A DNA stretch of 64,000 nucleotides from Candidatus Methanomethylophilaceae archaeon. GTDB lineage: Archaea > Thermoplasmatota > Thermoplasmata > Methanomassiliicoccales > Methanomethylophilaceae. This document shows positions 1 through 64,000 of the stretch, piece by piece (the first letter of the stretch is position 1; each line of letters begins with the position of its first letter). Under the pieces are notes generated by a model. The model was not told the DNA's origin, did not search any database, and saw nothing but the letters and a program-made list of their open reading frames with translations. The position numbers and the translations under genes are program-made. The DNA is taken from the NCBI GenBank assembly GCA_050950505.1, contig JBMNHS010000001.1, positions 32,001 to 96,000 on the forward strand, read 5' to 3'.

Positions 1-10
1 CTTACCCGCA

Positions 11-559
11 ATGACCGGAAGAATGGCTAAATTGGAACGCAACACCCGGGAAACTCAGGTAGTCGCCGAACTGAACCTAGACGGTACCGGCGAATTCCGC
101 GTGGAATGCGAAATTCAGTTTCTGAAACACATGGTCGAAACGATGGCCAGGTACGCCTCTTTCGATCTTAAGATGAATGCGGGAGGAGACAACGACCACC
201 ACATCATCGAAGACGTGGCCATAACCCTCGGCACCGTGACGAAAATGTGTCTCGGCGAAGAACCCGTCGAACGCGTTGCCACGGAATTCGTTCCCATGGA
301 TGACGCTCTGGTCATGGTTTCCCTGGATATCGTCGACCGTCCCTATGCCGACGTGGACTGTCCCGATCCCATTTACGCCCACTTTTTCAGAAGCTTTGCC
401 ATGGCCGCCGGCCTGACGCTGCACATCGACGTGATACGGGGATTCGATGAACACCACATAGTGGAAGCATCGTTCAAGGCTCTCGGCAAAGCGCTTCACA
501 GAGCCACCAGGGTGCGCGGAAGCGAACTCAGCACCAAGGACCGGGTGGAGGTCCGGTAA
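11..559 (+). CDS. hisB: imidazoleglycerol-phosphate dehydratase
   Basis: RNTRETQ start, DHHIIED and EHHIVEASFKALG metal motifs, PMDDAL. Confidence 0.95.
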   Translation: MTGRMAKLERNTRETQVVAELNLDGTGEFRVECEIQFLKHMVETMARYASFDLKMNAGGDNDHHIIEDVAITLGTVTKMCLGEEPVERVATEFVPMDDALVMVSLDIVDRPYADVDCPDPIYAHFFRSFAMAAGLTLHIDVIRGFDEHHIVEASFKALGKALHRATRVRGSELSTKDRVEVR

Positions 560-1302
560 TGATTCCCAAAAGGATCGTTCCGTGCCTTGACATGAGGGAC
601 GGAAAGGTCGTGAAAGGCATACGTTTCGAAGACATACGGGACGTGGGAGACCCCGCGGACATGGCCGTGTCCTATGAAAAACAGGGTGCCGACGAAATAA
701 TGGTGCTTGATATTTCAGGAAACAAGGAACTTTCCCTGAAAGTCGTGTCGGAGATTTCAAAAAAGATTTCAATACCCCTGTGTTTCGGCGGAGGCATAAG
801 AACCGTCAAAGACGCGGAGGATTTCATCAACGCGGGAGCCGACAGAATTTCCATAGGTTCCGCCGCGGTTTCAGCACCGGATCTGATATCCGAATGTTCG
901 GAAAAATTCGGTAAAGACAGAATCATCGTCGCCATCGACGCACGCAAAGAAGAAAACGGTTGGAACGTGTACGTGAAAGGCGGAAAGGAAAACACCGGAA
1001 TGGACGCAGGCGAATGGGCGGTCAGGGCCGAGAAACTCGGTGCGGGGGAAATACTCCTGACTTCCATGGACGGGGACGGTGCGAAAACCGGATACGACAT
1101 ACCGTTGACCTCCCTTGTCTCGGATTCCGTTGAAATCCCCGTGATAGCTTCCGGAGGCTGCGGTTCCGTCGAACACATTTACGAAGTGTTCGACAAGACG
1201 GATGCGTCCGCCGCATTGGCCGCATCGGTGTTCCACTACGGAGAAATGAAAGTGTCCGAAGCCAAAGAATATCTCAGAAACAAAGGAGTGACAATCAGAT
1301 GA
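559..1302 (+). CDS. hisF: imidazole glycerol phosphate synthase cyclase subunit
   Basis: KRIVPCLD..GKVVKG, GGGIR, GEILLTSMDGDG.KTGYD, ASGGCG. Confidence 0.95.
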   Translation: MIPKRIVPCLDMRDGKVVKGIRFEDIRDVGDPADMAVSYEKQGADEIMVLDISGNKELSLKVVSEISKKISIPLCFGGGIRTVKDAEDFINAGADRISIGSAAVSAPDLISECSEKFGKDRIIVAIDARKEENGWNVYVKGGKENTGMDAGEWAVRAEKLGAGEILLTSMDGDGAKTGYDIPLTSLVSDSVEIPVIASGGCGSVEHIYEVFDKTDASAALAASVFHYGEMKVSEAKEYLRNKGVTIR

Positions 1303-1901
1303 CTGAACTTACGTACGACGAAAACGGACTGATACCCGTGGTTGTCCAGGATTGGAAAACCAACGAGGTGTTGATGGTCGCATGGGCGAACGAGGAAGCC
1401 GTGAACCTTATGAACACCACGGGATACACCCACTTTTGGTCCAGAAGCAGAAAGAAACTCTGGAAGAAAGGCGAAGAGTCCGGACACGTTCAGAAAATCG
1501 TTTCGGTGCAGACGGACTGCGACACCGACACTTTGCTTGTGAAAGTGCGTCAGACGGGAAACGCCTGCCACCTGGAAAAACCCTCCTGTTTCGATGCCGT
1601 TCTCGAAGGTTCCCCGGAAAGAACCGTGGCGGTCATCCCCGAACTCGCAAGGACCATAAAAGACAGGAAAGAAAACCCCTCGGAAGAAAGCTACACCTGC
1701 AAACTCATGAACAACAAGGTTCAGATGTGCAAGAAAGTCATCGAAGAGGCGGGAGAGTTCGTATTGAGCGTCATGGACGGGGATTTGAAATCCGCATCTT
1801 CGGAGCTTGCGGATCTTATTTACCACGTGATGGTGGTCATCGAAGCGGAAGATATACCTTTGGAAGACACATACGGAGAATTGTCGGAGAGAAGCCAATG
1901 A
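1299..1901 (+). CDS. hisIE: bifunctional phosphoribosyl-AMP cyclohydrolase / phosphoribosyl-ATP pyrophosphatase
   Basis: SRSR.KLWKKGEESG, DCD.D, ACH...SCF, followed by SYT.KL..KKVIEEAGE..ELADLIYH. Confidence 0.93.
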   Translation: MTELTYDENGLIPVVVQDWKTNEVLMVAWANEEAVNLMNTTGYTHFWSRSRKKLWKKGEESGHVQKIVSVQTDCDTDTLLVKVRQTGNACHLEKPSCFDAVLEGSPERTVAVIPELARTIKDRKENPSEESYTCKLMNNKVQMCKKVIEEAGEFVLSVMDGDLKSASSELADLIYHVMVVIEAEDIPLEDTYGELSERSQ

Positions 1902-2545
1902 GAGCCGATTTGCACACACACACTTTGTTCAGCGACGGAGAACTCGTTCCGTCGGAGCTCGTAAGAAGAGCCGCGGTATTGGGGCACAGCGCACTCGCCA
2001 TCACCGACCACGTGGACGCCGTCAATCTGGAATACGTGGTATCCAACATCGTCAAGGCCTCGGATCTGAGCAATGACGTCATCAAAGTCATTCCGGGAGT
2101 GGAGATAACCCACGTCCCCCCTTCGGATATCGCCGAAGTGGCGGACAGAGCCCTGGAAATGGGTGCCGAATGGATTGTCGTCCACGGGGAAACCGTGGCG
2201 GAACCCGTTGCCGAAGGAACCAACCTTGCCGCAGCTGAAAATCCAAAAATCAATGTTCTTGCCCACCCCGGATTCCTGTCCGAGGAAGCTGCCGAAGCCG
2301 CCGTGAAGAACGGCGTGATCATTGAAATCACAGGCAGGATGTGGCACAACATCACCAACGGGTACGTTGCCAACATGGCCCGCAGAGTCGGTGCCAAAAT
2401 GGTGGTGAACTCCGATACCCACGCCCCCCAGAACCTTCTGACCGAACAGGACGCGATCAACATCGCGCTGGGCGCGGGACTGACCCCCGAGGAAAGTCAC
2501 GATGCCGTGAGGGTCACCCCCTTTGAGGCGATAAGGCATCTCTGA
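1898..2545 (+). CDS. PHP-family phosphatase, probable histidinol-phosphatase
   Basis: DLHTHTLFSDG, AITDH, GVEITH, VHGET, LAHPG, NSDTH motifs; ATGA overlap with hisIE. Confidence 0.85.
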   Translation: MRADLHTHTLFSDGELVPSELVRRAAVLGHSALAITDHVDAVNLEYVVSNIVKASDLSNDVIKVIPGVEITHVPPSDIAEVADRALEMGAEWIVVHGETVAEPVAEGTNLAAAENPKINVLAHPGFLSEEAAEAAVKNGVIIEITGRMWHNITNGYVANMARRVGAKMVVNSDTHAPQNLLTEQDAINIALGAGLTPEESHDAVRVTPFEAIRHL

Positions 2546-2599
2546 GGCCTGCGAAACCCCATCCTGCGTTTCTTTATACTTTAATCCTAATCCGCAATC

Positions 2600-3388
2600 A
2601 TGCCCAAAATTGCGATAATAGGCGGTACGGGAATACACAACAAAGAAGCATTCAAGGTGGAATCCACCGTGTTTCCCGATACTCCGTACGGTAAACCCTC
2701 CGATGAAATTCAGATCGGAAAATTCAACGGTGTGGACGTTGCGTTTCTGTACCGTCATGCCGAAGATCACCACATCAACCCCACCGGGGTGCCTTACAGG
2801 GCCAACATATGGGCTTTGAAGAAGCTCGGGGTGGAAATGGTCATATCCGCGTGCGCGGTGGGTTCCCTCAAGGAAGAATACGCACCGGGGGATTTGGTCA
2901 TAGTTGATGATTTCATAGACTTCACGAGACACCGGGATCTGACCTTCATTGACGACGCGGCCGTTCATATAAGCCTTCCCGAACCTTTCTGCCCCCATAT
3001 GGCCGATGTCTTCGGAGGCGTAGCGGAAGAAATGGGAATAAAGCATCACGAGGGCGGAACCTACATTTGCATCGAAGGTCCCCGTTTCTCGACCAAGGCG
3101 GAAAGCAACATGTTCCGCAACTTCGCGGACATCATCGGCATGACCCTGGTTCCCGAATGCCAACTCGCCAAGGAACTGGGTATGTGCTACTGCAGTCTGG
3201 CGACGATAACCGATTACGACATGTGGAAAGACGAGCACGTTGACACCCACATGGTGAGAAAGGTCATGGCGGAAAATTCCGAAAACGTGGTGGAACTTCT
3301 GAAAAGAGGTCTGCCGAAAATTGTGTTTGACAAATGCGATTGTGCCGCCGATGCCAAAAACGCGGGATCGGTGGATTTGAAGGTCTGA
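2600..3388 (+). CDS. mtnP: S-methyl-5'-thioadenosine phosphorylase
   Basis: IIGGTG, TPYG.PS, RANIWAL, EGPRFSTKAES, GMT, TDYD. Confidence 0.92.
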   Translation: MPKIAIIGGTGIHNKEAFKVESTVFPDTPYGKPSDEIQIGKFNGVDVAFLYRHAEDHHINPTGVPYRANIWALKKLGVEMVISACAVGSLKEEYAPGDLVIVDDFIDFTRHRDLTFIDDAAVHISLPEPFCPHMADVFGGVAEEMGIKHHEGGTYICIEGPRFSTKAESNMFRNFADIIGMTLVPECQLAKELGMCYCSLATITDYDMWKDEHVDTHMVRKVMAENSENVVELLKRGLPKIVFDKCDCAADAKNAGSVDLKV

Positions 3389-3390
3389 AG

Positions 3391-5565
3391 ATGAGCGGGG
3401 GATCCCGAATAAGAATACGGGGGACCGTCCAGGGAGTGGGATTCCGCCCTGCGGTTTACCGTACGGCTTCCGGACTCGGAATCGACGGAACCGTGAGAAA
3501 CGACGGTTCGGACGTAATCATCGAGTGCGAACAGGGAGAAAAGTTGCTCAAAGAACTGATTGAAAACCTTCCCCCTTTGGCGGTCATCGAAGACATCCGT
3601 TCCGAAAAAGCGGACCTGTCATTCGCCAAGGGATTCAGAATCATCGATTCTTCCCCCGGAAAGGGTTCGGTTTCCATCCCCACCGATACCGCAATCTGCG
3701 ACAGGTGCCTGGAAGAAATAAGATCTCCCGGAAGAAGACGGGGTTATCCCTTCACGTCCTGTACCGACTGCGGCGCCAGGTTCACTTTGCTTGAATCCCT
3801 TCCTTATGACAGAAAGAACACATCGATGGAAGAATTTCCCATGTGTCCCGAATGCAAAAAGGAATTCGGAGATCCGGAGAACAGAAGATTACACCATCAG
3901 ACCATATGTTGCCCGAAATGCGGCCCCGTTTACCGGTTGGTGAACAACAAAGGGGAAAGCATTCCCGGAGACCCGATTCCGACTTTCGCCCGTATGCTTT
4001 CCGAAGGCAAAGTGGGAGTGGCCAAAAGCTGGGGCGGGATGCATATCTGCGGCACCCTCAAGAACGTCGGACGGCTGAGGGAATGGTACGGAAGGCCTCA
4101 GAAACCTTTCGCCGTGATGGTCCGTGACACGGAGGCCGTGAAAAAATACGGAAATCCCGACGAAAACGAATTGTCGGCTTTGACGTCCCCCCACCGTCCC
4201 ATCGTTCTGGTGAACAAAAGAAACATACCCGAATCCGTGGCCCCGGGCCTGGACAACGTGGGAATGTTTCTGCCGTACACGGGAATGCAGCATCTTATCT
4301 TCGACAATCTCGAAGAAGACGTCTTGATAATGACTTCCGCGAATCCCCCCGGAGAACCCATGATTACAAGGGATTCGGATGTCATGGAAATGGAAGCGGA
4401 CATGTATCTGCTGCATGACAGAAACATAGTGAACCGGGCGGACGACAGCGTGCTGCGGATGTACAGAAACCACACGTTTTATCTCAGAAAATCCAGAGGG
4501 AGCATTCCCTCTTTCATTGACTCCCTGGGACTGAAAGGTTCGGTCGTAGGAATCGGCGCCCAGGAAAACCTGTCCGGATCCGTTTCGGGAGACGGCAGGA
4601 TATACCAGACCCAGTTTGTGGGCGACGGTGCCGGAATCGGCGTTCCCGAATATCTTGAAAGTTCGATTGTGAGTCTGGCGGATATGACGGGATCCGAACC
4701 GGAACTTGTCGTAATGGATATGCATCCCGCATATTCCACCCGCAAAGTCGGAAAGAATCTTTCCGGGAAATATGACGTTCCTCTCGTCGAAGTGCAGCAC
4801 CATTGGGCCCACGCGGCTTCGCTGCTTGCGGACAACGGTCTGACCGGAGGAACGGTTTTGACCCTTGACGGAACGGGATACGGAAGCGACGGAAACGCTT
4901 GGGGCGGAGAGGTGCTGTCAACGGATTTGAAGAGTTTCACACGGGATGCCCATTTGGAAAACATTCCGTTGTTGGGTGCCGAAAAAGCCGTTTATGATTT
5001 GAAACGTCTTAAATTCGCCGTTGACGTCATCAACGGGAAAGAATCGGATCTGTTCCCCGAACGGGAAGCTTCGATACTGAAGAAACTCATGAACACCAGC
5101 GTGAAGAGTTCTTCCATGGGACGGCTGATGGATACTCTGTCCTTCGTGTTCGGAGTGTGTGAAAAACGGACTTACGACGGCGAACCCTCCATGAAACTGG
5201 AACCGCTGCTGGCCCGCGGCTCGCTGATTCCCGGGTACGAGACTTATGTTGAGAACGGTGTGGTGAAAACCGCCCACCTGTTCGATAAAATCGACCGGAA
5301 CGACAAACCGGAAGACGTGGCATACTCCGTGATTTACAATGTCATGGACGAATTGGTGGCCGTTGCGGTCGAGAATGCTGACCGGACGGGAAACGGATAC
5401 ATAGGCATGTCCGGAGGCGTCACTTACAACCATGCGGTTTCCGAAATCTTCGACGAACTGGGAGGCCGTTCAGACCATGAATTAATATTCCATGACAGAG
5501 TACCGAACGGCGATGGGGGCATATCGGTCGGACAGGCCGCTATCGCGCTGATGATGATTCAATGA
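3391..5565 (+). CDS. hypF: [NiFe]-hydrogenase maturation carbamoyltransferase
   Basis: GTVQGVGFRP acylphosphatase domain, CxxC zinc fingers, TSAN, QHHWAH, DGTGYG, PNGDGGISVGQ. Confidence 0.95.
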   Translation: MSGGSRIRIRGTVQGVGFRPAVYRTASGLGIDGTVRNDGSDVIIECEQGEKLLKELIENLPPLAVIEDIRSEKADLSFAKGFRIIDSSPGKGSVSIPTDTAICDRCLEEIRSPGRRRGYPFTSCTDCGARFTLLESLPYDRKNTSMEEFPMCPECKKEFGDPENRRLHHQTICCPKCGPVYRLVNNKGESIPGDPIPTFARMLSEGKVGVAKSWGGMHICGTLKNVGRLREWYGRPQKPFAVMVRDTEAVKKYGNPDENELSALTSPHRPIVLVNKRNIPESVAPGLDNVGMFLPYTGMQHLIFDNLEEDVLIMTSANPPGEPMITRDSDVMEMEADMYLLHDRNIVNRADDSVLRMYRNHTFYLRKSRGSIPSFIDSLGLKGSVVGIGAQENLSGSVSGDGRIYQTQFVGDGAGIGVPEYLESSIVSLADMTGSEPELVVMDMHPAYSTRKVGKNLSGKYDVPLVEVQHHWAHAASLLADNGLTGGTVLTLDGTGYGSDGNAWGGEVLSTDLKSFTRDAHLENIPLLGAEKAVYDLKRLKFAVDVINGKESDLFPEREASILKKLMNTSVKSSSMGRLMDTLSFVFGVCEKRTYDGEPSMKLEPLLARGSLIPGYETYVENGVVKTAHLFDKIDRNDKPEDVAYSVIYNVMDELVAVAVENADRTGNGYIGMSGGVTYNHAVSEIFDELGGRSDHELIFHDRVPNGDGGISVGQAAIALMMIQ

Positions 5566-6557
5566 ACACGTTGTTTGTACTGCTGGACGGGGCGGAAGAT
5601 CATCCGCACCCTCTTCTTGACGGGAAAAAACCCATACATGTAGCGGAAATGCCGTTTTTGAGATCCGGAGCGACACACAGATTCCGCACGACCGGAAAAG
5701 CTTACACCCATCTGTTTCTGAACGAATTTTTCACGGGACATCCTCCCGACAGTTCCAGAGCCGCCCTCGAAGCCTTGGGTCTGGGTCTTGATATGAGCGG
5801 TGACAGAAACGCATTCAGATTCAGCCCCGCAAGATTCGTTGACAACATGATTTACTGGATTTACGATTTGGAGGACGTGAAGGACGACATCGAATTCCAC
5901 ATCATGGACAACCTCTGGATTTTGGAGAAATACGAACCGGACATCAATTTCTTCCTTGAGGGCAGAGCCGTTCTGACCATGGAATATTCCGATGTTCCCG
6001 ATCTGCCCGCGCCGCCGGTCAACACGGCTTACGTTGAGGTTCCGGGGGATTTGGGTAAACTTGTGAACAGAGTGGCTGAAATTTTGAACGGCGTCACCAA
6101 CTATCCCTGGGGATGCGGAAGAATCGGACACGTCCATCCCGGATTCAAATCTTTGGGCAAAATGACCGCAATATCCGACAGTCCCACTTCCCTGGGCATC
6201 TGTTCGTCCCTGGGATACGACATACGTCTGGTGGATGAATTGGAAGACAGGTTCCCAGTCGCCGTCGAGGCTTTGGAACACGGGAACGTGTTTTTGCACA
6301 TAGACGAGGTCGACGAATACAGCCACCAGAAAGACCCGTTCAAGAAAATCGATGTGCTGGAACACACCGACGAACTTATGGAGAAATACTTCTCCCACGC
6401 GGAACGGATTGTTTACTTCACGGATCACGGCACTTCCTGCGTGACCGGCGAACACATTTTAACCGATGTGCCGGTTTGGACAACGTTCGAATGCAATTTG
6501 AAAGAAGGTGAAATCACTCCCTTGAAAGAAGTGATACCCGGAATAATGGGATATTGA
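5562..6557 (+). CDS. alkaline-phosphatase-superfamily protein (divergent ApgM/iPGM-like)
   Basis: LLDGAED, RAALEALGLG, DEYSH.KD, TDHGT, GEH metal ligands; shorter than a typical ApgM. Confidence 0.7.
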   Translation: MNTLFVLLDGAEDHPHPLLDGKKPIHVAEMPFLRSGATHRFRTTGKAYTHLFLNEFFTGHPPDSSRAALEALGLGLDMSGDRNAFRFSPARFVDNMIYWIYDLEDVKDDIEFHIMDNLWILEKYEPDINFFLEGRAVLTMEYSDVPDLPAPPVNTAYVEVPGDLGKLVNRVAEILNGVTNYPWGCGRIGHVHPGFKSLGKMTAISDSPTSLGICSSLGYDIRLVDELEDRFPVAVEALEHGNVFLHIDEVDEYSHQKDPFKKIDVLEHTDELMEKYFSHAERIVYFTDHGTSCVTGEHILTDVPVWTTFECNLKEGEITPLKEVIPGIMGY

Positions 6558-6566
6558 GGAATTCAT

Positions 6567-7685
6567 ATGACTTACAACGGAAAGCTTCCCGAATCATTGG
6601 AAGTTTGGGGCAACAGAAAAATCGCTGACGATCTGATTGGCAAGATGTGGGGGAAAAGAGGCGTCTTTACCTGTACGGTGGCAAATACCATGACGTCGGT
6701 CCGTCCGGGAATCTCCGATGCGGGGGATACGCCCGAACTTACGCTGTTCACTCCCCCCGCAGATGTGGAACTTCTTGTGAACGGCGAAGTCACCTGCATG
6801 GAAGGCATTCCGATCAACCCCGGCGGAATACCCACACCCGCCACTTTGACCAAAGCCGCCCTTCAGCTTTCCGGCCTGCCGTTTTACATTATCAACGGCG
6901 GAAGCAAAATCAATCCTTTCGTACCCTATTTTGACGTGGGAGGGGAATGCGGACGGGACATAACCACCGGAGACTCGGTTTCCAATGTGAAAGAAGGTTA
7001 TGAAAAAGGAAGAATTCTGGCCAAGTCCCTTGCCCGGGGATACGATTACATCGTAATCAGCGAAAGTTGTGCCGGAGGAACCACGACTGCTTTGGGGGTT
7101 CTTACCGCCATGGGGACCGTAAAAGAAAATCTTGTGAGCAGCAGCTCCCCCAACAATCCCAGGGAACTTAAAACGGAAACCGTGATGATGGGTCTAAAGG
7201 CCGCCGGAATCAAACCCGGGGACTTGGAGAATGACCCGTTGAGAGCGATCGAGTGCGTCGGAGACCCTATGATGCCCGCAAACGTGGGAATGCTCGTGGG
7301 CGCCGCGGAAGCGGGAATTCCGGTTATCGTGGGAGGAGGCACTCAGATGGCCGCGGTCATGGCCGCGGCGGTGAAGATGAATCCTTCCGTCGTGGGAAAC
7401 ATGTTCCAGGGAACCACGGGATGGCTGATGAACGATCCCAATTCCAGCATGGTGAAACTCATGAGCGCCATATCCGAAGACATACCCATAGTTTACGTAA
7501 ATATGGATTACAACAAGAGTCCTTTCGAAGGTCTGCAGGCTTACGAATGGGGATACATCAAAGAAGGTGTCGGATGCGGCGGTGCTTCGGTTGCCGCCAT
7601 TCTCGGAAGCAAAGGCAAGATAACCTGCGACATCCTGCTTGACGAGGTTCACAGGGTATACAAGGAAATCATGGGAATTCAGTGA
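6567..7685 (+). CDS. cobT: archaeal-type nicotinate-nucleotide:base phosphoribosyltransferase
   Basis: GISDAG, TPPADVE, PTPATLT, ESCAGGTTTA, GDPMM, GGTQM, KEGVGCGG. Confidence 0.88.
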   Translation: MTYNGKLPESLEVWGNRKIADDLIGKMWGKRGVFTCTVANTMTSVRPGISDAGDTPELTLFTPPADVELLVNGEVTCMEGIPINPGGIPTPATLTKAALQLSGLPFYIINGGSKINPFVPYFDVGGECGRDITTGDSVSNVKEGYEKGRILAKSLARGYDYIVISESCAGGTTTALGVLTAMGTVKENLVSSSSPNNPRELKTETVMMGLKAAGIKPGDLENDPLRAIECVGDPMMPANVGMLVGAAEAGIPVIVGGGTQMAAVMAAAVKMNPSVVGNMFQGTTGWLMNDPNSSMVKLMSAISEDIPIVYVNMDYNKSPFEGLQAYEWGYIKEGVGCGGASVAAILGSKGKITCDILLDEVHRVYKEIMGIQ

Positions 7686-8280
7686 GCCAGCGGGCCATTC
7701 TCAATTCTTCCGTGGTGTTTACGTTCACCGCCAGATCGATGCAGGAACATTTGTAGAAACTTTCCTGAAGATAATCCCCGTCAATGGTTCTTTGCCGGTC
7801 CATGATGTTTATTCCCGACATTACCCAGAACTTACCGCCAAGGTTTATCGTGTACGAAGGGGTGATTCCGAACCTTCTGATGGATTCTTCGTCAACCACG
7901 GCAATCATGGATTCCATGTCGGGTTTGAAGGCGTTTGTTATTCCGTCTATCACGTTTGTTGACAATAAAGGTAAATCAGACGGCGACGTCAGAACGAACT
8001 CCGAACTCATCAGTTTCAGGGACGAGTGGAGATCGTCAACATAACTGTCGCCGCTGGTTTTTATGGTTTCATAACCCAGATCGTTGAGATACATCTCCGT
8101 TTGCGGAGTGTTGGAACTTACTGAGATCAATATCGAAGATATGTTTTTCGAGGCTTCCAACGCCGAGATTACATGCATGACCGTCGGTTTCCCTCCGACG
8201 GTCAGCATGGGTTTCTCTATGCCGTTGTTCAGCATCCGTGTGCCTTTTCCGCCTGCGTTTATCAATGCTTCGAATCTCAT
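7669..8280 (-). CDS. cobY: GTP:adenosylcobinamide-phosphate guanylyltransferase
   Basis: AGGKGTRM..EKP, SDLP, NVNT; cob operon context. Confidence 0.88.
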   Translation of the reverse strand: MRFEALINAGGKGTRMLNNGIEKPMLTVGGKPTVMHVISALEASKNISSILISVSSNTPQTEMYLNDLGYETIKTSGDSYVDDLHSSLKLMSSEFVLTSPSDLPLLSTNVIDGITNAFKPDMESMIAVVDEESIRRFGITPSYTINLGGKFWVMSGINIMDRQRTIDGDYLQESFYKCSCIDLAVNVNTTEELRMARWLTEFP

Positions 8281-9473
8281 ATGTAAGTCAACAACTTAGC
8301 AACCAGAAGAAGGACAAACAACATAGAGAAGGCGATAACCGGCCTTGCGATCTCGTTTGTCGCTCCCAATATGTCTCCCGACGTTGAGCCGAATGTCTTG
8401 TCTGCGGTTTTGGCCATTAATTTTCCCACGTATACGGATATCGCTATTCCCGCCAAAAGGGCGACAACCATGGTGACTGCCATACGGGGGAATCCCGATA
8501 TCAAATCATAGGGATAATACATTTTGTGGATTGCCGCTATGACTATCAACACCACAAGTGTGAGTACCAGTCCCACGACGGACAGAATCGACGTCACCGT
8601 TATCGACTTGGTCAACGTTTTGCTGTCTGCCTTTCTGACCTGGGCGGATGCCATGCCGTTACCCGCGGTCCCGTGAACCGCGGCGGAAACCATTGCATTC
8701 TTTATCAGGATTTCCGTAATCGGGATTATGAAAAGCATTGACGCAAATGTAAAGAATGACGCTTGCGCATATATCGCGAATGCCGCCAGTGTCACCACCA
8801 GAGCCACCCCGAAGCCTCCGGCGCCTATGCCGGTGTCCTTCATGGCCCGGATGTGTTTTTCCTGATTTCCCGATGCCACCATTCCGTCTCCGAAATCAAC
8901 AAGTCCGTCAAAATGCAGGAACTTGCTGCCGACAAGAACGGTCGCCAGCACAACGATTGCGACCAACGGGTTCATCGAAAGGTTCAGGAAATAGTCCAAG
9001 ATAAAGAAAATAATTATTTCCAAAGCGACTATGGTTGCGAAAAGCGCGCCTATCACGGGAACCAGATAGAAACGGTCTTCCATTGCTTCCATGTCCTGTT
9101 GCCCAACGTCCTGCCTCCAGATTGTAAAGAAAGATATCATCGCTTTGAGAGCGGATCGATCCTTTTCCCTGGAAGGTTCAAGATGCGACGCATCGTTCAT
9201 ATAAGATTCCGTTCTGACATATTCTTCTTCGGCTTCGGGAATCGGTTCATCATCGAAATCCTCGGATGAATCGTCAGATTTCTCCGCAGATTCTTCCGTT
9301 ACGGGTTCAGAATCGAAACTGTATTCCGAAGAAGATATTCCTCCTGTTGTTCTTGCTTCCGAACCAAGAAACGGACGACCCTGCTTGCCCGACCAACTTT
9401 CGGGCTGTGCATTTTCGCCGGTAGAAATTTCTTCCTCGGACTCCGAAAACAACTCACTCTTCTCCTCTGTCAT
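8277..9473 (-). CDS. cobS: cobalamin-5'-phosphate synthase with acidic N-terminal extension
   Basis: SFFT, LHFDGLVDFGDG, AMKDTGIGAGG, FG.TSGDILGATNE; multiple TM helices. Confidence 0.9.
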   Translation of the reverse strand: MTEEKSELFSESEEEISTGENAQPESWSGKQGRPFLGSEARTTGGISSSEYSFDSEPVTEESAEKSDDSSEDFDDEPIPEAEEEYVRTESYMNDASHLEPSREKDRSALKAMISFFTIWRQDVGQQDMEAMEDRFYLVPVIGALFATIVALEIIIFFILDYFLNLSMNPLVAIVVLATVLVGSKFLHFDGLVDFGDGMVASGNQEKHIRAMKDTGIGAGGFGVALVVTLAAFAIYAQASFFTFASMLFIIPITEILIKNAMVSAAVHGTAGNGMASAQVRKADSKTLTKSITVTSILSVVGLVLTLVVLIVIAAIHKMYYPYDLISGFPRMAVTMVVALLAGIAISVYVGKLMAKTADKTFGSTSGDILGATNEIARPVIAFSMLFVLLLVAKLLTYI

Positions 9474-9489
9474 TTCAACACCTCCTGCC

Positions 9490-10599
9490 TCATACTTTAG
9501 TATTTTTTAAGATTGAGACACCCTCGGCAAGACCTTCAACAATCCCTCCGAGAATATATCCTGCCCCCTTGATTTTAAATGGGCGTTTATTATATATCGG
9601 AGACTGAACATTTATATCTGTTTGTCCTGAAACTGATTTGCAAATCTTTATTTTCAAAGTATTGGCTATATCTTTGGACACTTCATCCATCATGGATTGT
9701 GCATCCAACTCGATTTCCCCCGTCAATCTTTCAAAAATAAGATCGGCGGAAACAGCAAATTGGGTCATATTTGCGACATCGCGGTTATCGGTCAATCCGT
9801 CAAGAATTTCATCCAATCCGATGTTGTCATTTTTATCGGAACCGAAACATCCGGATATGTATCCGATCAGCATATCTTTGGAAATTCCCGCTTCGGCCAG
9901 AATATCCAGATAATTTCCGTGGGCATTGTCTCCGCGTTTTATCAGCGAGTCTCTCACATGGAACTTTACGGCTCTCGCCATGGCGATGCCCAACGGAGTT
10001 CCGGTGCCGGAATACGGCTCCCTTTCTTCCCCCGCGGGGGATATGATTGCCATTGAATCGGAAGTGGTCCCCGTTTCTTTGTAACCGAAAGATGCCAATG
10101 CCGCAGATTTGGCTTCGGTTATGGCTATCATGATGTTCACTTTTGCAGCCTGGGTCAAAGGCACCGGCGATACGCCGATGATATTTATCGTCCCTGCCAG
10201 AGCCGCACTTCTTCTTTGGGAAAGTTTCGATCTTCTTTCCCAGTCTTCAAGAACGTCGCCTGCGACTACCTGGTTGCTGAGTCCCGCGGTCACCGCGGCG
10301 AACACTTCGATATCCTCGAATTTTTCCGTTCCGTGGCTAAAAACATGTTTGACTTCCGCCGCGGTCATGAGACCGACGGAAGTGTCCGGAAGTCCCATGG
10401 CTTTGCAGGCCTGTCCGGCGTAGGAGAACGGATCGTCATGCATGAAATTCTTCGGAACCTGCATTACGAAGACCGTGTCCGTGCGTCTGTCTCCGCCGTT
10501 GAATATGGCCGAGCTCAGTATTTCCATTTCCTCACCGAGTCTGATGACCGCAACATCATACCCCTCATAAGTCAGAATTTCGCATTTCGGTATTTTCAT
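9490..10599 (-). CDS. cbiZ: adenosylcobinamide amidohydrolase with C-terminal CobZ-like remnant (CbiS-like)
   Basis: LSSA.FNGG, GLMTAA, TAGLSN, GTINI, TEAK, TGTTSDS; start placed after a GGAGG SD with an ATGA overlap. Confidence 0.88.
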   Translation of the reverse strand: MKIPKCEILTYEGYDVAVIRLGEEMEILSSAIFNGGDRRTDTVFVMQVPKNFMHDDPFSYAGQACKAMGLPDTSVGLMTAAEVKHVFSHGTEKFEDIEVFAAVTAGLSNQVVAGDVLEDWERRSKLSQRRSAALAGTINIIGVSPVPLTQAAKVNIMIAITEAKSAALASFGYKETGTTSDSMAIISPAGEEREPYSGTGTPLGIAMARAVKFHVRDSLIKRGDNAHGNYLDILAEAGISKDMLIGYISGCFGSDKNDNIGLDEILDGLTDNRDVANMTQFAVSADLIFERLTGEIELDAQSMMDEVSKDIANTLKIKICKSVSGQTDINVQSPIYNKRPFKIKGAGYILGGIVEGLAEGVSILKNTKV

Positions 10600-11618
10600 T
10601 TCAGAACCTCCGCAATCCATTCGATTCCTTTTACGAATAGGTCTTCAAAATATATCTGTACGTGAACCCCGAGGAAGACAAACAACGGCACCGTTACAAG
10701 AATCATGAACAGCACGGATGAAAATTCCACCAGTCTGAGACATCTTCTGATATCTCCGCAGCCCGGGAACCGGGCCTCTTTGTTTATCGTGTATGAATTT
10801 TCTTTGTCCATTTTTATACCCAGTGCTCCGGCGGCGGCGGCCATCGGATATCCGCTGTTCGGACTTGCCGTGACTTTGTTGTCTTCTTTGGTGATTTTCC
10901 ACGAATTCCGCCAATCCATACCCAGAATCGCGGAACCCAGAACAAGGAACAACGCGGATATGCGGGAAGTCAGGAATCCCAATATGTCATCCAGTATTGC
11001 AGGGAATTTTCCCAATTTTTCATATTTTTCGTTCCTGTATCCCCACATGGCATCCATGAGGTTGGCACACCTGTATATGAAAGCCCCCGGAATACCCAGC
11101 AGCCCCATGAAAAACGTCGGGGTGCAGACACTGTCGGCGTAATTCTCCGATATCGTTTCGCAACATGAAGACGCTATGTGCGCCTCGTCCATGCCTTCGG
11201 TGTTCCGACTTACGATCATCCGAACTTTGTCCGCGGCATCAACGGTGTTTCCGTTTTCAAGATCGGAACAGACAGGTTCGCAGTGTTTGTTGAAAGAGAA
11301 TATCGCAAAAGTCAATTTCAGTATGAATGCCGAAGATATTGTCCAGAGGATTTTTCCGTAAGGATCCGGAACGTATGTTCTCAGTACCGCGGTCATTGCA
11401 ATCGCGATGCCTCCGAACAAAATTAAAATGAACAGATAGGATAGGAAACCCAGAACCGTTGCGTAATTCCCGTCGCGCTTTTTCAGACGTTTGTCTATCC
11501 CTCCGAGTATGTTTCCCATCCATCTCAGGGGATGGTACCTGTTCGGAAATTCGCCTATGAACCTGTCAATAAGTATAGCCAGTATCACAATCAGAATCGC
11601 TTCCGACCACAGAGGCAT
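10596..11618 (-). CDS. cbiB: adenosylcobinamide-phosphate synthase
   Basis: GE.PNRYHPL.WMG, IVSR, ETISENYAD, YRCANLMDAMWGY, SPNSGYP. Confidence 0.93.
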   Translation of the reverse strand: MPLWSEAILIVILAILIDRFIGEFPNRYHPLRWMGNILGGIDKRLKKRDGNYATVLGFLSYLFILILFGGIAIAMTAVLRTYVPDPYGKILWTISSAFILKLTFAIFSFNKHCEPVCSDLENGNTVDAADKVRMIVSRNTEGMDEAHIASSCCETISENYADSVCTPTFFMGLLGIPGAFIYRCANLMDAMWGYRNEKYEKLGKFPAILDDILGFLTSRISALFLVLGSAILGMDWRNSWKITKEDNKVTASPNSGYPMAAAAGALGIKMDKENSYTINKEARFPGCGDIRRCLRLVEFSSVLFMILVTVPLFVFLGVHVQIYFEDLFVKGIEWIAEVLK

Positions 11619-11622
11619 GATA

Positions 11623-12741
11623 TTACCTCAGTGATCTCACGACGGATTCCGCCGCATCTATGAATTTTTTGTTGCGTTCACGGTCTTTGACGCTGTACCT
11701 GACATAGTTGTCATAAGGTTCGCCGAAAGATGCGCAGTCTCTGAGGGCAATGCCTTCTTTCTGCATCTTCAGGTTCACTTCGGAAGCTTTCATACCGAGA
11801 TGTTCCACAGGTCTGAAATAAAAGAAAGAATCGGAAACGTCGCCATGGGTAAAACCCACTTCCGACAGTCTTTTGTTCATGTATACGGATTCATTTGCCA
11901 TCATTTCCGCGGCATCATGAACATGATTCATACGTTCTTCGAGAAGAACCGTGGCTATGCTCTGTTCGGCATATCCCACGTTCCAGGTCATTCTTACCTT
12001 TTCCATTTGTGCAATCGTGTCGGGGTGACCGAATCCGAATCCTATTCTTATCCCCGGGATCGCAAAAGATTTTGTCAAAGACCCGGCAACCACCAGGTTC
12101 GGGAACCTGTCGACGTATTCCACACATGTGACGTCCCTGTACCCCGGAACCAATTCCAACAGTGTTTCGTCCAGAAACACCAAGACGCCGCTGTCCAGGC
12201 ATTCTTTGACGATTGAAAGTATTTTGTCTCTGGGTTCCACCCGGCCGGTGGGATTGTTCGGATTGCAGATGTACAGCGCCTTCGCCCCGACGATGTGTTC
12301 GGATACGTCTTCGGCATCCAATCTCAGATTGTTTTCAACCGACAGTTCCATATTTCTGACCGTTGCTCCGGCAATCCTGCATTGATGGGCATATTCGGCA
12401 AAAGAAGGTCTGGGTATCACCGCAACCTCGCCTTGTGCCAGAAAAGTATTCGGGAAATTCCTGATTATGTCGGAAGAACCCGCACCGACGGTTATGTTGT
12501 CGTGATTGACTCCGTAAACTTTGGAAATAGCGTCTTTGAGCACAGAACATGAATCGTCGGGATAGTGATCTATTTCAAATCCTGCCTCGGCCAATAATTC
12601 CGATATGTCGTCAGGCGGACCGAAAGGGTTCAGGTTGTGACTGTAGTCTTCCACGTCCTTCAGCATCCACCCCTGTCCTCCGTGCACGGTCTTCGGCAAT
12701 TCCGTCAATTCTTTGCGGACGGCCTCATCTGGGCTAAACAT
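11623..12741 (-). CDS. cobD: L-threonine-O-3-phosphate decarboxylase (PLP class I/II)
   Basis: HGG, DYSHNLNP.GPP, YPD, CNPNNPTG, SLTKSFAIPGIRIG; first gene of the cob operon. Confidence 0.85.
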   Translation of the reverse strand: MFSPDEAVRKELTELPKTVHGGQGWMLKDVEDYSHNLNPFGPPDDISELLAEAGFEIDHYPDDSCSVLKDAISKVYGVNHDNITVGAGSSDIIRNFPNTFLAQGEVAVIPRPSFAEYAHQCRIAGATVRNMELSVENNLRLDAEDVSEHIVGAKALYICNPNNPTGRVEPRDKILSIVKECLDSGVLVFLDETLLELVPGYRDVTCVEYVDRFPNLVVAGSLTKSFAIPGIRIGFGFGHPDTIAQMEKVRMTWNVGYAEQSIATVLLEERMNHVHDAAEMMANESVYMNKRLSEVGFTHGDVSDSFFYFRPVEHLGMKASEVNLKMQKEGIALRDCASFGEPYDNYVRYSVKDRERNKKFIDAAESVVRSLR

Positions 12742-12774
12742 CGGAAGGATATTACAAGAGTTCGATATAAGGAT

Positions 12775-12791
12775 ATGGATGATTCATCCCT
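12775..12791. promoter_or_regulatory. candidate operator, TTGGATG-N3-CATCCAA type (ATGGATGATTCATCCCT)
   Basis: 11/14 match to the consensus; immediately upstream of the minus-strand TATA (12765-12770) of cobD. Confidence 0.45.
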
Positions 12792-12850
12792 CCATGCTCC
12801 GTCAAGCCATAGATAAGAATTCATAACCCTTAATCCATAACCCCGGATTG

Positions 12851-13816
12851 ATGAGTGATATAATCGAGGTCAGAGACCTCACGAGGAAGTTTTCGGTCCG
12901 CCGCAGTCCGGACAAAATAGCGGTGGACGGAATATCTTTCGATGTGAAAGAAGGAGAGATATTCGGACTCCTCGGGCCCAACGGAGCGGGTAAAACCACT
13001 ACGATAAAAATGCTTTCGACCCTGCTGTATCCTTCTTCGGGTTCCGCCAAAGTATTGGGTTATGACATTACCGACGAACGCACCGTCATGGATCTGAGAC
13101 GGAGAATCAATGTTGTCAGCGGCGGAGAAAGAGGATTGTACTACCGATTGACCGCCAGACAGAATTTGAAATTCTTTTCGGATCTTTACGGCATACCGAA
13201 AAATGAACGGGACATCCGATGCGACGAGTTGCTGGAATTGGTGGGGCTGACCCGGGCTTCCGACATAAGAGTGGAGGATTTTTCACGGGGCATGAAACAG
13301 AGACTTCACATAGCCAGAGCTTTGGTCAACGATCCCGAGGTTCTGTATCTGGACGAACCGACCATAGGATTGGATCCCGAAATTTCAAGAAGCATCCGGG
13401 ACATGATCAGAAAATTATCCGATTCGGGGAAAACAATCATTCTCACCACCCATTACATGTATGAAGCCGAAGAGCTCTGCGACAGAATGGTCATATTGTC
13501 CCAAGGCAAAGTGGTGGGCCGCGGAACCGTCGGGAAAATCAAAGACATGGTTTCCGACACTTCCGTGGTTCATATCCTCACCGACAAAGACCCCGCGGAA
13601 GCATTGAAAACACTTGAATCGGATTCGGATATCACCGGAATCATGACCTGTATGGTCGGAGGACGTTACGATACGAGATTCTCCTGTGTTTCCGGGACGC
13701 CGGATCCTCATGCCCACGAAGAAGCGTTCCGTCCTTTCGGAATCAGAACCATAGGGTTGGACGAACCCACTCTTGAAGACGCATACATACGGTTGACGGG
13801 CGGAGAACGGGAATGA
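12851..13816 (+). CDS. ABC-2 type exporter ATP-binding protein
   Basis: GPNGAGKTT, FSRGMKQR, LDEPT, TTH. Confidence 0.92.
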   Translation: MSDIIEVRDLTRKFSVRRSPDKIAVDGISFDVKEGEIFGLLGPNGAGKTTTIKMLSTLLYPSSGSAKVLGYDITDERTVMDLRRRINVVSGGERGLYYRLTARQNLKFFSDLYGIPKNERDIRCDELLELVGLTRASDIRVEDFSRGMKQRLHIARALVNDPEVLYLDEPTIGLDPEISRSIRDMIRKLSDSGKTIILTTHYMYEAEELCDRMVILSQGKVVGRGTVGKIKDMVSDTSVVHILTDKDPAEALKTLESDSDITGIMTCMVGGRYDTRFSCVSGTPDPHAHEEAFRPFGIRTIGLDEPTLEDAYIRLTGGERE

Positions 13817-14607
13817 ACGCCAGAGCCGTCACCGCAGGATTCAAACAGCAGGCGATTCAGTTCTTCGCGGATCCCCAGTGGATAATTCCCAGTCTGATTT
13901 CCCCTTTTCTGATGACCATGGTCATGATTTTCATCAGTTCCGGCGGTACGGCCATTGAAGGTCCCGTTGTTTTGCAGGCGGTTCTCGGCGGAGGGGTTCT
14001 GGGTATGTGGGCAAGTTCTTTGTTCTCCTCCAGTTCCAGCGTTTCTTTTGACAGGATCAACGGCACTTTCGAACCCATGCTGGGTTCCGGCACAAGAATC
14101 ATTTACGTCCTGGCCGGAAGATCTCTGTGGAGCACTCTCATAGGGTTGATGAATGCCTTCATAGTCTTCGCCATCGCCGAACTCATGTTCGGCACCGGAC
14201 TGAGTCTTGACCGGCCGTTCCTGTTCTTCCTGACCGTTTTGATGACCATGCTTTCGCTGTCCACGGTGGGGCTTCTTATCTCATCATTGTTCGTACTCAC
14301 CAGAAAAGGCGGCACGATAGCCACCGTATTGGAATATCCTTTGTATGTGTTCAGCGGTGCGCTGATTCCCATTTCCCTGCTTCCGGGTTGGATGCATCCC
14401 ATCTCTTACGTTCTGGGACCTTCCTGGGGGGTTGATGCGATGAAGTATGCCGCCCTTCCCGTGCACGAAGGATTGATGGGTATGAGCATCGTCGCCGATA
14501 TCGCAATCTGCATGCTTTTATCAATCGTAATGATTGTGATATCTTATTTTGTGATGCTGTACGTCGAACGCAAGGTTCTGGAATACGGAACCGCAACGAG
14601 GTATTGA
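13813..14607 (+). CDS. ABC-2 type permease
   Basis: about six TM segments, FSGALIP...LPGW motif. Confidence 0.85.
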   Translation: MNARAVTAGFKQQAIQFFADPQWIIPSLISPFLMTMVMIFISSGGTAIEGPVVLQAVLGGGVLGMWASSLFSSSSSVSFDRINGTFEPMLGSGTRIIYVLAGRSLWSTLIGLMNAFIVFAIAELMFGTGLSLDRPFLFFLTVLMTMLSLSTVGLLISSLFVLTRKGGTIATVLEYPLYVFSGALIPISLLPGWMHPISYVLGPSWGVDAMKYAALPVHEGLMGMSIVADIAICMLLSIVMIVISYFVMLYVERKVLEYGTATRY

Positions 14608-14608
14608 G

Positions 14609-15403
14609 ATGAGCGGCCCTCTGACCATAGTGGCAAGTGCCGCCAAGATGGACTTCCGATCCAAATTCGCCGTTGTCGGTCCTTTGATGAGACTGGCCGT
14701 GATAATGCTCACAAATCTGTTCAGCATGTACTTTTTCTTCCTGCTGGCATCCTATATCGGAAAATCCGATGTCACGCCGGATTACGTCATAATCGGAAAC
14801 ATGATTCAGAGCATAGCCACTTCCACACTGTATTCCACTTCCAACATATCCAACATGGAAAAACACACAGGTACGTTGGAACCGTTGCTGACCGCACCTT
14901 CCAGAATGTTTTACACCTTCTTCGGAAAATCAATCTTCGGGATACTGAACGGCATCGTCTCGGTCACGGTTTCGATATCTTTCGCCGCATTCGTCTTCGG
15001 CGTTGATTTCAGTTCCGCCAATCTTTCCGTGATTGCGGTCATAGGTCTGCTGACCTGTCTGTCCCTTACGGGAATGGGCATGGCCGTGGGAAGCGTGGGG
15101 CTGTATCTTAGAACATCCTCGATCATCGCAAGTCTGTTCAGTTACATCGGACTGTTGGTCTGCGGAGTGAACTTCCCCGTGTCTTACCTTCCGGGATGGC
15201 TGCAGATATTCTCTTACGCCATGCCCCTGACCTATGCCGTCGACGCAACAAGGATGGCGGTGGGCGGCGCGACGCTGTCCGCCGTCTCACAGCCTCTGAT
15301 GATCATGATCGTGCTGGGTCTGGTGTATCTGATAATTTCTTGGTTCATATTCAATCTGTTTGAAAAGATATCAAGGAAAACAGGAAAAATCGGGTCTTTC
15401 TGA
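14609..15403 (+). CDS. ABC-2 type permease
   Basis: EK.TGTLE.LLTAP, GVNFPVSYLPGW, PLTYAVDA. Confidence 0.85.
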   Translation: MSGPLTIVASAAKMDFRSKFAVVGPLMRLAVIMLTNLFSMYFFFLLASYIGKSDVTPDYVIIGNMIQSIATSTLYSTSNISNMEKHTGTLEPLLTAPSRMFYTFFGKSIFGILNGIVSVTVSISFAAFVFGVDFSSANLSVIAVIGLLTCLSLTGMGMAVGSVGLYLRTSSIIASLFSYIGLLVCGVNFPVSYLPGWLQIFSYAMPLTYAVDATRMAVGGATLSAVSQPLMIMIVLGLVYLIISWFIFNLFEKISRKTGKIGSF

Positions 15404-15439
15404 ATAGAATTAATAAGAGCTGACGTCTTCGGCGGTTTC

Positions 15440-15931
15440 ATGACAATACTTTCAGACATGGACATAGCTCACGGAATGAGCACGGGATATCTCGGAATCA
15501 ACAATTACTCGGAAAAAAGTCTTACCCCCAACGGATACGACCTGAGAATAGCCGAGATTTCCGTGCGCGGAGATTCCGAACTCAAGACCGAAGGGACGGT
15601 CACGGTTCCTCCCCGCACGATGTTTTATGTTTCAACCGTGGAAAGGGTCCGGCTTCCGTGCGATCTCTGCGCTCAGCTTTGGCTGAGAACCACTTGGATA
15701 AGGAAAGGCATCATCGGAGCATTCGGCAAGATTGACGCGGGATTCGAGGGCACCCTTACTTTGGGAGCCTACAACGCAACCGACGAACCCATCGAACTTC
15801 CCATCGGGGAACGTTTCTGTCAGATGGTGTTTGAAACTCTGACGTCGGTTTCCGGAAAGAATTACGCCGCGAGAAGCGGAAACTACCAGGGACAGACCGG
15901 GGTCACTTTGGAACCTCTGAAGAAGAATTAA
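15440..15931 (+). CDS. dcd: dCTP deaminase (dUTPase superfamily)
   Basis: PNGYDLR, RTTWIRKG, IDAGFEGTLTL, GERFCQ, YQGQTGVT. Confidence 0.88.
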   Translation: MTILSDMDIAHGMSTGYLGINNYSEKSLTPNGYDLRIAEISVRGDSELKTEGTVTVPPRTMFYVSTVERVRLPCDLCAQLWLRTTWIRKGIIGAFGKIDAGFEGTLTLGAYNATDEPIELPIGERFCQMVFETLTSVSGKNYAARSGNYQGQTGVTLEPLKKN

Positions 15932-16929
15932 TTCTTCATTATATCGAAAACGTAAACGCTCATGGTGGGCGAATAAGTTTTCAGTTCCGAAGTACGGACA
16001 ATGGATATGTCATAGCCTCCGGCTTTGGCTTTTTCGGTGATGTTTGAAACGAAGTTGTTCAAATCCGTCCGCTCAAGGACTCTGTGAAGATGGATTGTCG
16101 CGCCGGATTTCGCGGATTTCAAAGCGGAATCAAGGAACTCTTCCGAAGATTGGGGGAGATTCATGATTATCCTGTCGGCGGGGGGAAGGTCTTTGATGAC
16201 TTCCCGTGCGTCGCCTATTATCGGAACGATGCATTCCGCATCGTTCAGTTCGATGTTCTTTTTCATAAACCGTTCGGCTTCGGGGTTCAGATCTATGGCG
16301 TAAACGATTTTTGGGAATGCGAGCTTTGATATGACCACGGGAAAAGGCGCCACCCCCGAAAACATGTCTATGACAGTTTCTCCTTTTTTCACTTCGAGAG
16401 CCGTTCTCGCCCGTTCCCCCGCCAAACGGGGATTGAAATAAACCAGGGAAGGATCGGTGGCTATCTTCGTGCCGAATTCTTTATGAACGGTTTCCGAAGT
16501 TCCCGTCCCGGCTATCTTTTCCAGTTCGCGGATTCTGAATTCTCCTTTGACTCCGTCGTCCAGCATCACGGCGCGGATGTTCGGAGAAGCTTCGATCATC
16601 GCCTCGCCGATGCGTTCTTTGTACGGCAAAAGGATATCTGTGAGTTTTATCAGCGCAATGTCGCCTATTATATCATAAGAGTTGGGCAGTTCTTCGGCCA
16701 ACCAATCGGGGAAATCCAGAACTTCTTTGTAATCCGCCGGGCGGATTACCTGTTCCTCCCCTTCGAATTCTTCGGTTCCGTATCCTTCGAAGGAATCGCA
16801 CAGAACGGGCATTATGAGGAAATCTCCGTCTGCGCGTATTTTGTACCGTCTGTCCAAAAGGTCCGCGTCAATGAGGCGGGCCCGGACGGATTCTCCCTCT
16901 TTCTTAGGAATCCGGATGCAGCGTGGCAT
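15928..16929 (-). CDS. trm5: Trm5/Met-10+ family tRNA methyltransferase
   Basis: YDIIGDI, GEFR.R, HKEFG, YFNPRL, DMFSGVAPF, MNLP; start uncertain (16929-16944). Confidence 0.85.
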   Translation of the reverse strand: MPRCIRIPKKEGESVRARLIDADLLDRRYKIRADGDFLIMPVLCDSFEGYGTEEFEGEEQVIRPADYKEVLDFPDWLAEELPNSYDIIGDIALIKLTDILLPYKERIGEAMIEASPNIRAVMLDDGVKGEFRIRELEKIAGTGTSETVHKEFGTKIATDPSLVYFNPRLAGERARTALEVKKGETVIDMFSGVAPFPVVISKLAFPKIVYAIDLNPEAERFMKKNIELNDAECIVPIIGDAREVIKDLPPADRIIMNLPQSSEEFLDSALKSAKSGATIHLHRVLERTDLNNFVSNITEKAKAGGYDISIVRTSELKTYSPTMSVYVFDIMKN

Positions 16930-17728
16930 ATTCATCGTCTTCAATGATCTCCTCGGGAGCTCCGGTGAAACGGACCAACGCGTAGGACTCCATAAAGTGC
17001 AGGTTGCCCGGCAGCACCAAAGTGCTCAGCGGAGATCCCACATCCCTTTCGAGAAGATCTCTCGGATAACCGGTAACGATTTTTTCATCGGGAGAACCGA
17101 GTTTGGAAGCCACGCATACAACAGTCTTTTCGTCAATCAGGCCTTCGCCCCATTCTTCTTCGCTGTCCAACAGCCATTCGATCGCTTCGTGGGCGGTCAT
17201 GTAGATTCCTTCGGGTTCTCTGATGTCCAGAAGAAGCATGGTGTGCAGTCCCCGTTTCTTGTTTTCAAGTATGTGGTCGTAAGGGGATTTGGGACGGTAT
17301 CCTCTTTCGTACAGCGGCAAAGTCACGGTGCGTCCGAATTTATACGGTTGGAGGCCCAAAGCCGCGGGACATGCCACGAACACGGAAACCCCATAGTATA
17401 TTTTTACGGGTATGTTTTCTTCGTAAGCCTGAATGCGGAGATCGACATGGGTGGTTGCCATCATCGTGTCTCCGGCAGTGACGAAGCCTACCTTCATCTT
17501 CTTGGCATCCTCTATTATTTCAAACTCTTCCTCGACCTGCGCCCGCTGAAGAAGTTCGATGGGCTTTCCGATGAGACTTTCTAACTCGCTCATATCGGCA
17601 CCGATCAATTTGGATGTGTAAAATTCAGCGTATATTTTGTCGCATTCCTTCAAGGCTTTCAACGCTTCAATGGTCATTCCGTCCGTGCCGCTCATTCCGA
17701 GTCCGACGAACACCAATTCAGAGGTCAT
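16904..17728 (-). CDS. dph5: diphthine synthase
   Basis: FVGLG, EFYTS, GD.M.ATTH, GLQPYKFG.TVT, GLHT.LLLD, LHFME. Confidence 0.93.
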   Translation of the reverse strand: MTSELVFVGLGMSGTDGMTIEALKALKECDKIYAEFYTSKLIGADMSELESLIGKPIELLQRAQVEEEFEIIEDAKKMKVGFVTAGDTMMATTHVDLRIQAYEENIPVKIYYGVSVFVACPAALGLQPYKFGRTVTLPLYERGYRPKSPYDHILENKKRGLHTMLLLDIREPEGIYMTAHEAIEWLLDSEEEWGEGLIDEKTVVCVASKLGSPDEKIVTGYPRDLLERDVGSPLSTLVLPGNLHFMESYALVRFTGAPEEIIEDDEYATLHPDS

Positions 17729-18010
17729 GAAATCCGGAGTACGCTTGTCTGATTAAAGGATTCCTAATTTCTTTCCGGCGGGATTCACAATTCACAATCG
17801 GAGTGATGTTTGTTTGTTCTGATGTTTCTGAGTTCAGTATACCTTTGTCGCCATTTGTTGGACATAATATATTTATATGACTTATTGAAAAAACCCATAT
17901 TCGATTCCATTAATCTACAAAATTAATACTATAATAATTGTAAAAACTCTAAAATTTAATTTCTTTATATATTAATCAACCAAAAAAATAGTAAATGAAC
18001 TTAAATTACT

Positions 18011-18027
18011 ATGGACATAGCATCCAA
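18011..18027. promoter_or_regulatory. candidate operator, TTGGATG-N3-CATCCAA type (ATGGACATAGCATCCAA)
   Basis: 11/14 match; 13 bp upstream of TATA TTTATATG (18041-18048) of the corrinoid-protein operon. Confidence 0.5.
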
Positions 18028-18098
18028 CCTCGAATTGTTATTTATATGCTGTAGAAAAATATAACATTCAGCTCTGAAAAAGAGCAGGAGTGAAAAAA

Positions 18099-18740
18099 AT
18101 GTCTAAGGAAGAAATACTGAATGATTTGAGTGATTCAGTAATAAATTACAAGCTAGACCTTGCAAAGTCTTCCGCGCAAGCCGCTCTGGACGCCGGTATC
18201 GATCCCGTATTGGCAATCAATGAAGGATTGGTAAGAGGAATGGGTGTCGTAGGCGACAACTACGAAGCGCGCAAAGTCTATCTTCCGCAGGTATTGGTTT
18301 CAGCCAATTGCATGTATGCAGGATTGGATATTCTGATTCCGGCCATACCTGTGGAAAGTATGAAAGATAGCAAAAAATGCGCCACGGCAGTGGTGGAAGG
18401 GGATGTTCACGATATCGGAAAGAACATCGTCAAGACCATGCTGACCGCCGGCGGATACGTGGTAACCGATTACGGAAAAGATGTTCCTCCGGAGACTATT
18501 GTCGAATCTGCGGAAAAGGAAGGCATCGAGTGTGTTTGCCTCAGCACTCTGATGACACCTACGATGGACAATATGAAGAAAACCCTGGATATCCTGAAAG
18601 AAACCGGTTACCGTTCGAAATGTTTTGTCACCATCGGAGGGCCCCCTACATCTCCCGACTTTGCGAAAGAGATAGGCGCGGATCACAGAGATACGAACGC
18701 CCAAAACTGTGTAAGATGGCTTAAGGAGGCCTGGGAATGA
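18099..18740 (+). CDS. methyltransferase-cognate corrinoid protein (MtaC/MtbC/MtsB family)
   Basis: GM..VG..YE...YLPQV cap domain, EGDVHDIGKN (DxHxxG), STLMT, IGG; SD GGAGTG. Confidence 0.93.
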   Translation: MSKEEILNDLSDSVINYKLDLAKSSAQAALDAGIDPVLAINEGLVRGMGVVGDNYEARKVYLPQVLVSANCMYAGLDILIPAIPVESMKDSKKCATAVVEGDVHDIGKNIVKTMLTAGGYVVTDYGKDVPPETIVESAEKEGIECVCLSTLMTPTMDNMKKTLDILKETGYRSKCFVTIGGPPTSPDFAKEIGADHRDTNAQNCVRWLKEAWE

Positions 18741-19828
18741 AAGAAATGACGCATACCGAAAGGGTAACTGCGTCCCTGAACAATGAAAAGGTAGACAGAC
18801 TCCCGGCCTATCCCATAGCATGCGGAGTTCTAAGAAAGTTCCTGGGAAACGGGGATATCACTTACAAAGAGTGGTGCGACAGTCCGGAATACTTTGCAAA
18901 ATCATTCTTGTTGGGCCAAAAAAAGTTCGGATTCGATCTTGCCATCGGCCTTATGGATCTGTCGGTTATGGCCGGCGATTTGGGTGCCGGAGTAAGAATG
19001 GATGAAGAGAACACACCCTTTGTGGAAGAACCCATCGTTCACAGTTTGGAAGACTATGAAAAGTTGGAAGTTCCCGACATAAAGAAGGGAAGGACCGGCG
19101 TATTGGTTGAGGGCACCAAACTCATCGCGGATTATCTTAACGGAGAAGTCGTAACGTCTGCTTTCCTGGAGGGGCCCTTGTTGGCACTCAGTCAGACCGC
19201 CGGTGCGGAAAGGCTGTTCATGGATATGTTCACCGAACCCGCACCCGTCCACAAAGCGATGGAAGTCGTCACTCAGTTCGACTCGGAGATTATTTCCGCT
19301 TTCGGAGAAACGGGAATCGAAGCAATTTGCTGGGACTATCTCTGGGGTAATTATGCAGTTCTCGGTGACGGCGAATATGCAGAGTTTGAGGTTCCGTACG
19401 CAACCAAACTAAACAAACAGACGGTGGATGACGGGATGGCTTTGACCATTCACAACTGTGCCGACCTGCCGCATCTTGATGTCCAGGTCAAACAGTACAA
19501 GCCTGCACTGTATTCCATGGCTTACTATCCGTTGATCGAAGAAAGTCCCAGTGCTTCAAAGGTCATAGAAGATGGATATGCCGATAACTGTGTCATCGGC
19601 GGAGTCATTGAACCGCAGTTGTTCATGAGAGGAACCGTTGAAGATACCACAAAAGCCACAAAGGAACTTTGCCAGGAAGTCAAGACTGCTTTGTGCAAGC
19701 GTGGCCTGAATTCCACATACTGTATAGCCACGGGATGTGAGATTCCTCCGGATGTCAACACCAAGATGGAAAACATCACAGCCATGATGGACGCCGTCGA
19801 AAAATACGGTCGCATGGATGATGTGTGA
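18737..19828 (+). CDS. MtaA/CmuA family methylcobamide methyltransferase (UroD fold)
   Basis: MTH.ERV, VDRLP, GPL, HNC and TGCEIP zinc ligands, ENI.AM. Confidence 0.88.
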   Translation: MKEMTHTERVTASLNNEKVDRLPAYPIACGVLRKFLGNGDITYKEWCDSPEYFAKSFLLGQKKFGFDLAIGLMDLSVMAGDLGAGVRMDEENTPFVEEPIVHSLEDYEKLEVPDIKKGRTGVLVEGTKLIADYLNGEVVTSAFLEGPLLALSQTAGAERLFMDMFTEPAPVHKAMEVVTQFDSEIISAFGETGIEAICWDYLWGNYAVLGDGEYAEFEVPYATKLNKQTVDDGMALTIHNCADLPHLDVQVKQYKPALYSMAYYPLIEESPSASKVIEDGYADNCVIGGVIEPQLFMRGTVEDTTKATKELCQEVKTALCKRGLNSTYCIATGCEIPPDVNTKMENITAMMDAVEKYGRMDDV

Positions 19829-19868
19829 ATCGGGTCTTGATAAATAAAAAACCTGCTAAACTATTTTG

Positions 19869-19914
19869 ACCCGTGTGACGCGGCGGATTCGCTCACCGCC
19901 CGCGTCCGACGGGT
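19869..19914 (+). other. strong intercistronic GC-rich hairpin
   Basis: ACCCGT..GACGCG.GCGG / CCGC.CGCGTC..ACGGGT pairing. Confidence 0.6.
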
Positions 19915-19939
19915 ATCTATAATATTGGGAGTGTCAAAA

Positions 19940-20254
19940 ATGCTAGGATATTACAATACGATGAAATCTAAAGGATTTTCATATAAAACCACGGCTTCGG
20001 TAAGGAAGTTCGAATGTCCGGTATGCGGATTTGAATTTTCTTTGGTGTATGCCAGAACCTTTGCTTGCCAAGGGTGTTCCGAAGCCTCCAAGGGTTGTCC
20101 CAAGGTCAGATGCAATAAGTGCGATCACGAGTTTTACATCAAAGACGTTACGGATGCCAAAGGCAAGAAGAATGAAAGAATTATGGCGGATCACATCTGC
20201 GATATCGTGAACAACCGCCACGAAGATATGGGGCTGTCGAGCTACAACAGGTAA
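19940..20254 (+). CDS. small Cys-rich (Zn-ribbon or Fe-S) protein
   Basis: CPVC..CQGC..GC.KVRCNKC; SD GGAGTG; stop lies 4 nt before the next gene. Confidence 0.75.
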   Translation: MLGYYNTMKSKGFSYKTTASVRKFECPVCGFEFSLVYARTFACQGCSEASKGCPKVRCNKCDHEFYIKDVTDAKGKKNERIMADHICDIVNNRHEDMGLSSYNR

Positions 20255-20258
20255 GACA

Positions 20259-22241
20259 ATGTCTCTCGGACTCGGGCTTGACACCGGCGGAACCTATACG
20301 GACGCAGTCATACTTGATTTGAAACGCGGAAAGGTTGTTCAAAAGGGAAAGGTTCTGACCACCAGACCCGATTTGATTACGGGTATAGGAAAGGTCATCG
20401 ACTCTTTTGACAAGGATTTGTTGCAACCGGTATCCATCGCTTCCCTTTCGACCACCCTTGCAACAAATTCCATCGTCGAAGGTCAAGGCTGCAAAGTGGG
20501 TTTAATCTGCATCGGCCGTGATTTCGACGATACCTTCCTGGCTGACAGATACCTCAGGGTTGACGGAGGGCACAACATAAACGGTAACGAAGTTATTTCA
20601 TTGGACAAAAATTCCATAAGAAATTTTGCCGAGGAAGTCAAAGATGACGTGGACTGTTTCGCAATAACCGGGTATATGAGCGTCAGGAATCCGGATCATG
20701 AATTTGCAGCGGCCGAAATCGTCTCGGAAACCGCAGAGAAACCGATAGTCTGCGGGTACCAGTTGTCCTCGATTCTTGGTTTCAAAGAAAGAACCGTCAC
20801 GGCCGTGATGAATGCCAAACTGATTCCGGTAATAGACAATCTCATTAGATCCGTCGGCAAGGTTCTTGCCGAAAAAGGATTGGACATTCCCATAATGATT
20901 GTCAAAGGAGACGGTTCAATGATGAGCATCGAAACTGCCAAAAAGAGACCGGTGGAAACTATTCTGTCCGGTCCTGCCGCAAGTCTTACAGGTGCCAGAG
21001 AAATGACGGGACTGAACGAAGCCGTTGTCGTCGACATGGGCGGCACCACCACCGACATAGGAATCCTCAGGAACGGTTTTCCATCAATCGACAAAGAGGG
21101 CGCTTTAATCGGATGTTATAAAACTCACGTCATGGCCGCTGAGATTTCGACTACGGGATTGGGCGGCGACAGCCGGGTTTTCCTCAACGGAAGGAAAATG
21201 AAACTCATGTCTTCCCGCGCAGTGCCTCTGTGCATCGCGGCTACCGCCTGGCCGGAAATTCTGGACGATTTGAAAGCCGCTGCGGAAAATATCGAAAAAG
21301 TACGGGAATCCATTGATGACAACCACGCCGTATCGGACATTGAATTCCTTACAGTTACCGGATCCTGCCCCGCCAATCATCTGTCCAGTCTGGATCGCGA
21401 TTTGATGAAATTGATATCGGAAAGACCCTACACGTTGAAGCGGGCGGGCGAACTCCTGGAAACGAACGTTCTGCAGTTTGACGTCCCCAAACTGGAAAAA
21501 AACGGATTGGTGCGGAGGGTGGGATTGACTCCCACGGATGTTCTGCATTCGGAAGGAAGTTACAGAGAGTACGATTACCAAGCTTCCGATTACGGAATCG
21601 AGTATTTTGCCAACCGGACCGGATTGGAAAAAAAGGAAGTCATTGCGAAAATCAAAGATATGGTCTGCAGCAAAATTTCCATGAGCATACTTTCAAAAGT
21701 CATAATGGACGAGACAGGCAGCACAGACTATTGCATGGTAGCCGAGAATCTTTTGGAAAAGGCCGTATCCGGAAACGGAGGAAAGGATTTCTCCTGCAAA
21801 ATCGCGTTGAACAAGCCCATAATAGGAATCGGCGCACCGGTCAATGCCTGGCTCCCTGATGTTTCGAAACGGTTGCACACCGATTTTGTCCCAATGGAAA
21901 ACTCCCAGGTGGGGAATGCGATAGGAGCCGTGTCCGGATGTATTCTGGAATCCATCGATATTCTCATCGAACCCCGAAAGATGAGTTCCTCTTCACAGAG
22001 TTCGTGCACTGCGTATTCAAAACTGGGGCGGTTTGCCTTCGACAGTGTGGACGAAGGGATAGCATATGCCAAATCCGAAGGAGGGAAATTCGTTGAAAAA
22101 TCCGTGATAAAGGCGGGAGCATCTTCGGTCAATGTGGTTTACGACATCAAAGAACGCACCTTCGAACAGGGCAACTCCACGGCGGTCATTGACATCGTGG
22201 TGTCGGTCACCGCCACGGGAAAGCCGAGACAGATGATCTGA
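20259..22241 (+). CDS. hydantoinase/oxoprolinase-A family (ASKHA-fold) protein
   Basis: GLDTGGTYTDA, STTLATN, RNPDHE, ER.VTAVMNA, SGPAAS, DMGGTTTD, GLGGDS, NAIGA. Confidence 0.88.
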   Translation: MSLGLGLDTGGTYTDAVILDLKRGKVVQKGKVLTTRPDLITGIGKVIDSFDKDLLQPVSIASLSTTLATNSIVEGQGCKVGLICIGRDFDDTFLADRYLRVDGGHNINGNEVISLDKNSIRNFAEEVKDDVDCFAITGYMSVRNPDHEFAAAEIVSETAEKPIVCGYQLSSILGFKERTVTAVMNAKLIPVIDNLIRSVGKVLAEKGLDIPIMIVKGDGSMMSIETAKKRPVETILSGPAASLTGAREMTGLNEAVVVDMGGTTTDIGILRNGFPSIDKEGALIGCYKTHVMAAEISTTGLGGDSRVFLNGRKMKLMSSRAVPLCIAATAWPEILDDLKAAAENIEKVRESIDDNHAVSDIEFLTVTGSCPANHLSSLDRDLMKLISERPYTLKRAGELLETNVLQFDVPKLEKNGLVRRVGLTPTDVLHSEGSYREYDYQASDYGIEYFANRTGLEKKEVIAKIKDMVCSKISMSILSKVIMDETGSTDYCMVAENLLEKAVSGNGGKDFSCKIALNKPIIGIGAPVNAWLPDVSKRLHTDFVPMENSQVGNAIGAVSGCILESIDILIEPRKMSSSSQSSCTAYSKLGRFAFDSVDEGIAYAKSEGGKFVEKSVIKAGASSVNVVYDIKERTFEQGNSTAVIDIVVSVTATGKPRQMI

Positions 22242-22283
22242 TCCCTTTTTTATTCGAATCTTAAAAGAGAAAGGTCAAGGGAA

Positions 22284-24176
22284 TCAGTTCCAGGATACGG
22301 AATAATCCGACGGGGGGATTGTGATGCGCAGTTCCAGACCTTCTCCGTAGTTCCCTCTTTCCTCCAATATAAATCCCTCGGCATTCAACATATTTATGGC
22401 TATGAACAGCCTCTTTCCGAATTCCGTGCTTTCTCCCGCGATGAAGGCTTCTTTCTTGTCATTCGGAATCCCTTTGGTGTTGTCGGAATAGACGATAATC
22501 AGATTTCCCGATACAAGCTCGCATTTCACGGATATTCTGGGCTCCTGTTCCGAGTTTGCTTTCGAGTATCTCATGATTTCCGTAAAAATCTTGTATGTGT
22601 CCGGATCTGTCACTATTTTCACGCCTCTGGCTCTGAGTTCGAAATTTTCTTCGCCGATGCCACTTTCCTCGGAAGCTTTTTTCAGCAATTCTTCCAAATC
22701 AAGCCATACCGGCTCCGATAGGTTCCGGTCATGATATTTTCCGATAAAAACCACCATTTCATACAAACGGTTCACTTTTTCCAGGATTGTTGAATTGTCG
22801 CAATCGGATTTTTTCATTAAATCCGTCTGAATTTCAGACAAAATTTCCTTTATTTTGGCACCTATGAGCTTGTCTATCCTGCCGATTCTTTTTGCAAGGG
22901 CAGAAATCTGACGTTTTTCCGCAGTATCTAGTATCTTATCGATAACCACTATGTATTCCGGGGCGGTGTTTTTTCTGCTTTCGGACACTTTTATCCTGAA
23001 CGCGGTGTTTTTTCCGTCGATTCTTACGCTGTGTTCAGATTCAATGTTCGAATCCGAGACTTTTGCCTTCTCGACGTCCTTGATTATGACGGCGGACAAA
23101 TCGTCAGTGTTGTTCAGAAGAGACATTGTGGGGGAATTCGTATGCCCGTACGAAATAAGGGATTGGACGTGTTTGTTTATAGCCATCACAGTAAAGCTAT
23201 CATCCAATATCATGATGCCGACAGGAATATCGTGAAACAGGTTTATGATTTCCTGTCGGTCTCTTTCCAGTTTGCCCTCCTGCATTTTTTCATGATGTAC
23301 CGAAATCATGCCGTTCATAAGCGTTGTGAATTGCATCACGTCATCGGATGTGTATTCCGTGCTTTTGTTTCCCAATCCCGCGGTGGCCATGATTTTGCCG
23401 TTGTAGTATATGGGAATCATCAACAGTCTGTTCAGTTGAACGTGTCCGACGGGAATTCCGGACTTGGGATATCTTTTTTCATCCTGATAGCTGTTGACGA
23501 TTATGGGTTTGCCCCGGCGTATGGGCTCCCCCCAAATGCCGGCGGTGTCAAAATCATATGTGACCTGTTGAGATTCCATTTTGCACTGTTCCAGTCCAGC
23601 TTTGGACCATGCCGCCATTTCCAATCTGTTTTCGGCTTCTTTGTACATTGCAATATAACCTATCGCACTTTTCGTCAATGCAACGGACTCTTCGAGGACG
23701 TAATCCAGAATTATACTGAAATTTCTATCCTTCATGGTTGACAGAGTGATGAGTGTGTCTGCCCTGCGATTTTTGATTTCTCTGACTTCTTCGGCCCTCA
23801 GACGCTCAGTGCAGGATACTATTTTCGGCACCAGTTTCATGAAAAAGCTCAAAGTGTTTTTCCGTACCATGTAATAATCCATCCCCAGCTCTGACGCTTC
23901 GAGTGCCGCCTCTCCGTCAACTTCGCGGGTGACAATGATGAACGGGCGCAGATCGTTAATTCTGCTCATTTCGTTAAAAATTTCAAAGGCGTCTATCTCC
24001 GGAGGGTTGTGATCGCAGACCACGACGTCTACCCTCATATGGGATTTCAGAACGTCCTTTAACCTGGACGGATTGTTGAGCGTTTCGACTCTTATTTTGT
24101 CGTTGATGTTGGGTATGAATTCCATTGACTGCGAAAGGAATCTGGAATCGTCACTCAGTATCAACACGCCGTACAT
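22284..24176 (-). CDS. receiver-GAF-PAS-degenerate HATPase signalling protein
   Basis: VDVVVCD receiver; GAF (GIWGEPIRRGKPIIVN..P.GH..L.R.LMIP); eroded kinase boxes; start 24176 or 24191. Confidence 0.75.
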   Translation of the reverse strand: MYGVLILSDDSRFLSQSMEFIPNINDKIRVETLNNPSRLKDVLKSHMRVDVVVCDHNPPEIDAFEIFNEMSRINDLRPFIIVTREVDGEAALEASELGMDYYMVRKNTLSFFMKLVPKIVSCTERLRAEEVREIKNRRADTLITLSTMKDRNFSIILDYVLEESVALTKSAIGYIAMYKEAENRLEMAAWSKAGLEQCKMESQQVTYDFDTAGIWGEPIRRGKPIIVNSYQDEKRYPKSGIPVGHVQLNRLLMIPIYYNGKIMATAGLGNKSTEYTSDDVMQFTTLMNGMISVHHEKMQEGKLERDRQEIINLFHDIPVGIMILDDSFTVMAINKHVQSLISYGHTNSPTMSLLNNTDDLSAVIIKDVEKAKVSDSNIESEHSVRIDGKNTAFRIKVSESRKNTAPEYIVVIDKILDTAEKRQISALAKRIGRIDKLIGAKIKEILSEIQTDLMKKSDCDNSTILEKVNRLYEMVVFIGKYHDRNLSEPVWLDLEELLKKASEESGIGEENFELRARGVKIVTDPDTYKIFTEIMRYSKANSEQEPRISVKCELVSGNLIIVYSDNTKGIPNDKKEAFIAGESTEFGKRLFIAINMLNAEGFILEERGNYGEGLELRITIPPSDYSVSWN

Positions 24177-24287
24177 TTGAACCTGATACATATATCGAGT
24201 TTATAACAACTTGCAGTGACTAATATTTATCCCACATACTGGCTCTTGCAGAGGTTTTTATATGAAGAATGTGAAAAAATAAAAGAA

Positions 24288-24305
24288 TCCCGGCGGATGC
24301 CGGGA
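24288..24305 (-). terminator. hairpin plus U-tract after acd
   Basis: TCCCGGC-GGAT-GCCGGGA, followed on the minus strand by TTCTTTTATTTTTT. Confidence 0.6.
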
Positions 24306-24313
24306 AATGAGTT

Positions 24314-26407
24314 TCAAAGCAATGTGCAGAGAGCGTCGACGGCCCAACAGCCCTTGCCCTTCTTGTCGACCATGACCGGGTTGATTTCCAGTTCATGAAT
24401 CTCAGGGTTTTCAAGGGCTATGAGAGCAATTCTCTTGACAACTTCCTTAATCGCATCGATATCCGCAGGTTCGGTGCCCCTGGCACCCGAAAGAAGGGTG
24501 TATGCCTTTGTGGATTCGATCATCCGGTTCATCTGCTCTTCGGTCATGGTCGCGTGAGCCTGTGAAATCTCCGCCATGATCTCGACGAATATTCCTCCGA
24601 GACCGAAAGACACTATGGGACCGAACTGCTCGTCACGGATCATGGACAGAATGACTTCCTCTCCGGAAACCATCTGCTGCACGGAGACTCCGTCCAATCT
24701 TGCGTCGGGTACGGCGTTCTTGCAGGAAGCCATGATCTTTTCGTAAGCCTCTTTGGCTTCCTGATCGTTCTTGACTCCGACCACCACTCCGCCGACATCC
24801 GTCTTGTGCGCTATGTCGGGAGACAGAATCTTCATTACCACGGGATAGCCCATTTTCGAGCTTTCCTTTACCGCGTCCTCCGCGGTTATGACGGAAGCTT
24901 CTCCGGGAATGGGTATTCCGTAAGCCTGGAAAATCTTCTTGCCTTCGTTTTCGGTAAGGGTCTTTCTGTTTTCCTTCTTGGCGTCTTTGATGATTTCCGA
25001 TACCGTTTCCCTTCCGTTTTTGATCTTAGGGAACTTGATCGGAGTCTTGGGAATTTCTCCGCGGACGGTGAATCCTCTGAGAATGTCCAAAGCGCGCACG
25101 GCCCTGTCGGGTGTGGGGAAAGCGGGGATTTTGCCTTCTCTGAGGATGTCCACCGCAAGTTCGCACTTGGAACCGCCGGCGAAACAGACCGTGACGGGCA
25201 CGGGTATGTCGTCCCTCATTTCCACAAGCATTTCCGCCACCGCTTCAAGATCCGCAAAGTCCAGAGGCGAACCCATTATGACGATTCCGCCCACGCTTTC
25301 GTCTTTCAGAACAGCCTCGATTGCCGCCTTGAAGTATTCCGCCTTGGCGTCACCCCTCACGTCAATGGGGTTGGTAAGGCCGGCAAGGGTGGGAACGGTT
25401 TCCGTCAGAAGTTTGATTGTGCCGTCGGTGAGCTTTGCGGCTTCGACGTATTTGGCGTCGTGAGCGGCGTCCGCCGACATGACCCCCAATCCTCCGGCAT
25501 TGGTTATGATTGCTATGCCGTTCTTTTTCATGGGGCTGCAGGTGCTCAGAACACTGATTGCGTCAAAGAATTCATCGGCGTCTTTCGCTCTGTGGATGTT
25601 CAGTTTGTTGAAGATAACGTCATAGACTGAATCCGCACCGGCAAGAGAACCCGTGTGGGAAGATGCCGCCAGAGATCCGGCTTCGGTCCTTCCGGACTTG
25701 AACGCCACCAGGGGCTTGAGTTTGTCTATGCCCTCCAGAGCTTCCAAAAGCTCCGCGCCGTCGGTGATGCCTTCGATGTACATACCGATGACTTTGGTGT
25801 CTTTGTCATCGTTGAAATAAGGAATCATGTCCGACTCGCTCATGTCGCACTTGTTGCCGTAAGTCACAAACTTCGCTATGCCGAGTTTCTGACCGATGGC
25901 CCAGTCAATGATTGAAGATGCGAAAGCGCCCGACTGCGACATCATGGACACGTTTCCGACTCTGGGCATGTGATATGAGAATGTGGTGTTGACCTTCGCT
26001 TTGGGATTCAGAACGCCGAAACTGTTGGGTCCGAATATTCGGACTCCGTATTTCTTTCCGGCTTCCACAAGTTCGTTCTCGAGAATCTCGCCTTCGGGTC
26101 CGGATTCTTTGAATCCCGCGGTAAGGATACTTGCGTATTTCGTACCGGCTTTGCCCACTTTCTCGATCTCGGCGATTACGAACTTCGCAGGGACCGCGAT
26201 AACGGCCAAATCGACGGCTTTGCCGATTTCTTCAAACGAAGTGTATGCTTTCACGCCCTGTATGGTTCCGCCTCTCGGATTTACAGGGTACAACTCACCT
26301 TCGAAACCTGCGTAAATCATATTTTTAAGCAGCATTCCGCCTAGTTTTGTCTCGTCGGTGGACGCACCTATGATGGCCACCGAGTTGGGACTGAGGAAAT
26401 CACTCAT
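24314..26407 (-). CDS. acd: ADP-forming acetate--CoA ligase, fused alpha+beta
   Basis: SVAIIGAS, GPNSFG, SQSG, KSGRT..G..AASSHTG, TNAGG.G, NPIDV, ATP-grasp HKTDVGGV and ELEINP. Confidence 0.92.
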   Translation of the reverse strand: MSDFLSPNSVAIIGASTDETKLGGMLLKNMIYAGFEGELYPVNPRGGTIQGVKAYTSFEEIGKAVDLAVIAVPAKFVIAEIEKVGKAGTKYASILTAGFKESGPEGEILENELVEAGKKYGVRIFGPNSFGVLNPKAKVNTTFSYHMPRVGNVSMMSQSGAFASSIIDWAIGQKLGIAKFVTYGNKCDMSESDMIPYFNDDKDTKVIGMYIEGITDGAELLEALEGIDKLKPLVAFKSGRTEAGSLAASSHTGSLAGADSVYDVIFNKLNIHRAKDADEFFDAISVLSTCSPMKKNGIAIITNAGGLGVMSADAAHDAKYVEAAKLTDGTIKLLTETVPTLAGLTNPIDVRGDAKAEYFKAAIEAVLKDESVGGIVIMGSPLDFADLEAVAEMLVEMRDDIPVPVTVCFAGGSKCELAVDILREGKIPAFPTPDRAVRALDILRGFTVRGEIPKTPIKFPKIKNGRETVSEIIKDAKKENRKTLTENEGKKIFQAYGIPIPGEASVITAEDAVKESSKMGYPVVMKILSPDIAHKTDVGGVVVGVKNDQEAKEAYEKIMASCKNAVPDARLDGVSVQQMVSGEEVILSMIRDEQFGPIVSFGLGGIFVEIMAEISQAHATMTEEQMNRMIESTKAYTLLSGARGTEPADIDAIKEVVKRIALIALENPEIHELEINPVMVDKKGKGCWAVDALCTLL

Positions 26408-26566
26408 AGGGGGGTAAAAAATTTTGTTGTTCATATAAGTTCCTATATTAATCGTCGTAATCTTCGAGTTTCGGCGTATATTATGCGAATATCGTAGAAA
26501 AAAGCATGTTTTTTTGAAGATTTAATAAATTTTTTCGACAAATGATGTATATTTCGTAGTTTAACG

Positions 26567-26597
26567 TCATTCAACGCAATCAACTTTCGTTGAATGA
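26567..26597. repeat. perfect 10-bp inverted repeat TCATTCAACG-N11-CGTTGAATGA
   Basis: read directly in the AT-rich region upstream of acd. Confidence 0.7.
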
Positions 26598-26693
26598 TAT
26601 AATAAACCTGCGTTAATCGGTACGAAATCCGCATCCGTCACAGATTTCAACAGGAGATTTTGCGACGGTTCGTTCCGCCGTGCTCCGGAACAG

Positions 26694-26704
26694 TTCATAT
26701 ATAC
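26694..26704 (+). promoter_or_regulatory. TATA box (TTCATATATAC) for the candidate ncRNA
   Basis: same ATATATAC core and ~21-22 nt spacing as the 5S rRNA promoter in this window. Confidence 0.55.
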
Positions 26705-26724
26705 GCCCGTGCAATACGAATATC

Positions 26725-26920
26725 GGACCGGATTGGCGTAAGGGCGGGATTCGTGAACGCCATGTGCACGATCCGGGCAATAGCGACCCTGTACCTTAAT
26801 TGGGAACTCGCGGGAGATGCGATGTGTCATCGTTTGCCGTGACCGGGAGACAACGCAGGGTTCGACACACACCCCCGACGTAAGTCAGTGCTTCGAGATC
26901 GGCGATCCGCCGGACTGTGA
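26725..26920 (+). ncRNA. candidate unassigned structured RNA
   Basis: GC-rich island with its own TATA, several nested helices, a possible pseudoknot and a GNRA hairpin; no credible ORF. Confidence 0.55.
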
Positions 26921-26931
26921 AAAAGTTTGTT

Positions 26932-26962
26932 AGCGCCCGGGGGACACTGTCCCCCGAACGCT
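26932..26962. terminator. hairpin between the candidate ncRNA and the convergent metallohydrolase gene
   Basis: AGCG..CGGGGGAC-ACT-GTCCCCCG..CGCT. Confidence 0.6.
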
Positions 26963-26980
26963 GTTGGGGTTTGGGTTATC

Positions 26981-27658
26981 TCAGAGACACATGCAGAGTT
27001 TTCTGAGCCATGCTTCCGCTTCGTTTTGTCTCGGATACAGAGCTTCCAACTCGGCGAATTCCTTTTGGTTTCTTTCCGTTGTGGGATTGAAACCCATGAT
27101 TGTGTGACACAGTTCGTGATACATCACGTAGTCCGTCACGAAATCGGGAATTTCCGGATTGTCCAATGCCGATGACAATGAAACGACCTTCATGAGAACG
27201 GAACAGTGTCCGACCTTTCTGATGCTCGGTTCCCTCGTCCACGACAGGAACATGTCCGGATCTTTTTCGACCAGACCTGCGTCTATCAATCTGTTGTAGG
27301 AATCCGTCAGGTTCCTGTGTTCGCCTTCCGGCGACCTGGTTATGTTTCTGCTCCTTCTGAGATAGATGGGCTGCTTCGTCCTTGCGAACTCGGGCGCTGT
27401 GACCCAATCGCACATTTCTTCCGAAAAAGACGTCTCGTCCCTGATGCAGATCCTTGTGAACAGGGTTTCTGCAAGGCCTTCGATCACTCTTCCGGGGGCA
27501 TCGGACAAGTAATCCGACACTTTGAAGTCGGCCCACTTGTAGGAACGTTGCCAACGGACCTTGAAGTCTTTGTAGGCCGTGAACTCGGCGGCCACTGCGT
27601 CATATTTGTATTTTTTTCCTATATTTCTGAATATTTCCTGGAGTTCTGTGTTGTCCAT
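26981..27658 (-). CDS. YgjP/DUF45-like zincin metallohydrolase
   Basis: W..........G.C, P.FV.DYVMYHELCH (HExxH); SD GGAGG. Confidence 0.75.
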   Translation of the reverse strand: MDNTELQEIFRNIGKKYKYDAVAAEFTAYKDFKVRWQRSYKWADFKVSDYLSDAPGRVIEGLAETLFTRICIRDETSFSEEMCDWVTAPEFARTKQPIYLRRSRNITRSPEGEHRNLTDSYNRLIDAGLVEKDPDMFLSWTREPSIRKVGHCSVLMKVVSLSSALDNPEIPDFVTDYVMYHELCHTIMGFNPTTERNQKEFAELEALYPRQNEAEAWLRKLCMCL

Positions 27659-27787
27659 AGGTATTCCTCCTGGCCTTTTTACGGGCCCGGGGGAATATCC
27701 GCCGAGCTGAGCCTTATTAACAGAATGATACAGTTAGACTATCGATTATACGACAGATATTTTTAAGATAACTGTTTCTGTAGGAGC

Positions 27788-28171
27788 ATGGAAGAAGATC
27801 CCAGACAGCGGGAACTCACTGAGAAAATACTCGCTGCCATCAAAAAAGAATACGGATTCATACCTCTTATCAACCAGGTTCTGGCCGAGCGTCCGGATCT
27901 GTTCGTGCCCGCCGCAAATCTCGGCCGGGCCGCCGTCGAAGGCAGAGGCGTTATGGAGAAGAAAACCAGATACCTCTGCGCTCTGGCTGCCGCGTCCGCG
28001 GAAGGCGCCGAACACTGCATAAGAGTTCAGGTCGAACATGCCATGAGGGAAGGCGCCACCAAAGACGAGATTCTCGAGGCCATGGTAATAGGGTCCTACA
28101 TGTCGATGACGAAAGCCCAATCCTACGCGTTCAGGGAATACGCCAAGATATTCAACTTGAATACGGAATAA
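27788..28171 (+). CDS. carboxymuconolactone decarboxylase (AhpD-like) family protein
   Basis: YGFIP, K.RYL.ALAAA....HC..VQ...AM.EGATKDEI.EA. Confidence 0.8.
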   Translation: MEEDPRQRELTEKILAAIKKEYGFIPLINQVLAERPDLFVPAANLGRAAVEGRGVMEKKTRYLCALAAASAEGAEHCIRVQVEHAMREGATKDEILEAMVIGSYMSMTKAQSYAFREYAKIFNLNTE

Positions 28172-28234
28172 GTAACAATAGTTAAGTATAATGAATAATT
28201 TATATACCTTAAATACAACAGAGGCGTGATACAA

Positions 28235-28558
28235 ATGGTAAAAATAACACCCGAAGCAGAGAAGTTCATTGTTGAACTTCTTGAAAAGAACAACAAGCAG
28301 AACCACGGCATCAAGATTTACCTTTCGGGTTTCGGATGCTCCGGACCCCAGTTCGGAATGTCCTTCCAGGAAACCGAGTCCGAAGGGGACATCGTCGACA
28401 CCGTTTCCGATGCGTTCAAAATATTCTATGACGAAGAAACCGCGGGACCCCTCGGGAACTGCGTCATCGAGTTCATAGACGATCCGAACTTCGGCACCGG
28501 CCTCACCATACGTGACCCCGACGCAGTGATGAACTGTTCATCCTGCTCCGGCTGCTGA
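28235..28558 (+). CDS. HesB/IscA-like Fe-S carrier protein
   Basis: KIT.EA, GFGCSGPQFGM, C-terminal CSSCSGC. Confidence 0.75.
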   Translation: MVKITPEAEKFIVELLEKNNKQNHGIKIYLSGFGCSGPQFGMSFQETESEGDIVDTVSDAFKIFYDEETAGPLGNCVIEFIDDPNFGTGLTIRDPDAVMNCSSCSGC

Positions 28559-28644
28559 GTCCGTAGAACACAACGGACAAACTCCATTGCGGGCGCCCGC
28601 TCATCACCCGGACGCCCGCTCTTATTTCTTCATTTTCAACTTTG

Positions 28645-28667
28645 CACACACACACATACACACACAC
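28645..28667. repeat. (CA)n dinucleotide tract
   Basis: CACACACACACATACACACACAC, flanked by TGCAC/GTGCA. Confidence 0.8.
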
Positions 28668-28730
28668 CGGTGCACTTTCGGCCATCCCCCTGTTACCCTT
28701 TTATTCTAAGCCTTCTTATTCACTGACGGA

Positions 28731-30293
28731 ATGAAGTATCTGTCTCACCCTCGGATAGTTCCCGAAAAAATAGAAGAACGGGAGTATCAGGTATCGATGG
28801 CGAAAGGTTGTCTCAGTGACGACACTTTGGTTATTCTTCCGACGGGACTCGGAAAAACCGTAATCGCCCTCTATGTGGCCGCATGCATACTGGAACGGGG
28901 AAAAAAGGTTCTGATGGTGGCGCCCACCAAACCTCTGACGGATCAGCACGGGGCTTTTTTCAGCGAGAATCTTCTGAACACGGAAGTCGGAGTCATAAAC
29001 GGCGGAATGAAACCGGAACTGCGCAAATCCGTCATAGAGAATTCGGATTTGATAGTGTCCACCCCGCAGACCGTCGCCAACGATTTGGAAAACGGACGTT
29101 ACGATTTGGAAGAATTCGGGCTGGTCATTTACGACGAGGCCCACAGGGGAACCGGCAATTACGCATACGTGACGGTTGCGGAACACTGCGGAAGCGGAAT
29201 ATTGTCCATGGGCGTGACCGCATCCCCGGGAAGCGACATAAGAAAAATCGAAGATATCTGCAAAAATCTCGGTTTCGTGCGCATCGACGTCAGGGACGAT
29301 GACGACCCGGACGTCTCCCCGTACATTTTTGACACATACATCAAAAGAGTGGAGGTGGGAATGCCCCAGGATCTCACCGATATCATAGACCTGCTCCGGG
29401 GGCTTCTGGACCATTACGTGATTGAACTGACGAATCTGGGATTGTTCAATCCTCACTGGCCTCCTTCGACCAAGCACATGCTCGTGGTGGGGGAAACGCT
29501 TCAAAGAAGACTTGCCAGAGGGGAAAAGACCGCCATAGTGTTCAGGGGGTTGGTGGTCCACGCAATCTGCCTGAAGCTTCTCCATGCGATAAGCCTGGCC
29601 GAGACCCAGGGGATGAGCGCCCTCCGTTCGTATATTCTGAAAATCGAAAAGGATTCGGAAAAAGTCAAAGCCAGCAAAGGAACCGTAGAGATGGTGGAAC
29701 GGGAGGAATACAAAAAAATGATGAAAATCGCCATGAATTCCCCCGTGGAACATCCGAAAATATCCAGAGTCATGGGTATTGTCAGCAGAGTTCTGAATTC
29801 GTCGGAAACCTCAAAGGTGCTGGTGTTCACCCAATACAGGGATACCTGCGACATGCTGGTGGAAAAACTGTCCCTGATTCCCGGCGCAAGAGTCGGCAAA
29901 CTCATAGGCCAGTCCAAAGGCGGACTGAAACAGAGGGAACAGATAGAAGTGTTGGAAAAATTCCATTCCGGAGTCTGCAACGTGTTGGTATCCACTTCGG
30001 TTGGGGAAGAGGGTCTGGATGTCGCCAGTACCGATGCCGTGGTTTTCTACGAACCCGTTCCTTCCGAAATACGGACGATCCAGAGGAGAGGACGGACGGG
30101 CAGAAGCGACGACGGCGAGGTGTACGTGCTGGTGGCCAAAGGAACCATTGACGAAGTTTTCGAAAGATCCAGCAAAAAGAAAGAAGAACTCATGAGAAGC
30201 CGTTTGGAAAGTCTGAGCAAAACCCTGAAGGACAAAGTCCTCCCGGGCAAAGACAACGGGCAGAGAACGCTCGTGGACTTTGAAAATGATTAA
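28731..30293 (+). CDS. hef: Hef/FANCM-like SF2 helicase lacking the ERCC4 nuclease domain
   Basis: REYQ, LPTGLGKT, DEAH, TASPG, HPK, SVGEEGLD, QRRGRTGR; C-terminal PIP-like QRTLVDF. Confidence 0.88.
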   Translation: MKYLSHPRIVPEKIEEREYQVSMAKGCLSDDTLVILPTGLGKTVIALYVAACILERGKKVLMVAPTKPLTDQHGAFFSENLLNTEVGVINGGMKPELRKSVIENSDLIVSTPQTVANDLENGRYDLEEFGLVIYDEAHRGTGNYAYVTVAEHCGSGILSMGVTASPGSDIRKIEDICKNLGFVRIDVRDDDDPDVSPYIFDTYIKRVEVGMPQDLTDIIDLLRGLLDHYVIELTNLGLFNPHWPPSTKHMLVVGETLQRRLARGEKTAIVFRGLVVHAICLKLLHAISLAETQGMSALRSYILKIEKDSEKVKASKGTVEMVEREEYKKMMKIAMNSPVEHPKISRVMGIVSRVLNSSETSKVLVFTQYRDTCDMLVEKLSLIPGARVGKLIGQSKGGLKQREQIEVLEKFHSGVCNVLVSTSVGEEGLDVASTDAVVFYEPVPSEIRTIQRRGRTGRSDDGEVYVLVAKGTIDEVFERSSKKKEELMRSRLESLSKTLKDKVLPGKDNGQRTLVDFEND

Positions 30294-30317
30294 TAACTTC
30301 ACGGATATGAACGTACC

Positions 30318-32078
30318 ATGCTTTTCAAGGACCTGGCCGATACTTTCGACCGCATAGAGGCGGAACCCAGCCGCCTTGCTATGACGGCCATACTTTCGGA
30401 TTTCTTCAGATCCGTCGAAACCGACGAAATATCCGACGTGGTGTTTCTGACCCAGGGCAAACTCCGCCCGGATTTCTATCCTCAGGTACTCGGCATGTCC
30501 GACAAACTCATCATAAAAGCGATATCTTCCACCGTGGGAATGTCCGAATCCGAGGTGACCGAAGCCGTCATTGAGGAAGGCGATCCGGGATCCGCCGCTG
30601 AAAAACTGATTACGAACAAGAAACAGATGGCCCTGTTCTCCGACCCGTTGACTTTGAGAAGAGTGGTAAACGGACTTGCGGACATAGAGAACGCGGAAGG
30701 AAAGGACTCCCAAAACAGAAAAACGAAACTTCTGTCCAATCTTCTCCATGACTCGGAACCTGTGGAAGCCAGATACCTGTGCCGCATCGTGACGGGGAAG
30801 ATGAGGGTCGGCGCCGGAGCCATGACCGTTCTGGACGCTCTGGCCGATGCTTTTTCGAAAAAGGAAGACCGTCCCGAAATCGAACGTGCGTACAACATAA
30901 CCAGTGATTTGGGGCGTGTCGCGCACACCGTCGCCGAAGGCGGCATGGAAGCCATCAGGGCAATCGAAGTCAGCGTCGGAAGTCCGTTGAAAGTCATGCT
31001 GGCCGAACGTCTGCGGTCGATTCCGGAAACCGTGGAAAAACTCGGCGGAAAATGTGCCATGGAATACAAATACGACGGAATCAGAATTCAGGCCCACATC
31101 AAAAAGGATTCCGTGAAACTTTACTCCCGAAGACTGGAGGACATGACTTCCAACTTCCCGGACGTGGCCGAAGCCCTCCGGGCCCAATGCAAAGCGGATG
31201 AAGCCATAGTCGAAGGGGAGGCCGTCGCCGTTGACGGTGAAACGGGAAGCATGCTTCCTTTCCAAGAGGTTACTCACCGCAGAAAGAAACACGGCATAGA
31301 TGACGCGGTCAAAGAATACCCCGTACGTATGTTTCTCTTCGATTTGCTTTATCTCGACGGCAAAGACATGACTCCCGAGCCTTATCTCGACCGCCGCGGA
31401 GCCATAGAGGAAAATTTCGAAATTGCCGGAAACATCACCATGACCACCATGAGAATCGTCTCATCGCCGGAGGAAGGACAACAATTTTTCGACGAAGCTT
31501 TGGCGGCCAGATGCGAAGGGATAATGGCCAAATCAATAACGGAGGAATCCGTGTACCGGGCAGGAGCCAGAGGCTTCCTTTGGATAAAATACAAAAAGGA
31601 TTATCAGCAGGCTCTGGTGGACACTTTCGATCTCGCCGTCGTGGGGGCGTTCTACGGCATGGGAAAAAGAGCTGGAAAATACGGCGCGTTGCTGATGGCC
31701 GCTTATGACGAAGACACCGGAACCTTCGGAACCGTATGCAAACTCGGGACCGGGTTCGACGATGAATTTCTGGACCGGCTTCCCGAGATGCTTGAACCCT
31801 ACAGAAACGAAAAAATGCCTTCTTCGGTGGAAGCCAAGATGATTCCCGACGTTTGGTTCAATCCCAACATAATACTCGAAGTGACTGGGGCGGAGATCAG
31901 CGTAAGTCCGATACACACGGCCTCGATGGACCATGTGAAAAAAGAGTCGGGGCTTGGAATCAGATTCCCCAGATTCACCGGCAGGGTCCGCAACGACAAA
32001 GACGTCACCGAATGCACCACGTATTCCGAAATCACGAAAATGTATCTGATGCAGGAACGGAGTTCCGACGGTACGTGA
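30318..32078 (+). CDS. lig: ATP-dependent DNA ligase
   Basis: EYKYDG.R, EGE, FDLLY, EGIMAK, WIKYK, RFPRF. Confidence 0.96.
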   Translation: MLFKDLADTFDRIEAEPSRLAMTAILSDFFRSVETDEISDVVFLTQGKLRPDFYPQVLGMSDKLIIKAISSTVGMSESEVTEAVIEEGDPGSAAEKLITNKKQMALFSDPLTLRRVVNGLADIENAEGKDSQNRKTKLLSNLLHDSEPVEARYLCRIVTGKMRVGAGAMTVLDALADAFSKKEDRPEIERAYNITSDLGRVAHTVAEGGMEAIRAIEVSVGSPLKVMLAERLRSIPETVEKLGGKCAMEYKYDGIRIQAHIKKDSVKLYSRRLEDMTSNFPDVAEALRAQCKADEAIVEGEAVAVDGETGSMLPFQEVTHRRKKHGIDDAVKEYPVRMFLFDLLYLDGKDMTPEPYLDRRGAIEENFEIAGNITMTTMRIVSSPEEGQQFFDEALAARCEGIMAKSITEESVYRAGARGFLWIKYKKDYQQALVDTFDLAVVGAFYGMGKRAGKYGALLMAAYDEDTGTFGTVCKLGTGFDDEFLDRLPEMLEPYRNEKMPSSVEAKMIPDVWFNPNIILEVTGAEISVSPIHTASMDHVKKESGLGIRFPRFTGRVRNDKDVTECTTYSEITKMYLMQERSSDGT

Positions 32079-32126
32079 GCGCTTATTGTACAAAAGTATA
32101 AGATATAAGCAGGGATTGTGAGACGT

Positions 32127-32381
32127 ATGAAGATATATATTGTCGAAAGAACCGACAATTCCGTCAGCCTCGGACTTAAGAACGCAGACGTTACTATTAT
32201 ACAGCCTCTCATAGACATGCTGTACAAAAACCCTGACGTCGTTCTCGTCAGATACATGGAGGAGCACCCCGAACTCGAAGACAGGATTCTTTTCGTTCAG
32301 GTCAGCAAGGGCGACCCCCTGACCATCGTCAAAGAGTCGGCGGACGGCCTTTCCGAGTATTTTGCGGAGCTATTGTCTTAA
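32127..32381 (+). CDS. rpoL: RNA polymerase subunit L (Rpo11)
   Basis: length and pattern T..Q.L...L.....V....Y..EHP. Confidence 0.7.
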   Translation: MKIYIVERTDNSVSLGLKNADVTIIQPLIDMLYKNPDVVLVRYMEEHPELEDRILFVQVSKGDPLTIVKESADGLSEYFAELLS

Positions 32382-32382
32382 G

Positions 32383-33687
32383 ATGAGTTATCGGCCCTGC
32401 GACACAGACGAAGCCGACATCGGCATGCTGTACTACCTCAGCGACGTCGGGGGCACCGGCGGCAGAATCAAGACTTATCCGGAAGATTTCAGAGTAACTG
32501 AGATTTCCAACAGACCCCCGGAAGATCCCGAAGGCAGACACACCGTCGCCACGGTCACCGGCACCAACTGGGAATCGAACCGCATGATCCGTTTGATGGC
32601 CCGCGAGATGGGAATCTCCAGAGAACGGATAGGATTTGCCGGAACCAAAGACAAACGGGCGGTCACGTCGCAGCTGATGTCCTTCGAATGCCCTCCCGAT
32701 ACCCTGAAAAAGATAAATCTGAAAGACATCGAAATTTCCGACGTATACACCGCGAAAAACCCCGTAAGACTGGGAAATCTCGTCGGAAATGAATTTTCAA
32801 TCCGTGTCAGGGATTTGGATCTGGACCTGTCCGAGGTTCCCGAAGTTCTTGACAAAGTATCTTCCGACATCGACGAAACCGGGGGATTTCCGAATTATTT
32901 CGGGGTCCAGCGTTTCGGAGTGGTACGGCCGGTCACCCATATCGTCGGCGAACGGATTGTCCGCGGCGACATCGAAGGTGCGGTCAGAACCTATCTTTCG
33001 GAGCCTTCGAAATTCGAAAACGAAGATATAATCCGAGTGAGAAAGGAGTTGGCCGAAAGGGAGGATTGGAGGGAGTTGCTGAAAATCATGCCGGAATCCC
33101 TGGGATTCGAGAAATCCCTGGTGGGACACCTGATGAACAATCCGGAAGATTGGACTGGAGCTTTGTCCGTGCTGCCCAACAATCTTCAGATGATGTTCGT
33201 TCACGCCTACCAGTCTTATCTGTTCAACGTCATGCTGAGCAAAAGAATGGAAAAAGGGTTGCCCCTGAACCTTCCCGTTGAGGGGGACACCGTGATTCCT
33301 TTGACGGTTGACGGCACCCCCGATCACAACCATCCCGTAGTGGCCACATCGAAAAATTTGGATCTGGTCGCACACCAGGTCCGAACCGGAAGGGCTTTTG
33401 TTTCCATCATACTCTTCGGCAGCGACACGGAGATTCAGGAAGGGGTGATGGGAGAAATCGAATCTTCGGTGATAGAAGCCGAAAGAATCGGTCAATCGAA
33501 CTTCATCGTTCCCGAACTGACAAGGTGCAGTTCCAAAGGTTCCAGAAGGGAAATCGTCTGCACCGTGAACGATCTCTCATATTCACCGGGCGAAGACTTC
33601 TACGACGTGAATTTCTCCTTGACCAAAGGGAATTACGCCACCACCCTCATGAGGGAATTCATGAAGTCTCCGATGTTAAACTACTGA
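32383..33687 (+). CDS. truD: tRNA pseudouridine(13) synthase
   Basis: PEDF.V.E, FAGTKDKRAVT.Q, GN.F, PNYFG.QRFG, HAYQSYLFN, F.L.KG.YAT. Confidence 0.95.
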   Translation: MSYRPCDTDEADIGMLYYLSDVGGTGGRIKTYPEDFRVTEISNRPPEDPEGRHTVATVTGTNWESNRMIRLMAREMGISRERIGFAGTKDKRAVTSQLMSFECPPDTLKKINLKDIEISDVYTAKNPVRLGNLVGNEFSIRVRDLDLDLSEVPEVLDKVSSDIDETGGFPNYFGVQRFGVVRPVTHIVGERIVRGDIEGAVRTYLSEPSKFENEDIIRVRKELAEREDWRELLKIMPESLGFEKSLVGHLMNNPEDWTGALSVLPNNLQMMFVHAYQSYLFNVMLSKRMEKGLPLNLPVEGDTVIPLTVDGTPDHNHPVVATSKNLDLVAHQVRTGRAFVSIILFGSDTEIQEGVMGEIESSVIEAERIGQSNFIVPELTRCSSKGSRREIVCTVNDLSYSPGEDFYDVNFSLTKGNYATTLMREFMKSPMLNY

Positions 33688-36600
33688 GTTCTTTTATCGC
33701 CCTTGCGTTGTACACGCCGAGGTGGTGATCTTTCATCAAATCGTATACCGTGATGTTTTCGTCCAGGCCGAAAGCCAGTTCGGTGAGTTCCTCGGATAGG
33801 TGATCTATCCTGATTTCGGTGTTGAACACCTCGAAGATGTAGGAAACCAGAGTTTTCGCCTCGTCGGCGTCTTTCGCCCCTCCGGCGACAAAAGCCGAAG
33901 ATACGGATATCAACGGTTCCTCGTCTATGTTTTTGAGTTCCGCCCTCACCACGGCATAATGGGACAGTGATTCCATCCTTTCGAACTCCGGGGTGCCGGG
34001 GACTATGGGTCCGTACTCACGTATGTCCGAAAGATAGGACATGACTTTGTCGACGGTCCCGTTTCCGGGATCCAACATGCCGACTATGCCCGGATCGTCC
34101 AAAGGCCGTTTGCTCACGTAGGCCCTGCGCAGCAACTTTTCGGATTGTCTTTTGATAGCGTCGGACACTTCCGGGGAATCTTTTTCAGATTCGCCGGCGG
34201 CTTTCATGTACAGGGCGGAAGACTCCTGCTGCAATCCGTGTTCGGACAGCAATGCGGAGACTTTCTTCAGCGTTTCTTTGTCGGCAACGCCGTGTTCCGT
34301 CAGGTGTTCGTAAACTTCCTTCAATCCTTCCGTGTTCCCGGTTTTCGAATATATTTCCGCTCTTAAGGCCAGAGCTTTTGGGTTTTCGGGTTCATCTTCC
34401 AGCACCACCCGGATCACATTGTCGGCTTCTTCGAGATTCCCGTAAGAAACATATATCGAAGCCAGACGCACACGGGAAGTGTTGTCGGAACCCGATTTCG
34501 AAACGGCGGTCAGATAATCGGATATCGCCCCTTCCGAATTTCCGATTTTTTCCAGAACATCCCCGCGTTTGACATACACGTCGTGCCCGTCGTTTCCGGA
34601 ATCGATTGCCTTCCGGTAAGATTCCGCCGCATCGCCGTAATTTTCAATCTTTGCCTGTGTGTCTCCTTCGAGTTCGAGAAGACGGCCGGGGGATTCCGCG
34701 TATTCCAATCCCTTTCTGATCACCGCCAAAGCCCCTCCCGTGTCCCGCAGCGCCGAATAGATTTCGACCCGGAATGTGATGAATTCCAAATTCCCGGGAT
34801 CCGCGTCCAACGCCCGGTCGGTCAGTCTTGCGGCTCCCGTCAAATCTCCGGTGGAATAAAGGGAACGGGCAATGTTGAACAGAGATTCGGGATCCGATTC
34901 TTCCTGAGGCTTCCCGGGTATTTCTTCGGGTTCCTCTTCTATCGGCTCAAGCGTCGCATCCTCGTCGTAAAGTTCCATGCGTATGCGGTCGGCGGAGACC
35001 ATGTCCCCGTTATCGGCCAAAGCCTGAGCCAGATCCATTTTCACGGAACGGTTGTCCGGATCTTTTTCCAGTATACGGTAACAGACTTTGATGAGTTCCG
35101 GATAATCTCCCATAGACGTCAGTATTGATTTCTTTGACAGCAGCAACGGAACGGAATTGGGGTTTTTGGAAAGTTTTGAATTTATGAATGCCAGTGCTTC
35201 GGTTCGGTTTCCTATTTTCATCATACAGTCGGCGGCATCGACCATGGCGGACAGATTCTCGGAATCGATAACCAGTATTTCCATGCATATCGCAATGGCT
35301 TCCTTGTATCTGCCCGTATGAATGCATACTTCTTTTTTGATGTCGTAAATGTCTTTGTTCCAGGTGTTGACCATTATGGCCATGTCCAGGAAGTAAAGGG
35401 CTTCGTCATACCGTCCCACTTTGGAAAATATCATTCCTTTTTTGACCAAGGCGTAAACATTGTCCGGCTTCAGTTCTATGACTTTGTTGAGGGACTCCAC
35501 CGCACCGGGGTAGTCATTCTTTCGTTCCTGGACCGAAGCCTTTGAAATCCAGTGTTCCGGCCGGTTCAGATCGAGAAGGACCGCACGGTTGAATGCGTCT
35601 TCCGCCGAATCCAGATCTCCCGCGGCCTCATCGGCCATCCCTTTGGAATGCCAAGCCTCGGAAGAGTGGGGGTTCAACGCTGCGGCGGCGGCGAAAGAAA
35701 CCGATGCCTTCAGATATTCCCCCAGGGCATATTCCGCATTTCCCCTGAGCAGTTTGACTGCGGTCACGGATCCGTATTCCTCATCCATCTCTTCGCAGAG
35801 ATCCACGGCTTCCTGATACATGCCGTCGCCCACCAGGAGCTTTATGACGGAAACGAAATTGGAAGGTCTGGAATCCACGGCAATGGCTCTTCTGAACGAT
35901 GTCAACGAATCCTCGGTATCCCCGGCCTGCATTTTGGCTTCGGAATATTCAAGGATTATTTCGGCATTGTCCGGATCCGCCTCCAAAATCCTGTCGTACA
36001 TTTCCATCATTTTTTCTTTTTTCCCCAGAGAAACGTAAACGTCTTTGATCAGAATCAACGCTTCCGCGTCCTTCGGATTTTCTTTGACCAGGGTTCTGGC
36101 GTCTTTCATTGCTTTCTCTGGCCGTCCCATGGCGAACAGGACTTTTGCCCGTTGAAGACGCGGTTCGCGTTCTCCGTTTTCCGCTTTTACGGCCAGATTC
36201 GCCGCGTTGAGGGCCGCGGTGTAATTTCCCAGGGCCATTTCGTTTTGAGACGTCAGCAGATTGACTTCATAATTTTCCGGATAATTCAGCAGAATCCTGC
36301 TTATTATCGGATCGGCCTGAGTGTTCAGTCCGTGGGATATCAATATTTTTGCGCATTTCAGATATGTGTCCAAATCTGCTGATTCGGAATCCAGGAGCGC
36401 AAGGATTTTTTTCACGGCCTCGTCTTTCAAACCCGTTCTCATGTAAGCGTTTATCAGTTCGCCCATGACCATGGGGGATTGGGGATCTTCGAGTTCGGCT
36501 ATGTGGTACAATTTGAAAGCGCGGTCTTCGTTGCCTCCCATCAGTGAAACGCGTGCGGCTTCGCATAATACGAGAACGCATGCGTTGTCGATGAGACTGC

Positions 36601-37372
36601 TGTAGATCATTTCGGAAGAATGCCAATCCTCTTCGTAAGCGGACATTCTGGCCGCGGCAAGAATGAAATGAAAATCCCCGTCGTTGTATTCCGGGGAATT
36701 TACGAGAAGATCCGTGGCCGTATCCCGGTTCCCCCGGTGCCATTCGCAGTATATCTCGTAAAGTCTTTTCTGGGGGGTGTCTTCTTCCGCGGTTCCGCAG
36801 GCAACGGTTTTGCGTCCCGCATGCAACAGTTCGATGTTTCTGTAATACATCCAACCTCCGGAAGGGTCGGCTTTCTCCAACATTTTGTAAATCTGAGTGT
36901 TCAGGGGATCGCTGCACCTTCCCCTCTTGAGAGCGACTTTGGCGGAAGACAGGTCTCCGTCATCCAGAAGAAACTGGGCACGGACTATGCTTTTCAACGG
37001 AATATTTTGGATTTCTCCGACGGAACCGAGGAGGCTTTTCGCTCCTGCGGCGTCCCCTGCCTTGTGCAACAGCAAAGCGGCTTCCAGGGCCGGCGAAGAG
37101 TCGGAAGGCCTCCGTTTAGAAGCCAGTTCCGGCATCAGTTCGTTGAACCGTTCGCTTCCGGAGTCATACAGGGTGTCCATGAGTTTCACGAGTATCGCCG
37201 AGTCCATATGACTCTGAAGCGCCAGTATCTCATCGGCTATGCTTTCCGGGGAAACGGTTTTCCTTCCGATGGATAACCTGCCCGTCCCGGTGCCCGTCAG
37301 CTTCCTCCATATAACCAAATCGGAAGAGCTTTGGAAAATCGGCCCTGAACTCATTGCAGTCACATCTGCCAC
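33659..37372 (-). CDS. large tetratricopeptide-repeat protein (1237 aa)
   Basis: many TPR units (A...Y..AL..DP.N..A); start 37372 (GTG) or 37354. Confidence 0.85.
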   Translation of the reverse strand: MADVTAMSSGPIFQSSSDLVIWRKLTGTGTGRLSIGRKTVSPESIADEILALQSHMDSAILVKLMDTLYDSGSERFNELMPELASKRRPSDSSPALEAALLLHKAGDAAGAKSLLGSVGEIQNIPLKSIVRAQFLLDDGDLSSAKVALKRGRCSDPLNTQIYKMLEKADPSGGWMYYRNIELLHAGRKTVACGTAEEDTPQKRLYEIYCEWHRGNRDTATDLLVNSPEYNDGDFHFILAAARMSAYEEDWHSSEMIYSSLIDNACVLVLCEAARVSLMGGNEDRAFKLYHIAELEDPQSPMVMGELINAYMRTGLKDEAVKKILALLDSESADLDTYLKCAKILISHGLNTQADPIISRILLNYPENYEVNLLTSQNEMALGNYTAALNAANLAVKAENGEREPRLQRAKVLFAMGRPEKAMKDARTLVKENPKDAEALILIKDVYVSLGKKEKMMEMYDRILEADPDNAEIILEYSEAKMQAGDTEDSLTSFRRAIAVDSRPSNFVSVIKLLVGDGMYQEAVDLCEEMDEEYGSVTAVKLLRGNAEYALGEYLKASVSFAAAAALNPHSSEAWHSKGMADEAAGDLDSAEDAFNRAVLLDLNRPEHWISKASVQERKNDYPGAVESLNKVIELKPDNVYALVKKGMIFSKVGRYDEALYFLDMAIMVNTWNKDIYDIKKEVCIHTGRYKEAIAICMEILVIDSENLSAMVDAADCMMKIGNRTEALAFINSKLSKNPNSVPLLLSKKSILTSMGDYPELIKVCYRILEKDPDNRSVKMDLAQALADNGDMVSADRIRMELYDEDATLEPIEEEPEEIPGKPQEESDPESLFNIARSLYSTGDLTGAARLTDRALDADPGNLEFITFRVEIYSALRDTGGALAVIRKGLEYAESPGRLLELEGDTQAKIENYGDAAESYRKAIDSGNDGHDVYVKRGDVLEKIGNSEGAISDYLTAVSKSGSDNTSRVRLASIYVSYGNLEEADNVIRVVLEDEPENPKALALRAEIYSKTGNTEGLKEVYEHLTEHGVADKETLKKVSALLSEHGLQQESSALYMKAAGESEKDSPEVSDAIKRQSEKLLRRAYVSKRPLDDPGIVGMLDPGNGTVDKVMSYLSDIREYGPIVPGTPEFERMESLSHYAVVRAELKNIDEEPLISVSSAFVAGGAKDADEAKTLVSYIFEVFNTEIRIDHLSEELTELAFGLDENITVYDLMKDHHLGVYNARAIKELSSLTSETS

Positions 37373-37493
37373 ACAGTAGATAAAACTAAGGAGATTTTCA
37401 AGACTGAAAGGGAGGCACGGACCGCGACCGAAGGTTCTTAAGTCTCTGAATCTGCATCATGATTATATATCAGTGAAAAATTAGGGAAATTGT

Positions 37494-37569
37494 GCAGTCG
37501 TAATCTAGTTGGTTAGGATTCGAGCCTTCCAAGCTCGTCGCCCGGGTTCGAATCCCGGCGACTGCACCA
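37494..37569 (+). tRNA. tRNA-Gly(TCC)
   Basis: GCAGTCG/CGACTGC acceptor stem, CGAGC-CTTCCAA-GCTCG anticodon arm, GGTTCGAATCC, encoded CCA, upstream TATA. Confidence 0.95.
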
Positions 37570-37624
37570 ACTGAAATTTTTATTTTTTAGTGGTTTATTA
37601 TAGTTGTAATTCCTTTTCGAACGC

Positions 37625-37981
37625 ATGAGTACAGTGGTCGTTGACATGGCCCTTTGCGACAAAACCCACAAAATCACCGTTAAACTGAAAGAGGACGGAA
37701 ACCTCAGCCTGCACATCGCCACAGATTGTGAAAACATAAAAGAATACGCGAGGGTCCTGGGTGACACCCTGACCATCGCCGACGTGACCGATTGGATGAA
37801 CTCCAAGGTTTACGATCAAAAGAACTGTTCCGCCGCTTCCATAACCTGTTTGACTCCCGCGGGGATAATGAATGCCGCCTGGCTGGAATTGGGAATGATT
37901 TCAAAAACGAGAGCCGCCGATGTCCGGGCAAATTGCGTGAGATTCGTAAGAGAAGGCGAAGACAAGCTGATAGGCGAGTGA
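37625..37981 (+). CDS. small Cys-containing hypothetical protein (DUF6951-like)
   Basis: LCD....I, TDC.NI, C..P.G...A..LE.G; leaderless TATA at ~37596. Confidence 0.6.
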   Translation: MSTVVVDMALCDKTHKITVKLKEDGNLSLHIATDCENIKEYARVLGDTLTIADVTDWMNSKVYDQKNCSAASITCLTPAGIMNAAWLELGMISKTRAADVRANCVRFVREGEDKLIGE

Positions 37982-38030
37982 ATTTGCCGACACTCTGAAT
38001 TAAATACGCGTACGCAATGGCTCCGATTTG

Positions 38031-38882
38031 ATGAGTGAGCCTTCCGACACGCGGAATTTCCTGATTGGGGCGTTCATAGGCACACTCAGCATTCTTCCGG
38101 GTACCAGCGGCGGGGTCGCCGCGGTTGTGTTCGGAGTTTATGAAAGACTCGTTCGCAACATTGCGGATATTTTCAATAAAATAAAAACCGATTTCAGATT
38201 CCTGGCAACCATAGGGTTGGGCATATTGGCGGGTGTTTTGCTAACCGCTTTCGGCACCCGGTGGTTTATGTCCAATTTCGAAGTCATCGCCATGTTCCTG
38301 TTTACCGGGCTGATCATCGGGCAGTTTCCCGACGTTTACGGAATGACGAAGGTGGACAGGAAGAAAAAGACGTCTTTCCTGCATTATCTCGCTTTTGCCG
38401 TCGGTGTGTTTCTGACTCTGCTGTTGCTGTCGACGGAAGACTTCGGCGGGATAAGTCTGGAAATTTCCGGCAACCTCACGTCTTGCCTGCTGCTTGTTTT
38501 GACCGGGATCGTCATTGCCGCCGCCGTGATAACTCCGGGCATAAGCGGAAGCTCCCTGTTGTTGGTCATGGGCCTGTATTATCCCATTCTTACCGCGATT
38601 ACCGAGTTTGACATACTCGTCATACTCGTGTTCGGCCTGGGATTGGTCATCGGCGGCATCGGCTTCGCCAAATTGATTTCCTGGGCTTTGTCCAATTATT
38701 ACAAATCGACTTTCTTCATGATATTGGGTCTCACCGTGGGTTCGACCCTTATCGTGGGTTACAAAGCGGTAAGCATGACCGGGGGCTTGGCGGAAGGGCT
38801 GTTGGGGGCATTGGCATTGACCGCAGGATTCGCCATAAGCATTTGGCTTTCCAAAATCAACAGAAGATATTCTACGTCCTGA
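38031..38882 (+). CDS. DUF368 family membrane protein
   Basis: two repeats PG.SGG..A..FG.Y and PGISGS..LL..G.Y. Confidence 0.85.
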   Translation: MSEPSDTRNFLIGAFIGTLSILPGTSGGVAAVVFGVYERLVRNIADIFNKIKTDFRFLATIGLGILAGVLLTAFGTRWFMSNFEVIAMFLFTGLIIGQFPDVYGMTKVDRKKKTSFLHYLAFAVGVFLTLLLLSTEDFGGISLEISGNLTSCLLLVLTGIVIAAAVITPGISGSSLLLVMGLYYPILTAITEFDILVILVFGLGLVIGGIGFAKLISWALSNYYKSTFFMILGLTVGSTLIVGYKAVSMTGGLAEGLLGALALTAGFAISIWLSKINRRYSTS

Positions 38883-38929
38883 CACTTTCGGACGATAATT
38901 GATTTATCTTCTTTGCCTTACCGATACTT

Positions 38930-39484
38930 ATGTTCGGCCGTAAAATGAGCCTGTGGAAACTTAAGAGATTAGCCAAAGCGGGAGATCCCGATTCTTCTTT
39001 CGAAGTCGGATCCTGTTATCTCAACGGCATAGGCACCGAGAAAGATGTCGAAAAAGCCATTGAATTTCTCAAACTCGGCGCGGAACAGGGTTCCGCCGGT
39101 GCCGCATTGACTCTGGGGGATATGCTGGAACGGGGTTATGTCGACAAGGAAAACTACAAAATTTCCGATTACGACACCGCATTCCTTCTTTTCAAAATCG
39201 CCGCCGACGGAGGGTTGGCCGCGGGAACCCACAGAATGGGGATGATGTACAAAGACGGACGGGGAACTCCCCAATGCATCGAAACCGCCATGGCCATGAT
39301 CACCGACGCCGCCGAAAGAGGGTTGAACAAAGCCCGGATAGATCTTTATTACATATACCGGGACGGCAACTGTGTGGAAAAGAATCCGGAGAAGGCTTTG
39401 GAATACCTCAGAACCGCGGCGGAAGACGGCGACGTTTCCGCCATATCCCTTTTGGAAGAGTTTCATCCCGAAGAGAAACTTTGA
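38930..39484 (+). CDS. Sel1-like repeat protein
   Basis: LG..Y..G.G..KD...A......AA.QG repeats. Confidence 0.85.
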   Translation: MFGRKMSLWKLKRLAKAGDPDSSFEVGSCYLNGIGTEKDVEKAIEFLKLGAEQGSAGAALTLGDMLERGYVDKENYKISDYDTAFLLFKIAADGGLAAGTHRMGMMYKDGRGTPQCIETAMAMITDAAERGLNKARIDLYYIYRDGNCVEKNPEKALEYLRTAAEDGDVSAISLLEEFHPEEKL

Positions 39485-39658
39485 ACGGAAAAGAGAAAAA
39501 AGAGACAGGGAAAACTTGGATGGATAATGGGATGCGTACCCTGTCTCTATGGGAGAACAAAAAGCATGGGGATGCACATCTTGTTCCCTTAATTCTATCA
39601 ACAACGCAGGAGTATATTAACGGAATCAGGGGAGGTCCCCGAATCGGCCGAAAGTGAA

Positions 39659-41344
39659 TTATTTCGATTTATGGCGGGTGCGGATCGCCATGCCACGGCC
39701 GGTCTGAACCATCTCCCTGCCGCACATTTCCGCCACTCCGACTCCGACGACTTCGCCGTTTCTCAGTATGACCGCCTCATCCCCTATGCGGATAGACGGA
39801 TCGGCGTCAACCACTCCGACGGCGAAAAGATTGCCTTTTAAATCAAAATCGGTCATGGTCACCGCAGAGACGTTCAGACCCGCAAGTATTTCCGCCCCGT
39901 CAAGAGTCAGGGAAACCATTCCCCTTTCCGGCGTCAGCATCCCGAGCTGAACTTTTTCGGATCCTTCGCGGATGATTTTCCAGTAAGGGTATCTGCCGGT
40001 GACAAAGGTGTTTTCGTCAAGAATTGCCTCCGCCGCTTCCGGACCGAACTGGAACCGGAGGACGGAACGCATGACTTCCTTGCGTTCTGTGACGTAATCC
40101 GGAAACTCCATGTCTTCGGTTACTTTTCTCAGCGTGTCATCCAGGAATTCCAAAGATTCGAAGGATGTGGGATTTCCGTCCTTCACGGTGAATTTCATTT
40201 CCGCCAGATCTTTTATCAGTTCGTAATCGGGAAAATGACATACGATTTCGTCATATCCCTGTCCGATGAGAGAGGACAGCATTCCGCGGATCATTTCCTT
40301 TTCCGCGCAGTTCCATTCGCCGGTCACCGGTATGTCATAAGAATTCGCGGGATAAAACACGTCAAGTTCCCTGGGCACCAAACCGAGAGGAGAGGTGAGT
40401 ATGACTTCATGCACCAACACGTCATGACCCGCCGTGTGTATCGCCGATGCGAAGGCCTTGTGGGATTTGGACGTGTGGTACGGTTTTCTGGCCGAACAGG
40501 GCAACAGCAGCAGCACTTTTTTGTGATCCGGTTTGGCGTACCGTTCCGCAAAGGTTCTGCGGTATCTTTCCGTGTCGGGACGTCTTAGGGATTGGACGGT
40601 GTTGCAACAGAAAGGCTTTCCGACCGTGGGGCAGGTTTCCTCCTGATATTCGTATCCGATGCTGTCCAAATGACGCAACAGCGCAACGGAATTCGGAGAC
40701 GAAACCGACCTCTGATCCACAAGCTCCCTCAGTCTTCCCGCGGCGGTGAACACAATGACTTTTTCCAGCTCCCGTTCCAATTCTTTGGAGTTGTCGCGGG
40801 AAAAGTCTTCCGCGGTGTTGATTTCCCCTTCCGGGAACATTTTGACCCCCATCAATCCCGCCGCGATGGGCAACATATCATCAAACAGATCCACACCCAT
40901 GTAGACGAGAATGGACAGCGTGGAAGGATCGGCAATGCCTGACATATACACCAAACGGTTGAATCCCGCCAGCTCCCGGATCTTCATGACTGCGTTCAGC
41001 AATTCCCGGAGATTCTTTCTGAGTTCGAAAGCGTTCGGAACGACGACCAGTCTGCATTCCTCGGGAAGCGCGTCGGTGTCCCTCACGGGCAGACGTACAA
41101 CGGAAACTTTATCGTAATTCCCCTTGATGCCCCCGCCTCTTTCGATTGATGCCGTGGTCAGCAAACCTTCGTCCAACGGGACTTCGGTGCCCATGAAATT
41201 CAAAACTCTGCCTTCCGGTTTCAATGTCAGAAACATGTCGGATTTTCTGTCCGATGTTATGATTTCGGGAGACCGTACCGTGCCTTCGTCGGTCTTGTAT
41301 TTGCAGATTCGTCCTCTGTGGGTTCTTGCGAGAATTTCCAGCAT
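39659..41344 (-). CDS. arcS: archaeosine synthase (TgtA2) with PUA domain
   Basis: degenerate TGT N-terminus, GRLRELV, LLPCSARKPY..SKSH, TSPLGLVPRELD..YP...YD.PVTG.W, C-terminal PUA. Confidence 0.88.
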   Translation of the reverse strand: MLEILARTHRGRICKYKTDEGTVRSPEIITSDRKSDMFLTLKPEGRVLNFMGTEVPLDEGLLTTASIERGGGIKGNYDKVSVVRLPVRDTDALPEECRLVVVPNAFELRKNLRELLNAVMKIRELAGFNRLVYMSGIADPSTLSILVYMGVDLFDDMLPIAAGLMGVKMFPEGEINTAEDFSRDNSKELERELEKVIVFTAAGRLRELVDQRSVSSPNSVALLRHLDSIGYEYQEETCPTVGKPFCCNTVQSLRRPDTERYRRTFAERYAKPDHKKVLLLLPCSARKPYHTSKSHKAFASAIHTAGHDVLVHEVILTSPLGLVPRELDVFYPANSYDIPVTGEWNCAEKEMIRGMLSSLIGQGYDEIVCHFPDYELIKDLAEMKFTVKDGNPTSFESLEFLDDTLRKVTEDMEFPDYVTERKEVMRSVLRFQFGPEAAEAILDENTFVTGRYPYWKIIREGSEKVQLGMLTPERGMVSLTLDGAEILAGLNVSAVTMTDFDLKGNLFAVGVVDADPSIRIGDEAVILRNGEVVGVGVAEMCGREMVQTGRGMAIRTRHKSK

Positions 41345-41429
41345 CGTTCCTTGATGAAAGTGAAGGCGTTAATTAATGTTGGTGCAACCAAGGCGAAGAG
41401 TTAATATCAAAAGGTCAGGATTAAGTTAT

Positions 41430-42362
41430 ATGGACTTTTATGACAGGGACATCGTATCCATAAGAGACTTCACGCGGGAGGAGATAGAATATCTCCTTGA
41501 TTTGTCAGAGAAAATGATGCCGTACGCCACCGGAGACAAAACCGGTCGGCTGCTTGACGGAAAAATTTTGGGAAATCTGTTTTTCGAACCCTCGACACGC
41601 ACAAAATTGTCTTTCGAAAGCGCGGCCTGCAGGTTGGGATGCGATGTCATCGACGTGTCCGAGATGTCCATGACTTCGATATCCAAGGGAGAAACCCTGG
41701 CGGACACCATCCGCATGGTTGACGCTTACTGCGACCTCATAGTCCTCCGCCACCCTTACGAGGGAGCGGCGAGACTTGCCGCGAAATTCTCTCAGAATCC
41801 CGTGATCAACGCGGGAGACGGTGCGGGTTCCCATCCCACCCAGACTCTGTTGGATTTGTTTACGATGCGCCAGTCCAAAGGTTCTCTCGACGGATTGAAC
41901 GTTGTCCTTGTCGGCGATCTGAAATACGGACGCACGGTTCATTCCCTTGCGGAAGCCCTGACCATGTTCGGAGCAAAACTCACACTGGTCGCCCCGGACA
42001 CTCTGCAGATGCCCGATGAAATCGTGAATCACATAAAAGACAAGGGATGCGATCCCGTCAAAACCGCCAACCTTGAAGACGTCATAGACAAGGCGGATGT
42101 CCTTTACATCACAAGAATACAAAGGGAAAGATTCCCCGACCCCACGGAATACAGGAAAGTGGCGGGAATGTACCGCATCGACAACGCCATGCTGAGAGAA
42201 GCCATGAGCGACATGATCGTCATGCATCCCCTTCCCAGAATCGACGAAATCGCCCCTGAGGTGGATTCCTCGGAGCATGCCAAATATTTCCAGCAGGCCT
42301 TCAACGGAGTCCCCGTCAGAATGGCTTTGCTCTGTGCCATCCTGGGAGGTGAACTCCTATGA
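41430..42362 (+). CDS. pyrB: aspartate carbamoyltransferase catalytic subunit
   Basis: FFEPSTRT, KGETL.DT, NAGDG..HPTQ, GDLKYGRTVHS, HPLPR. Confidence 0.97.
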   Translation: MDFYDRDIVSIRDFTREEIEYLLDLSEKMMPYATGDKTGRLLDGKILGNLFFEPSTRTKLSFESAACRLGCDVIDVSEMSMTSISKGETLADTIRMVDAYCDLIVLRHPYEGAARLAAKFSQNPVINAGDGAGSHPTQTLLDLFTMRQSKGSLDGLNVVLVGDLKYGRTVHSLAEALTMFGAKLTLVAPDTLQMPDEIVNHIKDKGCDPVKTANLEDVIDKADVLYITRIQRERFPDPTEYRKVAGMYRIDNAMLREAMSDMIVMHPLPRIDEIAPEVDSSEHAKYFQQAFNGVPVRMALLCAILGGELL

Positions 42363-42829
42363 TGGAAAAACCCAAGGAAATCAAACTCGCACCCATAAGA
42401 AACGGTACGGTCATAGACCACATCGCCACCGGGGAAGCGTTGAACGTCCTGAAAATACTCGGAGTGAACGAGTACATGGATTCCACCATAAGCGTCGGGA
42501 TAAGAGTGTCCTCCAGAAAGACTTCCCAATGGAAGGACATCATAAAAATCGAAGACTGCGAACTTGACCAGAAAACCGTGGACAAAATTGCGCTCATAGC
42601 GCCGGACGCGACCATCTCGATAATAAGAAATTATTACGTCGCGGAGAAGCACAAGGTCACACTTGAAGATCACATCGTCGGACTTGCAAAATGCTGCAAC
42701 CCCAACTGCATAACGAACAAGAATGAACCCATAGAAACTGAATTCGTAGTCATGAGCAGACGGCCCACCAGACTCAGATGCTCTTATTGCGACAGAGAAC
42801 TATGCAACGTTTCGGACAGCTTACTATGA
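42359..42829 (+). CDS. pyrI: aspartate carbamoyltransferase regulatory subunit
   Basis: GTVIDHI, KDIIKIE, C.NPNCIT, C.YC. Confidence 0.95.
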   Translation: MMEKPKEIKLAPIRNGTVIDHIATGEALNVLKILGVNEYMDSTISVGIRVSSRKTSQWKDIIKIEDCELDQKTVDKIALIAPDATISIIRNYYVAEKHKVTLEDHIVGLAKCCNPNCITNKNEPIETEFVVMSRRPTRLRCSYCDRELCNVSDSLL

Positions 42830-43356
42830 AAATATTCATCATAACCGGGATGCCGGGTTCCGGCAAAGAAGAACTGCTTACGGTCGCCAGAAGCATGAAT
42901 GTGCCTTTTCTGAGAATGGGGGACATCGTCAGGGGACATTATTCCAAATATCAGTCCGAAGAAGGATTGACCATCGGAGAATACGCCGATAAAATCAGAA
43001 AGAAAAAAGGCAAAGACGTGTGGGCGAAAGAAGCCATGAAAAACATGACAGGGGATATTTTCCTGATTGACGGCTGCAGGAGCATGGACGAGGTTGATTC
43101 GTTCAGAACGCTGAGTGAGGACGTATTCATCATAGCGATACACTCCAGCCCCGAATCCAGATACGACAGGCTCGTCAAACGGGGAAGGGAGGACGCGCCT
43201 TCCGAATGGGTGGAATTCGCCGACCGGGACACCAGAGAGATGTCCTGGGGGCTGGCGGAACTCATCGCGCTTGCCGACATCATGTTGGTCAACGAATCCA
43301 CACTGGAGGCTTTCCATGCCAATGTGGAAAAAACCATGAAGGAACTGGTGGGATGA
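42826..43356 (+). CDS. P-loop kinase, archaeal UPF0200 / dephospho-CoA-kinase-like
   Basis: TGMPGSGK, MGDIVR, DG.RS..E, R..RL.KRGREDA, RD.RE. Confidence 0.75.
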   Translation: MKIFIITGMPGSGKEELLTVARSMNVPFLRMGDIVRGHYSKYQSEEGLTIGEYADKIRKKKGKDVWAKEAMKNMTGDIFLIDGCRSMDEVDSFRTLSEDVFIIAIHSSPESRYDRLVKRGREDAPSEWVEFADRDTREMSWGLAELIALADIMLVNESTLEAFHANVEKTMKELVG

Positions 43357-43619
43357 AATTCACCGTATCCCGACTCTGCGGGGGAGAGGCCCTGATGGCA
43401 ATCCCCCTGGATCATTTTGACATAGACATGGAAAAAGCACCGGCAATTCTGGAAGAAATGGGCGGTGAAATCAAACAGCGGGACGGGATGATGATCGTCT
43501 TCACATGGAAAGGAATGGAAACCACTTTGTATTCCCAGGGGAAAATAATGTATTTTCCGCTAAAGGACAGGCAAACCTGCATAAAATATTCAATATCCTT
43601 ATTGGAAAAACTGGCCTAA
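43353..43619 (+). CDS. small hypothetical protein
   Basis: ATGA-coupled to the upstream gene; LCGG..A..P and TLYSQGKI pattern. Confidence 0.6.
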   Translation: MKFTVSRLCGGEALMAIPLDHFDIDMEKAPAILEEMGGEIKQRDGMMIVFTWKGMETTLYSQGKIMYFPLKDRQTCIKYSISLLEKLA

Positions 43620-43670
43620 TCCCTCCGACGGGACAATGATTTATAAACAAAATTGCTATTGTTTGAGCAA

Positions 43671-44390
43671 ATGGACCCTTTGATAGAAATAACGGCAGCA
43701 GTGATCCTGTCCTTCGTCCTGTCCGCAGTGGCATGGAAAACGGGGATGCTTACCGGACACGGTGCCGTTGCCGCCGCCTCGGTTCTGTTGATAATCGGAA
43801 TACTGGGCGGACTTGATTGGCTTTTGATGCTGGTCGTTTTTGCGGCGATAGGGTTCATCGTCACAAAAATCGCCTTCGGCAAAAAGAAAGAAAAAGGCGT
43901 ACAGGAAGGTAAAAGCGGAGAACGTGGATGGAAAAACATCATAGGCGTGGCTTTGGCTCCGGCCATAGTTTCCGTTCTCAACTTCGCAATACCGGATTAC
44001 CACAGTCTCATGTCCGTAGTGTACCTCAGCACCATAACGGTGGCCGCATCGGACACCGTCGCAAGCGAGATAGGCGTGAGAGACTCCCGCGCCTGGCTGA
44101 TCACGACCTTCAAGAGAGTTCCCGCGGGAACGAACGGCGGAATTTCCGTTCTCGGATCCGCTGTTTCTTTTGCGGCCGCAATCGTTGTGTCAATCTTGGG
44201 TTGGATGATTCTCTTCCGCGATCTGAGTTGGCTTCTGCTCATCCCGGCATTTGCCGGAATGATCGGAAATCTGCTGGACAGTCTGTTCGGAGCAACGATA
44301 GAGGACCGTTACATTTCAAAGTACACCAATAATTTCGTGACCGGACTCCTCGGCGGTTTGATTGCAGCCGTGATTTACCTTCAATTTTGA
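43671..44390 (+). CDS. DUF92/TMEM19 family membrane protein
   Basis: ERG..N, A.SDT.ASEIG, LITTF.RVP.GTNGGIS..G, DS.FGA. Confidence 0.88.
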   Translation: MDPLIEITAAVILSFVLSAVAWKTGMLTGHGAVAAASVLLIIGILGGLDWLLMLVVFAAIGFIVTKIAFGKKKEKGVQEGKSGERGWKNIIGVALAPAIVSVLNFAIPDYHSLMSVVYLSTITVAASDTVASEIGVRDSRAWLITTFKRVPAGTNGGISVLGSAVSFAAAIVVSILGWMILFRDLSWLLLIPAFAGMIGNLLDSLFGATIEDRYISKYTNNFVTGLLGGLIAAVIYLQF

Positions 44391-44446
44391 AGATAGCGGC
44401 TTGGTTCACAGAAAGTTATATATACATTGTAGATATCCTTGGTATT

Positions 44447-44569
44447 GGTTGACGGCCAGAGCGGCAGGGCAACACCCGGTCCCATACCGAACCCGGAAGT
44501 AAAGCCTGCCTGCGTTCCTGACTGTACTGTATTGCGCAAGCGTACGGGAACTCTGGAGCGCTGTCACCA
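44447..44569 (+). rRNA. rrf: 5S rRNA (unlinked)
   Basis: GACGGCCAGAGCGGCAGGGCAACACCCGGTCCCATACCGAACCCGGAAGTAAAGCC... with terminal pairing; own TATA at 44416-44425. Confidence 0.95.
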
Positions 44570-44865
44570 CTTTTCATTTTCATTCCGTGAAGCGCAGGCT
44601 TTGTTCCGATGCGGATATCCCCTGTAATTTTATTTTCAGAAAAATGAAATCCCGATGTGTTCTCACACACCGGTAATTTGTTTTGATCGGATTTGAAGAG
44701 TGACGGAGGTAGAAGACACTCTGTTCTCCGCGTGATTGTATGCATACGAATTATAAAATATTATGCGTTTAATATTACAACATAATCTAAAAATATGAAA
44801 CAAAATTTAAAGAAAATTGCTTGATATACGAAAAAGACACCGTGACAGAAATTTCGATAAAGAAA

Positions 44866-45654
44866 TTACGGTCTGTAAAGTTCAGGACGCCTTTTCAGAA
44901 AAAAATCCATTCCGTCCATGGTACCTTTGTCTTCCGGGGATGCTCTTTTCAGAAGCTTCGGATCCAACACACAGTCCAAAGCATATTCTTCGGAAGAAGA
45001 ATGTTCTCCCACTACGTCCCCCCGGGGATCCAATACGATGATGCCGCCGCCTCTCCCGTCTTTGATTGCGTCACATGCGGCAAAAAACACACGGTTGTCA
45101 TATGCCCGTGCAGGCAGGTATTTTTTCCATATTTCGACTCTTTTTCCGGAATCTTTGAACGAAGCATGGGGATTCAGAATCAGTTCGGCCCCCATATGAC
45201 GCAGAACGGTGGATATATCGGGAATGTGTGATTCCCAGCAAAGTTGCAATCCTATCGATACGTTTTCGGTTTCTGCACAAAGGAATCCGTCGCCTTGAAG
45301 AAAATATTTCTTTTCGAATCTTCCCAAATGGGTTTTGCGGTAAAGCTCCAAACCTCCGTCGGGGGTTGCCGCCGCCTGCGTCACATACACGCCGTCAGAA
45401 GAACGTTCCGGGAATCCGAATACCACCGTCGTACCGTATTCGCATGCCGCACCGACCAATTTCTTTATCGATTCGTCTTCTGTGTTGATGGCATGTTTGG
45501 GGGATTGCTCCGAACTGTAACCGGTCAGGCACATTTCTGGAAAACATATCACGTCATGACCGTTGTTTACGAAATCCAACATTCCGTCGACATTTTTTTC
45601 AATATCGCCGATTGCGGATTCAGTCTGTACCATTCTTAGTCTGACCGGTTTCAC
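44866..45654 (-). CDS. nitrilase / carbon-nitrogen hydrolase family protein
   Basis: catalytic triad FPEM, YRKTHL, LCWE; ARAYDN; GTG start inferred. Confidence 0.85.
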   Translation of the reverse strand: MKPVRLRMVQTESAIGDIEKNVDGMLDFVNNGHDVICFPEMCLTGYSSEQSPKHAINTEDESIKKLVGAACEYGTTVVFGFPERSSDGVYVTQAAATPDGGLELYRKTHLGRFEKKYFLQGDGFLCAETENVSIGLQLCWESHIPDISTVLRHMGAELILNPHASFKDSGKRVEIWKKYLPARAYDNRVFFAACDAIKDGRGGGIIVLDPRGDVVGEHSSSEEYALDCVLDPKLLKRASPEDKGTMDGMDFFLKRRPELYRP

Positions 45655-46013
45655 TGTCTCACTGCCCCTGTCTATGCATACGCCCGTTCCCCATAAAAAA
45701 GAAATCGGGAATAATATCAGATTACGGTTTGAAGAAATCCTGTCCGTTTGATTGTAGTAAATTATAGACTTCGTTTGAAAACCATCAGACGGCATCGTTG
45801 ATCTGAATAGTGTTTTTTCTCCGAATCCTTGAAAATTCGGAAATTCTCGGAAGAGGAAAACAGGGTTTGTTTTTGTCTCCAGTTATGAAGCATGCAGGCA
45901 AATATGGATAAAAATTGATAATTCTGTTATATTTTTCTTATATTGTTCTTATTTTAACAATTGTGCACTTTTATTATTCCTACAGTATAATTTTCAACAT
46001 AATAATATAGTAG

Positions 46014-46030
46014 TTGGATGGTACAGCCAA
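46014..46030. promoter_or_regulatory. candidate operator TTGGATGGTACAGCCAA
   Basis: 13/14 match to the palindrome; between TATA (TAATATAG) and the ATG of SBP1. Confidence 0.6.
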
Positions 46031-46032
46031 CT

Positions 46033-47232
46033 ATGTCTAGAAATAGCATTATTGTCGTATTAATTGCAGTTCTCCTGGTCGGAGGGTCAGCGGGAATTCT
46101 GTTACACAACAATAAAAGTGATAATGCAGCAAACGGTGACACGGAGTACGAAGAAGGATACCCCAGAACCGTCGAAGACTTCCTTGGTAACAAAGTTACC
46201 TTTGATGAGTCTCCGAAAAGGATTGTAACCGGCAGTTTAGATTATCTGTCTCTGTTGGGCCCCGAAGTAACAGACAGAGTGATCTGGTCTTCATCAAAGC
46301 CCATATCAACCACAGACGCAAACCCGATGTTTGAGGTGTTGGAAGATTTGGCAAAACTGCACACATCCGGCAATCTGAACACTAAGACCGAGGAGGTCAT
46401 AGCCGCAAAACCGGACTTAGTCCTGATGAGCGATGCGAAAATGACTGAAAAGGAACTCGGAGAGTTCAAAGATATCCTCAATGAAGTTGGAATCAATGTG
46501 TTCTACTGTTCATCTCAGACTCCATTATTCGATGACGCCAAAGGATGCATCGAGTTCAATTTGCTACCCATTGCGAAGATATTCAATATGGAAGAACGCG
46601 CCCAAGAGCTCATTGATTTCATGGGTACGAAAACAGATGAGTTTTTGGAGCGTCTATCCCATGTCGACAATTCCAGCCTAAGTAATGTTTTTGTTGGAGG
46701 TGGCGCAGATAAGCCAAGAACTGAGTTCCTCAGTTCTTCTGAAATAACATACACCCCGATATTGTATCTTGAGGGGTATATGCACAACATAATGACTGAT
46801 TTGGCCCCGGGCCAGGATCGTATGACCTTCGATAGTGTAGAATCATTATACCAGTATGAGAAGGAACATGGTACGATAGATTACATCTTTATCAGTCAAT
46901 CTGCTTGGTCCGAGTTTAAAACCCTGTGGAATAATGACAAGAGTAAATTTGAAGCGTTTGAAGCATTCAGCAATGGTGACGTGTATTACGTAATGGATTG
47001 GTATCCTCGCGCTACGAACCCTCTGATTTGTGCTTACGCAATCGCTACGATAATGTTCCCTGATGAATTCGGTGATTTCGATATAAAGGACTTAATCGTA
47101 GAAACTTACGAACTCTTCTACGGGTTTGAAGGTGCCGGCGATGCCGCCTATAATGTTCTTGTTGACAAAACGAACGGAGTTTTCAAACAAGATGTCGGTA
47201 TTTTTGGTAAGGTCGACCTGACAAAGATATGA
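46033..47232 (+). CDS. membrane-anchored ABC substrate-binding protein (BtuF/FecB class III)
   Basis: N-terminal TM, YPRTVEDF.G.KVTF...PKRIV, E.VIAAKPDLV, IA.IFN.EERA. Confidence 0.85.
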   Translation: MSRNSIIVVLIAVLLVGGSAGILLHNNKSDNAANGDTEYEEGYPRTVEDFLGNKVTFDESPKRIVTGSLDYLSLLGPEVTDRVIWSSSKPISTTDANPMFEVLEDLAKLHTSGNLNTKTEEVIAAKPDLVLMSDAKMTEKELGEFKDILNEVGINVFYCSSQTPLFDDAKGCIEFNLLPIAKIFNMEERAQELIDFMGTKTDEFLERLSHVDNSSLSNVFVGGGADKPRTEFLSSSEITYTPILYLEGYMHNIMTDLAPGQDRMTFDSVESLYQYEKEHGTIDYIFISQSAWSEFKTLWNNDKSKFEAFEAFSNGDVYYVMDWYPRATNPLICAYAIATIMFPDEFGDFDIKDLIVETYELFYGFEGAGDAAYNVLVDKTNGVFKQDVGIFGKVDLTKI

Positions 47233-47242
47233 AGGAATCTAT

Positions 47243-47369
47243 ATGACAAAGGATGTTGGGTCACGGGAAATCGGAAATAAACCGTATCAGAATCTTAATG
47301 CGGTGAATCACGTCCGTACCGACCGTGATGACCTGTGCCCGACATCCGAACTTCCTTCCGGGTTGTCAT
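47243..47369 (+). other. candidate structured intergenic RNA (multi-way junction)
   Basis: GGATGTTGGGTCACGGG/CCTGTGCCCGACATCC enclosing ACCGTAT/ATGCGGT and ATCACG/CGTGAT. Confidence 0.4.
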
Positions 47370-47730
47370 TCGAAGGGTAAGGATGCTTTGAGATCAACGG
47401 TGATTTTGTCGGCGTCTCCTTTGAATGCTACACGCACTCAAAAACCTCTTAACCACTTTTATCCAAAAATATTGCCGCTCTTGATTTTATTGTTTCTGAT
47501 TAAATCCACATGTCCCTAAATTAATCATATCGTGATTGAACTGACGAGAATGTGGGACTCATCGGTATTGTCAAATTGATTCATGGAAGGAAATAGCCAG
47601 CATGTATTGACATTGAATGAAATAAATCAAAAAAAAAGGTATTGAAAAATATTTTTATTCATATTTATTGGATATATCGGATATAATATTTCAAAAAAAG
47701 ATAAAATGATTCAACATGCTAATATAGTAG

Positions 47731-47747
47731 TTGGACTATACATCCAA
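47731..47747. promoter_or_regulatory. candidate operator TTGGACTATACATCCAA
   Basis: 12/14 match; same position between TATA and ATG as at SBP1. Confidence 0.6.
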
Positions 47748-47749
47748 TT

Positions 47750-48943
47750 ATGTCAAGAAATGGCATAATCGCAATAGTTGTTCTGATTTGTCTGGTTGGA
47801 GGATCGGCAGGATATGTACTGCTTGGTAAAGGTACTGGTTCAGACGATGATGACGCTACATACGAAGAAGGATACCCGAGAACTGTTGAGGACTTTTACG
47901 GCAATAAGGTCACGTTTTATGAATCTCCAAAAAGAATCGTGACTATGGGTATGGAATTTCTCGCATACCTGGGTCCTGAAATCACGGAAAGGGTAATTTG
48001 GACTTCCGGCAGTAAATCAAGCACCGATGCTGATCCCTTGTTGGATCTATTTGATTTGGATGATGTTGCCACAGTAAGCGGCAGTATGATTTCAAACGTC
48101 GAGAATATTATTGCGAAGAAACCGGACCTGGTTTTGATGGGTGATGCTCGAACTTCAGAAAATGATCGTATTGAATTCAAGAACACCCTTAACGCGGTAG
48201 GCATTAACGTGTTCTTCTTCACGAATCAAAGCAATTTGTTCAGCAATTCCAAAGAGTGTATAGAACTCAACTTGATACCCATGTCCAAAATATTCAACAT
48301 GGAAGAACGTGCAAATACACTTCTTAATTTTGTCAATACTAAGACCGATGAATTGGCGGAACGCTTATCCGGAGTGGACAATTCCGTTTTGAAAAATGTC
48401 TATGTCGGTGGCGGAGCAGGTAAACAGATGCCCAATTTCCTAGGCTCATCTGCCAATACATATTTCCCAATAATGTATCTGGACGGGTATGTGAACAACA
48501 TTATGAAAGATATAGCTCCTGATGTCGAGCATACAAAATTTGATGATTTCGAAAGATTATATCAGTACGAAAGCGAAGTTGCCAACATTGATTATATTTT
48601 CGTCAGCCAATCCTGTTGGACTGATTTTAGAACAATGTGGAACTCCGATAGTACGAGATTTGAAGCGCTTGAAGCATTCAAGACGGGAGACGTTTACTTT
48701 GTAATGAATTGGTTCCCTCGCTCCACCAATCCCCTGATAAGTGCATATTCCATAGCCGCACAAATGTTTCCTGAACAGTTCAGTGACTTCGATATCAGAG
48801 ATTTGATCGAGGAAACTTTCGAACTCTTCTACGGATTTGAAGGCGCCGGTGCAGAAGCATATAATGTTCTTGTTGGCAAGACCAAGTATACCACAGGTCA
48901 GGATATCGAAATATTCGGTAAAATCGACTTGACAAAACTGTGA
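47750..48943 (+). CDS. ABC substrate-binding protein, paralogue of 46033..47232
   Basis: shared blocks YEEGYPRTVEDF, PR.TNPLI, ELFYGFEGAG, IFGK.DLTK. Confidence 0.85.
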   Translation: MSRNGIIAIVVLICLVGGSAGYVLLGKGTGSDDDDATYEEGYPRTVEDFYGNKVTFYESPKRIVTMGMEFLAYLGPEITERVIWTSGSKSSTDADPLLDLFDLDDVATVSGSMISNVENIIAKKPDLVLMGDARTSENDRIEFKNTLNAVGINVFFFTNQSNLFSNSKECIELNLIPMSKIFNMEERANTLLNFVNTKTDELAERLSGVDNSVLKNVYVGGGAGKQMPNFLGSSANTYFPIMYLDGYVNNIMKDIAPDVEHTKFDDFERLYQYESEVANIDYIFVSQSCWTDFRTMWNSDSTRFEALEAFKTGDVYFVMNWFPRSTNPLISAYSIAAQMFPEQFSDFDIRDLIEETFELFYGFEGAGAEAYNVLVGKTKYTTGQDIEIFGKIDLTKL

Positions 48944-48953
48944 AGGTATCCGC

Positions 48954-50025
48954 ATGACGAGCGACGTTGAGCCGCAGGGGACAGAGACGAATCCCTATAC
49001 GGAATTTCAATCGAAAAAGGTATTGTTCATAATCGCCTTAGTAGTAGCCTGCGTCTTAGTGTCTATAATCTCCCTTTCCCTGGGGGCTTATAAAATGACC
49101 GCCAGGGAAGTCATCGAAGCCGTTCTTGGCATGGGGGATCGCTATTCCTCGGTCACGATATGGAGAATCAGGATGCCCAGAATACTTGCGGCCGTCCTGA
49201 TAGGCACTTCCTTGGCAATCGCAGGGTCCGTCATGCAATGCGTTCTCAAAAACCCCTTAGCATCCCCTTTTACTTTAGGGATATCCAATGCAGCCGCATT
49301 GGGGGCCGCTATTGCAATTGCAATGCCGTACATCGGAATCTTCCACGGCAACTTCATCGGAAGATTCGCTTCAAGCATGTACGGCGTATCTATCATGGCA
49401 TTCCTGTTTTCCATGATTTCAGTGGTCATCGTGATTCTGTTTTCGAGAACGAGTATGGCCACTTCAGAAAGTATGGTGTTGGCGGGAATCGCCATAGGTT
49501 CAATTTTCAGCGCCGCTCTTTCATCATTACAGTATTTTGTAGATGATTCCACATTGGCATCGATTGTCTATTGGCAGTTCGGAGATCTTGACAAAAGCCA
49601 CATGGAATGAACTCGGACTTCTGTTTGCGGTCATCGTTCCGGTTTTGATTTATTTCCTATACAAACGATTGGACTACAACTCCATGGAGGCCGGAGAAGA
49701 AGTAGCCATGAGTTTAGGCATTGACACCAAGAAACTGACAATTGTTTCCATGGTTCTCGCATCTGTTGTTGCCGCAGTATCCGTATCTATTGTAGGCATA
49801 ATAGGATTCGTGGGGCTTCTGGGTCCGCATATTACCAGGAGACTGATAGGAGGAGATCATCGCTTCCTTTTACCTGCATCCGCGGCAATGGGGGCTTTGA
49901 TATTATTGATATCCGACTTCGTCGGAAGAGCGTTGTTCATTCAAGCCATACCTGTGGGTATCATAACATCGTTCTTGGGAGGGCCTCTGTTCCTGTACAT
50001 ATTAATAAAGAAAAACAAGAGGTGA
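48954..50025 (+). pseudogene. FecCD/BtuC permease split by a +1 frameshift (true pseudogene or read error)
   Basis: RMPR, NPLASPFTLG.S in the first frame; GIIGFVGL, PVGIITS.LGGP in the second; join at the A run 49593-49596. Confidence 0.8.
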
Positions 50026-50031
50026 TAAATT

Positions 50032-50901
50032 ATGTCCATTGTAATTAAAGAACTTCATTTCAGTTATGGAGAAAGAAAGATTCTGGAAGATATTCACTTG
50101 GATTTGGAAGATAACAGTATGGTATCCATTCTGGGTCCGAACGGTGTCGGCAAAACAACCTTGTTGAAATGCGTGTGTCGCATGCACGAACCGGAAACCG
50201 GAAATGTCGAAATAAACGGCAAGGATGTGTTCGATTTCAAACCCAGGGAATTATCCAGATTGGTAAGTTATGTTCCGCAACGATCCAGACCCTCGAATAT
50301 GACTGTGTTCGATGCAGTGATGATCGGCAGAAGACCCCATATAAATTGGTCAATCAGCGACTATGACATAGATGTTGTCTGGAAAGTGCTGAAGCTTCTG
50401 AAAATGGAACAACTGTCTCTGAAATATTTGGACAGCATCAGCGGCGGAGAGTTGCAGAAAATTCAGATAGCCAGAGCAATAACGCAAAACACCGACATAA
50501 TGATTCTGGATGAGCCCACCAACAATCTAGATCTTGCGAATCAGCAGGAAATACTCCATCTTATCAAACAACTCGTGGAAAAAAGAGGGATGAGTGCAAT
50601 CATGACCATGCACGATATCAATCTGGCTCTTGCTTATTCGGACAAATATGTCTTTGTTAAAAACGGTCATGTGATAGGTTACGGCGGCGATGAAATAGTC
50701 ACCGAAGAAATAATCAAAAAAACATACAACGTCGATACAAATATTCTTGAGCACGAAGGAAGAAAAATTGTGATTCCCAAAGCGGATCAGCCTTCGTTTT
50801 ATGACCTGTCCGTAGACGGTCTGAATTTGTTTAAAAGTGATGTGCCCAGCAAATCTAAAACGGGCGATGATCGCAAAAAAATCATAATGGAATCGATTTG
50901 A
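50032..50901 (+). CDS. FecE/BtuD ABC ATPase
   Basis: GPNGVGKTT, YVPQ, ISGGE.Q, LDEPTNNLD, HDINLA. Confidence 0.92.
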   Translation: MSIVIKELHFSYGERKILEDIHLDLEDNSMVSILGPNGVGKTTLLKCVCRMHEPETGNVEINGKDVFDFKPRELSRLVSYVPQRSRPSNMTVFDAVMIGRRPHINWSISDYDIDVVWKVLKLLKMEQLSLKYLDSISGGELQKIQIARAITQNTDIMILDEPTNNLDLANQQEILHLIKQLVEKRGMSAIMTMHDINLALAYSDKYVFVKNGHVIGYGGDEIVTEEIIKKTYNVDTNILEHEGRKIVIPKADQPSFYDLSVDGLNLFKSDVPSKSKTGDDRKKIIMESI

Positions 50902-50911
50902 GGTGAAAAAA

Positions 50912-51694
50912 ATGACAAGTGAAACATGGTCCAAAGGAGAAATGACCGGAAAAGATGCAAAGGAAAGATGGAACAAACGTTCGGATAAATTCGCCGATAT
51001 GAAAATCCCCGAAAAAGACGACGGATATATTTCATTGATTCTTGAAACTTCAGGAAACAATCTGAAAGAAAAAGACATACTGGATATCGGATGCGGTTCC
51101 GGCAGATGGTCTATGGCTTTGGCCGACGAAGTCAGATCGGTCGTCGGTGTCGACATAGCGGATAAAATGATCGGACATGCCAACGATAAGGCTTCATCCG
51201 AGGGTTTCAACAACACGAAATATATCGCTGCCGACTGGAAAGAACCGGGATTGGATCTCGGACAACAGAAATTCGGCATAGTAATGGCTCATATGACCCC
51301 TGCGATTAATTCGGACGAGGATCTCATCAGAATGGATTCCGCCTGTGACGGATATTGTTACTTCACTTCGAGCATAAAGGGTGAAAATGACCTCAGAGAA
51401 AAGATTGAAGAACATTTCAAAGTCAGTTTTGACAGAGACCGCCGCGCATTGTCGAACGCCCTGAGGGTTTTGTTTGACATGGGCAGAAAACCCCTGATCA
51501 GATATGATGAAAGAATCCACGACAAAAAAGAAACTGTGGAAGACATAATGGGTTTCTACAGGGAAACCGCCGTTTCCAAAGGAGTCTCGGAAAAAGATCT
51601 GGAAGAATTCCTCAACAGCATTGCCGTTGACGGAATCATAGAATCCAAAATGACGATGACCAAGGCCACCCTGTATTGGAGCACCGCGGAATAA
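50912..51694 (+). CDS. class I SAM-dependent methyltransferase
   Basis: ILDIGCGSG, GVDI...M, AHMTPAI; SD GAGGTG. Confidence 0.88.
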   Translation: MTSETWSKGEMTGKDAKERWNKRSDKFADMKIPEKDDGYISLILETSGNNLKEKDILDIGCGSGRWSMALADEVRSVVGVDIADKMIGHANDKASSEGFNNTKYIAADWKEPGLDLGQQKFGIVMAHMTPAINSDEDLIRMDSACDGYCYFTSSIKGENDLREKIEEHFKVSFDRDRRALSNALRVLFDMGRKPLIRYDERIHDKKETVEDIMGFYRETAVSKGVSEKDLEEFLNSIAVDGIIESKMTMTKATLYWSTAE

Positions 51695-51871
51695 GCTCGA
51701 AAAAAAATTAAATCTGCTCTGTCACGGAAAAGTGGCAGAGTTTCAAAATTTACCAAACATCTTAATTTGATTTTTCATATCTCGAATTCATCGTAATAAA
51801 ATACAAAAATGGCGGAATTATTTCGTAATACTAATTAAATTTAAGTAACACCTACAATATACCAGAAACTG

Positions 51872-52747
51872 ATGATTGACAGTAAATCCTATCAAAAAGC
51901 GTATGAGAAAGAATACAACGCGTGGATCAAAGAAATGGATGTTCTGAACAGATGGAAACCCAATCCGGAACTTTCTCTTACCCAGGAAAAAAGATGGGAT
52001 CACCGAGCGGAAGAATTTTCAAAGAAACCCATGCCCACCGCGGACGACCATTTGTTTTTGAGAAATCTTCTTGAGATTGCCGATATGGGACCGGATACCA
52101 CTGTGTTGGACATCGGTTCCGGAGGAGGTCACCTTTCGATTGCTTTGTCCCCTTATGTCAAAAGCGTCCTGGGATTGGACATCTCCGGGAACATGGTCAG
52201 GAAGGCGGAAGAATCGGCGAAGGAACATAATGCCGACAATGTGAAATTCGTGCATAAAGACTGGAGTGAAATGACTTCCGACGACCCGTTGATCAAAGAC
52301 GGATTTGATATCGTGTTTGCCCATATGACTCCGGCAATCGGCAAAGCAACGGATTTCATTAGAATGATGGACGTCTCCAAAAAATACCTTTTCATGACGA
52401 AACCAGTCAGACGTCACAGTCCGGTCGCCGAAAAGATGTGGGAACACGTGGGCACCGAACCTCCTTTGATGTCATCGGACAAAGACCTCGCTTATGCGTT
52501 CATGCTTGGATGGCAGAGAGGATTCGATCCTCAGTTTTTCTACGAACACAAAGTCTGGGACGGAATCATGACCGTGGACGAAGCTCTGGAAAAGTACCGA
52601 CACGAGTTTTCATTCAGAAATCTTGAATTCGACGAAGCTGCCGTAAAAGAATATTTTGAATCCGTTGCCGAGAACGGCATCGTGGATGACAGCACGTTTA
52701 CCGAAACTGCAACAATTTATTGGAAAATAAAGAACGGATATGAATAA
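51872..52747 (+). CDS. class I SAM-dependent methyltransferase (paralogue of 50912..51694)
   Basis: VLDIGSGGG, GLDIS..M, FDIVFAHMTPAI. Confidence 0.88.
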   Translation: MIDSKSYQKAYEKEYNAWIKEMDVLNRWKPNPELSLTQEKRWDHRAEEFSKKPMPTADDHLFLRNLLEIADMGPDTTVLDIGSGGGHLSIALSPYVKSVLGLDISGNMVRKAEESAKEHNADNVKFVHKDWSEMTSDDPLIKDGFDIVFAHMTPAIGKATDFIRMMDVSKKYLFMTKPVRRHSPVAEKMWEHVGTEPPLMSSDKDLAYAFMLGWQRGFDPQFFYEHKVWDGIMTVDEALEKYRHEFSFRNLEFDEAAVKEYFESVAENGIVDDSTFTETATIYWKIKNGYE

Positions 52748-52780
52748 AATATGAGCATAATAATATAAAATTGAATCATA

Positions 52781-52795
52781 TTTAGTAACACTAAA
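52781..52795. promoter_or_regulatory. palindrome TTTAG-TAACA-CTAAA
   Basis: perfect 5-bp arms upstream of SBP3; related copies at 51821 and 51841. Confidence 0.4.
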
Positions 52796-52830
52796 AGTAA
52801 GATTAATATAACTAACAACCATGAGGGTTC

Positions 52831-54099
52831 ATGAACGAAAGCGTAATCGCAGTGATTGCCGTACTCCTGCTGGGCGCCGCAGGGGTCGGCGGCATAATCT
52901 TTTTGGGGCCGGGGGAAGAATCTGACTTCACCGATTATAAATCGGATACCCTTGTGAAAGATTTCAAAGACAGAGAAGTTCCCGTACCGACTTCGTTGGA
53001 CGGGGGTATCATTACCGCCGGAAGATTCAGCGCGTTGAGATGGCTGGCATACTTCCCCGAAGAATTCGAAAAGGTCATAATGGTCGACGACACCGTGAAC
53101 GTTGACAGTCAGGGATCTCTCGATTACAGCTATGCTTACGGGGATATACTGTCCGGCGTCGAGACGCATTCCAGAGACAGTATGAGCGATTCCGAAAAAA
53201 TGGTTGCCCGCAATCCCAGTCTGATCATCGTTGACAGCCACATATACAGAGAATACAAAGAAATCTGTGAAAACATCTCAAAACTTGTTCCTCTCGCAGT
53301 CGTGAACGCTTTCGAAAATCTCTCCAATGACGGATTCTGGACCGAAGATTACCAATTGACCGAGGAATTCAAAGACCAGGCCGTCCTCTTCGGAAAAATA
53401 CTCGATAACGAAGAACGCGCCGGTGAAATAATCGAATATTTTCAGGAAACTTTGGATGATGTGAGAAGCTACTGCACCGGAACTTCCGATACCGTTACAT
53501 ATGTTGCGGGACCCGTAAGCGCAGGAAGCAATCCTCTGTCAACAACGTTCAACCCTTACCTGTGCCAGCAGTTGACGGGAGGGGAAAACGCCATGGACCG
53601 GACCGATGTGTTCCACATCAACCTCAGTGTCGAAGAAGTGGAACAGCTCAGTTTCAACCGCATGGTCATTGAACCTTCCACCATATTGCCCAACAAAGGA
53701 GGGCCGAATCTTCTTGAAACCGATGACAGTCAGGGCGTTCTCAAACTTGTTTCTAAGAGGAACACCGACGACGATCCGGACAATGACATCAGGATGTTCG
53801 TGGTGTTGCCTTCGATAAGTCACGGAGTGAACCCTCTTTGCGTTCTTGCTTCGGCTTATCACCTGGCTTCCGTAGAATATGACACGTTGAACGTTGAAGA
53901 AATAAAACAGAATGCCGATGCGATGTTCAAAAAGTTCTACGGGGATGAAAGAGGCGGAAGGGTTATGTCCGGATTGGATGAATACTATTCCGGAATAAAA
54001 CACGACGTCCATGAAGACATCTGCACGGATCTGTTCTGTGAGGTTGAAGTGAAAGTGCTTGATAACGGAAAATACATCTTTGCAAAAAAGGTTGAATGA
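52831..54099 (+). CDS. ABC substrate-binding protein (class III)
   Basis: N-terminal TM, VKDF.DREV.VP, E.MVA.NP.LII, GKIL..EERA; followed by a permease and an ATPase. Confidence 0.8.
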   Translation: MNESVIAVIAVLLLGAAGVGGIIFLGPGEESDFTDYKSDTLVKDFKDREVPVPTSLDGGIITAGRFSALRWLAYFPEEFEKVIMVDDTVNVDSQGSLDYSYAYGDILSGVETHSRDSMSDSEKMVARNPSLIIVDSHIYREYKEICENISKLVPLAVVNAFENLSNDGFWTEDYQLTEEFKDQAVLFGKILDNEERAGEIIEYFQETLDDVRSYCTGTSDTVTYVAGPVSAGSNPLSTTFNPYLCQQLTGGENAMDRTDVFHINLSVEEVEQLSFNRMVIEPSTILPNKGGPNLLETDDSQGVLKLVSKRNTDDDPDNDIRMFVVLPSISHGVNPLCVLASAYHLASVEYDTLNVEEIKQNADAMFKKFYGDERGGRVMSGLDEYYSGIKHDVHEDICTDLFCEVEVKVLDNGKYIFAKKVE

Positions 54100-55203
54100 A
54101 TGAACCGCGGCAGAAAATCAGAGACAATCGACGATATTTCCGTGGACGATTACAGAAACGTTACCGAAGGGTATCTCAAACGGGTACATTTCAAAAGGGT
54201 TTTTCTGATTTTCTTGGGAGTGTTATGTATCGCTTTGACCCTTGTGGCCATCAGATTGGGTGCCGCGAATCTGACATACGGAGACATAATAAGGACTCTG
54301 ATTTACAGGGATGACATACTGAACATGCACTTCGTTACCGCCCGCTTGACCCGGGCCTCCGCCGCAATACTCTGCGGGGCCGCGTTGGGTGTTTCGGGAG
54401 TGGTTATGCAGGGAATATTGAGAAATCCCATGGCCTCGCCGTTCACGCTGGGAACCTCCGGCGCCGCGGCTTTCGGAGCCGCGGTGGGGATACTTTTCCT
54501 CAGCGGAGGAAGTATAGCCACGGCGATTATGGACAGCCCGTACATAATCACCTTATCCGCGTTTCTGTTCTCTCTGATTGCAACCGGAATCATTCTGCTG
54601 CTGATTAAAATCGTTGACGCGACGCCGGAAACGATTATCCTTGCCGGTATCGCCGTAGGTGCGATATTCACCGCGGGACTGTCCTTCCTTCAATACTTCG
54701 CCGATGAAACCGCCCTTACGGCGATTGTGTTCTGGCAGTTCGGCGATTTGTCCAAGATTACCGTTCAGGGATTGAAAATTCTTGCCGTGATTACTTTGGT
54801 CTGTTCAGTCTATTTCTTTTGGAAACGCTGGGACTACAACGCCATGGAATCGGGGGACGAACTGGCCAAGGGACTCGGGGTCAACACCGAAAGAACCCGC
54901 GTCGTGGGACTGGTGCTTGCGGCCCTTGTGGCAGCCGTCACGGTTTCGTTCATGGGGGTAATCGGATTCATAGGTCTTGTCGCCCCACATATGGTCAAAC
55001 GGATAATCGGAAACGATTTCAGGTATACGTTGGCAGGATCGATGCTCATGGGTGCGACGGTCATGCTGATTGCCCACATATTCGCTTCCCATGTTTTCCC
55101 GTACTTCGTCGGCAATTCATTGCCCGTCGGTATTGTCACATCCCTCATCGGGGGTCCCGTCTTCATTTCTATACTGATAGGAAGAAGGAGGGCGTCCGCA
55201 TGA
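54100..55203 (+). CDS. FecCD/BtuC permease
   Basis: RL.R, MQG.LRNPMASPFTLG.S, WQFGDL, GVIGFIGL.APH, LPVGIVTS.IGGP. Confidence 0.92.
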   Translation: MNRGRKSETIDDISVDDYRNVTEGYLKRVHFKRVFLIFLGVLCIALTLVAIRLGAANLTYGDIIRTLIYRDDILNMHFVTARLTRASAAILCGAALGVSGVVMQGILRNPMASPFTLGTSGAAAFGAAVGILFLSGGSIATAIMDSPYIITLSAFLFSLIATGIILLLIKIVDATPETIILAGIAVGAIFTAGLSFLQYFADETALTAIVFWQFGDLSKITVQGLKILAVITLVCSVYFFWKRWDYNAMESGDELAKGLGVNTERTRVVGLVLAALVAAVTVSFMGVIGFIGLVAPHMVKRIIGNDFRYTLAGSMLMGATVMLIAHIFASHVFPYFVGNSLPVGIVTSLIGGPVFISILIGRRRASA

Positions 55204-56042
55204 TCGAAGTGGAGAATCTGAGTTTCTCTTACGGGAAGCACAAGGTACTGAAGGACGTATCGTTCAAAGTGAACAACGGAGACGTGGTTTCCATACTGGG
55301 TCCCAACGGAGTCGGTAAAACCACCTTGATGAAATGTATGTGTAACATCCATAAACCCTCATCCGGAAGCGTTACCGTCAACGGTCAGGACGTGCTGTCA
55401 TTGTCCGGAAAAGATCTTGCCAAAAACATAGCCTTCGTTCCCCAATCGGTGCCCCGGACAAAAAATCTTGTTTATGATTCCGTGCTCATGGGCAGGAAAC
55501 CGTACATAAACATCGGAGTCACCGAAAACGATTTGGACATCACCAGCAGAGCCGTCCGGGATTTGGGTTTGGAAGATCTTGCGTTCAAGTACGTCGACCG
55601 GATATCCGGAGGTGAATTTCAAAAGGTTCAGATTGCAAGGGCTTTGGCCCAGGAGTCTTCCGTGGTTATGCTTGACGAACCCACCAACAACATGGATGTC
55701 TGCAACCAGCATCTCACCATGGATATTGCGTCAAACATGGCCCGGGGGACGGATGCATGTGTGATCATGACGATGCACGACATCAACCTCTCGCTTTACT
55801 ATTCGGACACACTCATGTTCATGAAAGGCGGTGAAATCATCGCTTTCGGCGGAAAGGATATCGTTACTCCGGATCTGATTTACGAAGTGTACGGCATGGA
55901 AGTCGACGTAATCAGACACAAAAACATTCCGTTGATAGTTCCGGGCGAAACAGTCACCGGACTTGCCGCGAGAAGACATATGGAAACTCACAGTCACCCC
56001 CATGATGCGACGGATCATATATTCAACATCGAAGACTGTTGA
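55200..56042 (+). CDS. FecE/BtuD ABC ATPase with His-rich tail
   Basis: GPNGVGKTT, ISGGE.Q, LDEPT, HDINL; C-terminus HMETHSHPHDATDH. Confidence 0.92.
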   Translation: MIEVENLSFSYGKHKVLKDVSFKVNNGDVVSILGPNGVGKTTLMKCMCNIHKPSSGSVTVNGQDVLSLSGKDLAKNIAFVPQSVPRTKNLVYDSVLMGRKPYINIGVTENDLDITSRAVRDLGLEDLAFKYVDRISGGEFQKVQIARALAQESSVVMLDEPTNNMDVCNQHLTMDIASNMARGTDACVIMTMHDINLSLYYSDTLMFMKGGEIIAFGGKDIVTPDLIYEVYGMEVDVIRHKNIPLIVPGETVTGLAARRHMETHSHPHDATDHIFNIEDC

Positions 56043-56101
56043 TTTCTACGGTATATGCCTGACAGTATCCCGTGAACGGATGATTAAATAAGAATTAAAA
56101 T

Positions 56102-56116
56102 GGGGGCAGAGCCCCC
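56102..56116. terminator. hairpin between convergent operons
   Basis: GGGGC-AGA-GCCCC with A/T flanks. Confidence 0.45.
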
Positions 56117-56125
56117 TTTATGGTT

Positions 56126-57067
56126 TCAGTTTGTTGCCAGCTTCACAAGCTTTTCCCAGCTCTTGTCGAGTTGCTTCTGCATGTCCTCGACAACGGGTTC
56201 CCAGCGTTCTTCCTTGAGATGCCTGAACCTTCCTTGAGAATTAATCCAGTCCGTGACCGGCTTCTTCTCTGCCTTGCCGTCGGCGATTCTCTTGCTTTCG
56301 GCCGTCAGTTCATACTCGCCGTCAACCACTTCGTAAAGCGGCCAGATGCAGGTTTCCACCGCCAGCTTCGCAATCTCGATGGTCTTGTCGGAGGGGGATC
56401 TCCATCCTCTGGGACACGGTACGATACCGTTGATGAATGAGGGGCCTCCGCAGTCGAATCCCTTCTTTGCTTTGGACACCGTATCCCTCCAGTTGTGAGG
56501 GGATACCTGTGCGGCATAGGGGATGTTGTGGGCGACCATGATCGCAGTCAGATCCTTCGAGAATTCCTTCTTTCCCGCGGATTCCAATCCTGCGGGGGAG
56601 GTGGTGGTATCCGCACCCATGACAGTGGCGCTGGATCTCTGAATGCCGGTGTTCATGTACGCTTCGTTGTTTAGACAGACGTACATCATGTTGTGACCTC
56701 TCTCCATAGCACCGGAAAGCGCCTGGAGACCTATGTCGTAAGTGGCACCGTCTCCGGCAAAGTTGACAAAGTTCACGTCTTCCTTGACTTTGCCCTGCCT
56801 TTTGAGAGACCTGTACGCGGTTTCGACGCCTGCGCAGGTTGCGGCTCCGTTGCCGAAGGCCGTGTGTATCATGGGCACGTTCCACGAAGTGTAAGGATAC
56901 ACGGTTGTGGAAACTTCGAAACATCCCGTGGACAGAGATACAACCAAAGGCCTCTGTGTGCCCAGGAGAATCTGTTTCGCAAGTATGGGTTCGGCGCATC
57001 CCGCGCAGAGCCTGTGACCGCTGGTCAGTTTGACCGGCAATTCGCTAAGTTCCTTCAGTGTGCTCAT
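56126..57067 (-). CDS. porB: pyruvate:ferredoxin oxidoreductase beta subunit
   Basis: GHRLCAGC, TGC.EV, GDGAT.DIG, NNEAYMNTG.QRS, PCP.GW. Confidence 0.93.
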   Translation of the reverse strand: MSTLKELSELPVKLTSGHRLCAGCAEPILAKQILLGTQRPLVVSLSTGCFEVSTTVYPYTSWNVPMIHTAFGNGAATCAGVETAYRSLKRQGKVKEDVNFVNFAGDGATYDIGLQALSGAMERGHNMMYVCLNNEAYMNTGIQRSSATVMGADTTTSPAGLESAGKKEFSKDLTAIMVAHNIPYAAQVSPHNWRDTVSKAKKGFDCGGPSFINGIVPCPRGWRSPSDKTIEIAKLAVETCIWPLYEVVDGEYELTAESKRIADGKAEKKPVTDWINSQGRFRHLKEERWEPVVEDMQKQLDKSWEKLVKLATN

Positions 57068-58239
57068 ATTTTCAACCCCACATAATTCAGTTTTTCCGCA
57101 GAACCGTCAACCACCTTTTCCATGGCTTCTTTGAGGGAATCGACACCTACGTCGGATCCTCCGATACCGTAGATGAAATTGTACATCTTCGGTATTTCGT
57201 CCAAATCGATGGCCGCAGCGACTACTTCGGGATACAAAGGTCCGTAAGCGCCGATGCTCAGATGCTTGTCGAACACGGCGACGGCTTTCTTGCCCTTCAT
57301 GATTCTGGCCAGTTCCTTCTCCGGCCAGGGTCTGTAAACGTGGGTCATCGCGACACCGACTTTTATGCCGGCGTCCCTCATCTGATCCACGGTTTCCTGC
57401 ATGGTACCGTACGAAGATCCGAGAATGATTGCGACATAATCGGCATCGTCGCACCTGTACTCGTCAACCAATTTGTATTCCCTTCCGGTGAGTTCCTTGA
57501 ACTCTTTGAATACCTGTTCGGCGACTTTGAGGGCGTTCCCGAGGGCGACGGTCTGCTGGTACTTGTGCGCATAATAATAATCCGGTCCGTCCAGCATTCC
57601 GTGGCAGGTCGGATTTTCGAAATCAAACAGAGGACAAACGGGTTCGAACTCTCCGACGAATTTCTTCACGTCCCCGGTATCCACGGGCGTCATCCTTTCG
57701 ACCGCGTGGGTCAGAATGAAACCGTCGAGGTTTGTGAGAATCGGAAGCTGAACATCGGGATGCTCGGCAATCCTCGGGGCGATTATCGCGTTGTCGTAAG
57801 CACTCTGAACGTTGTGGGCGAAAATCTGAATCCACCCCGTGTCACGGGCCGCCATGGCGTCTCCGTGATCGTTGTGAATGTTGATCGGTCCGCTGATTGC
57901 TCGGTTTGCCACCGCCATTACGACGGGGACTCTCATGGAGGATGTTATGGGGAGCATTTCCCACATATACGCCAATCCCTGGGATGCCGTTGCGGTGAAT
58001 GTCCTGGCGCCTGCGGAACAGGACGCGGCGCACAACGTAAGCGCGCTGTGTTCCGATTCCACTGCGATGTATTCTGTTTTCACATCTCCGTCGGCGACGT
58101 ATTTGGAGAAATCTTCCACAATGATTGTCTGAGGCGTGATCGGATACGCGGCACACACATCGGGATCGATCTGTTTCCAGGCGTAAGCGATTGCACCGTC
58201 ACCGTTCATTGCGATGTCTTTGTGTTGTGTTTTTGCCAT
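57064..58239 (-). CDS. porA: pyruvate:ferredoxin oxidoreductase alpha subunit
   Basis: AYPITPQT, ESEHSA, TATASQGL, NRA...P.NI..DH.D, DGFILTH. Confidence 0.93.
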   Translation of the reverse strand: MAKTQHKDIAMNGDGAIAYAWKQIDPDVCAAYPITPQTIIVEDFSKYVADGDVKTEYIAVESEHSALTLCAASCSAGARTFTATASQGLAYMWEMLPITSSMRVPVVMAVANRAISGPINIHNDHGDAMAARDTGWIQIFAHNVQSAYDNAIIAPRIAEHPDVQLPILTNLDGFILTHAVERMTPVDTGDVKKFVGEFEPVCPLFDFENPTCHGMLDGPDYYYAHKYQQTVALGNALKVAEQVFKEFKELTGREYKLVDEYRCDDADYVAIILGSSYGTMQETVDQMRDAGIKVGVAMTHVYRPWPEKELARIMKGKKAVAVFDKHLSIGAYGPLYPEVVAAAIDLDEIPKMYNFIYGIGGSDVGVDSLKEAMEKVVDGSAEKLNYVGLKI

Positions 58240-58241
58240 TA

Positions 58242-58517
58242 TCACACCTCCGTCATGGTGATTGCCTTCTTAGGACAGACCTGTGCGCATATTCCGCATC
58301 CTTTGCAGTGGGACATCTTGAACCCGATGAGTTTTCCGTCTTTGACGTCGACAGAGTTGTCGGGGCAGTACATCCAGCAGTTCAGACAGTCAATGCATTT
58401 TTCACGGTCGAGCACCGGAGTGTAAGATCTCCAGTCTCCTGTGAGTACGGCTTCAGAACTTCCGGGGTTGCATACTCTTGCTCCTATGGGCATATTCTTC
58501 AAATTCAGTTTGCTCAT
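58242..58517 (-). CDS. porD: pyruvate:ferredoxin oxidoreductase delta subunit
   Basis: TGDWR, two CxxCxxCxxxCP motifs. Confidence 0.92.
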   Translation of the reverse strand: MSKLNLKNMPIGARVCNPGSSEAVLTGDWRSYTPVLDREKCIDCLNCWMYCPDNSVDVKDGKLIGFKMSHCKGCGICAQVCPKKAITMTEV

Positions 58518-58518
58518 T

Positions 58519-59085
58519 TCATTGCACCTCCTCGAAAGCTCTCCTGAGAGCGGAGAGGTTGCTGTCAATCACTTTCTCGGAAAGCCTGTTTCCGAGTTTG
58601 GACACAACGTGCTCAGAAATCAGATCGAATTCCACTATGGGTTTTACCTTGGCCAAAGCACCGAGCATTGCGGTGTTCGCCATAGGCCTTCCGATTTCTT
58701 CGATTGAAATTTTGTTGGCGTTCACGGTATGACATTCCGCCTTGGTACCGATGGCTTTCTGAAGCTCTTCGGGAGTACCGTCAAAATTGGCGAGAATAAT
58801 GCCGTCCTCTTTAATTCCGGCGGCCACATCGACTTTGCCGATGAGTGTGCCGTCAAGGACGATAACCACGTCCGGTTCGTAAACCGGGCTGTGAACCCTT
58901 ATCGGTTTTTCAGAGATCCTTGTGAATCCTTTGATCGGAGCTCCCATCCTCTCCGGTCCGAATTCGGGGAACGCTTTTACATATTTTCCGGCGCTGATTG
59001 CGGCTTCGGCAAGGATTTCGTTTGCTGTAACGACTCCCTGCCCGCCTCTTCCGTGCCATACTACTTCAATGTTCATGGGAACCAT
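58519..59085 (-). CDS. porG: pyruvate:ferredoxin oxidoreductase gamma subunit
   Basis: HGRGGQG, FG.ERMGAP, NTAMLGA. Confidence 0.93.
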   Translation of the reverse strand: MVPMNIEVVWHGRGGQGVVTANEILAEAAISAGKYVKAFPEFGPERMGAPIKGFTRISEKPIRVHSPVYEPDVVIVLDGTLIGKVDVAAGIKEDGIILANFDGTPEELQKAIGTKAECHTVNANKISIEEIGRPMANTAMLGALAKVKPIVEFDLISEHVVSKLGNRLSEKVIDSNLSALRRAFEEVQ

Positions 59086-59364
59086 CAGGCTATGTCAAAG
59101 CGACATCTCATTTAAAGGCTCCGCTGTTTTCGGGATGTGTTTTATATTTTACAACGTAAAAATGGCGATAAACTTAGTTTTTTACGATATTTCTACGAAA
59201 AATGCAAAGAATATACGAATATCGAATAAAAGAAGCGAAGGAAGCAGTTCCGACCGGGAGCTACCAATAAAATTGTATGACTATGCAAACACTAATTAAG
59301 TAAAGCCCTTATTCTGCACAAAGCACAATATGTGCTAAGTATTTTCCTATAACGAGGGACCAAG

Positions 59365-61680
59365 ATGGACAAAAGGATAGTAGACGTCAATGAGCTGCGT
59401 GTCGACGACATCCCGCTTGTGGGCGGCAAAGGTGCGAACCTTGGAGAACTCACTTCCGCGGGTTTTCCGGTTCCGGGTGCATTTGTATTGACGACCGAAT
59501 CTTACGATTACTTTTTTGAGGAGAATAAGCTTGGAAAGATAATCGACAAGGAACTCAAGACGATCGATGAAAACTCCGATCAAAGTCTTGCAGACGCTTC
59601 CGCCCGTATCAGAAAGGCTATCGAAAAGGGAGGAATTCCGAAGGACCTCGCAAAAGAGATAGTCACCAGTTACAACGGTTTGTTCCCCAAGGGAAAAAGG
59701 GGATTCGTCGCCGTCCGCTCAAGTGCGACGGCCGAAGATCTTCCCGACGCAAGCTTCGCGGGTCAGCAGGATACTTTCCTCAATGTGATCGGCGAAGAAG
59801 ATCTTCTGGACAAAATCCTGAGATGCTGGTCCTCGTTATTCACAGCCAGAGCCATATCCTACCGTCAGAAACAGGGATATGACACCGAAGACGTAAAGAT
59901 TGCCGTCGTTGTGCAGAAGATGGTCAATTCCGACCTTTCCGGCATAATGTTCACCGTCGACCCCGCTTCCGGAACCGATAGCATAATCATCGAAGCCGGA
60001 TACGGTCTCGGAGAAGCCATTGTCGGCGGGGAAGTGACCCCCGATATGTATTCCATTGACAAAAAAGAAATGAAAATCGAAAACGGGAAGACAAGAATCT
60101 CCACGCAGACCTGGAAATATGCCAAGGACGAAAAAGGAGGCACCGTCAAAGTCAACATCGATGCCGAACTTGCAAACGTTCAGAAACTTCCTGACGACAG
60201 AATCATGGAAATTGCCGAAATAGGCCGTCAGATCGAAATCCACTATCAGAAACCCATGGATGTGGAATGGTGCGTCGAGGACAATGCTGTTTACATCGTT
60301 CAGGCCCGCCCCATAACCGCCGTGGGTTCGTCTTCGAACGAAACTGCGGGAATGGACGTTTCCAAAGAAAACGTCATCACTTCCGGCATGGGCGCAAGTC
60401 CCGGTCTTGCTTCCGGACGCGTCGTGGTCTTTGACATGAGCATGAGTCTCGATCTGATCAAAGACGGGGACGTGCTGGTGACCACCATGACCATGCCCGA
60501 CATGGTTCCCGCAATGAGCAGAGCCGTTGCGATCGTAACCAACGAAGGGGGCATGACCTGTCACGCCGCCATTATTTCCAGAGAATTGGGCACACCCTGC
60601 GTTGTGGGCACCGGAGATGCCACCGATGTTCTCGAAGACGGCATGATAATTACCGTGGACGGAACCACGGGAACCGTTTACAAAGGAGAAATCAAGAAAA
60701 AATCCGCTTCCGACAAATCCGATGTCACGTACGTGAGCTCGGAATCCGTTCCGGTCACCGGAACCAAGATCATGGTCAACATGAGCATGCCTATGAAGGC
60801 CGAAGAGATTTCCGAACTTCCCTGCGACGGCGTCGGACTGATGAGAATCGAATTCCTGTTCACCAATTACATCGGAGAACACCCGATGTACGTCATCAAC
60901 GACGGAAGATCCGAAGAACTTGTTGAGAAACTCGCCGACGGAATTTCAAAGGTCGCAAGGGCATTCTACCCCAGACCCGTGGTTCTCAGAACCTCGGATT
61001 TCAAAACCAACGAATACCGTGACATGAAAGGCGGTTCCGATTACGAACCCAACGAAGACAATCCCATGATCGGATGGAGAGGCTGTTCGAGATACGTTTC
61101 CCCCGAATACGAGGAGGCCTTCATGTGCGAGCTTCGGGCCATCAAAAAGGTCAGGGACGACATGGGCCTGAAGAATCTGAACATCATGCTGCCTTTCGTG
61201 AGAACCGTTCAGGAAGTCAAAGACATAACCGCGATGATGGAAAGCGTCGGTCTCAAAAGAGGCATCGATCTGAAACTTTACCTTATGGCGGAAGTTCCGG
61301 TCAACATATTCATGGCGGAAGAGTTCTGCGAACACTGCGATGCGTTCTCCATCGGATCCAACGATCTGACCCAGCTTGTGTTGGGATGCGACAGGGATTC
61401 CGACATACTGGGAAGAATGGGTTATTTCGACGAAAGGAACGAAGGGGTCAAGAGAGCCATCAAGATGCTTATCGAAACCGCTCACAGAAACGGAAAGACC
61501 GTGAGCATCTGCGGACAGGGTCCTTCGGTTTACCCCGAATTCGCGGAATTCCTCGTTGAATGCGGAATCGATTCGATTTCCCTCAACCCCGACACCGTGA
61601 TTTCCACCCGGAAATCGATTGCGTCGGTGGAGCAGAGGATAATGCTCAGACAACTTCGCGAATTGCAGAAGAAACTCTGA
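59365..61680 (+). CDS. ppsA: phosphoenolpyruvate synthase
   Basis: VGGKGANLGE, AVRSSATAEDLP.ASFAGQQDT, GGMTCHAAI.SRE, SIGSNDLTQ, ICGQ. Confidence 0.96.
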   Translation: MDKRIVDVNELRVDDIPLVGGKGANLGELTSAGFPVPGAFVLTTESYDYFFEENKLGKIIDKELKTIDENSDQSLADASARIRKAIEKGGIPKDLAKEIVTSYNGLFPKGKRGFVAVRSSATAEDLPDASFAGQQDTFLNVIGEEDLLDKILRCWSSLFTARAISYRQKQGYDTEDVKIAVVVQKMVNSDLSGIMFTVDPASGTDSIIIEAGYGLGEAIVGGEVTPDMYSIDKKEMKIENGKTRISTQTWKYAKDEKGGTVKVNIDAELANVQKLPDDRIMEIAEIGRQIEIHYQKPMDVEWCVEDNAVYIVQARPITAVGSSSNETAGMDVSKENVITSGMGASPGLASGRVVVFDMSMSLDLIKDGDVLVTTMTMPDMVPAMSRAVAIVTNEGGMTCHAAIISRELGTPCVVGTGDATDVLEDGMIITVDGTTGTVYKGEIKKKSASDKSDVTYVSSESVPVTGTKIMVNMSMPMKAEEISELPCDGVGLMRIEFLFTNYIGEHPMYVINDGRSEELVEKLADGISKVARAFYPRPVVLRTSDFKTNEYRDMKGGSDYEPNEDNPMIGWRGCSRYVSPEYEEAFMCELRAIKKVRDDMGLKNLNIMLPFVRTVQEVKDITAMMESVGLKRGIDLKLYLMAEVPVNIFMAEEFCEHCDAFSIGSNDLTQLVLGCDRDSDILGRMGYFDERNEGVKRAIKMLIETAHRNGKTVSICGQGPSVYPEFAEFLVECGIDSISLNPDTVISTRKSIASVEQRIMLRQLRELQKKL

Positions 61681-61700
61681 ATCGCGGGGAATCCCGCGAT
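61681..61700. terminator. hairpin immediately after ppsA
   Basis: ATCGCGGG-GAAT-CCCGCGAT. Confidence 0.6.
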
Positions 61701-61729
61701 TGAAACATCTTACCCTGTTTTCAAATCGT

Positions 61730-62587
61730 TCATTCCATACGGGGTTCGCTGTTGTCCATCAGTCTCTGATTCAGAGCCGCGGCGTCCTCGTCGGGCAGCA
61801 TCATGGTGGCGGCTTCCATCAGGGGGTGTTTGGAACCTTCGATGATTTTAATGTCGTCCAAAGTCCTGAGGCCCCACTTTTCGGCCGTCTTTTCAAGACC
61901 CAGTTTAATGTCCAGGTTGTTGGGTTCCAAAACCACTGCTTTGAAAGAGGTCTGTCCCATTTTCTTTGCGGCCATCACTCTGTGGTGTCCGTCGACAACA
62001 AGATAACCGTTCCTTCTCTGAATGGCGATGATTGGTTCGTTGAGGCCGCGTTTGATTTCGTACTGCCTTCCGATGAGTTCGTCCATGTAAACTTCCTTCT
62101 GGGAAGGCAAGAGTCTGTTCATGGGAATGTCCCGGTTCACGATTTTCATTCTGATGTTGTTCTGCTGCTCAAGGAAATTCTTGACCATCATCACTTTGCC
62201 CGGTCGGGATTTTTCGATTTGGGATCTCACGATGTCTATGTTTGAGATTATCCCCACGAGTTTTCTGTTCTCATCCACCACCGGCAGATTCCTGAGCCCG
62301 TATCTGAAAAGAATCCTCGTGGCGTCTTCGATGGCCATGGACGGAACGGCACACAGAGTACCCCGGTTCATGACTTCCCGCATCTTCGCATCGGGGGTAT
62401 CGATGTGTTTCAGAAGTTCTTTGGCGGTGATGAACCCCAGCAGATATCCGTTTTCGGCAATGGGAAAACCGTGAAAACTCGATGAGATTATCTTCTCCCT
62501 GACCTCTCTGACGGTCATGCTGGGGGATACGGTCAAAACGTCCCTGATCATATATTCTGCAACTACGGGTCCAGTCAATTCATCCAC
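61730..62587 (-). CDS. CBS-pair plus ParB/Srx-like domain protein
   Basis: two CBS repeats, then L.PSQ...EPI......VVDGHHR. Confidence 0.82.
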   Translation of the reverse strand: MDELTGPVVAEYMIRDVLTVSPSMTVREVREKIISSSFHGFPIAENGYLLGFITAKELLKHIDTPDAKMREVMNRGTLCAVPSMAIEDATRILFRYGLRNLPVVDENRKLVGIISNIDIVRSQIEKSRPGKVMMVKNFLEQQNNIRMKIVNRDIPMNRLLPSQKEVYMDELIGRQYEIKRGLNEPIIAIQRRNGYLVVDGHHRVMAAKKMGQTSFKAVVLEPNNLDIKLGLEKTAEKWGLRTLDDIKIIEGSKHPLMEAATMMLPDEDAAALNQRLMDNSEPRME

Positions 62588-62700
62588 TCCGGAACGGGTA
62601 TGTACGGATACAGAACATTAAACTTATGAGGTTATCTGGCCGCACAGGCCGAAATCGTCTGATAACCTTATATATTGTTTCATATTTATGAGTCAATTAC

Positions 62701-62776
62701 GCCCCGGTAGTGTAGTGGCCTATCATGGAGCCCTGTCGAGGCTCCGACCCGGATTCAAATTCCGGCCGGGGCGCCA
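62701..62776 (+). tRNA. tRNA-Asp(GTC)
   Basis: GCCCCGG/CCGGGGC acceptor stem, GAGCC-CTGTCGA-GGCTC anticodon arm, TTCAAAT T-loop, encoded CCA. Confidence 0.95.
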
Positions 62777-62790
62777 CTTTTACACAAATT

Positions 62791-63585
62791 TCATGATTGT
62801 TGGCTGTTTGTCGCCGACCCGTACATCAAAACCATGTTTTTGCCGGTTTTCGGATCCTTCGTCAATTCGGCTTCAACATTGAACACCGTGCGCATGTTTT
62901 CCGAAGTGAGGACATCTTCCGTTTTCCCCATATCATGAATTTTGTGATTGTGGATCATCATTATTCTGTCGCAGTACCGGGCGGCCATCGATAAATCGTG
63001 AGACACTATCACCACGGTGAGTCCTTCTTCTTTGGACAGGGCGTGAATCAAATCCAGTATGTCGAACTGCGCGCTTATGTCCAAATGCAGCGTGGGTTCG
63101 TCCATCAGCAATATTTTCGGAGTCTGGGCGAGGGCCCTCGCAATGATTACTTTCTGCCGTTCTCCGCCGCTCATGGTGTTGATGTACCGTTCCGCCATAT
63201 TGGAAATTCCGGCCTTTTCGATGGCGTCGTCGATTATTGCTATGTCGTCATAGGAATCTCCCTGAAACGCTTCCTGGAAGGGCATTCTTCCCATGGAAAC
63301 TATTTCCCTCACGGTAAACGAGAATTTGATTTCGTTGGTTTGAGGTATAACGGCAATTTCCCGGGCGATTTCTTTCTTTTTCAGATCTTCCAGATCCGTG
63401 TCGTGAATCATCACGCATCCCCCTTTGGGACGGAGATTTTTGTTCAGGTTGCCCAACAGAGTGGTTTTTCCGCAACCGTTGGGGCCGATGATTCCCAGGA
63501 TCTCCCCCTGAACGAGATCGAAATTTATGTTTTCCAGCACCGGTTTTTCTTTGTAACTGTAACTGAGGTCTTTTGTGCGCAACAT
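62791..63585 (-). CDS. BtuD/FecE ABC ATPase
   Basis: GPNGCGKTT, MSGGERQ, MDEPT.HLD, HDL. Confidence 0.92.
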   Translation of the reverse strand: MLRTKDLSYSYKEKPVLENINFDLVQGEILGIIGPNGCGKTTLLGNLNKNLRPKGGCVMIHDTDLEDLKKKEIAREIAVIPQTNEIKFSFTVREIVSMGRMPFQEAFQGDSYDDIAIIDDAIEKAGISNMAERYINTMSGGERQKVIIARALAQTPKILLMDEPTLHLDISAQFDILDLIHALSKEEGLTVVIVSHDLSMAARYCDRIMMIHNHKIHDMGKTEDVLTSENMRTVFNVEAELTKDPKTGKNMVLMYGSATNSQQS

Positions 63586-64000
63586 CACCAACCGACCTCC
63601 CTCTTCCGCCTGCGGAGCAGGTATATGAAGTACGGAGCGCCGATGAGGGCCGTCAGTATGCCGACGGGCAACACGCCCAACGACTGAGCGATTATGTGGG
63701 CAAGGTAATCGCATCCCACCAGAAACACCCCTCCCGCCAGGAAGGAAATCGGAATCAGGGTCCGGTTGTCCGGGCCTATGAGAATTCTCATGATGTGGGG
63801 TATGACCAAGCCGACAAAACCTATGGTTCCCACAAAACACACGGCGGCGGCGGTAAGCATCGAAACGAAAACCAGCAGAGTGAGTCTTACTTTCTTCACA
63901 TCCACGCCCAGATTCATGGCGTGGGCGTCACCCATCATCATGGCGTTGATTTCTTTGGAATAATACGTTGCGACGGAGACTCCGATTGCCACCAAGGGTA
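63585..64000 (-). CDS. BtuC/FecCD permease (partial, runs off the window)
   Basis: GD..A..LGVD, GTIGFVGL.IPH, LPVGILTALIGAPYF. Confidence 0.9.
   Translation of the reverse strand, partial: PLVAIGVSVATYYSKEINAMMMGDAHAMNLGVDVKKVRLTLLVFVSMLTAAAVCFVGTIGFVGLVIPHIMRILIGPDNRTLIPISFLAGGVFLVGCDYLAHIIAQSLGVLPVGILTALIGAPYFIYLLRRRKREVGW

Follow-up and report, generated by a model that had tools for sequence, protein, structure and literature searches.

Why should a cluster of genes for corrinoid-dependent methyl transfer also encode a protein of the hydantoinase A (HyuA) type, unaccompanied by HyuB, and a small cysteine-rich protein? The question is raised by a stretch of 64,000 nucleotides (the window) from the 1.33-Mb, Methanomassiliicoccales-type genome of a methane-making, gut-type archaeon. 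A sequence-only reading of this window proposed two roles for the HyuA-like and Cys-rich proteins: an activator standing in for a missing RamA, or a system that activates or opens a methylated substrate. That interpretation is partly supported by the analysis presented here, in which both roles lose ground; the cluster may still be, as it suggested, a route of entry into methanogenesis that has yet to be characterised.

The cluster and its flanks

The features of the locus are as follows:

16904-17728, - strand: diphthine synthase gene dph5 (TIGR00522, 260 bits)
17729..18098: AT-rich spacer of ~360 bp (G+C 0.25-0.31), separating the divergent diphthine synthase gene from the cluster
18099..18740, + strand: corrinoid protein gene, 213 aa, ATG start (PF02310, PF02607)
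18737..19828, + strand: gene for a divergent MtaA/CmuA-family (URO-D fold) methyltransferase, 363 aa (PF01208)
19829..19939, + strand: intergenic spacer, 111 bp
19940..20254, + strand: Cys-rich protein gene, 104 aa (no Pfam or NCBIfam family above cut-off)
20259..22241, + strand: gene for an orphan HyuA-fold ASKHA protein, 660 aa (PF05378, PF01968, PF13941)
22242..22262, + strand: T-rich stretch ccctttttTatt, immediately 3' of the HyuA-like stop codon
22284..24191, - strand: convergent gene for a receiver-GAF-PAS protein, 635 aa (PF00072, PF13185)

The four genes of the cluster, encoding a corrinoid protein, an MtaA-family Zn methyltransferase, a Cys7His protein and the HyuA-like protein, thus all lie on the + strand behind a long AT-rich region, as had been described. 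G+C content is 25-31% across 17700-18149, compared with about 48-53% in the cluster genes, and the spacer is presumed to be the promoter region. An AGGAG is found 8 nt 5' of the ATG at 18099, with an alternative GTG at 18090. The URO-D gene starts 4 bp inside the end of the corrinoid protein gene, overlapping its stop, and a gap of 4 bp separates the Cys-rich and HyuA-like genes. Between these two pairs, the 111-bp spacer carries a G+C-rich, imperfect inverted repeat (about 19876-19910) and, immediately 5' of a GGGAG ribosome-binding site, the TATA-like ctataata; it has no run of five or more T and, judged by eye, may be an internal promoter or RNA element. The T-rich stretch beyond the last gene resembles an archaeal oligo-T terminator. 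Contigs from RNA libraries span the corrinoid/URO-D and Cys/HyuA junctions, although this is weak evidence that does not prove a single transcript, and DNA carry-over is possible. The receiver-GAF-PAS protein is a possible regulator of the cluster; 10 of the 54 archaeal HyuA-like genes have a member of its family within 6 kb, and it recurs beside the cluster in related genomes. Genes for cobamide salvage and uptake are abundant in the window.

None of the families MtaB, MtmB, MtbB, MttB, RamA and HyuB is present among the 55 larger open reading frames of the window. The lack of RamA and of an MT1, claimed earlier for the window, does not extend to the genome, which elsewhere encodes three RamA proteins, MtmB and MtbB (each with an in-frame TAG), pyl genes and MttB, the nearest of them upstream of the cluster by about 34-47 kb. 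For HyuB, on the other hand, the genome as a whole (99.6% complete) gave no match either, and the description of the HyuA-like protein as an orphan is borne out.

The encoded proteins

The corrinoid protein comprises a B12-binding Rossmann domain (PF02310, 80.5 bits) with the motif DVHDIG (DxHxxG) and a B12-binding_2 cap (PF02607, 68 bits). It scores 190 bits against TIGR02370, under the cut-off of 215.3, and falls far under the cut-offs of both the MtgC and MtbC models. Its putative partner, the URO-D methyltransferase (PF01208, 162 bits), is the lowest-scoring of the seven URO-D genes of the genome, reaching 100.6 bits against PRK06252 (cut-off 244). It is ~21% identical to the canonical MtaA paralogues of the same genome, with which it shares the positions H239-x-C241 ... 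C334. Orthologues are annotated only as 'uroporphyrinogen decarboxylase family protein'.

The Cys-rich protein has the pattern CPxC-x13-CxxC-x6-C-x4-CxxC, with all seven Cys invariant across its homologues, and a nearly invariant His85. Pfam and NCBIfam gave nothing above cut-off, the weak matches below it being all to zinc-finger-type models, and the protein is probably a zinc-ribbon-like metal-binding partner. All 61 of its named homologues are from Methanomassiliicoccales or Thermoplasmata; among the homologues found, it looks specific to Methanomassiliicoccales.

The HyuA-like protein matches Hydant_A_N (PF05378, 106 bits), Hydantoinase_A (PF01968, 106 bits, covering only positions 1-142 of the 291 in the profile) and, marginally, MutL (PF13941, 28.4 bits against a cut-off of 27). 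Both ASKHA phosphate loops seen in the earlier reading are indeed there, DTGGTYTD at residues 8-15 and DMGGTTTD at residues 259-266, and are invariant or nearly so in 82 homologues, in whose alignment no cysteine is conserved. The predicted structure (pLDDT 92.1) matches, over its full length, the A-type subunits of N-methylhydantoinase, acetone and acetophenone carboxylases and caprolactamase, with TMq 0.57-0.64. Sequence matches to solved structures are limited to residues 2-320; the C-terminal half is divergent and not recognisable as Hydantoinase_A by sequence.

Distribution and gene context of the HyuA-like family

The HyuA-like protein is present in 142 of 151 genomes of the order, compared with 2 of 151 for HyuB, and is not a stray hydantoinase. 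The nine genomes with no match include two single-contig genomes that are 98-99% complete, so that the family is not required everywhere in the order. The genome of the window has one HyuA-like copy beside about nine corrinoid proteins.

The arrangement of the cluster is conserved. Of the 30 loci that match best, with that of the window counted among them, 26 have the Cys gene immediately 5' of the HyuA-like gene on the same strand, and 21 have a URO-D gene inside the 1.5-kb flank. Over longer regions the arrangement corrinoid, URO-D, Cys, HyuA-like recurs across families of the order, and all three partner genes are found within 5 kb for 19 leaves of the HyuA-like family tree.

For the family as a whole, we examined 132 HyuA-like open reading frames at 121 loci, made up of 54 archaeal, 46 unfused bacterial and 32 DUF1638-fused bacterial copies. 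At least one of corrinoid protein, URO-D, MttB, pterin-MT2, RamA and DUF1638 is encoded within 6 kb of 41 of the archaeal, 28 of the unfused bacterial and 10 of the fused copies (the other 22 fused copies having none), the baseline being 12.8% for random 2-kb positions in the genome of the window; because the neighbour families, identified by Pfam scans of cluster representatives, were drawn from the very loci in which they were afterwards tallied, and because related genomes do not count as independent, these fractions are descriptive and not a statistical test. The association of this HyuA subfamily with corrinoid and MtaA genes, suggested as a check by the sequence-only reading, is clearly positive, and its homologues do not occur mostly with HyuB and away from corrinoid genes. 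The methyltransferase context is kept across archaeal families and in bacterial Desulfobacterota, Chloroflexota, Bacillota and Spirochaetota. The MT1 types within it differ, being MttB-type in bacteria and URO-D in archaea, with full MT1/corrinoid/MT2 sets, and this suggests that the protein acts on the corrinoid component, which all of them share. A further candidate member is a 668-aa 'N-methylhydantoinase A/oxoprolinase', putatively of this subfamily, in the mtgB/C/A cluster of strain DCMF; proteomics shows it strongly enriched on glycine betaine (LFC -7.2; PMC9768040).

A second association is with DUF1638. Among the best 150 representatives, all 16 long forms of the HyuA-like protein (915-959 aa) carry an N-terminal DUF1638, and the fusion is found in 32 of 78 bacterial copies; in six loci a stand-alone DUF1638 gene immediately adjoins the HyuA-like gene. 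An alignment of DUF1638 shows five invariant residues (C11, H85, C116, D148 and C149), and a fold comparison gave no specific match. [quoted passage not shown] DUF1638 is absent from the window; the single DUF1638 gene of the genome lies ~465 kb from the cluster, in an unrelated neighbourhood. The domain is present in all nine genomes of the order with no HyuA-like protein, and the two are not strictly interdependent in the order.

Role of the HyuA-like protein

We favour, with about half of our confidence, the explanation that the HyuA-like protein is an ATP-dependent accessory, dedicated to maintaining, beside RamA, the corrinoid protein that is its cognate partner in an MtsAB-like system. 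The cluster would be a conserved Methanomassiliicoccales operon for corrinoid-dependent methyl transfer, in which the chemistry is carried out by the cognate corrinoid protein and the divergent Zn-type MtaA/MtsA-like methyltransferase, the Cys7His metal-binding protein and the HyuA-fold ASKHA ATPase serving as accessories rather than substrate enzymes. The latter belongs to a large subfamily found alongside corrinoid methyltransferase systems in archaea and many anaerobic bacteria, and may cooperate with DUF1638, its fusion partner in many bacteria. Acting alongside the RamA/RACE activator and not in its place, it could, by analogy, hydrolyse ATP to bring the cobamide of the corrinoid protein to its active state, or keep it there, through activation, (re)loading or exchange of the cofactor. 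Against this explanation count the genomes of the order that gave no match, the single copy beside about nine corrinoid proteins, the 22 of 32 fused bacterial copies with no recognised corrinoid gene within 6 kb, the loose tie to DUF1638 in the order, and those paralogues whose neighbours would also fit metal delivery.

Could the HyuA-like protein, with the Cys protein here and DUF1638 elsewhere as its metal-binding partner, instead be a second, RamA-independent, ATP-dependent Co(II)-to-Co(I) reductive activator, dedicated to the corrinoid protein of the cluster? The DUF1638 fusions share with RACo/RamA the layout of metal-binding domain plus ASKHA ATPase, the three Cys, one His and one Asp invariant in DUF1638 and the seven invariant Cys of the Cys-rich protein would suit such a role, and the single HyuA-like copy of the genome adjoins one particular corrinoid protein. 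We nevertheless consider this unlikely. The genome has three RamA genes, and RamA is itself the immediate same-strand neighbour of the HyuA-like gene in six loci (L078, L104, L113, L105, L159 and L170); counted within 6 kb, it accompanies 15 of the 46 unfused bacterial and 9 of the 54 archaeal copies. A protein so often encoded directly beside RamA is not simply its substitute, and complementary rather than redundant roles are suggested. Both the RamA-like protein and DUF1638 are needed in P. inhibens. The HyuA-like protein, moreover, has no conserved cysteine, and the paired CxxC of the Cys protein, which is found only in this order, is a zinc ribbon pattern.

The alternative that the HyuA-like protein uses ATP to activate a methylated substrate or open it, supplying an absent MT1-like step for the URO-D/corrinoid pair, draws on its full-length fold, which is that of A-type subunits that phosphorylate lactams or ketones; on the lack of a classical MT1 in an operon whose URO-D enzyme is the most divergent of the genome; and on the small Cys4 zinc-finger subunit that HyuA-type carboxylases also have (PMC5214803). 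Yet HyuB carries the second half of the chemistry in all characterised members, and its near-absence from the order is matched by the neighbour clusters with at least three members, none of which (0 of 48) is Hydantoinase_B. The C-terminal half cannot be recognised by sequence as Hydantoinase_A, and the family stands beside complete sets with differing MT1 families, which would not be expected of a substrate-specific role. This explanation, too, is improbable.

Rather less probable still is a module for Zn or Co delivery and maturation, in which the Cys protein and the ATPase would provide the URO-D methyltransferase with zinc or handle the supply of cobalt or cobamide. Some HyuA-like paralogues do lie beside CobW-type GTPases, DGC-domain proteins, CbiMQ cobalt transporters and Fur-family regulators, a context that would also fit metal delivery. 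Within 6 kb of the 54 archaeal copies, CobW/HypB/UreG-family GTPases occur at 17, a conserved 157-aa protein of no assigned function at 17 and DGC-domain proteins at 12, and several paralogues lie in the order Fur-CbiM-CbiQ-ABC-HYU-DGC. The Cys7His pattern is suited to metal binding, and the window is rich in cobamide genes. Against this, no CobW, DGC or Cbi gene adjoins the cluster, CobW is rare near bacterial members (1 of 46 unfused and 1 of 32 fused copies), and we know of no ASKHA or HyuA-type protein that is a metallochaperone. Finally, it is very improbable that the gene encodes an independent kinase or ATPase from unrelated metabolism and lies here by chance. No scored family is encoded within 6 kb of 13 of the 54 archaeal, 18 of the 46 unfused bacterial and 22 of the 32 fused bacterial copies, and several derived archaeal paralogues have lost the methyltransferase context; but archaeal families and several bacterial phyla retain this context, the protein is fused to DUF1638 in many bacteria, and the Cys/HyuA spacing is tight.

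An accessory that services the corrinoid protein has parallels in known systems. Like the HyuA-like protein, RamA/RACE (RACo) is an ASKHA-type ATP-binding protein encoded in corrinoid methyltransferase clusters, often as several paralogues per genome, each beside another system, and its layout of Cys-rich domain plus ASKHA is matched by the DUF1638 fusion. The HyuA-like protein differs in having neither the RACo_C_ter/Raco_middle signature nor a ferredoxin domain, in belonging to the HyuA branch of the fold, and in co-occurring with RamA. GlmL/MutL, an accessory protein of the B12-dependent glutamate mutase, is likewise an ATP-binding ASKHA protein servicing a B12 enzyme, as are the further accessory or reactivase proteins of adenosylcobalamin enzymes, DdrA/PduG and EutA. 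The HyuA-like protein scores 29 bits against the NCBIfam GlmL model, whose cut-off is 475, and the clients here would be methyl-transfer corrinoid proteins rather than radical mutases or eliminases. DUF1638 proteins, in split methionine synthase and glycine-betaine systems, are functionally tied to a B12-binding protein and a RamA-like protein.

HyuA-type subunits, which phosphorylate lactams or ketones, have Hydant_A_N, the first half of Hydantoinase_A, the ATP motifs and the whole-length fold in common with the HyuA-like protein, but work with a HyuB partner and in lactam or ketone catabolism rather than corrinoid methyl transfer. The pair of a corrinoid protein and one MtaA-family Zn enzyme, with no separate MT1, resembles in gene layout MtsA/MtsB (methylthiol:CoM methyltransferase) and MtpA/MtpC of Methanosarcina. 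To our knowledge, the two extra accessory genes have not been described for Mts or Mtp. Pairs of the MtsA/MtsB type were predicted earlier from genomes of the order (PMC3814188, PMC5011839), and may include the pair encoded here. The HyuA-like ATPase would thus be an uncharacterised component within an already known kind of system.

The four-gene cluster and its products

The sequence-only reading had placed four co-directional genes behind a long AT-rich region, and both the open reading frames and the G+C profile confirm this arrangement:

18099-18740, + strand, corrinoid protein gene (213 aa from ATG; a GTG lies 9 nt upstream)
18737-19828, + strand, URO-D (MtaA-like) gene (363 aa; 4-bp overlap with the preceding stop)
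19940-20254, + strand, Cys protein gene (104 aa; preceded by a 111-bp gap)
20259-22241, + strand, HyuA-like gene (660 aa; preceded by a 4-bp gap)

A spacer of ~360 bp, in which G+C falls to 25-31% compared with ~50% in the genes, lies between the cluster and a diphthine synthase gene that runs divergently upstream, and a T-rich run lies directly 3' of the last stop codon. The 111-bp gap between the URO-D and Cys genes reads as an imperfect G+C-rich hairpin and a TATA-like element, without a long T-run. The simplest reading of the sequence is that the cluster would be one operon, possibly with an internal promoter. RNA-library contigs of environmental relatives (Logan contigs of four metagenomic or metatranscriptomic runs; best word share 0.27) span the corrinoid/URO-D junction (18419-18884) and the Cys/HyuA-like junction (20004-20283; 19856-21139). 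They support co-transcription weakly, since such contigs do not prove single transcripts and the libraries may contain DNA.

The first gene product combines a cap domain (PF02607) with a B12-binding Rossmann domain (PF02310), its translation carrying DVHDIG as the DxHxxG motif; it scores 190 bits against TIGR02370 (cut-off 215.3) and lies below every curated NCBIfam cut-off in the NCBIfam scan. The second belongs to the MtaA/CmuA family (PF01208, URO-D, 162 bits) and is the most divergent of the genome's seven URO-D genes, the other six comprising three canonical MtaA-type and three divergent paralogues. PRK06252 is passed by three of the paralogues, with 301-316 bits, compared with 100.6 bits (cut-off 244) for the gene 2 product, which also falls below the curated cut-offs of TIGR01463 (91 against 235), MtaA (58 against 400) and MtbA (77 against 600). 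Residues H239, C241 and C334 are invariant in an alignment with the six paralogues and one orthologue, and we take H239-x-C241 ... C334 to be the zinc-binding residues. The only public name carried by the orthologues is 'uroporphyrinogen decarboxylase family protein'. The corrinoid/URO-D pair is kept through most of the order Methanomassiliicoccales, even in genomes of 1.0-1.3 Mb. A methionine-synthase role, with the pair acting as a methylcobamide:homocysteine methyltransferase, is only remotely possible: a profile search found no PF01717 or PF02574 match in the genome, but MesB has been assigned to this order by Price et al. 2021 (PMC7857596).

The Cys protein has 61 homologues, all the named ones from Methanomassiliicoccales or Thermoplasmata. 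Seven cysteines are invariant (CPxC-x13-CxxC-x6-C-x4-CxxC) and His85 is nearly so, a pattern that, judged by sequence, is typical of zinc ribbons. The Pfam scan assigned no family and gave only a sub-threshold IBR zinc-finger match, and no ferredoxin signature was found in the Pfam and NCBIfam scans or the alignment. A 131-aa paralogue in the same genome (G000:C1:625474-625869, - strand; positions 13475-13870 of the fetched locus L174) has 32% identity, keeps all seven cysteines and sits among lipid-synthesis genes (PcrB, UbiA), away from any methyltransferase gene.

The HyuA-like protein matches Hydant_A_N (PF05378) over residues 5-158 with 106.4 bits, and Hydantoinase_A (PF01968) over profile positions 1-142 of 291 only; PDB sequence matches cover residues 2-320, the end being approximate. 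Its AlphaFold model (pLDDT 92.1) nevertheless aligns over the whole length with the A-type subunits of N-methylhydantoinase, acetone carboxylase, acetophenone carboxylase and caprolactamase (TMq 0.57-0.64). Across 82 homologues the ASKHA motifs for phosphate-1, phosphate-2 and adenosine show little or no variation, and no cysteine is conserved. RACo_C_ter (PF14574) and Raco_middle are absent from its Pfam matches, and the GlmL/MutL models score marginally for PF13941 (28.4 bits, cut-off 27) and at 29 bits for NF040745 (cut-off 475). HyuB (PF02538), the usual partner subunit of HyuA, has no match in the 99.6%-complete genome; the HyuA-like protein works without it.

The genome and the rest of the window

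The window corresponds to C1:32001-96000 of a 1.33-Mb genome, which the names of its homologues assign to Methanomassiliicoccales. The genome contains MCR, three RamA genes, ten B12-binding matches and a single Hydantoinase_A gene. MtmB and MtbB, with in-frame TAG, lie beside pyl genes and RamA at C1:3-16 kb. MttB is also present, as are two MtaC-like loci that include RamA and a CobW-type GTPase. The earlier statement that no MT1 and no RamA are present in the window therefore holds, but it does not extend to the genome, where the three RamA genes, MtmB, MtbB and MttB are found elsewhere.

Several other genes in the window were annotated:

6567-12741, cobamide lower-ligand/salvage cluster, 5 kb upstream of the four-gene cluster: CobT-like phosphoribosyltransferase, MobA/CobY-like nucleotidyltransferase, CobS, CbiZ, CbiB/CobD and class-I/II aminotransferase (CobD-type)
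12848-15403, ABC-2 exporter following the salvage cluster
24314-26434, - strand, ADP-forming acyl-CoA synthetase, just beyond a receiver-GAF-PAS gene
33659-37372, - strand, 1237-aa protein with TPR repeats almost throughout
37625-37981, + strand, the genome's best copy of DUF6951 (PF22263), 15 kb downstream of the cluster
47750-50901 and 52831-56042, two BtuFCD-like uptake sets (periplasmic binding protein, FecCD permease, ABC ATPase)

The FecCD permease of the first uptake set is split into overlapping reading frames (48954-49610 and 49543-50025) that cover consecutive parts of the profile (positions 2-175 and 170-311), so that the split is a frameshift or sequencing error. The acyl-CoA synthetase scores 534 bits with a 4-hydroxybutyrate-CoA ligase model and 488 bits with acetate-CoA ligase alpha, both below cut-off. 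Outside the window, at G000:C1:617844-622172 (L174 5845-10172), the genome's second RamA/RACo-type gene, with a Fer2 domain, has as neighbours a gene for a CooC/ParA-like ATPase and one for an ACS/CODH beta subunit (CdhC-like); small as it is, the genome thus keeps part of the acetyl-CoA synthase system.

Gene contexts of the HyuA-like family

Within Methanomassiliicoccales, 142 of the 151 genomes sampled contain a match to the HyuA-like protein (E <= 1e-20), often in 2-7 copies; HyuB occurs in 2 of the 151 and DUF1638 (PF07796) in 146. Because the HyuA-like protein, DUF1638 and RamA-type systems are all near-universal, the phylogenetic profile inside the order is uninformative. Among the 30 best HyuA-like loci, the window included, 26 have the Cys gene immediately 5' of the HyuA-like gene and in the same orientation, and 21 have a URO-D gene within the 1.5-kb flank. 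Across 40 larger regions, several families share the order corrinoid, URO-D, Cys, HyuA-like, at times with a CobW-type GTPase and an uncharacterised 157-aa protein inserted, and with DUF1638 just downstream. A second paralogue context comprises CobW, the 157-aa protein, the Cys protein, DGC-domain proteins and Fur-CbiM-CbiQ-ABC genes; a third comprises RamA, two URO-D genes, an uncharacterised 463-aa protein, a corrinoid protein and a radical SAM gene. In a FastTree phylogeny of 129 members the archaeal copies form one clade whose sub-clades track these contexts, and 19 leaves have corrinoid, URO-D and Cys genes within 5 kb.

Individual loci illustrate the paralogues. L097, L157, L161, L152, L155 and L168 read Fur-CbiM-(CbiN-sized ORF)-CbiQ-ABC(CBS)-HyuA-like-DGC-DGC, with a convergent CobW GTPase, the 157-aa protein and the Cys protein alongside; these paralogues stand in a cobalt- or zinc-handling context. 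L153, L156, L158, L160 and L162, from other genomes of the order, read RamA, URO-D, URO-D, HyuA-like, 463-aa protein, corrinoid protein, radical SAM. The 463-aa protein matches no Pfam or NCBIfam family and could be an undescribed MT1. A DUF6951 gene of ~120 aa recurs near archaeal HyuA-like genes, lying within 6 kb in 9 of the 54 cases; loci L135, L137, L140, L147, L166 and L116 carry it.

Beyond the order, a HMMER search of 1.84 billion representatives returned 1052 proteins at E <= 1e-30. Of the 150 top representatives, 16 are 915-959 aa long, and every one of these carries an N-terminal DUF1638. With the proteins so found as queries, 80 loci were fetched from species genomes of Armatimonadota, Brocadiaceae, Desulfobacterota, Planctomycetota, Spirochaetota, Acidobacteriota, Chloroflexota and Bacillota (including a Sporomusa and an Anaerovorax), two alphaproteobacteria and some archaea. 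The five gene neighbours on either side were clustered, the clusters named by Pfam, HMMs built and all ORFs rescored; the scored families were corrinoid protein, URO-D, MttB, pterin-binding MT2, RamA and DUF1638, within a radius of 6 kb. One neighbour cluster, 'u232', was dropped as it consisted of antisense ORFs of corrinoid genes.

Genes within 6 kb of HyuA-like copies (number of copies)
Archaeal copies (n = 54): any scored family 41; corrinoid 39, URO-D 35, Cys 28, CobW 17, RamA 9, DUF1638 9
Bacterial copies not fused to DUF1638 (n = 46): any scored family 28; corrinoid 18, MttB 18, RamA 15, pterin-MT2 11, DUF1638 10
Bacterial copies fused to DUF1638 (n = 32): any scored family 10

The baseline is 12.8% of random positions in the window's own genome with a scored gene within 6 kb, to be set against counts in which neighbour families were defined on the same loci, relatives are not independent and ORF calling is crude. 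Typical bacterial orders are MttB-corrinoid-DUF1638-MttB-HyuA-like-(GntR)-RamA and HyuA-like-RamA-PocR/AraC-corrinoid. RamA is the immediate same-strand neighbour of the HyuA-like gene in six loci, and a stand-alone DUF1638 the immediate neighbour in six. The archaeal Cys HMM found no match in the bacterial loci; a crude scan for Cys-rich ORFs found them beside two of the 46 unfused copies and none of the 32 fused copies, an insensitive measure that recovered 12 archaeal cases compared with 28 by HMM. For DUF1638 itself, the model of the genome's own copy (pLDDT 90.4) had no Foldseek match in the PDB at E <= 0.001, and a wide VIA search gave generic alpha/beta matches only, the best (lumazine synthase, Z 8.8) within the tool's "common" range.

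Published work touches both proteins. [quoted passage not shown] RamA and DUF1638 are more abundant in Ruegeria grown on N-osmolytes (2025 PNAS, PMC12478193). Strain DCMF has, inside its glycine-betaine methyltransferase cluster, a 668-aa 'unknown' N-methylhydantoinase-A-like protein that is strongly more abundant on glycine betaine, and 'HydA' is drawn in the homologous clusters of other acetogens (Holland et al. 2022, PMC9768040). Two M. acetivorans 'hydantoinases', MA4395 and MA4396, are mentioned in the literature near mtaCB2; since HyuB is present in that genome, which served as a control for the HyuB profile search, they may be a classical hydantoinase pair. The literature searched on hydantoinase-like proteins and corrinoid methyltransferases assigns no function to the HyuA-like family.

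Function and comparison with known systems

Corrinoid methyltransferase systems bring methanol, methylamines, quaternary amines, methoxylated aromatics and methylated sulfur compounds into methanogenesis or acetogenesis, and shape trimethylamine levels in the gut. Their textbook parts are an MT1, the corrinoid protein itself, an MT2 and a RamA/RACE activator. The HyuA-like protein accompanies systems with different MT1 families, whose catalytic parts are already complete, so that what these systems have in common is the corrinoid protein and the factors that tend it, rather than a substrate. It is consequently doubtful that the protein is a substrate-opening ATPase, hydantoinase-type fold notwithstanding. 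Given also the absence of HyuB, the fusion to DUF1638 and the adjacency to RamA, we read the HyuA-like protein as a putative ATP-dependent accessory of its cognate corrinoid protein. The presence of paralogues beside different systems mirrors that of Ram paralogues and would, by this analogy, suggest cognate specificity.

Such an accessory might assist reduction, cofactor loading or exchange, or something else, alternatives that sequence does not separate; for loading or exchange it would have a counterpart in the ASKHA reactivases that serve adenosylcobalamin enzymes. Tentatively, and as a possibility more than an expectation, the HyuA-like protein and DUF1638, with the Cys7His protein in Methanomassiliicoccales, may form an unrecognised ATP-driven machine that loads, exchanges or re-activates the cobamide of particular corrinoid proteins. 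It would stand beside RamA as a fifth component of many MttB- and MtaA-type systems of anaerobes, and the window's corrinoid/URO-D pair would provide an uncharacterised route, dependent on this machine, by which methyl groups enter. A strict substitute for RamA is improbable, to the same degree as the substrate-opening role: RamA stands next to the family in several loci, and the protein differs from RamA/RACE in lacking RACo_C_ter, Raco_middle and a conserved cysteine, the genome's three true RamA genes lying elsewhere. Still less probable is a metal-delivery module of HyuA-like and Cys proteins, kept for the CobW, DGC, Cbi and Fur contexts of the paralogues. The link to corrinoid chemistry drawn by the sequence-only reading is thus real and general; the mechanisms it offered, an alternative Co(II)-to-Co(I) activator formed with the Cys protein or an ATPase that activates or opens a methylated substrate, are not favoured.

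What travels with corrinoid methyltransferase systems is a widespread, functionally uncharacterised extra gene family with an ATP-binding fold, whose fusion partner DUF1638 has already been linked by genetics to B12-dependent methyl transfer. If needed in vivo, the putative accessory would account for the difficulty of reconstituting some systems or expressing them in a heterologous host, and would offer a new handle on trimethylamine-removing gut methanogens. The window's operon is a compact, well-conserved example of the four-protein set.

Among known systems, the corrinoid/URO-D pair most resembles MtsAB/MtpCA, a likeness to MtsA/MtsB or MtpA/MtpC of Methanosarcina that lies in the two-gene layout only. 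Genome papers predict MtsA/MtsB-type pairs for Methanomassiliicoccales (PMC3814188, PMC5011839). Acetophenone and acetone carboxylases have a small Cys4 zinc-finger subunit of presumed structural role (PMC5214803); the Cys protein, with its paired CxxC motifs, may be analogous to this gamma subunit, its only Pfam match being the sub-threshold IBR zinc finger. With the HyuA family the HyuA-like protein shares Hydant_A_N, half of Hydantoinase_A by sequence and the whole fold, and it differs in the absence of HyuB. The HyuA-like proteins make up an uncharacterised, well-conserved family of accessories to a kind of system that is already known.

Follow-up and report, generated by a model that had tools for sequence, protein, structure and literature searches.

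Positions 26727–26946 on the plus strand of the window, the 64,000-nt stretch of DNA from a Candidatus Methanomethylophilaceae archaeon analyzed here, very probably encode a stand-alone box H/ACA sRNA of three hairpins, the diverged Methanomassiliicoccales counterpart of HgcG/Pab40/Pf7/Afu4. Archaea use box H/ACA guide RNAs to convert chosen rRNA uridines to pseudouridine. For the present RNA, conservation, secondary structure, motifs and their spacing, the partner protein genes, presence in RNA libraries and the sub-threshold Rfam homology of its relatives are matters of observation, and from these we infer protein binding, rRNA targets and any pseudouridine. A preliminary description had drawn attention to the locus, and its sequence and coordinates agree with the window.

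The conserved block sits within a 546-bp gap separating two minus-strand genes. A covariance model (R1, built from 19 sequences) matches the window at 26727–26948 with 244.3 bits, giving an sRNA gene of ~220 nt with three H/ACA motifs, whose 3′ end is uncertain and may extend to about 26963; it is present in one copy in the 1.33-Mb genome. To the left lies a gene for an ADP-forming acetyl-CoA synthetase-like protein (ACS-like; 24314–26434, minus strand), and to the right a gene for a 225-aa protein without confident family (26981–27658, minus strand): a search of NCBIfam gave no match to it, and its best Pfam hit, YgjP-like metallopeptidase, is sub-threshold (E 0.002, 18.6 bits versus a cut-off of 26). 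A further minus-strand gene (27746–28306) encodes a conserved protein of 186 aa, again of no confident family. At Rfam gathering thresholds, the whole window returns only 5S rRNA and tRNA, both away from the locus. The 5S rRNA gene (44448–44569, plus strand, 89.8 bits) is far from the 16S (C1:697338) and 23S (C1:726846) genes of this genome, and the tRNA gene occupies 37494–37566 (plus strand).

The promoter proposed in the preliminary description holds up. A TATA-box-like ATATATA (26697–26703, plus strand) starts 30 nt upstream of base 26727, where conservation begins, and its spacing is kept in 31/38 homologues, in which an A/T run of at least six nucleotides starts between −38 and −20, mostly at −29 to −31. 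Here and below, counts of motifs and targets refer to a structural alignment of 38 sequences, 20 from the window's family and 18 from other families. Downstream, a T-run of at least four within 50 nt is found in only 14 of the 38. Metatranscriptome contigs from four runs of three studies, 124–209 nt each, cover 26738–26963 only; such contigs attest presence in RNA libraries and are silent on strand, ends and level. Over the flanks 26500–26719 and 26984–27150 there were no RNA contigs, which is an absence of cover only. One contig, from run X1, continues past the ACA box (26946) with 16 letters equal to 26853–26868, probably an assembly join via the repeated GACAC word. Upstream, where the promoters of the ACS-like gene and the sRNA diverge, two 10-bp arms, TCATTCAACG ... 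CGTTGAATGA, form an inverted repeat around an 11-nt spacer (26567–26597); this repeat could be an operator site, and its match to CRISPR-DR53 is weak and at chance level.

Could the element instead belong to one of its neighbours, as a cis-acting UTR or as a small protein gene tied to the ACS-like or the 225-aa gene? Synteny lends itself to such a reading, since within 1.5-kb flanks the ACS-like gene accompanies the sRNA at 22/31 loci and the 225-aa gene at 26/31, within the family and partly beyond, and ORFs of 60 aa (plus strand) and 101 aa (minus strand) overlap the block. We nevertheless give it almost no credence. The two genes lie on the strand opposite to the element, which is preceded by a TATA box of its own, the RNA contigs end before both genes, single-base indels occur inside the conserved block, substitutions are compensatory, and the overlapping ORFs lack a Pfam match. 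No functional link between the neighbours and the sRNA is apparent. The locus is best read, as previously proposed, as a stand-alone noncoding RNA gene with its own promoter, neither leader nor coding sequence.

The gene is near-universal in its order. At the DNA level, matches of 70–94% identity were found in 15/15 genomes of the same genus and 21/24 of the same family, and nothing credible in six other families. With R1, one full-length match each was obtained in 118 of 121 genomes of the order, covering 96/96 high-quality genomes, 31/31 genera and 7/7 families; the three genomes lacking a match are 67–79% complete. A phylum-wide sample gave matches in 40/151 genomes, the window's own order counted in; among them are genomes from three additional families of the same class and from several families belonging to other classes. 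Among the matches listed from public data, R1 confirmed 7/7 archaeal loci carrying the motif, all from Methanomassiliicoccales, and 0/5 others. Pattern matches in a Haloferax sp. and in Halorientalis are ascribed to chance, R1 giving no match there.

It is these homologues, rather than folding energy, that establish the structure. The curated structure has 96.2% of its cells paired and compensatory changes in 28/55 pairs, a number reached by 0/500 shuffles; sliding the partners by 1–3 columns leaves 1–8. RNAalifold likewise returns three hairpin domains, with 27/60 pairs compensatory. Homologues from Methanomassiliicoccales and their covariation had been named in the preliminary description as a check on the gene, and both were forthcoming: the 118 genomes of the order on the one hand, the 28 compensatory pairs on the other. 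By contrast, thermodynamics alone is unremarkable, which is why we regard the structural evidence as comparative and not energetic: the fold of the window sequence has a minimum free energy of −88.6 kcal/mol (z = −0.73; 45/200 shuffles are as stable), and folding energy is equally ordinary on the other strand (z = −0.54). Helix by helix, hairpin 1 is paired in 90.4% of cells in helix 1 (5/11 pairs compensatory) and in 100% in helix 2 (4/4); in hairpin 2, helices 3, 4 and 6 are 98–100% paired, with compensatory changes in 5/8, 3/6 and 2/5 pairs, respectively; and in hairpin 3, helices 7–9 are 93–100% paired, with three compensatory pairs in each.

Seen against this structure, the earlier folding model was right in part. 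Four of its helices (CCGGAT/ATCCGG, CGACCCTG/CAGGGTTCG, GCGATG/CATCG and CGGCG/CGCCG) are all confirmed by covariation. Others dissolve: TGGCGT/ACGCCA is paired in only 71.9% of cells, TCGCGG/CCGTGA in 76.3%, one of its pairs being broken in 14/19 sequences and another in 9/19, and the suggested pseudoknot TCGTG/CACGA is incompatible with the covarying lower stem. A GAC-GTAA-GTC hairpin, previously drawn with a GNRA loop, is compatible with the alignment (96.5% paired) and shows zero compensatory change. Taken jointly, the helices specific to that model (TGGCGT/ACGCCA, TCGCGG/CCGTGA, the pseudoknot and the GNRA mini-hairpin) are 81.1% paired versus 80.6% on shuffling, and 163/500 shuffles do as well. 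The supposedly unpaired ACACACACCCCC resolves into an ANA box, a short linker and a C-run, the last of these being a stem strand that pairs with GGGGG at 26939–26943, a pairing that itself covaries (CUCCC/GGGAG). What had been taken for a terminator stem, GGGGG-ACACUGU-CCCCC (26939–26955, plus strand), recurs within the genus only; it forms an alternative 3′ hairpin that overlaps both the lower stem of hairpin 3 and its ACA box.

Each of the three hairpins, all on the plus strand, consists of a lower stem, an internal loop (the pocket) and an upper stem. Hairpin 1 (26728–26776) has a lower stem of 26728–26735/26769–26776, extended by 3 bp (26736–26738/26765–26767) next to a bulged A26768, and an upper stem of 26743–26746/26758–26761 capped by a K-loop with GA at 26748–26749 and UGA at 26754–26756. 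Hairpin 2 (26784–26864) is built from a lower stem (26784–26791/26856–26864), an upper or NC stem (26807–26813/26843–26849) and an apical stem (26820–26824/26828–26832); its pocket comprises a 5′ strand at 26792–26806 and the 3′ strand ACAACG at 26850–26855, and its K-turn carries GA at 26814–26815 and UGA at 26840–26842. Hairpin 3 (26872–26943) comprises a lower stem (26872–26880/26934–26943), an upper stem (26889–26893/26923–26927) and an apical hairpin (26899–26913), with pocket strands UAAGUCA (5′, 26881–26887) and UGUUAG (3′, 26928–26933) and K-turn elements GA (26895–26896) and UGA (26918–26920). Hairpin 1 thus ends in a K-loop, whereas hairpins 2 and 3 have K-turns with a short hairpin cap. 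In the alignment, the K-loop GA and UGA of hairpin 1 are kept in 34/38 sequences; in hairpin 2, the UGA of the K-turn is kept in 38/38 and (G/U)A on the non-bulged strand in 37/38; and in hairpin 3, GA, UGA and GUCA are kept in 38/38 and UGUUA in 35/38.

Every hairpin is followed by an ANA box some 15 nt from its internal loop. The first, AUA (26780–26782), is part of an H-box-like AUAGCG, lies 14 nt past the conserved G(C/U)A of the hairpin 1 3′ pocket strand in the window, and reads A-N-A in 35/38 sequences. The second, ACA (26865–26867), is located 15 nt past the top of the 3′ pocket strand; it reads A-N-A in 32/38 aligned rows, the remaining rows being shifted in the alignment. The third, again ACA (26944–26946), has a spacing of 15 nt in the window, is present as ACA in 36/38 aligned rows and is placed 13–16 nt after the guide GUU(A) in 38/38. 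Overall, the spacing from the start of the 3′ pocket strand to the ANA box is 13–17 nt, and the distance from pocket to K-turn in the window, counted by sequence motif, is 7–9 in hairpin 1, 9 in hairpin 2 and 8–9 in hairpin 3. The arrangement agrees with the published design of archaeal H/ACA RNAs, for which an n+15 spacing and a K-turn 9–10 bp above the pocket are given (PMC7075261); most such sRNAs have one hairpin, seldom two or three (PMC7991803).

The genome also encodes the full set of candidate partners: Cbf5 (429 bits), Nop10 (73.5), Gar1 (32.3) and L7Ae (96.6), all exceeding curated cut-offs. In an H/ACA RNP of the expected kind, L7Ae would bind the K-loop or K-turn of each hairpin, the lower stems with their ANA/ACA boxes would be the docking sites of Cbf5–Nop10–Gar1, and the strands of the internal loop would pair with 23S rRNA flanking a uridine, which Cbf5 could then isomerize to pseudouridine. 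The weakest step in this scheme is the guide activity of the window copy, because its own guide complementarity is minimal (see below). Of the roles entertained in the preliminary description, that of an RNA component of an RNP is supported, while a ribozyme or template RNA is rejected, the AC-rich 'single strand' behind the latter idea being an ACA box plus a stem strand. Its exclusion of SRP RNA and RNase P RNA stands as well: both are encoded elsewhere in the genome (157.1 and 205.6 bits), and neither model matches the locus.

How does this RNA relate to known families? The window copy itself gives no match to RF00064 (HgcG, Pab40; HACA-box) at E ≤ 10, be it in a 501-nt search or genome-wide, and at the same cut-off the locus draws four weak chance matches from Rfam. 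By comparison, 13/13 tested relatives from the same order, 11 of them outside the window's family and two inside it, match RF00064 on the strand and at the position of the sRNA, with 21–56.6 bits (E 1.4e-13 to 0.012), the window copy and these relatives all falling short of the 77-bit gathering score. The refuting outcome named in the preliminary description, a match to a known Rfam family, has come about by half: in the homologues and below threshold, and not in the window copy. Since the window copy is without a match of its own, membership rests on transitive homology, from the window to its relatives via R1 (49.5–267 bits) and from these to RF00064. In two relatives aligned to RF00064, all three motifs are spanned in the same order, and the shared elements include the pocket strings of motif 3 and a 3′ strand ..AACCC.. 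in motif 2. With 13/13 homologues matching, we conclude that this is an RNA of a known kind.

The likeness extends to architecture. HgcG/Pab40/Pf7/Afu4 of Thermococcales and Archaeoglobus also carry three tandem H/ACA motifs, every one of which has its own K-turn or K-loop and ANA box; the pocket strands of motif 3 are near-identical (consensus GGGUUAG/GUGUUAC in RF00064, GGGUCAG/UGUUA here), and the 5′ pocket of Pab40 motif 1, AAGCGAGG, recurs in hairpin 1 of one sister family. The RF00064 model is longer, its 276 positions including ~55 nt upstream, compared to ~220 nt for the sRNA described here. In P. abyssi 23S rRNA, motifs 1, 2 and 3 of Pab40 are reported to act at positions 2588, 1932 and 2016, the last within stem-loop 69 (PMC2377435). 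The site shown for motif 2 of Pab40 is thus Pab 1932 and not the A-loop, a difference from hairpin 2 here; for motif 2 of Afu4, the same paper mentions a target once proposed at A. fulgidus 2601, equivalent to Pab 2647 (PMC2377435). Relative to Pab40, the window's family has altered the pockets of hairpins 1 and 2. By an offset estimated from E. coli pseudouridine positions, the proposed Afu4 target would fall within the A-loop, at about E. coli 2551–2555. The same estimate puts Pab 2603 near E. coli 2507–2511, outside the A-loop, and equating the hairpin 2 site with P. abyssi ψ2603, a guide-independent Cbf5 site, is therefore wrong.

An unrelated RNA with K-turns, that is, an L7Ae-binding regulatory or scaffold RNA that is no Cbf5 substrate and whose ANA boxes and pockets are coincidental, is very improbable. 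K-turns are common to many archaeal RNAs, and the window copy is below the Rfam threshold; coincidence would, however, have to account for three ANA boxes at H/ACA spacing, for the match of 13/13 relatives to RF00064 and for a complementarity of sister-family hairpin 2 to rRNA that is far above chance (see below).

The Haloferax volcanii RNA sR-h45 is a second point of reference, by its published description. It is ~200 nt long with several H/ACA stem-loops and K-turns, as is the window RNA, and has an internal H box, AUAGCU, after its first stem-loop, to be compared with AUAGCG here; its 3′-most stem-loop guides the helix-69 pseudouridines ψ1940/1942 (E. coli 1915/1917) at the same target sequence, GGGGUAAC-UAUG-ACCC, with UNUN unpaired (PMC7075261). 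The two also differ: sR-h45 consists of two stem-loops joined by a 56-nt linker, whereas the window RNA has a full K-turn hairpin in the middle, and stem-loop 1 (SL1) of sR-h45 guides ψ2605 (E. coli 2586; PMC7075261), a site to which hairpin 1 here shows no complementarity. In eukaryotes, the two conserved pseudouridines of helix 69 have H/ACA guides too, U19 in humans and snR191 in yeast (PMC7075261). Being two-hairpin snoRNAs without K-turns, they resemble the window RNA functionally only. Judged by titles and the beginnings of abstracts, none of the papers found on Methanomassiliicoccales and pseudouridine deals with H/ACA RNAs.

Which uridines might be modified? Of the three hairpins, hairpin 3 has the best-supported predicted target: helix 69, at U1949 and possibly U1951 of the organism's own LSU rRNA (E. 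coli U1915/U1917; here and below, E. coli positions derive from an alignment with a 23S gene of that species). In 38/38 homologues, hairpin 3 can pair with helix 69 in a constant register over 8–14 bp, GUU(A) with (U)AAC and ..GUCA with UGAC.., leaving U1949-A1950 (E. coli U1915) unpaired. With the best-matched type (6+7 bp), helix 69 comes out first in both rRNAs, a result that 6/200 shuffles reach; a sister-family type with 4+6 bp is reached by 110/200 shuffles and is not significant alone. The window's own hairpin 3 pairs over 4+4 bp, ranks 4 of 59, and is equalled by 199/200 shuffles.

For hairpin 2, a strong predicted target in sister families is the A-loop of helix 92, at LSU U2583 (E. 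coli U2555; U2554 in variants). In a sister-family genome, ACAACCCC and AAUGGGU can pair with GGGGUUGU and GCCCAUU around U2583-C2584 (E. coli U2555), an 8+7-bp duplex that is the top match and is reached by 0/200 shuffles. Such a hairpin would be a canonical guide RNA for pseudouridine at the A-loop; no report of pseudouridine at E. coli U2555 in archaea was met in the literature surveyed. The A-loop site is the top match for 12/38 hairpin 2 sequences, and the total reaches 12–17 bp in 13/18 sequences outside the window's family. Within that family, only CAAC and (U)GGG are left (5–10 bp), and the window's own hairpin 2 pairs over 5+4 bp with three target bases unpaired. A canonical scan with the window's hairpin 2 pocket returned no A-loop duplex, and 184/200 shuffles beat its best real match. 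The target sites themselves are identical to the window's in 23/24 genomes for helix 69 and in 22/24 for helix 92.

The pockets of hairpin 1 vary between families, and its target can be assigned only tentatively, to LSU U2524 (E. coli position 2496). Beside this position, the 5′ strand pairs over 7–8 bp in some genomes; we call the assignment tentative because the 3′ strand pairs over only 0–4 bp. Scans of hairpin 1 against each genome's own LSU fragment gave weak, inconsistent matches only, around GGUUUGUUGCUUUUU. As a candidate guide for E. coli U2586, the SL1 site of sR-h45, hairpin 1 was rejected, no complementarity being seen. Among the other scans, the first, run with initial pocket boundaries, yielded nothing above shuffles, and G/C-rich stem matches dominated a bipartite scan run without constraints.

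These comparisons also brought up features of the 23S rRNA as such. The organism's own 23S gene is at C1:726846–729760, outside the window. In a block of the peptidyl-transferase region, LSU 2495–2550, it reads GGCUUGCUACUUCGCUGUCGGCUC versus GGUGUUUGGCACCUCGAUGUCGGCUC in E. coli, the differences including 2495 G>C, 2496 C>U, 2499 C>U and 2503 A>C (E. coli positions); GCUACUUCGCUGUCGGCUC, which contains these four changes, is kept in 22/22 other genomes of the order examined. At LSU 2609–2631, the window's family has GGGUUUAAAACGUCGCGAG, and five other families of the order as well as a same-family genome (G113) have GGGUUUAGACCGUCGUGAG; relative to E. coli, this segment shows G2588>A and U2596>C. 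Finally, the LSU fragment of one locus, L125 (G063:C5:449397–453202), is only 77% identical and differs in helix 92 (GGCGGAGUUCACGC), and could represent a diverged rRNA copy or one of foreign origin.

Compared to the sister families, the window's family has remodelled its pockets. In hairpin 1, the pocket is narrowed or partly closed by the covarying 3-bp helix, which is G-C in 14 sequences and A-U in five. In hairpin 2, the 5′ pocket strand folds onto itself in 18/20 same-family sequences, as opposed to 0/18 from other families: an inserted, covarying mini-hairpin would capture the 5′ guide (..UGGG) with a CCC(U/A)A strand that resembles the rRNA target strand GCCCAUU. These cis mini-hairpins comprise 3–6 bp and, in nine sequences that differ from one another, attain −5.9 to −7.1 kcal/mol; that of the window is weak (3 bp, −1.7 kcal/mol). 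All the while, the pocket bases are invariant within the family.

Such features raise the question of whether the RNA, though derived from an H/ACA guide, still is a conventional guide in the window's family (f1, Methanomethylophilaceae-like), or else serves as a chaperone or scaffold for rRNA folding together with L7Ae and Cbf5, or guides through hairpin 3 alone. The window's guides are at or below the published 8-bp minimum (PMC7075261, citing De Zoysa 2018), with 4+4 bp at helix 69 and 5+4 bp at the A-loop; the canonical scan with the window's pockets came up empty, a covarying helix shuts the pocket of hairpin 1, in most of the family a mini-hairpin ties up the 5′ guide of hairpin 2, and the pocket bases are invariant nonetheless. 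Yet the invariant CAAC, GGG, GUCA and UGUUA are exactly the bases through which the sister-family RNAs pair with both rRNA sites, ANA spacing is preserved, 8–9 bp may be enough, and the mini-hairpin of the window has only 3 bp. On balance, we consider the loss of conventional guiding unlikely, and a three-hairpin H/ACA guide sRNA remains our preferred reading. Similarly doubtful is the suggestion that the family's three-site guide, remodelled yet highly conserved, is a self-masked and possibly regulated guide, or one on its way to becoming a non-modifying chaperone of ribosome assembly.

The window RNA is a diverged copy of a known family and not a new RNA class, and in that sense fairly ordinary. 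Its recognition accounts for an RNA gene that is conserved yet an 'orphan', passed over by standard Rfam annotation throughout an archaeal order that includes gut methanogens, and the 38-sequence structural alignment could serve to broaden RF00064. For the biology of the order, the prediction is that 23S rRNA would carry pseudouridines at helix 69, at the A-loop and perhaps in the peptidyl-transferase region. The pockets themselves, open in the sister families and closed or self-paired in the window's family, provide a natural series in which to follow how multi-hairpin H/ACA guides may lose or change their targets.
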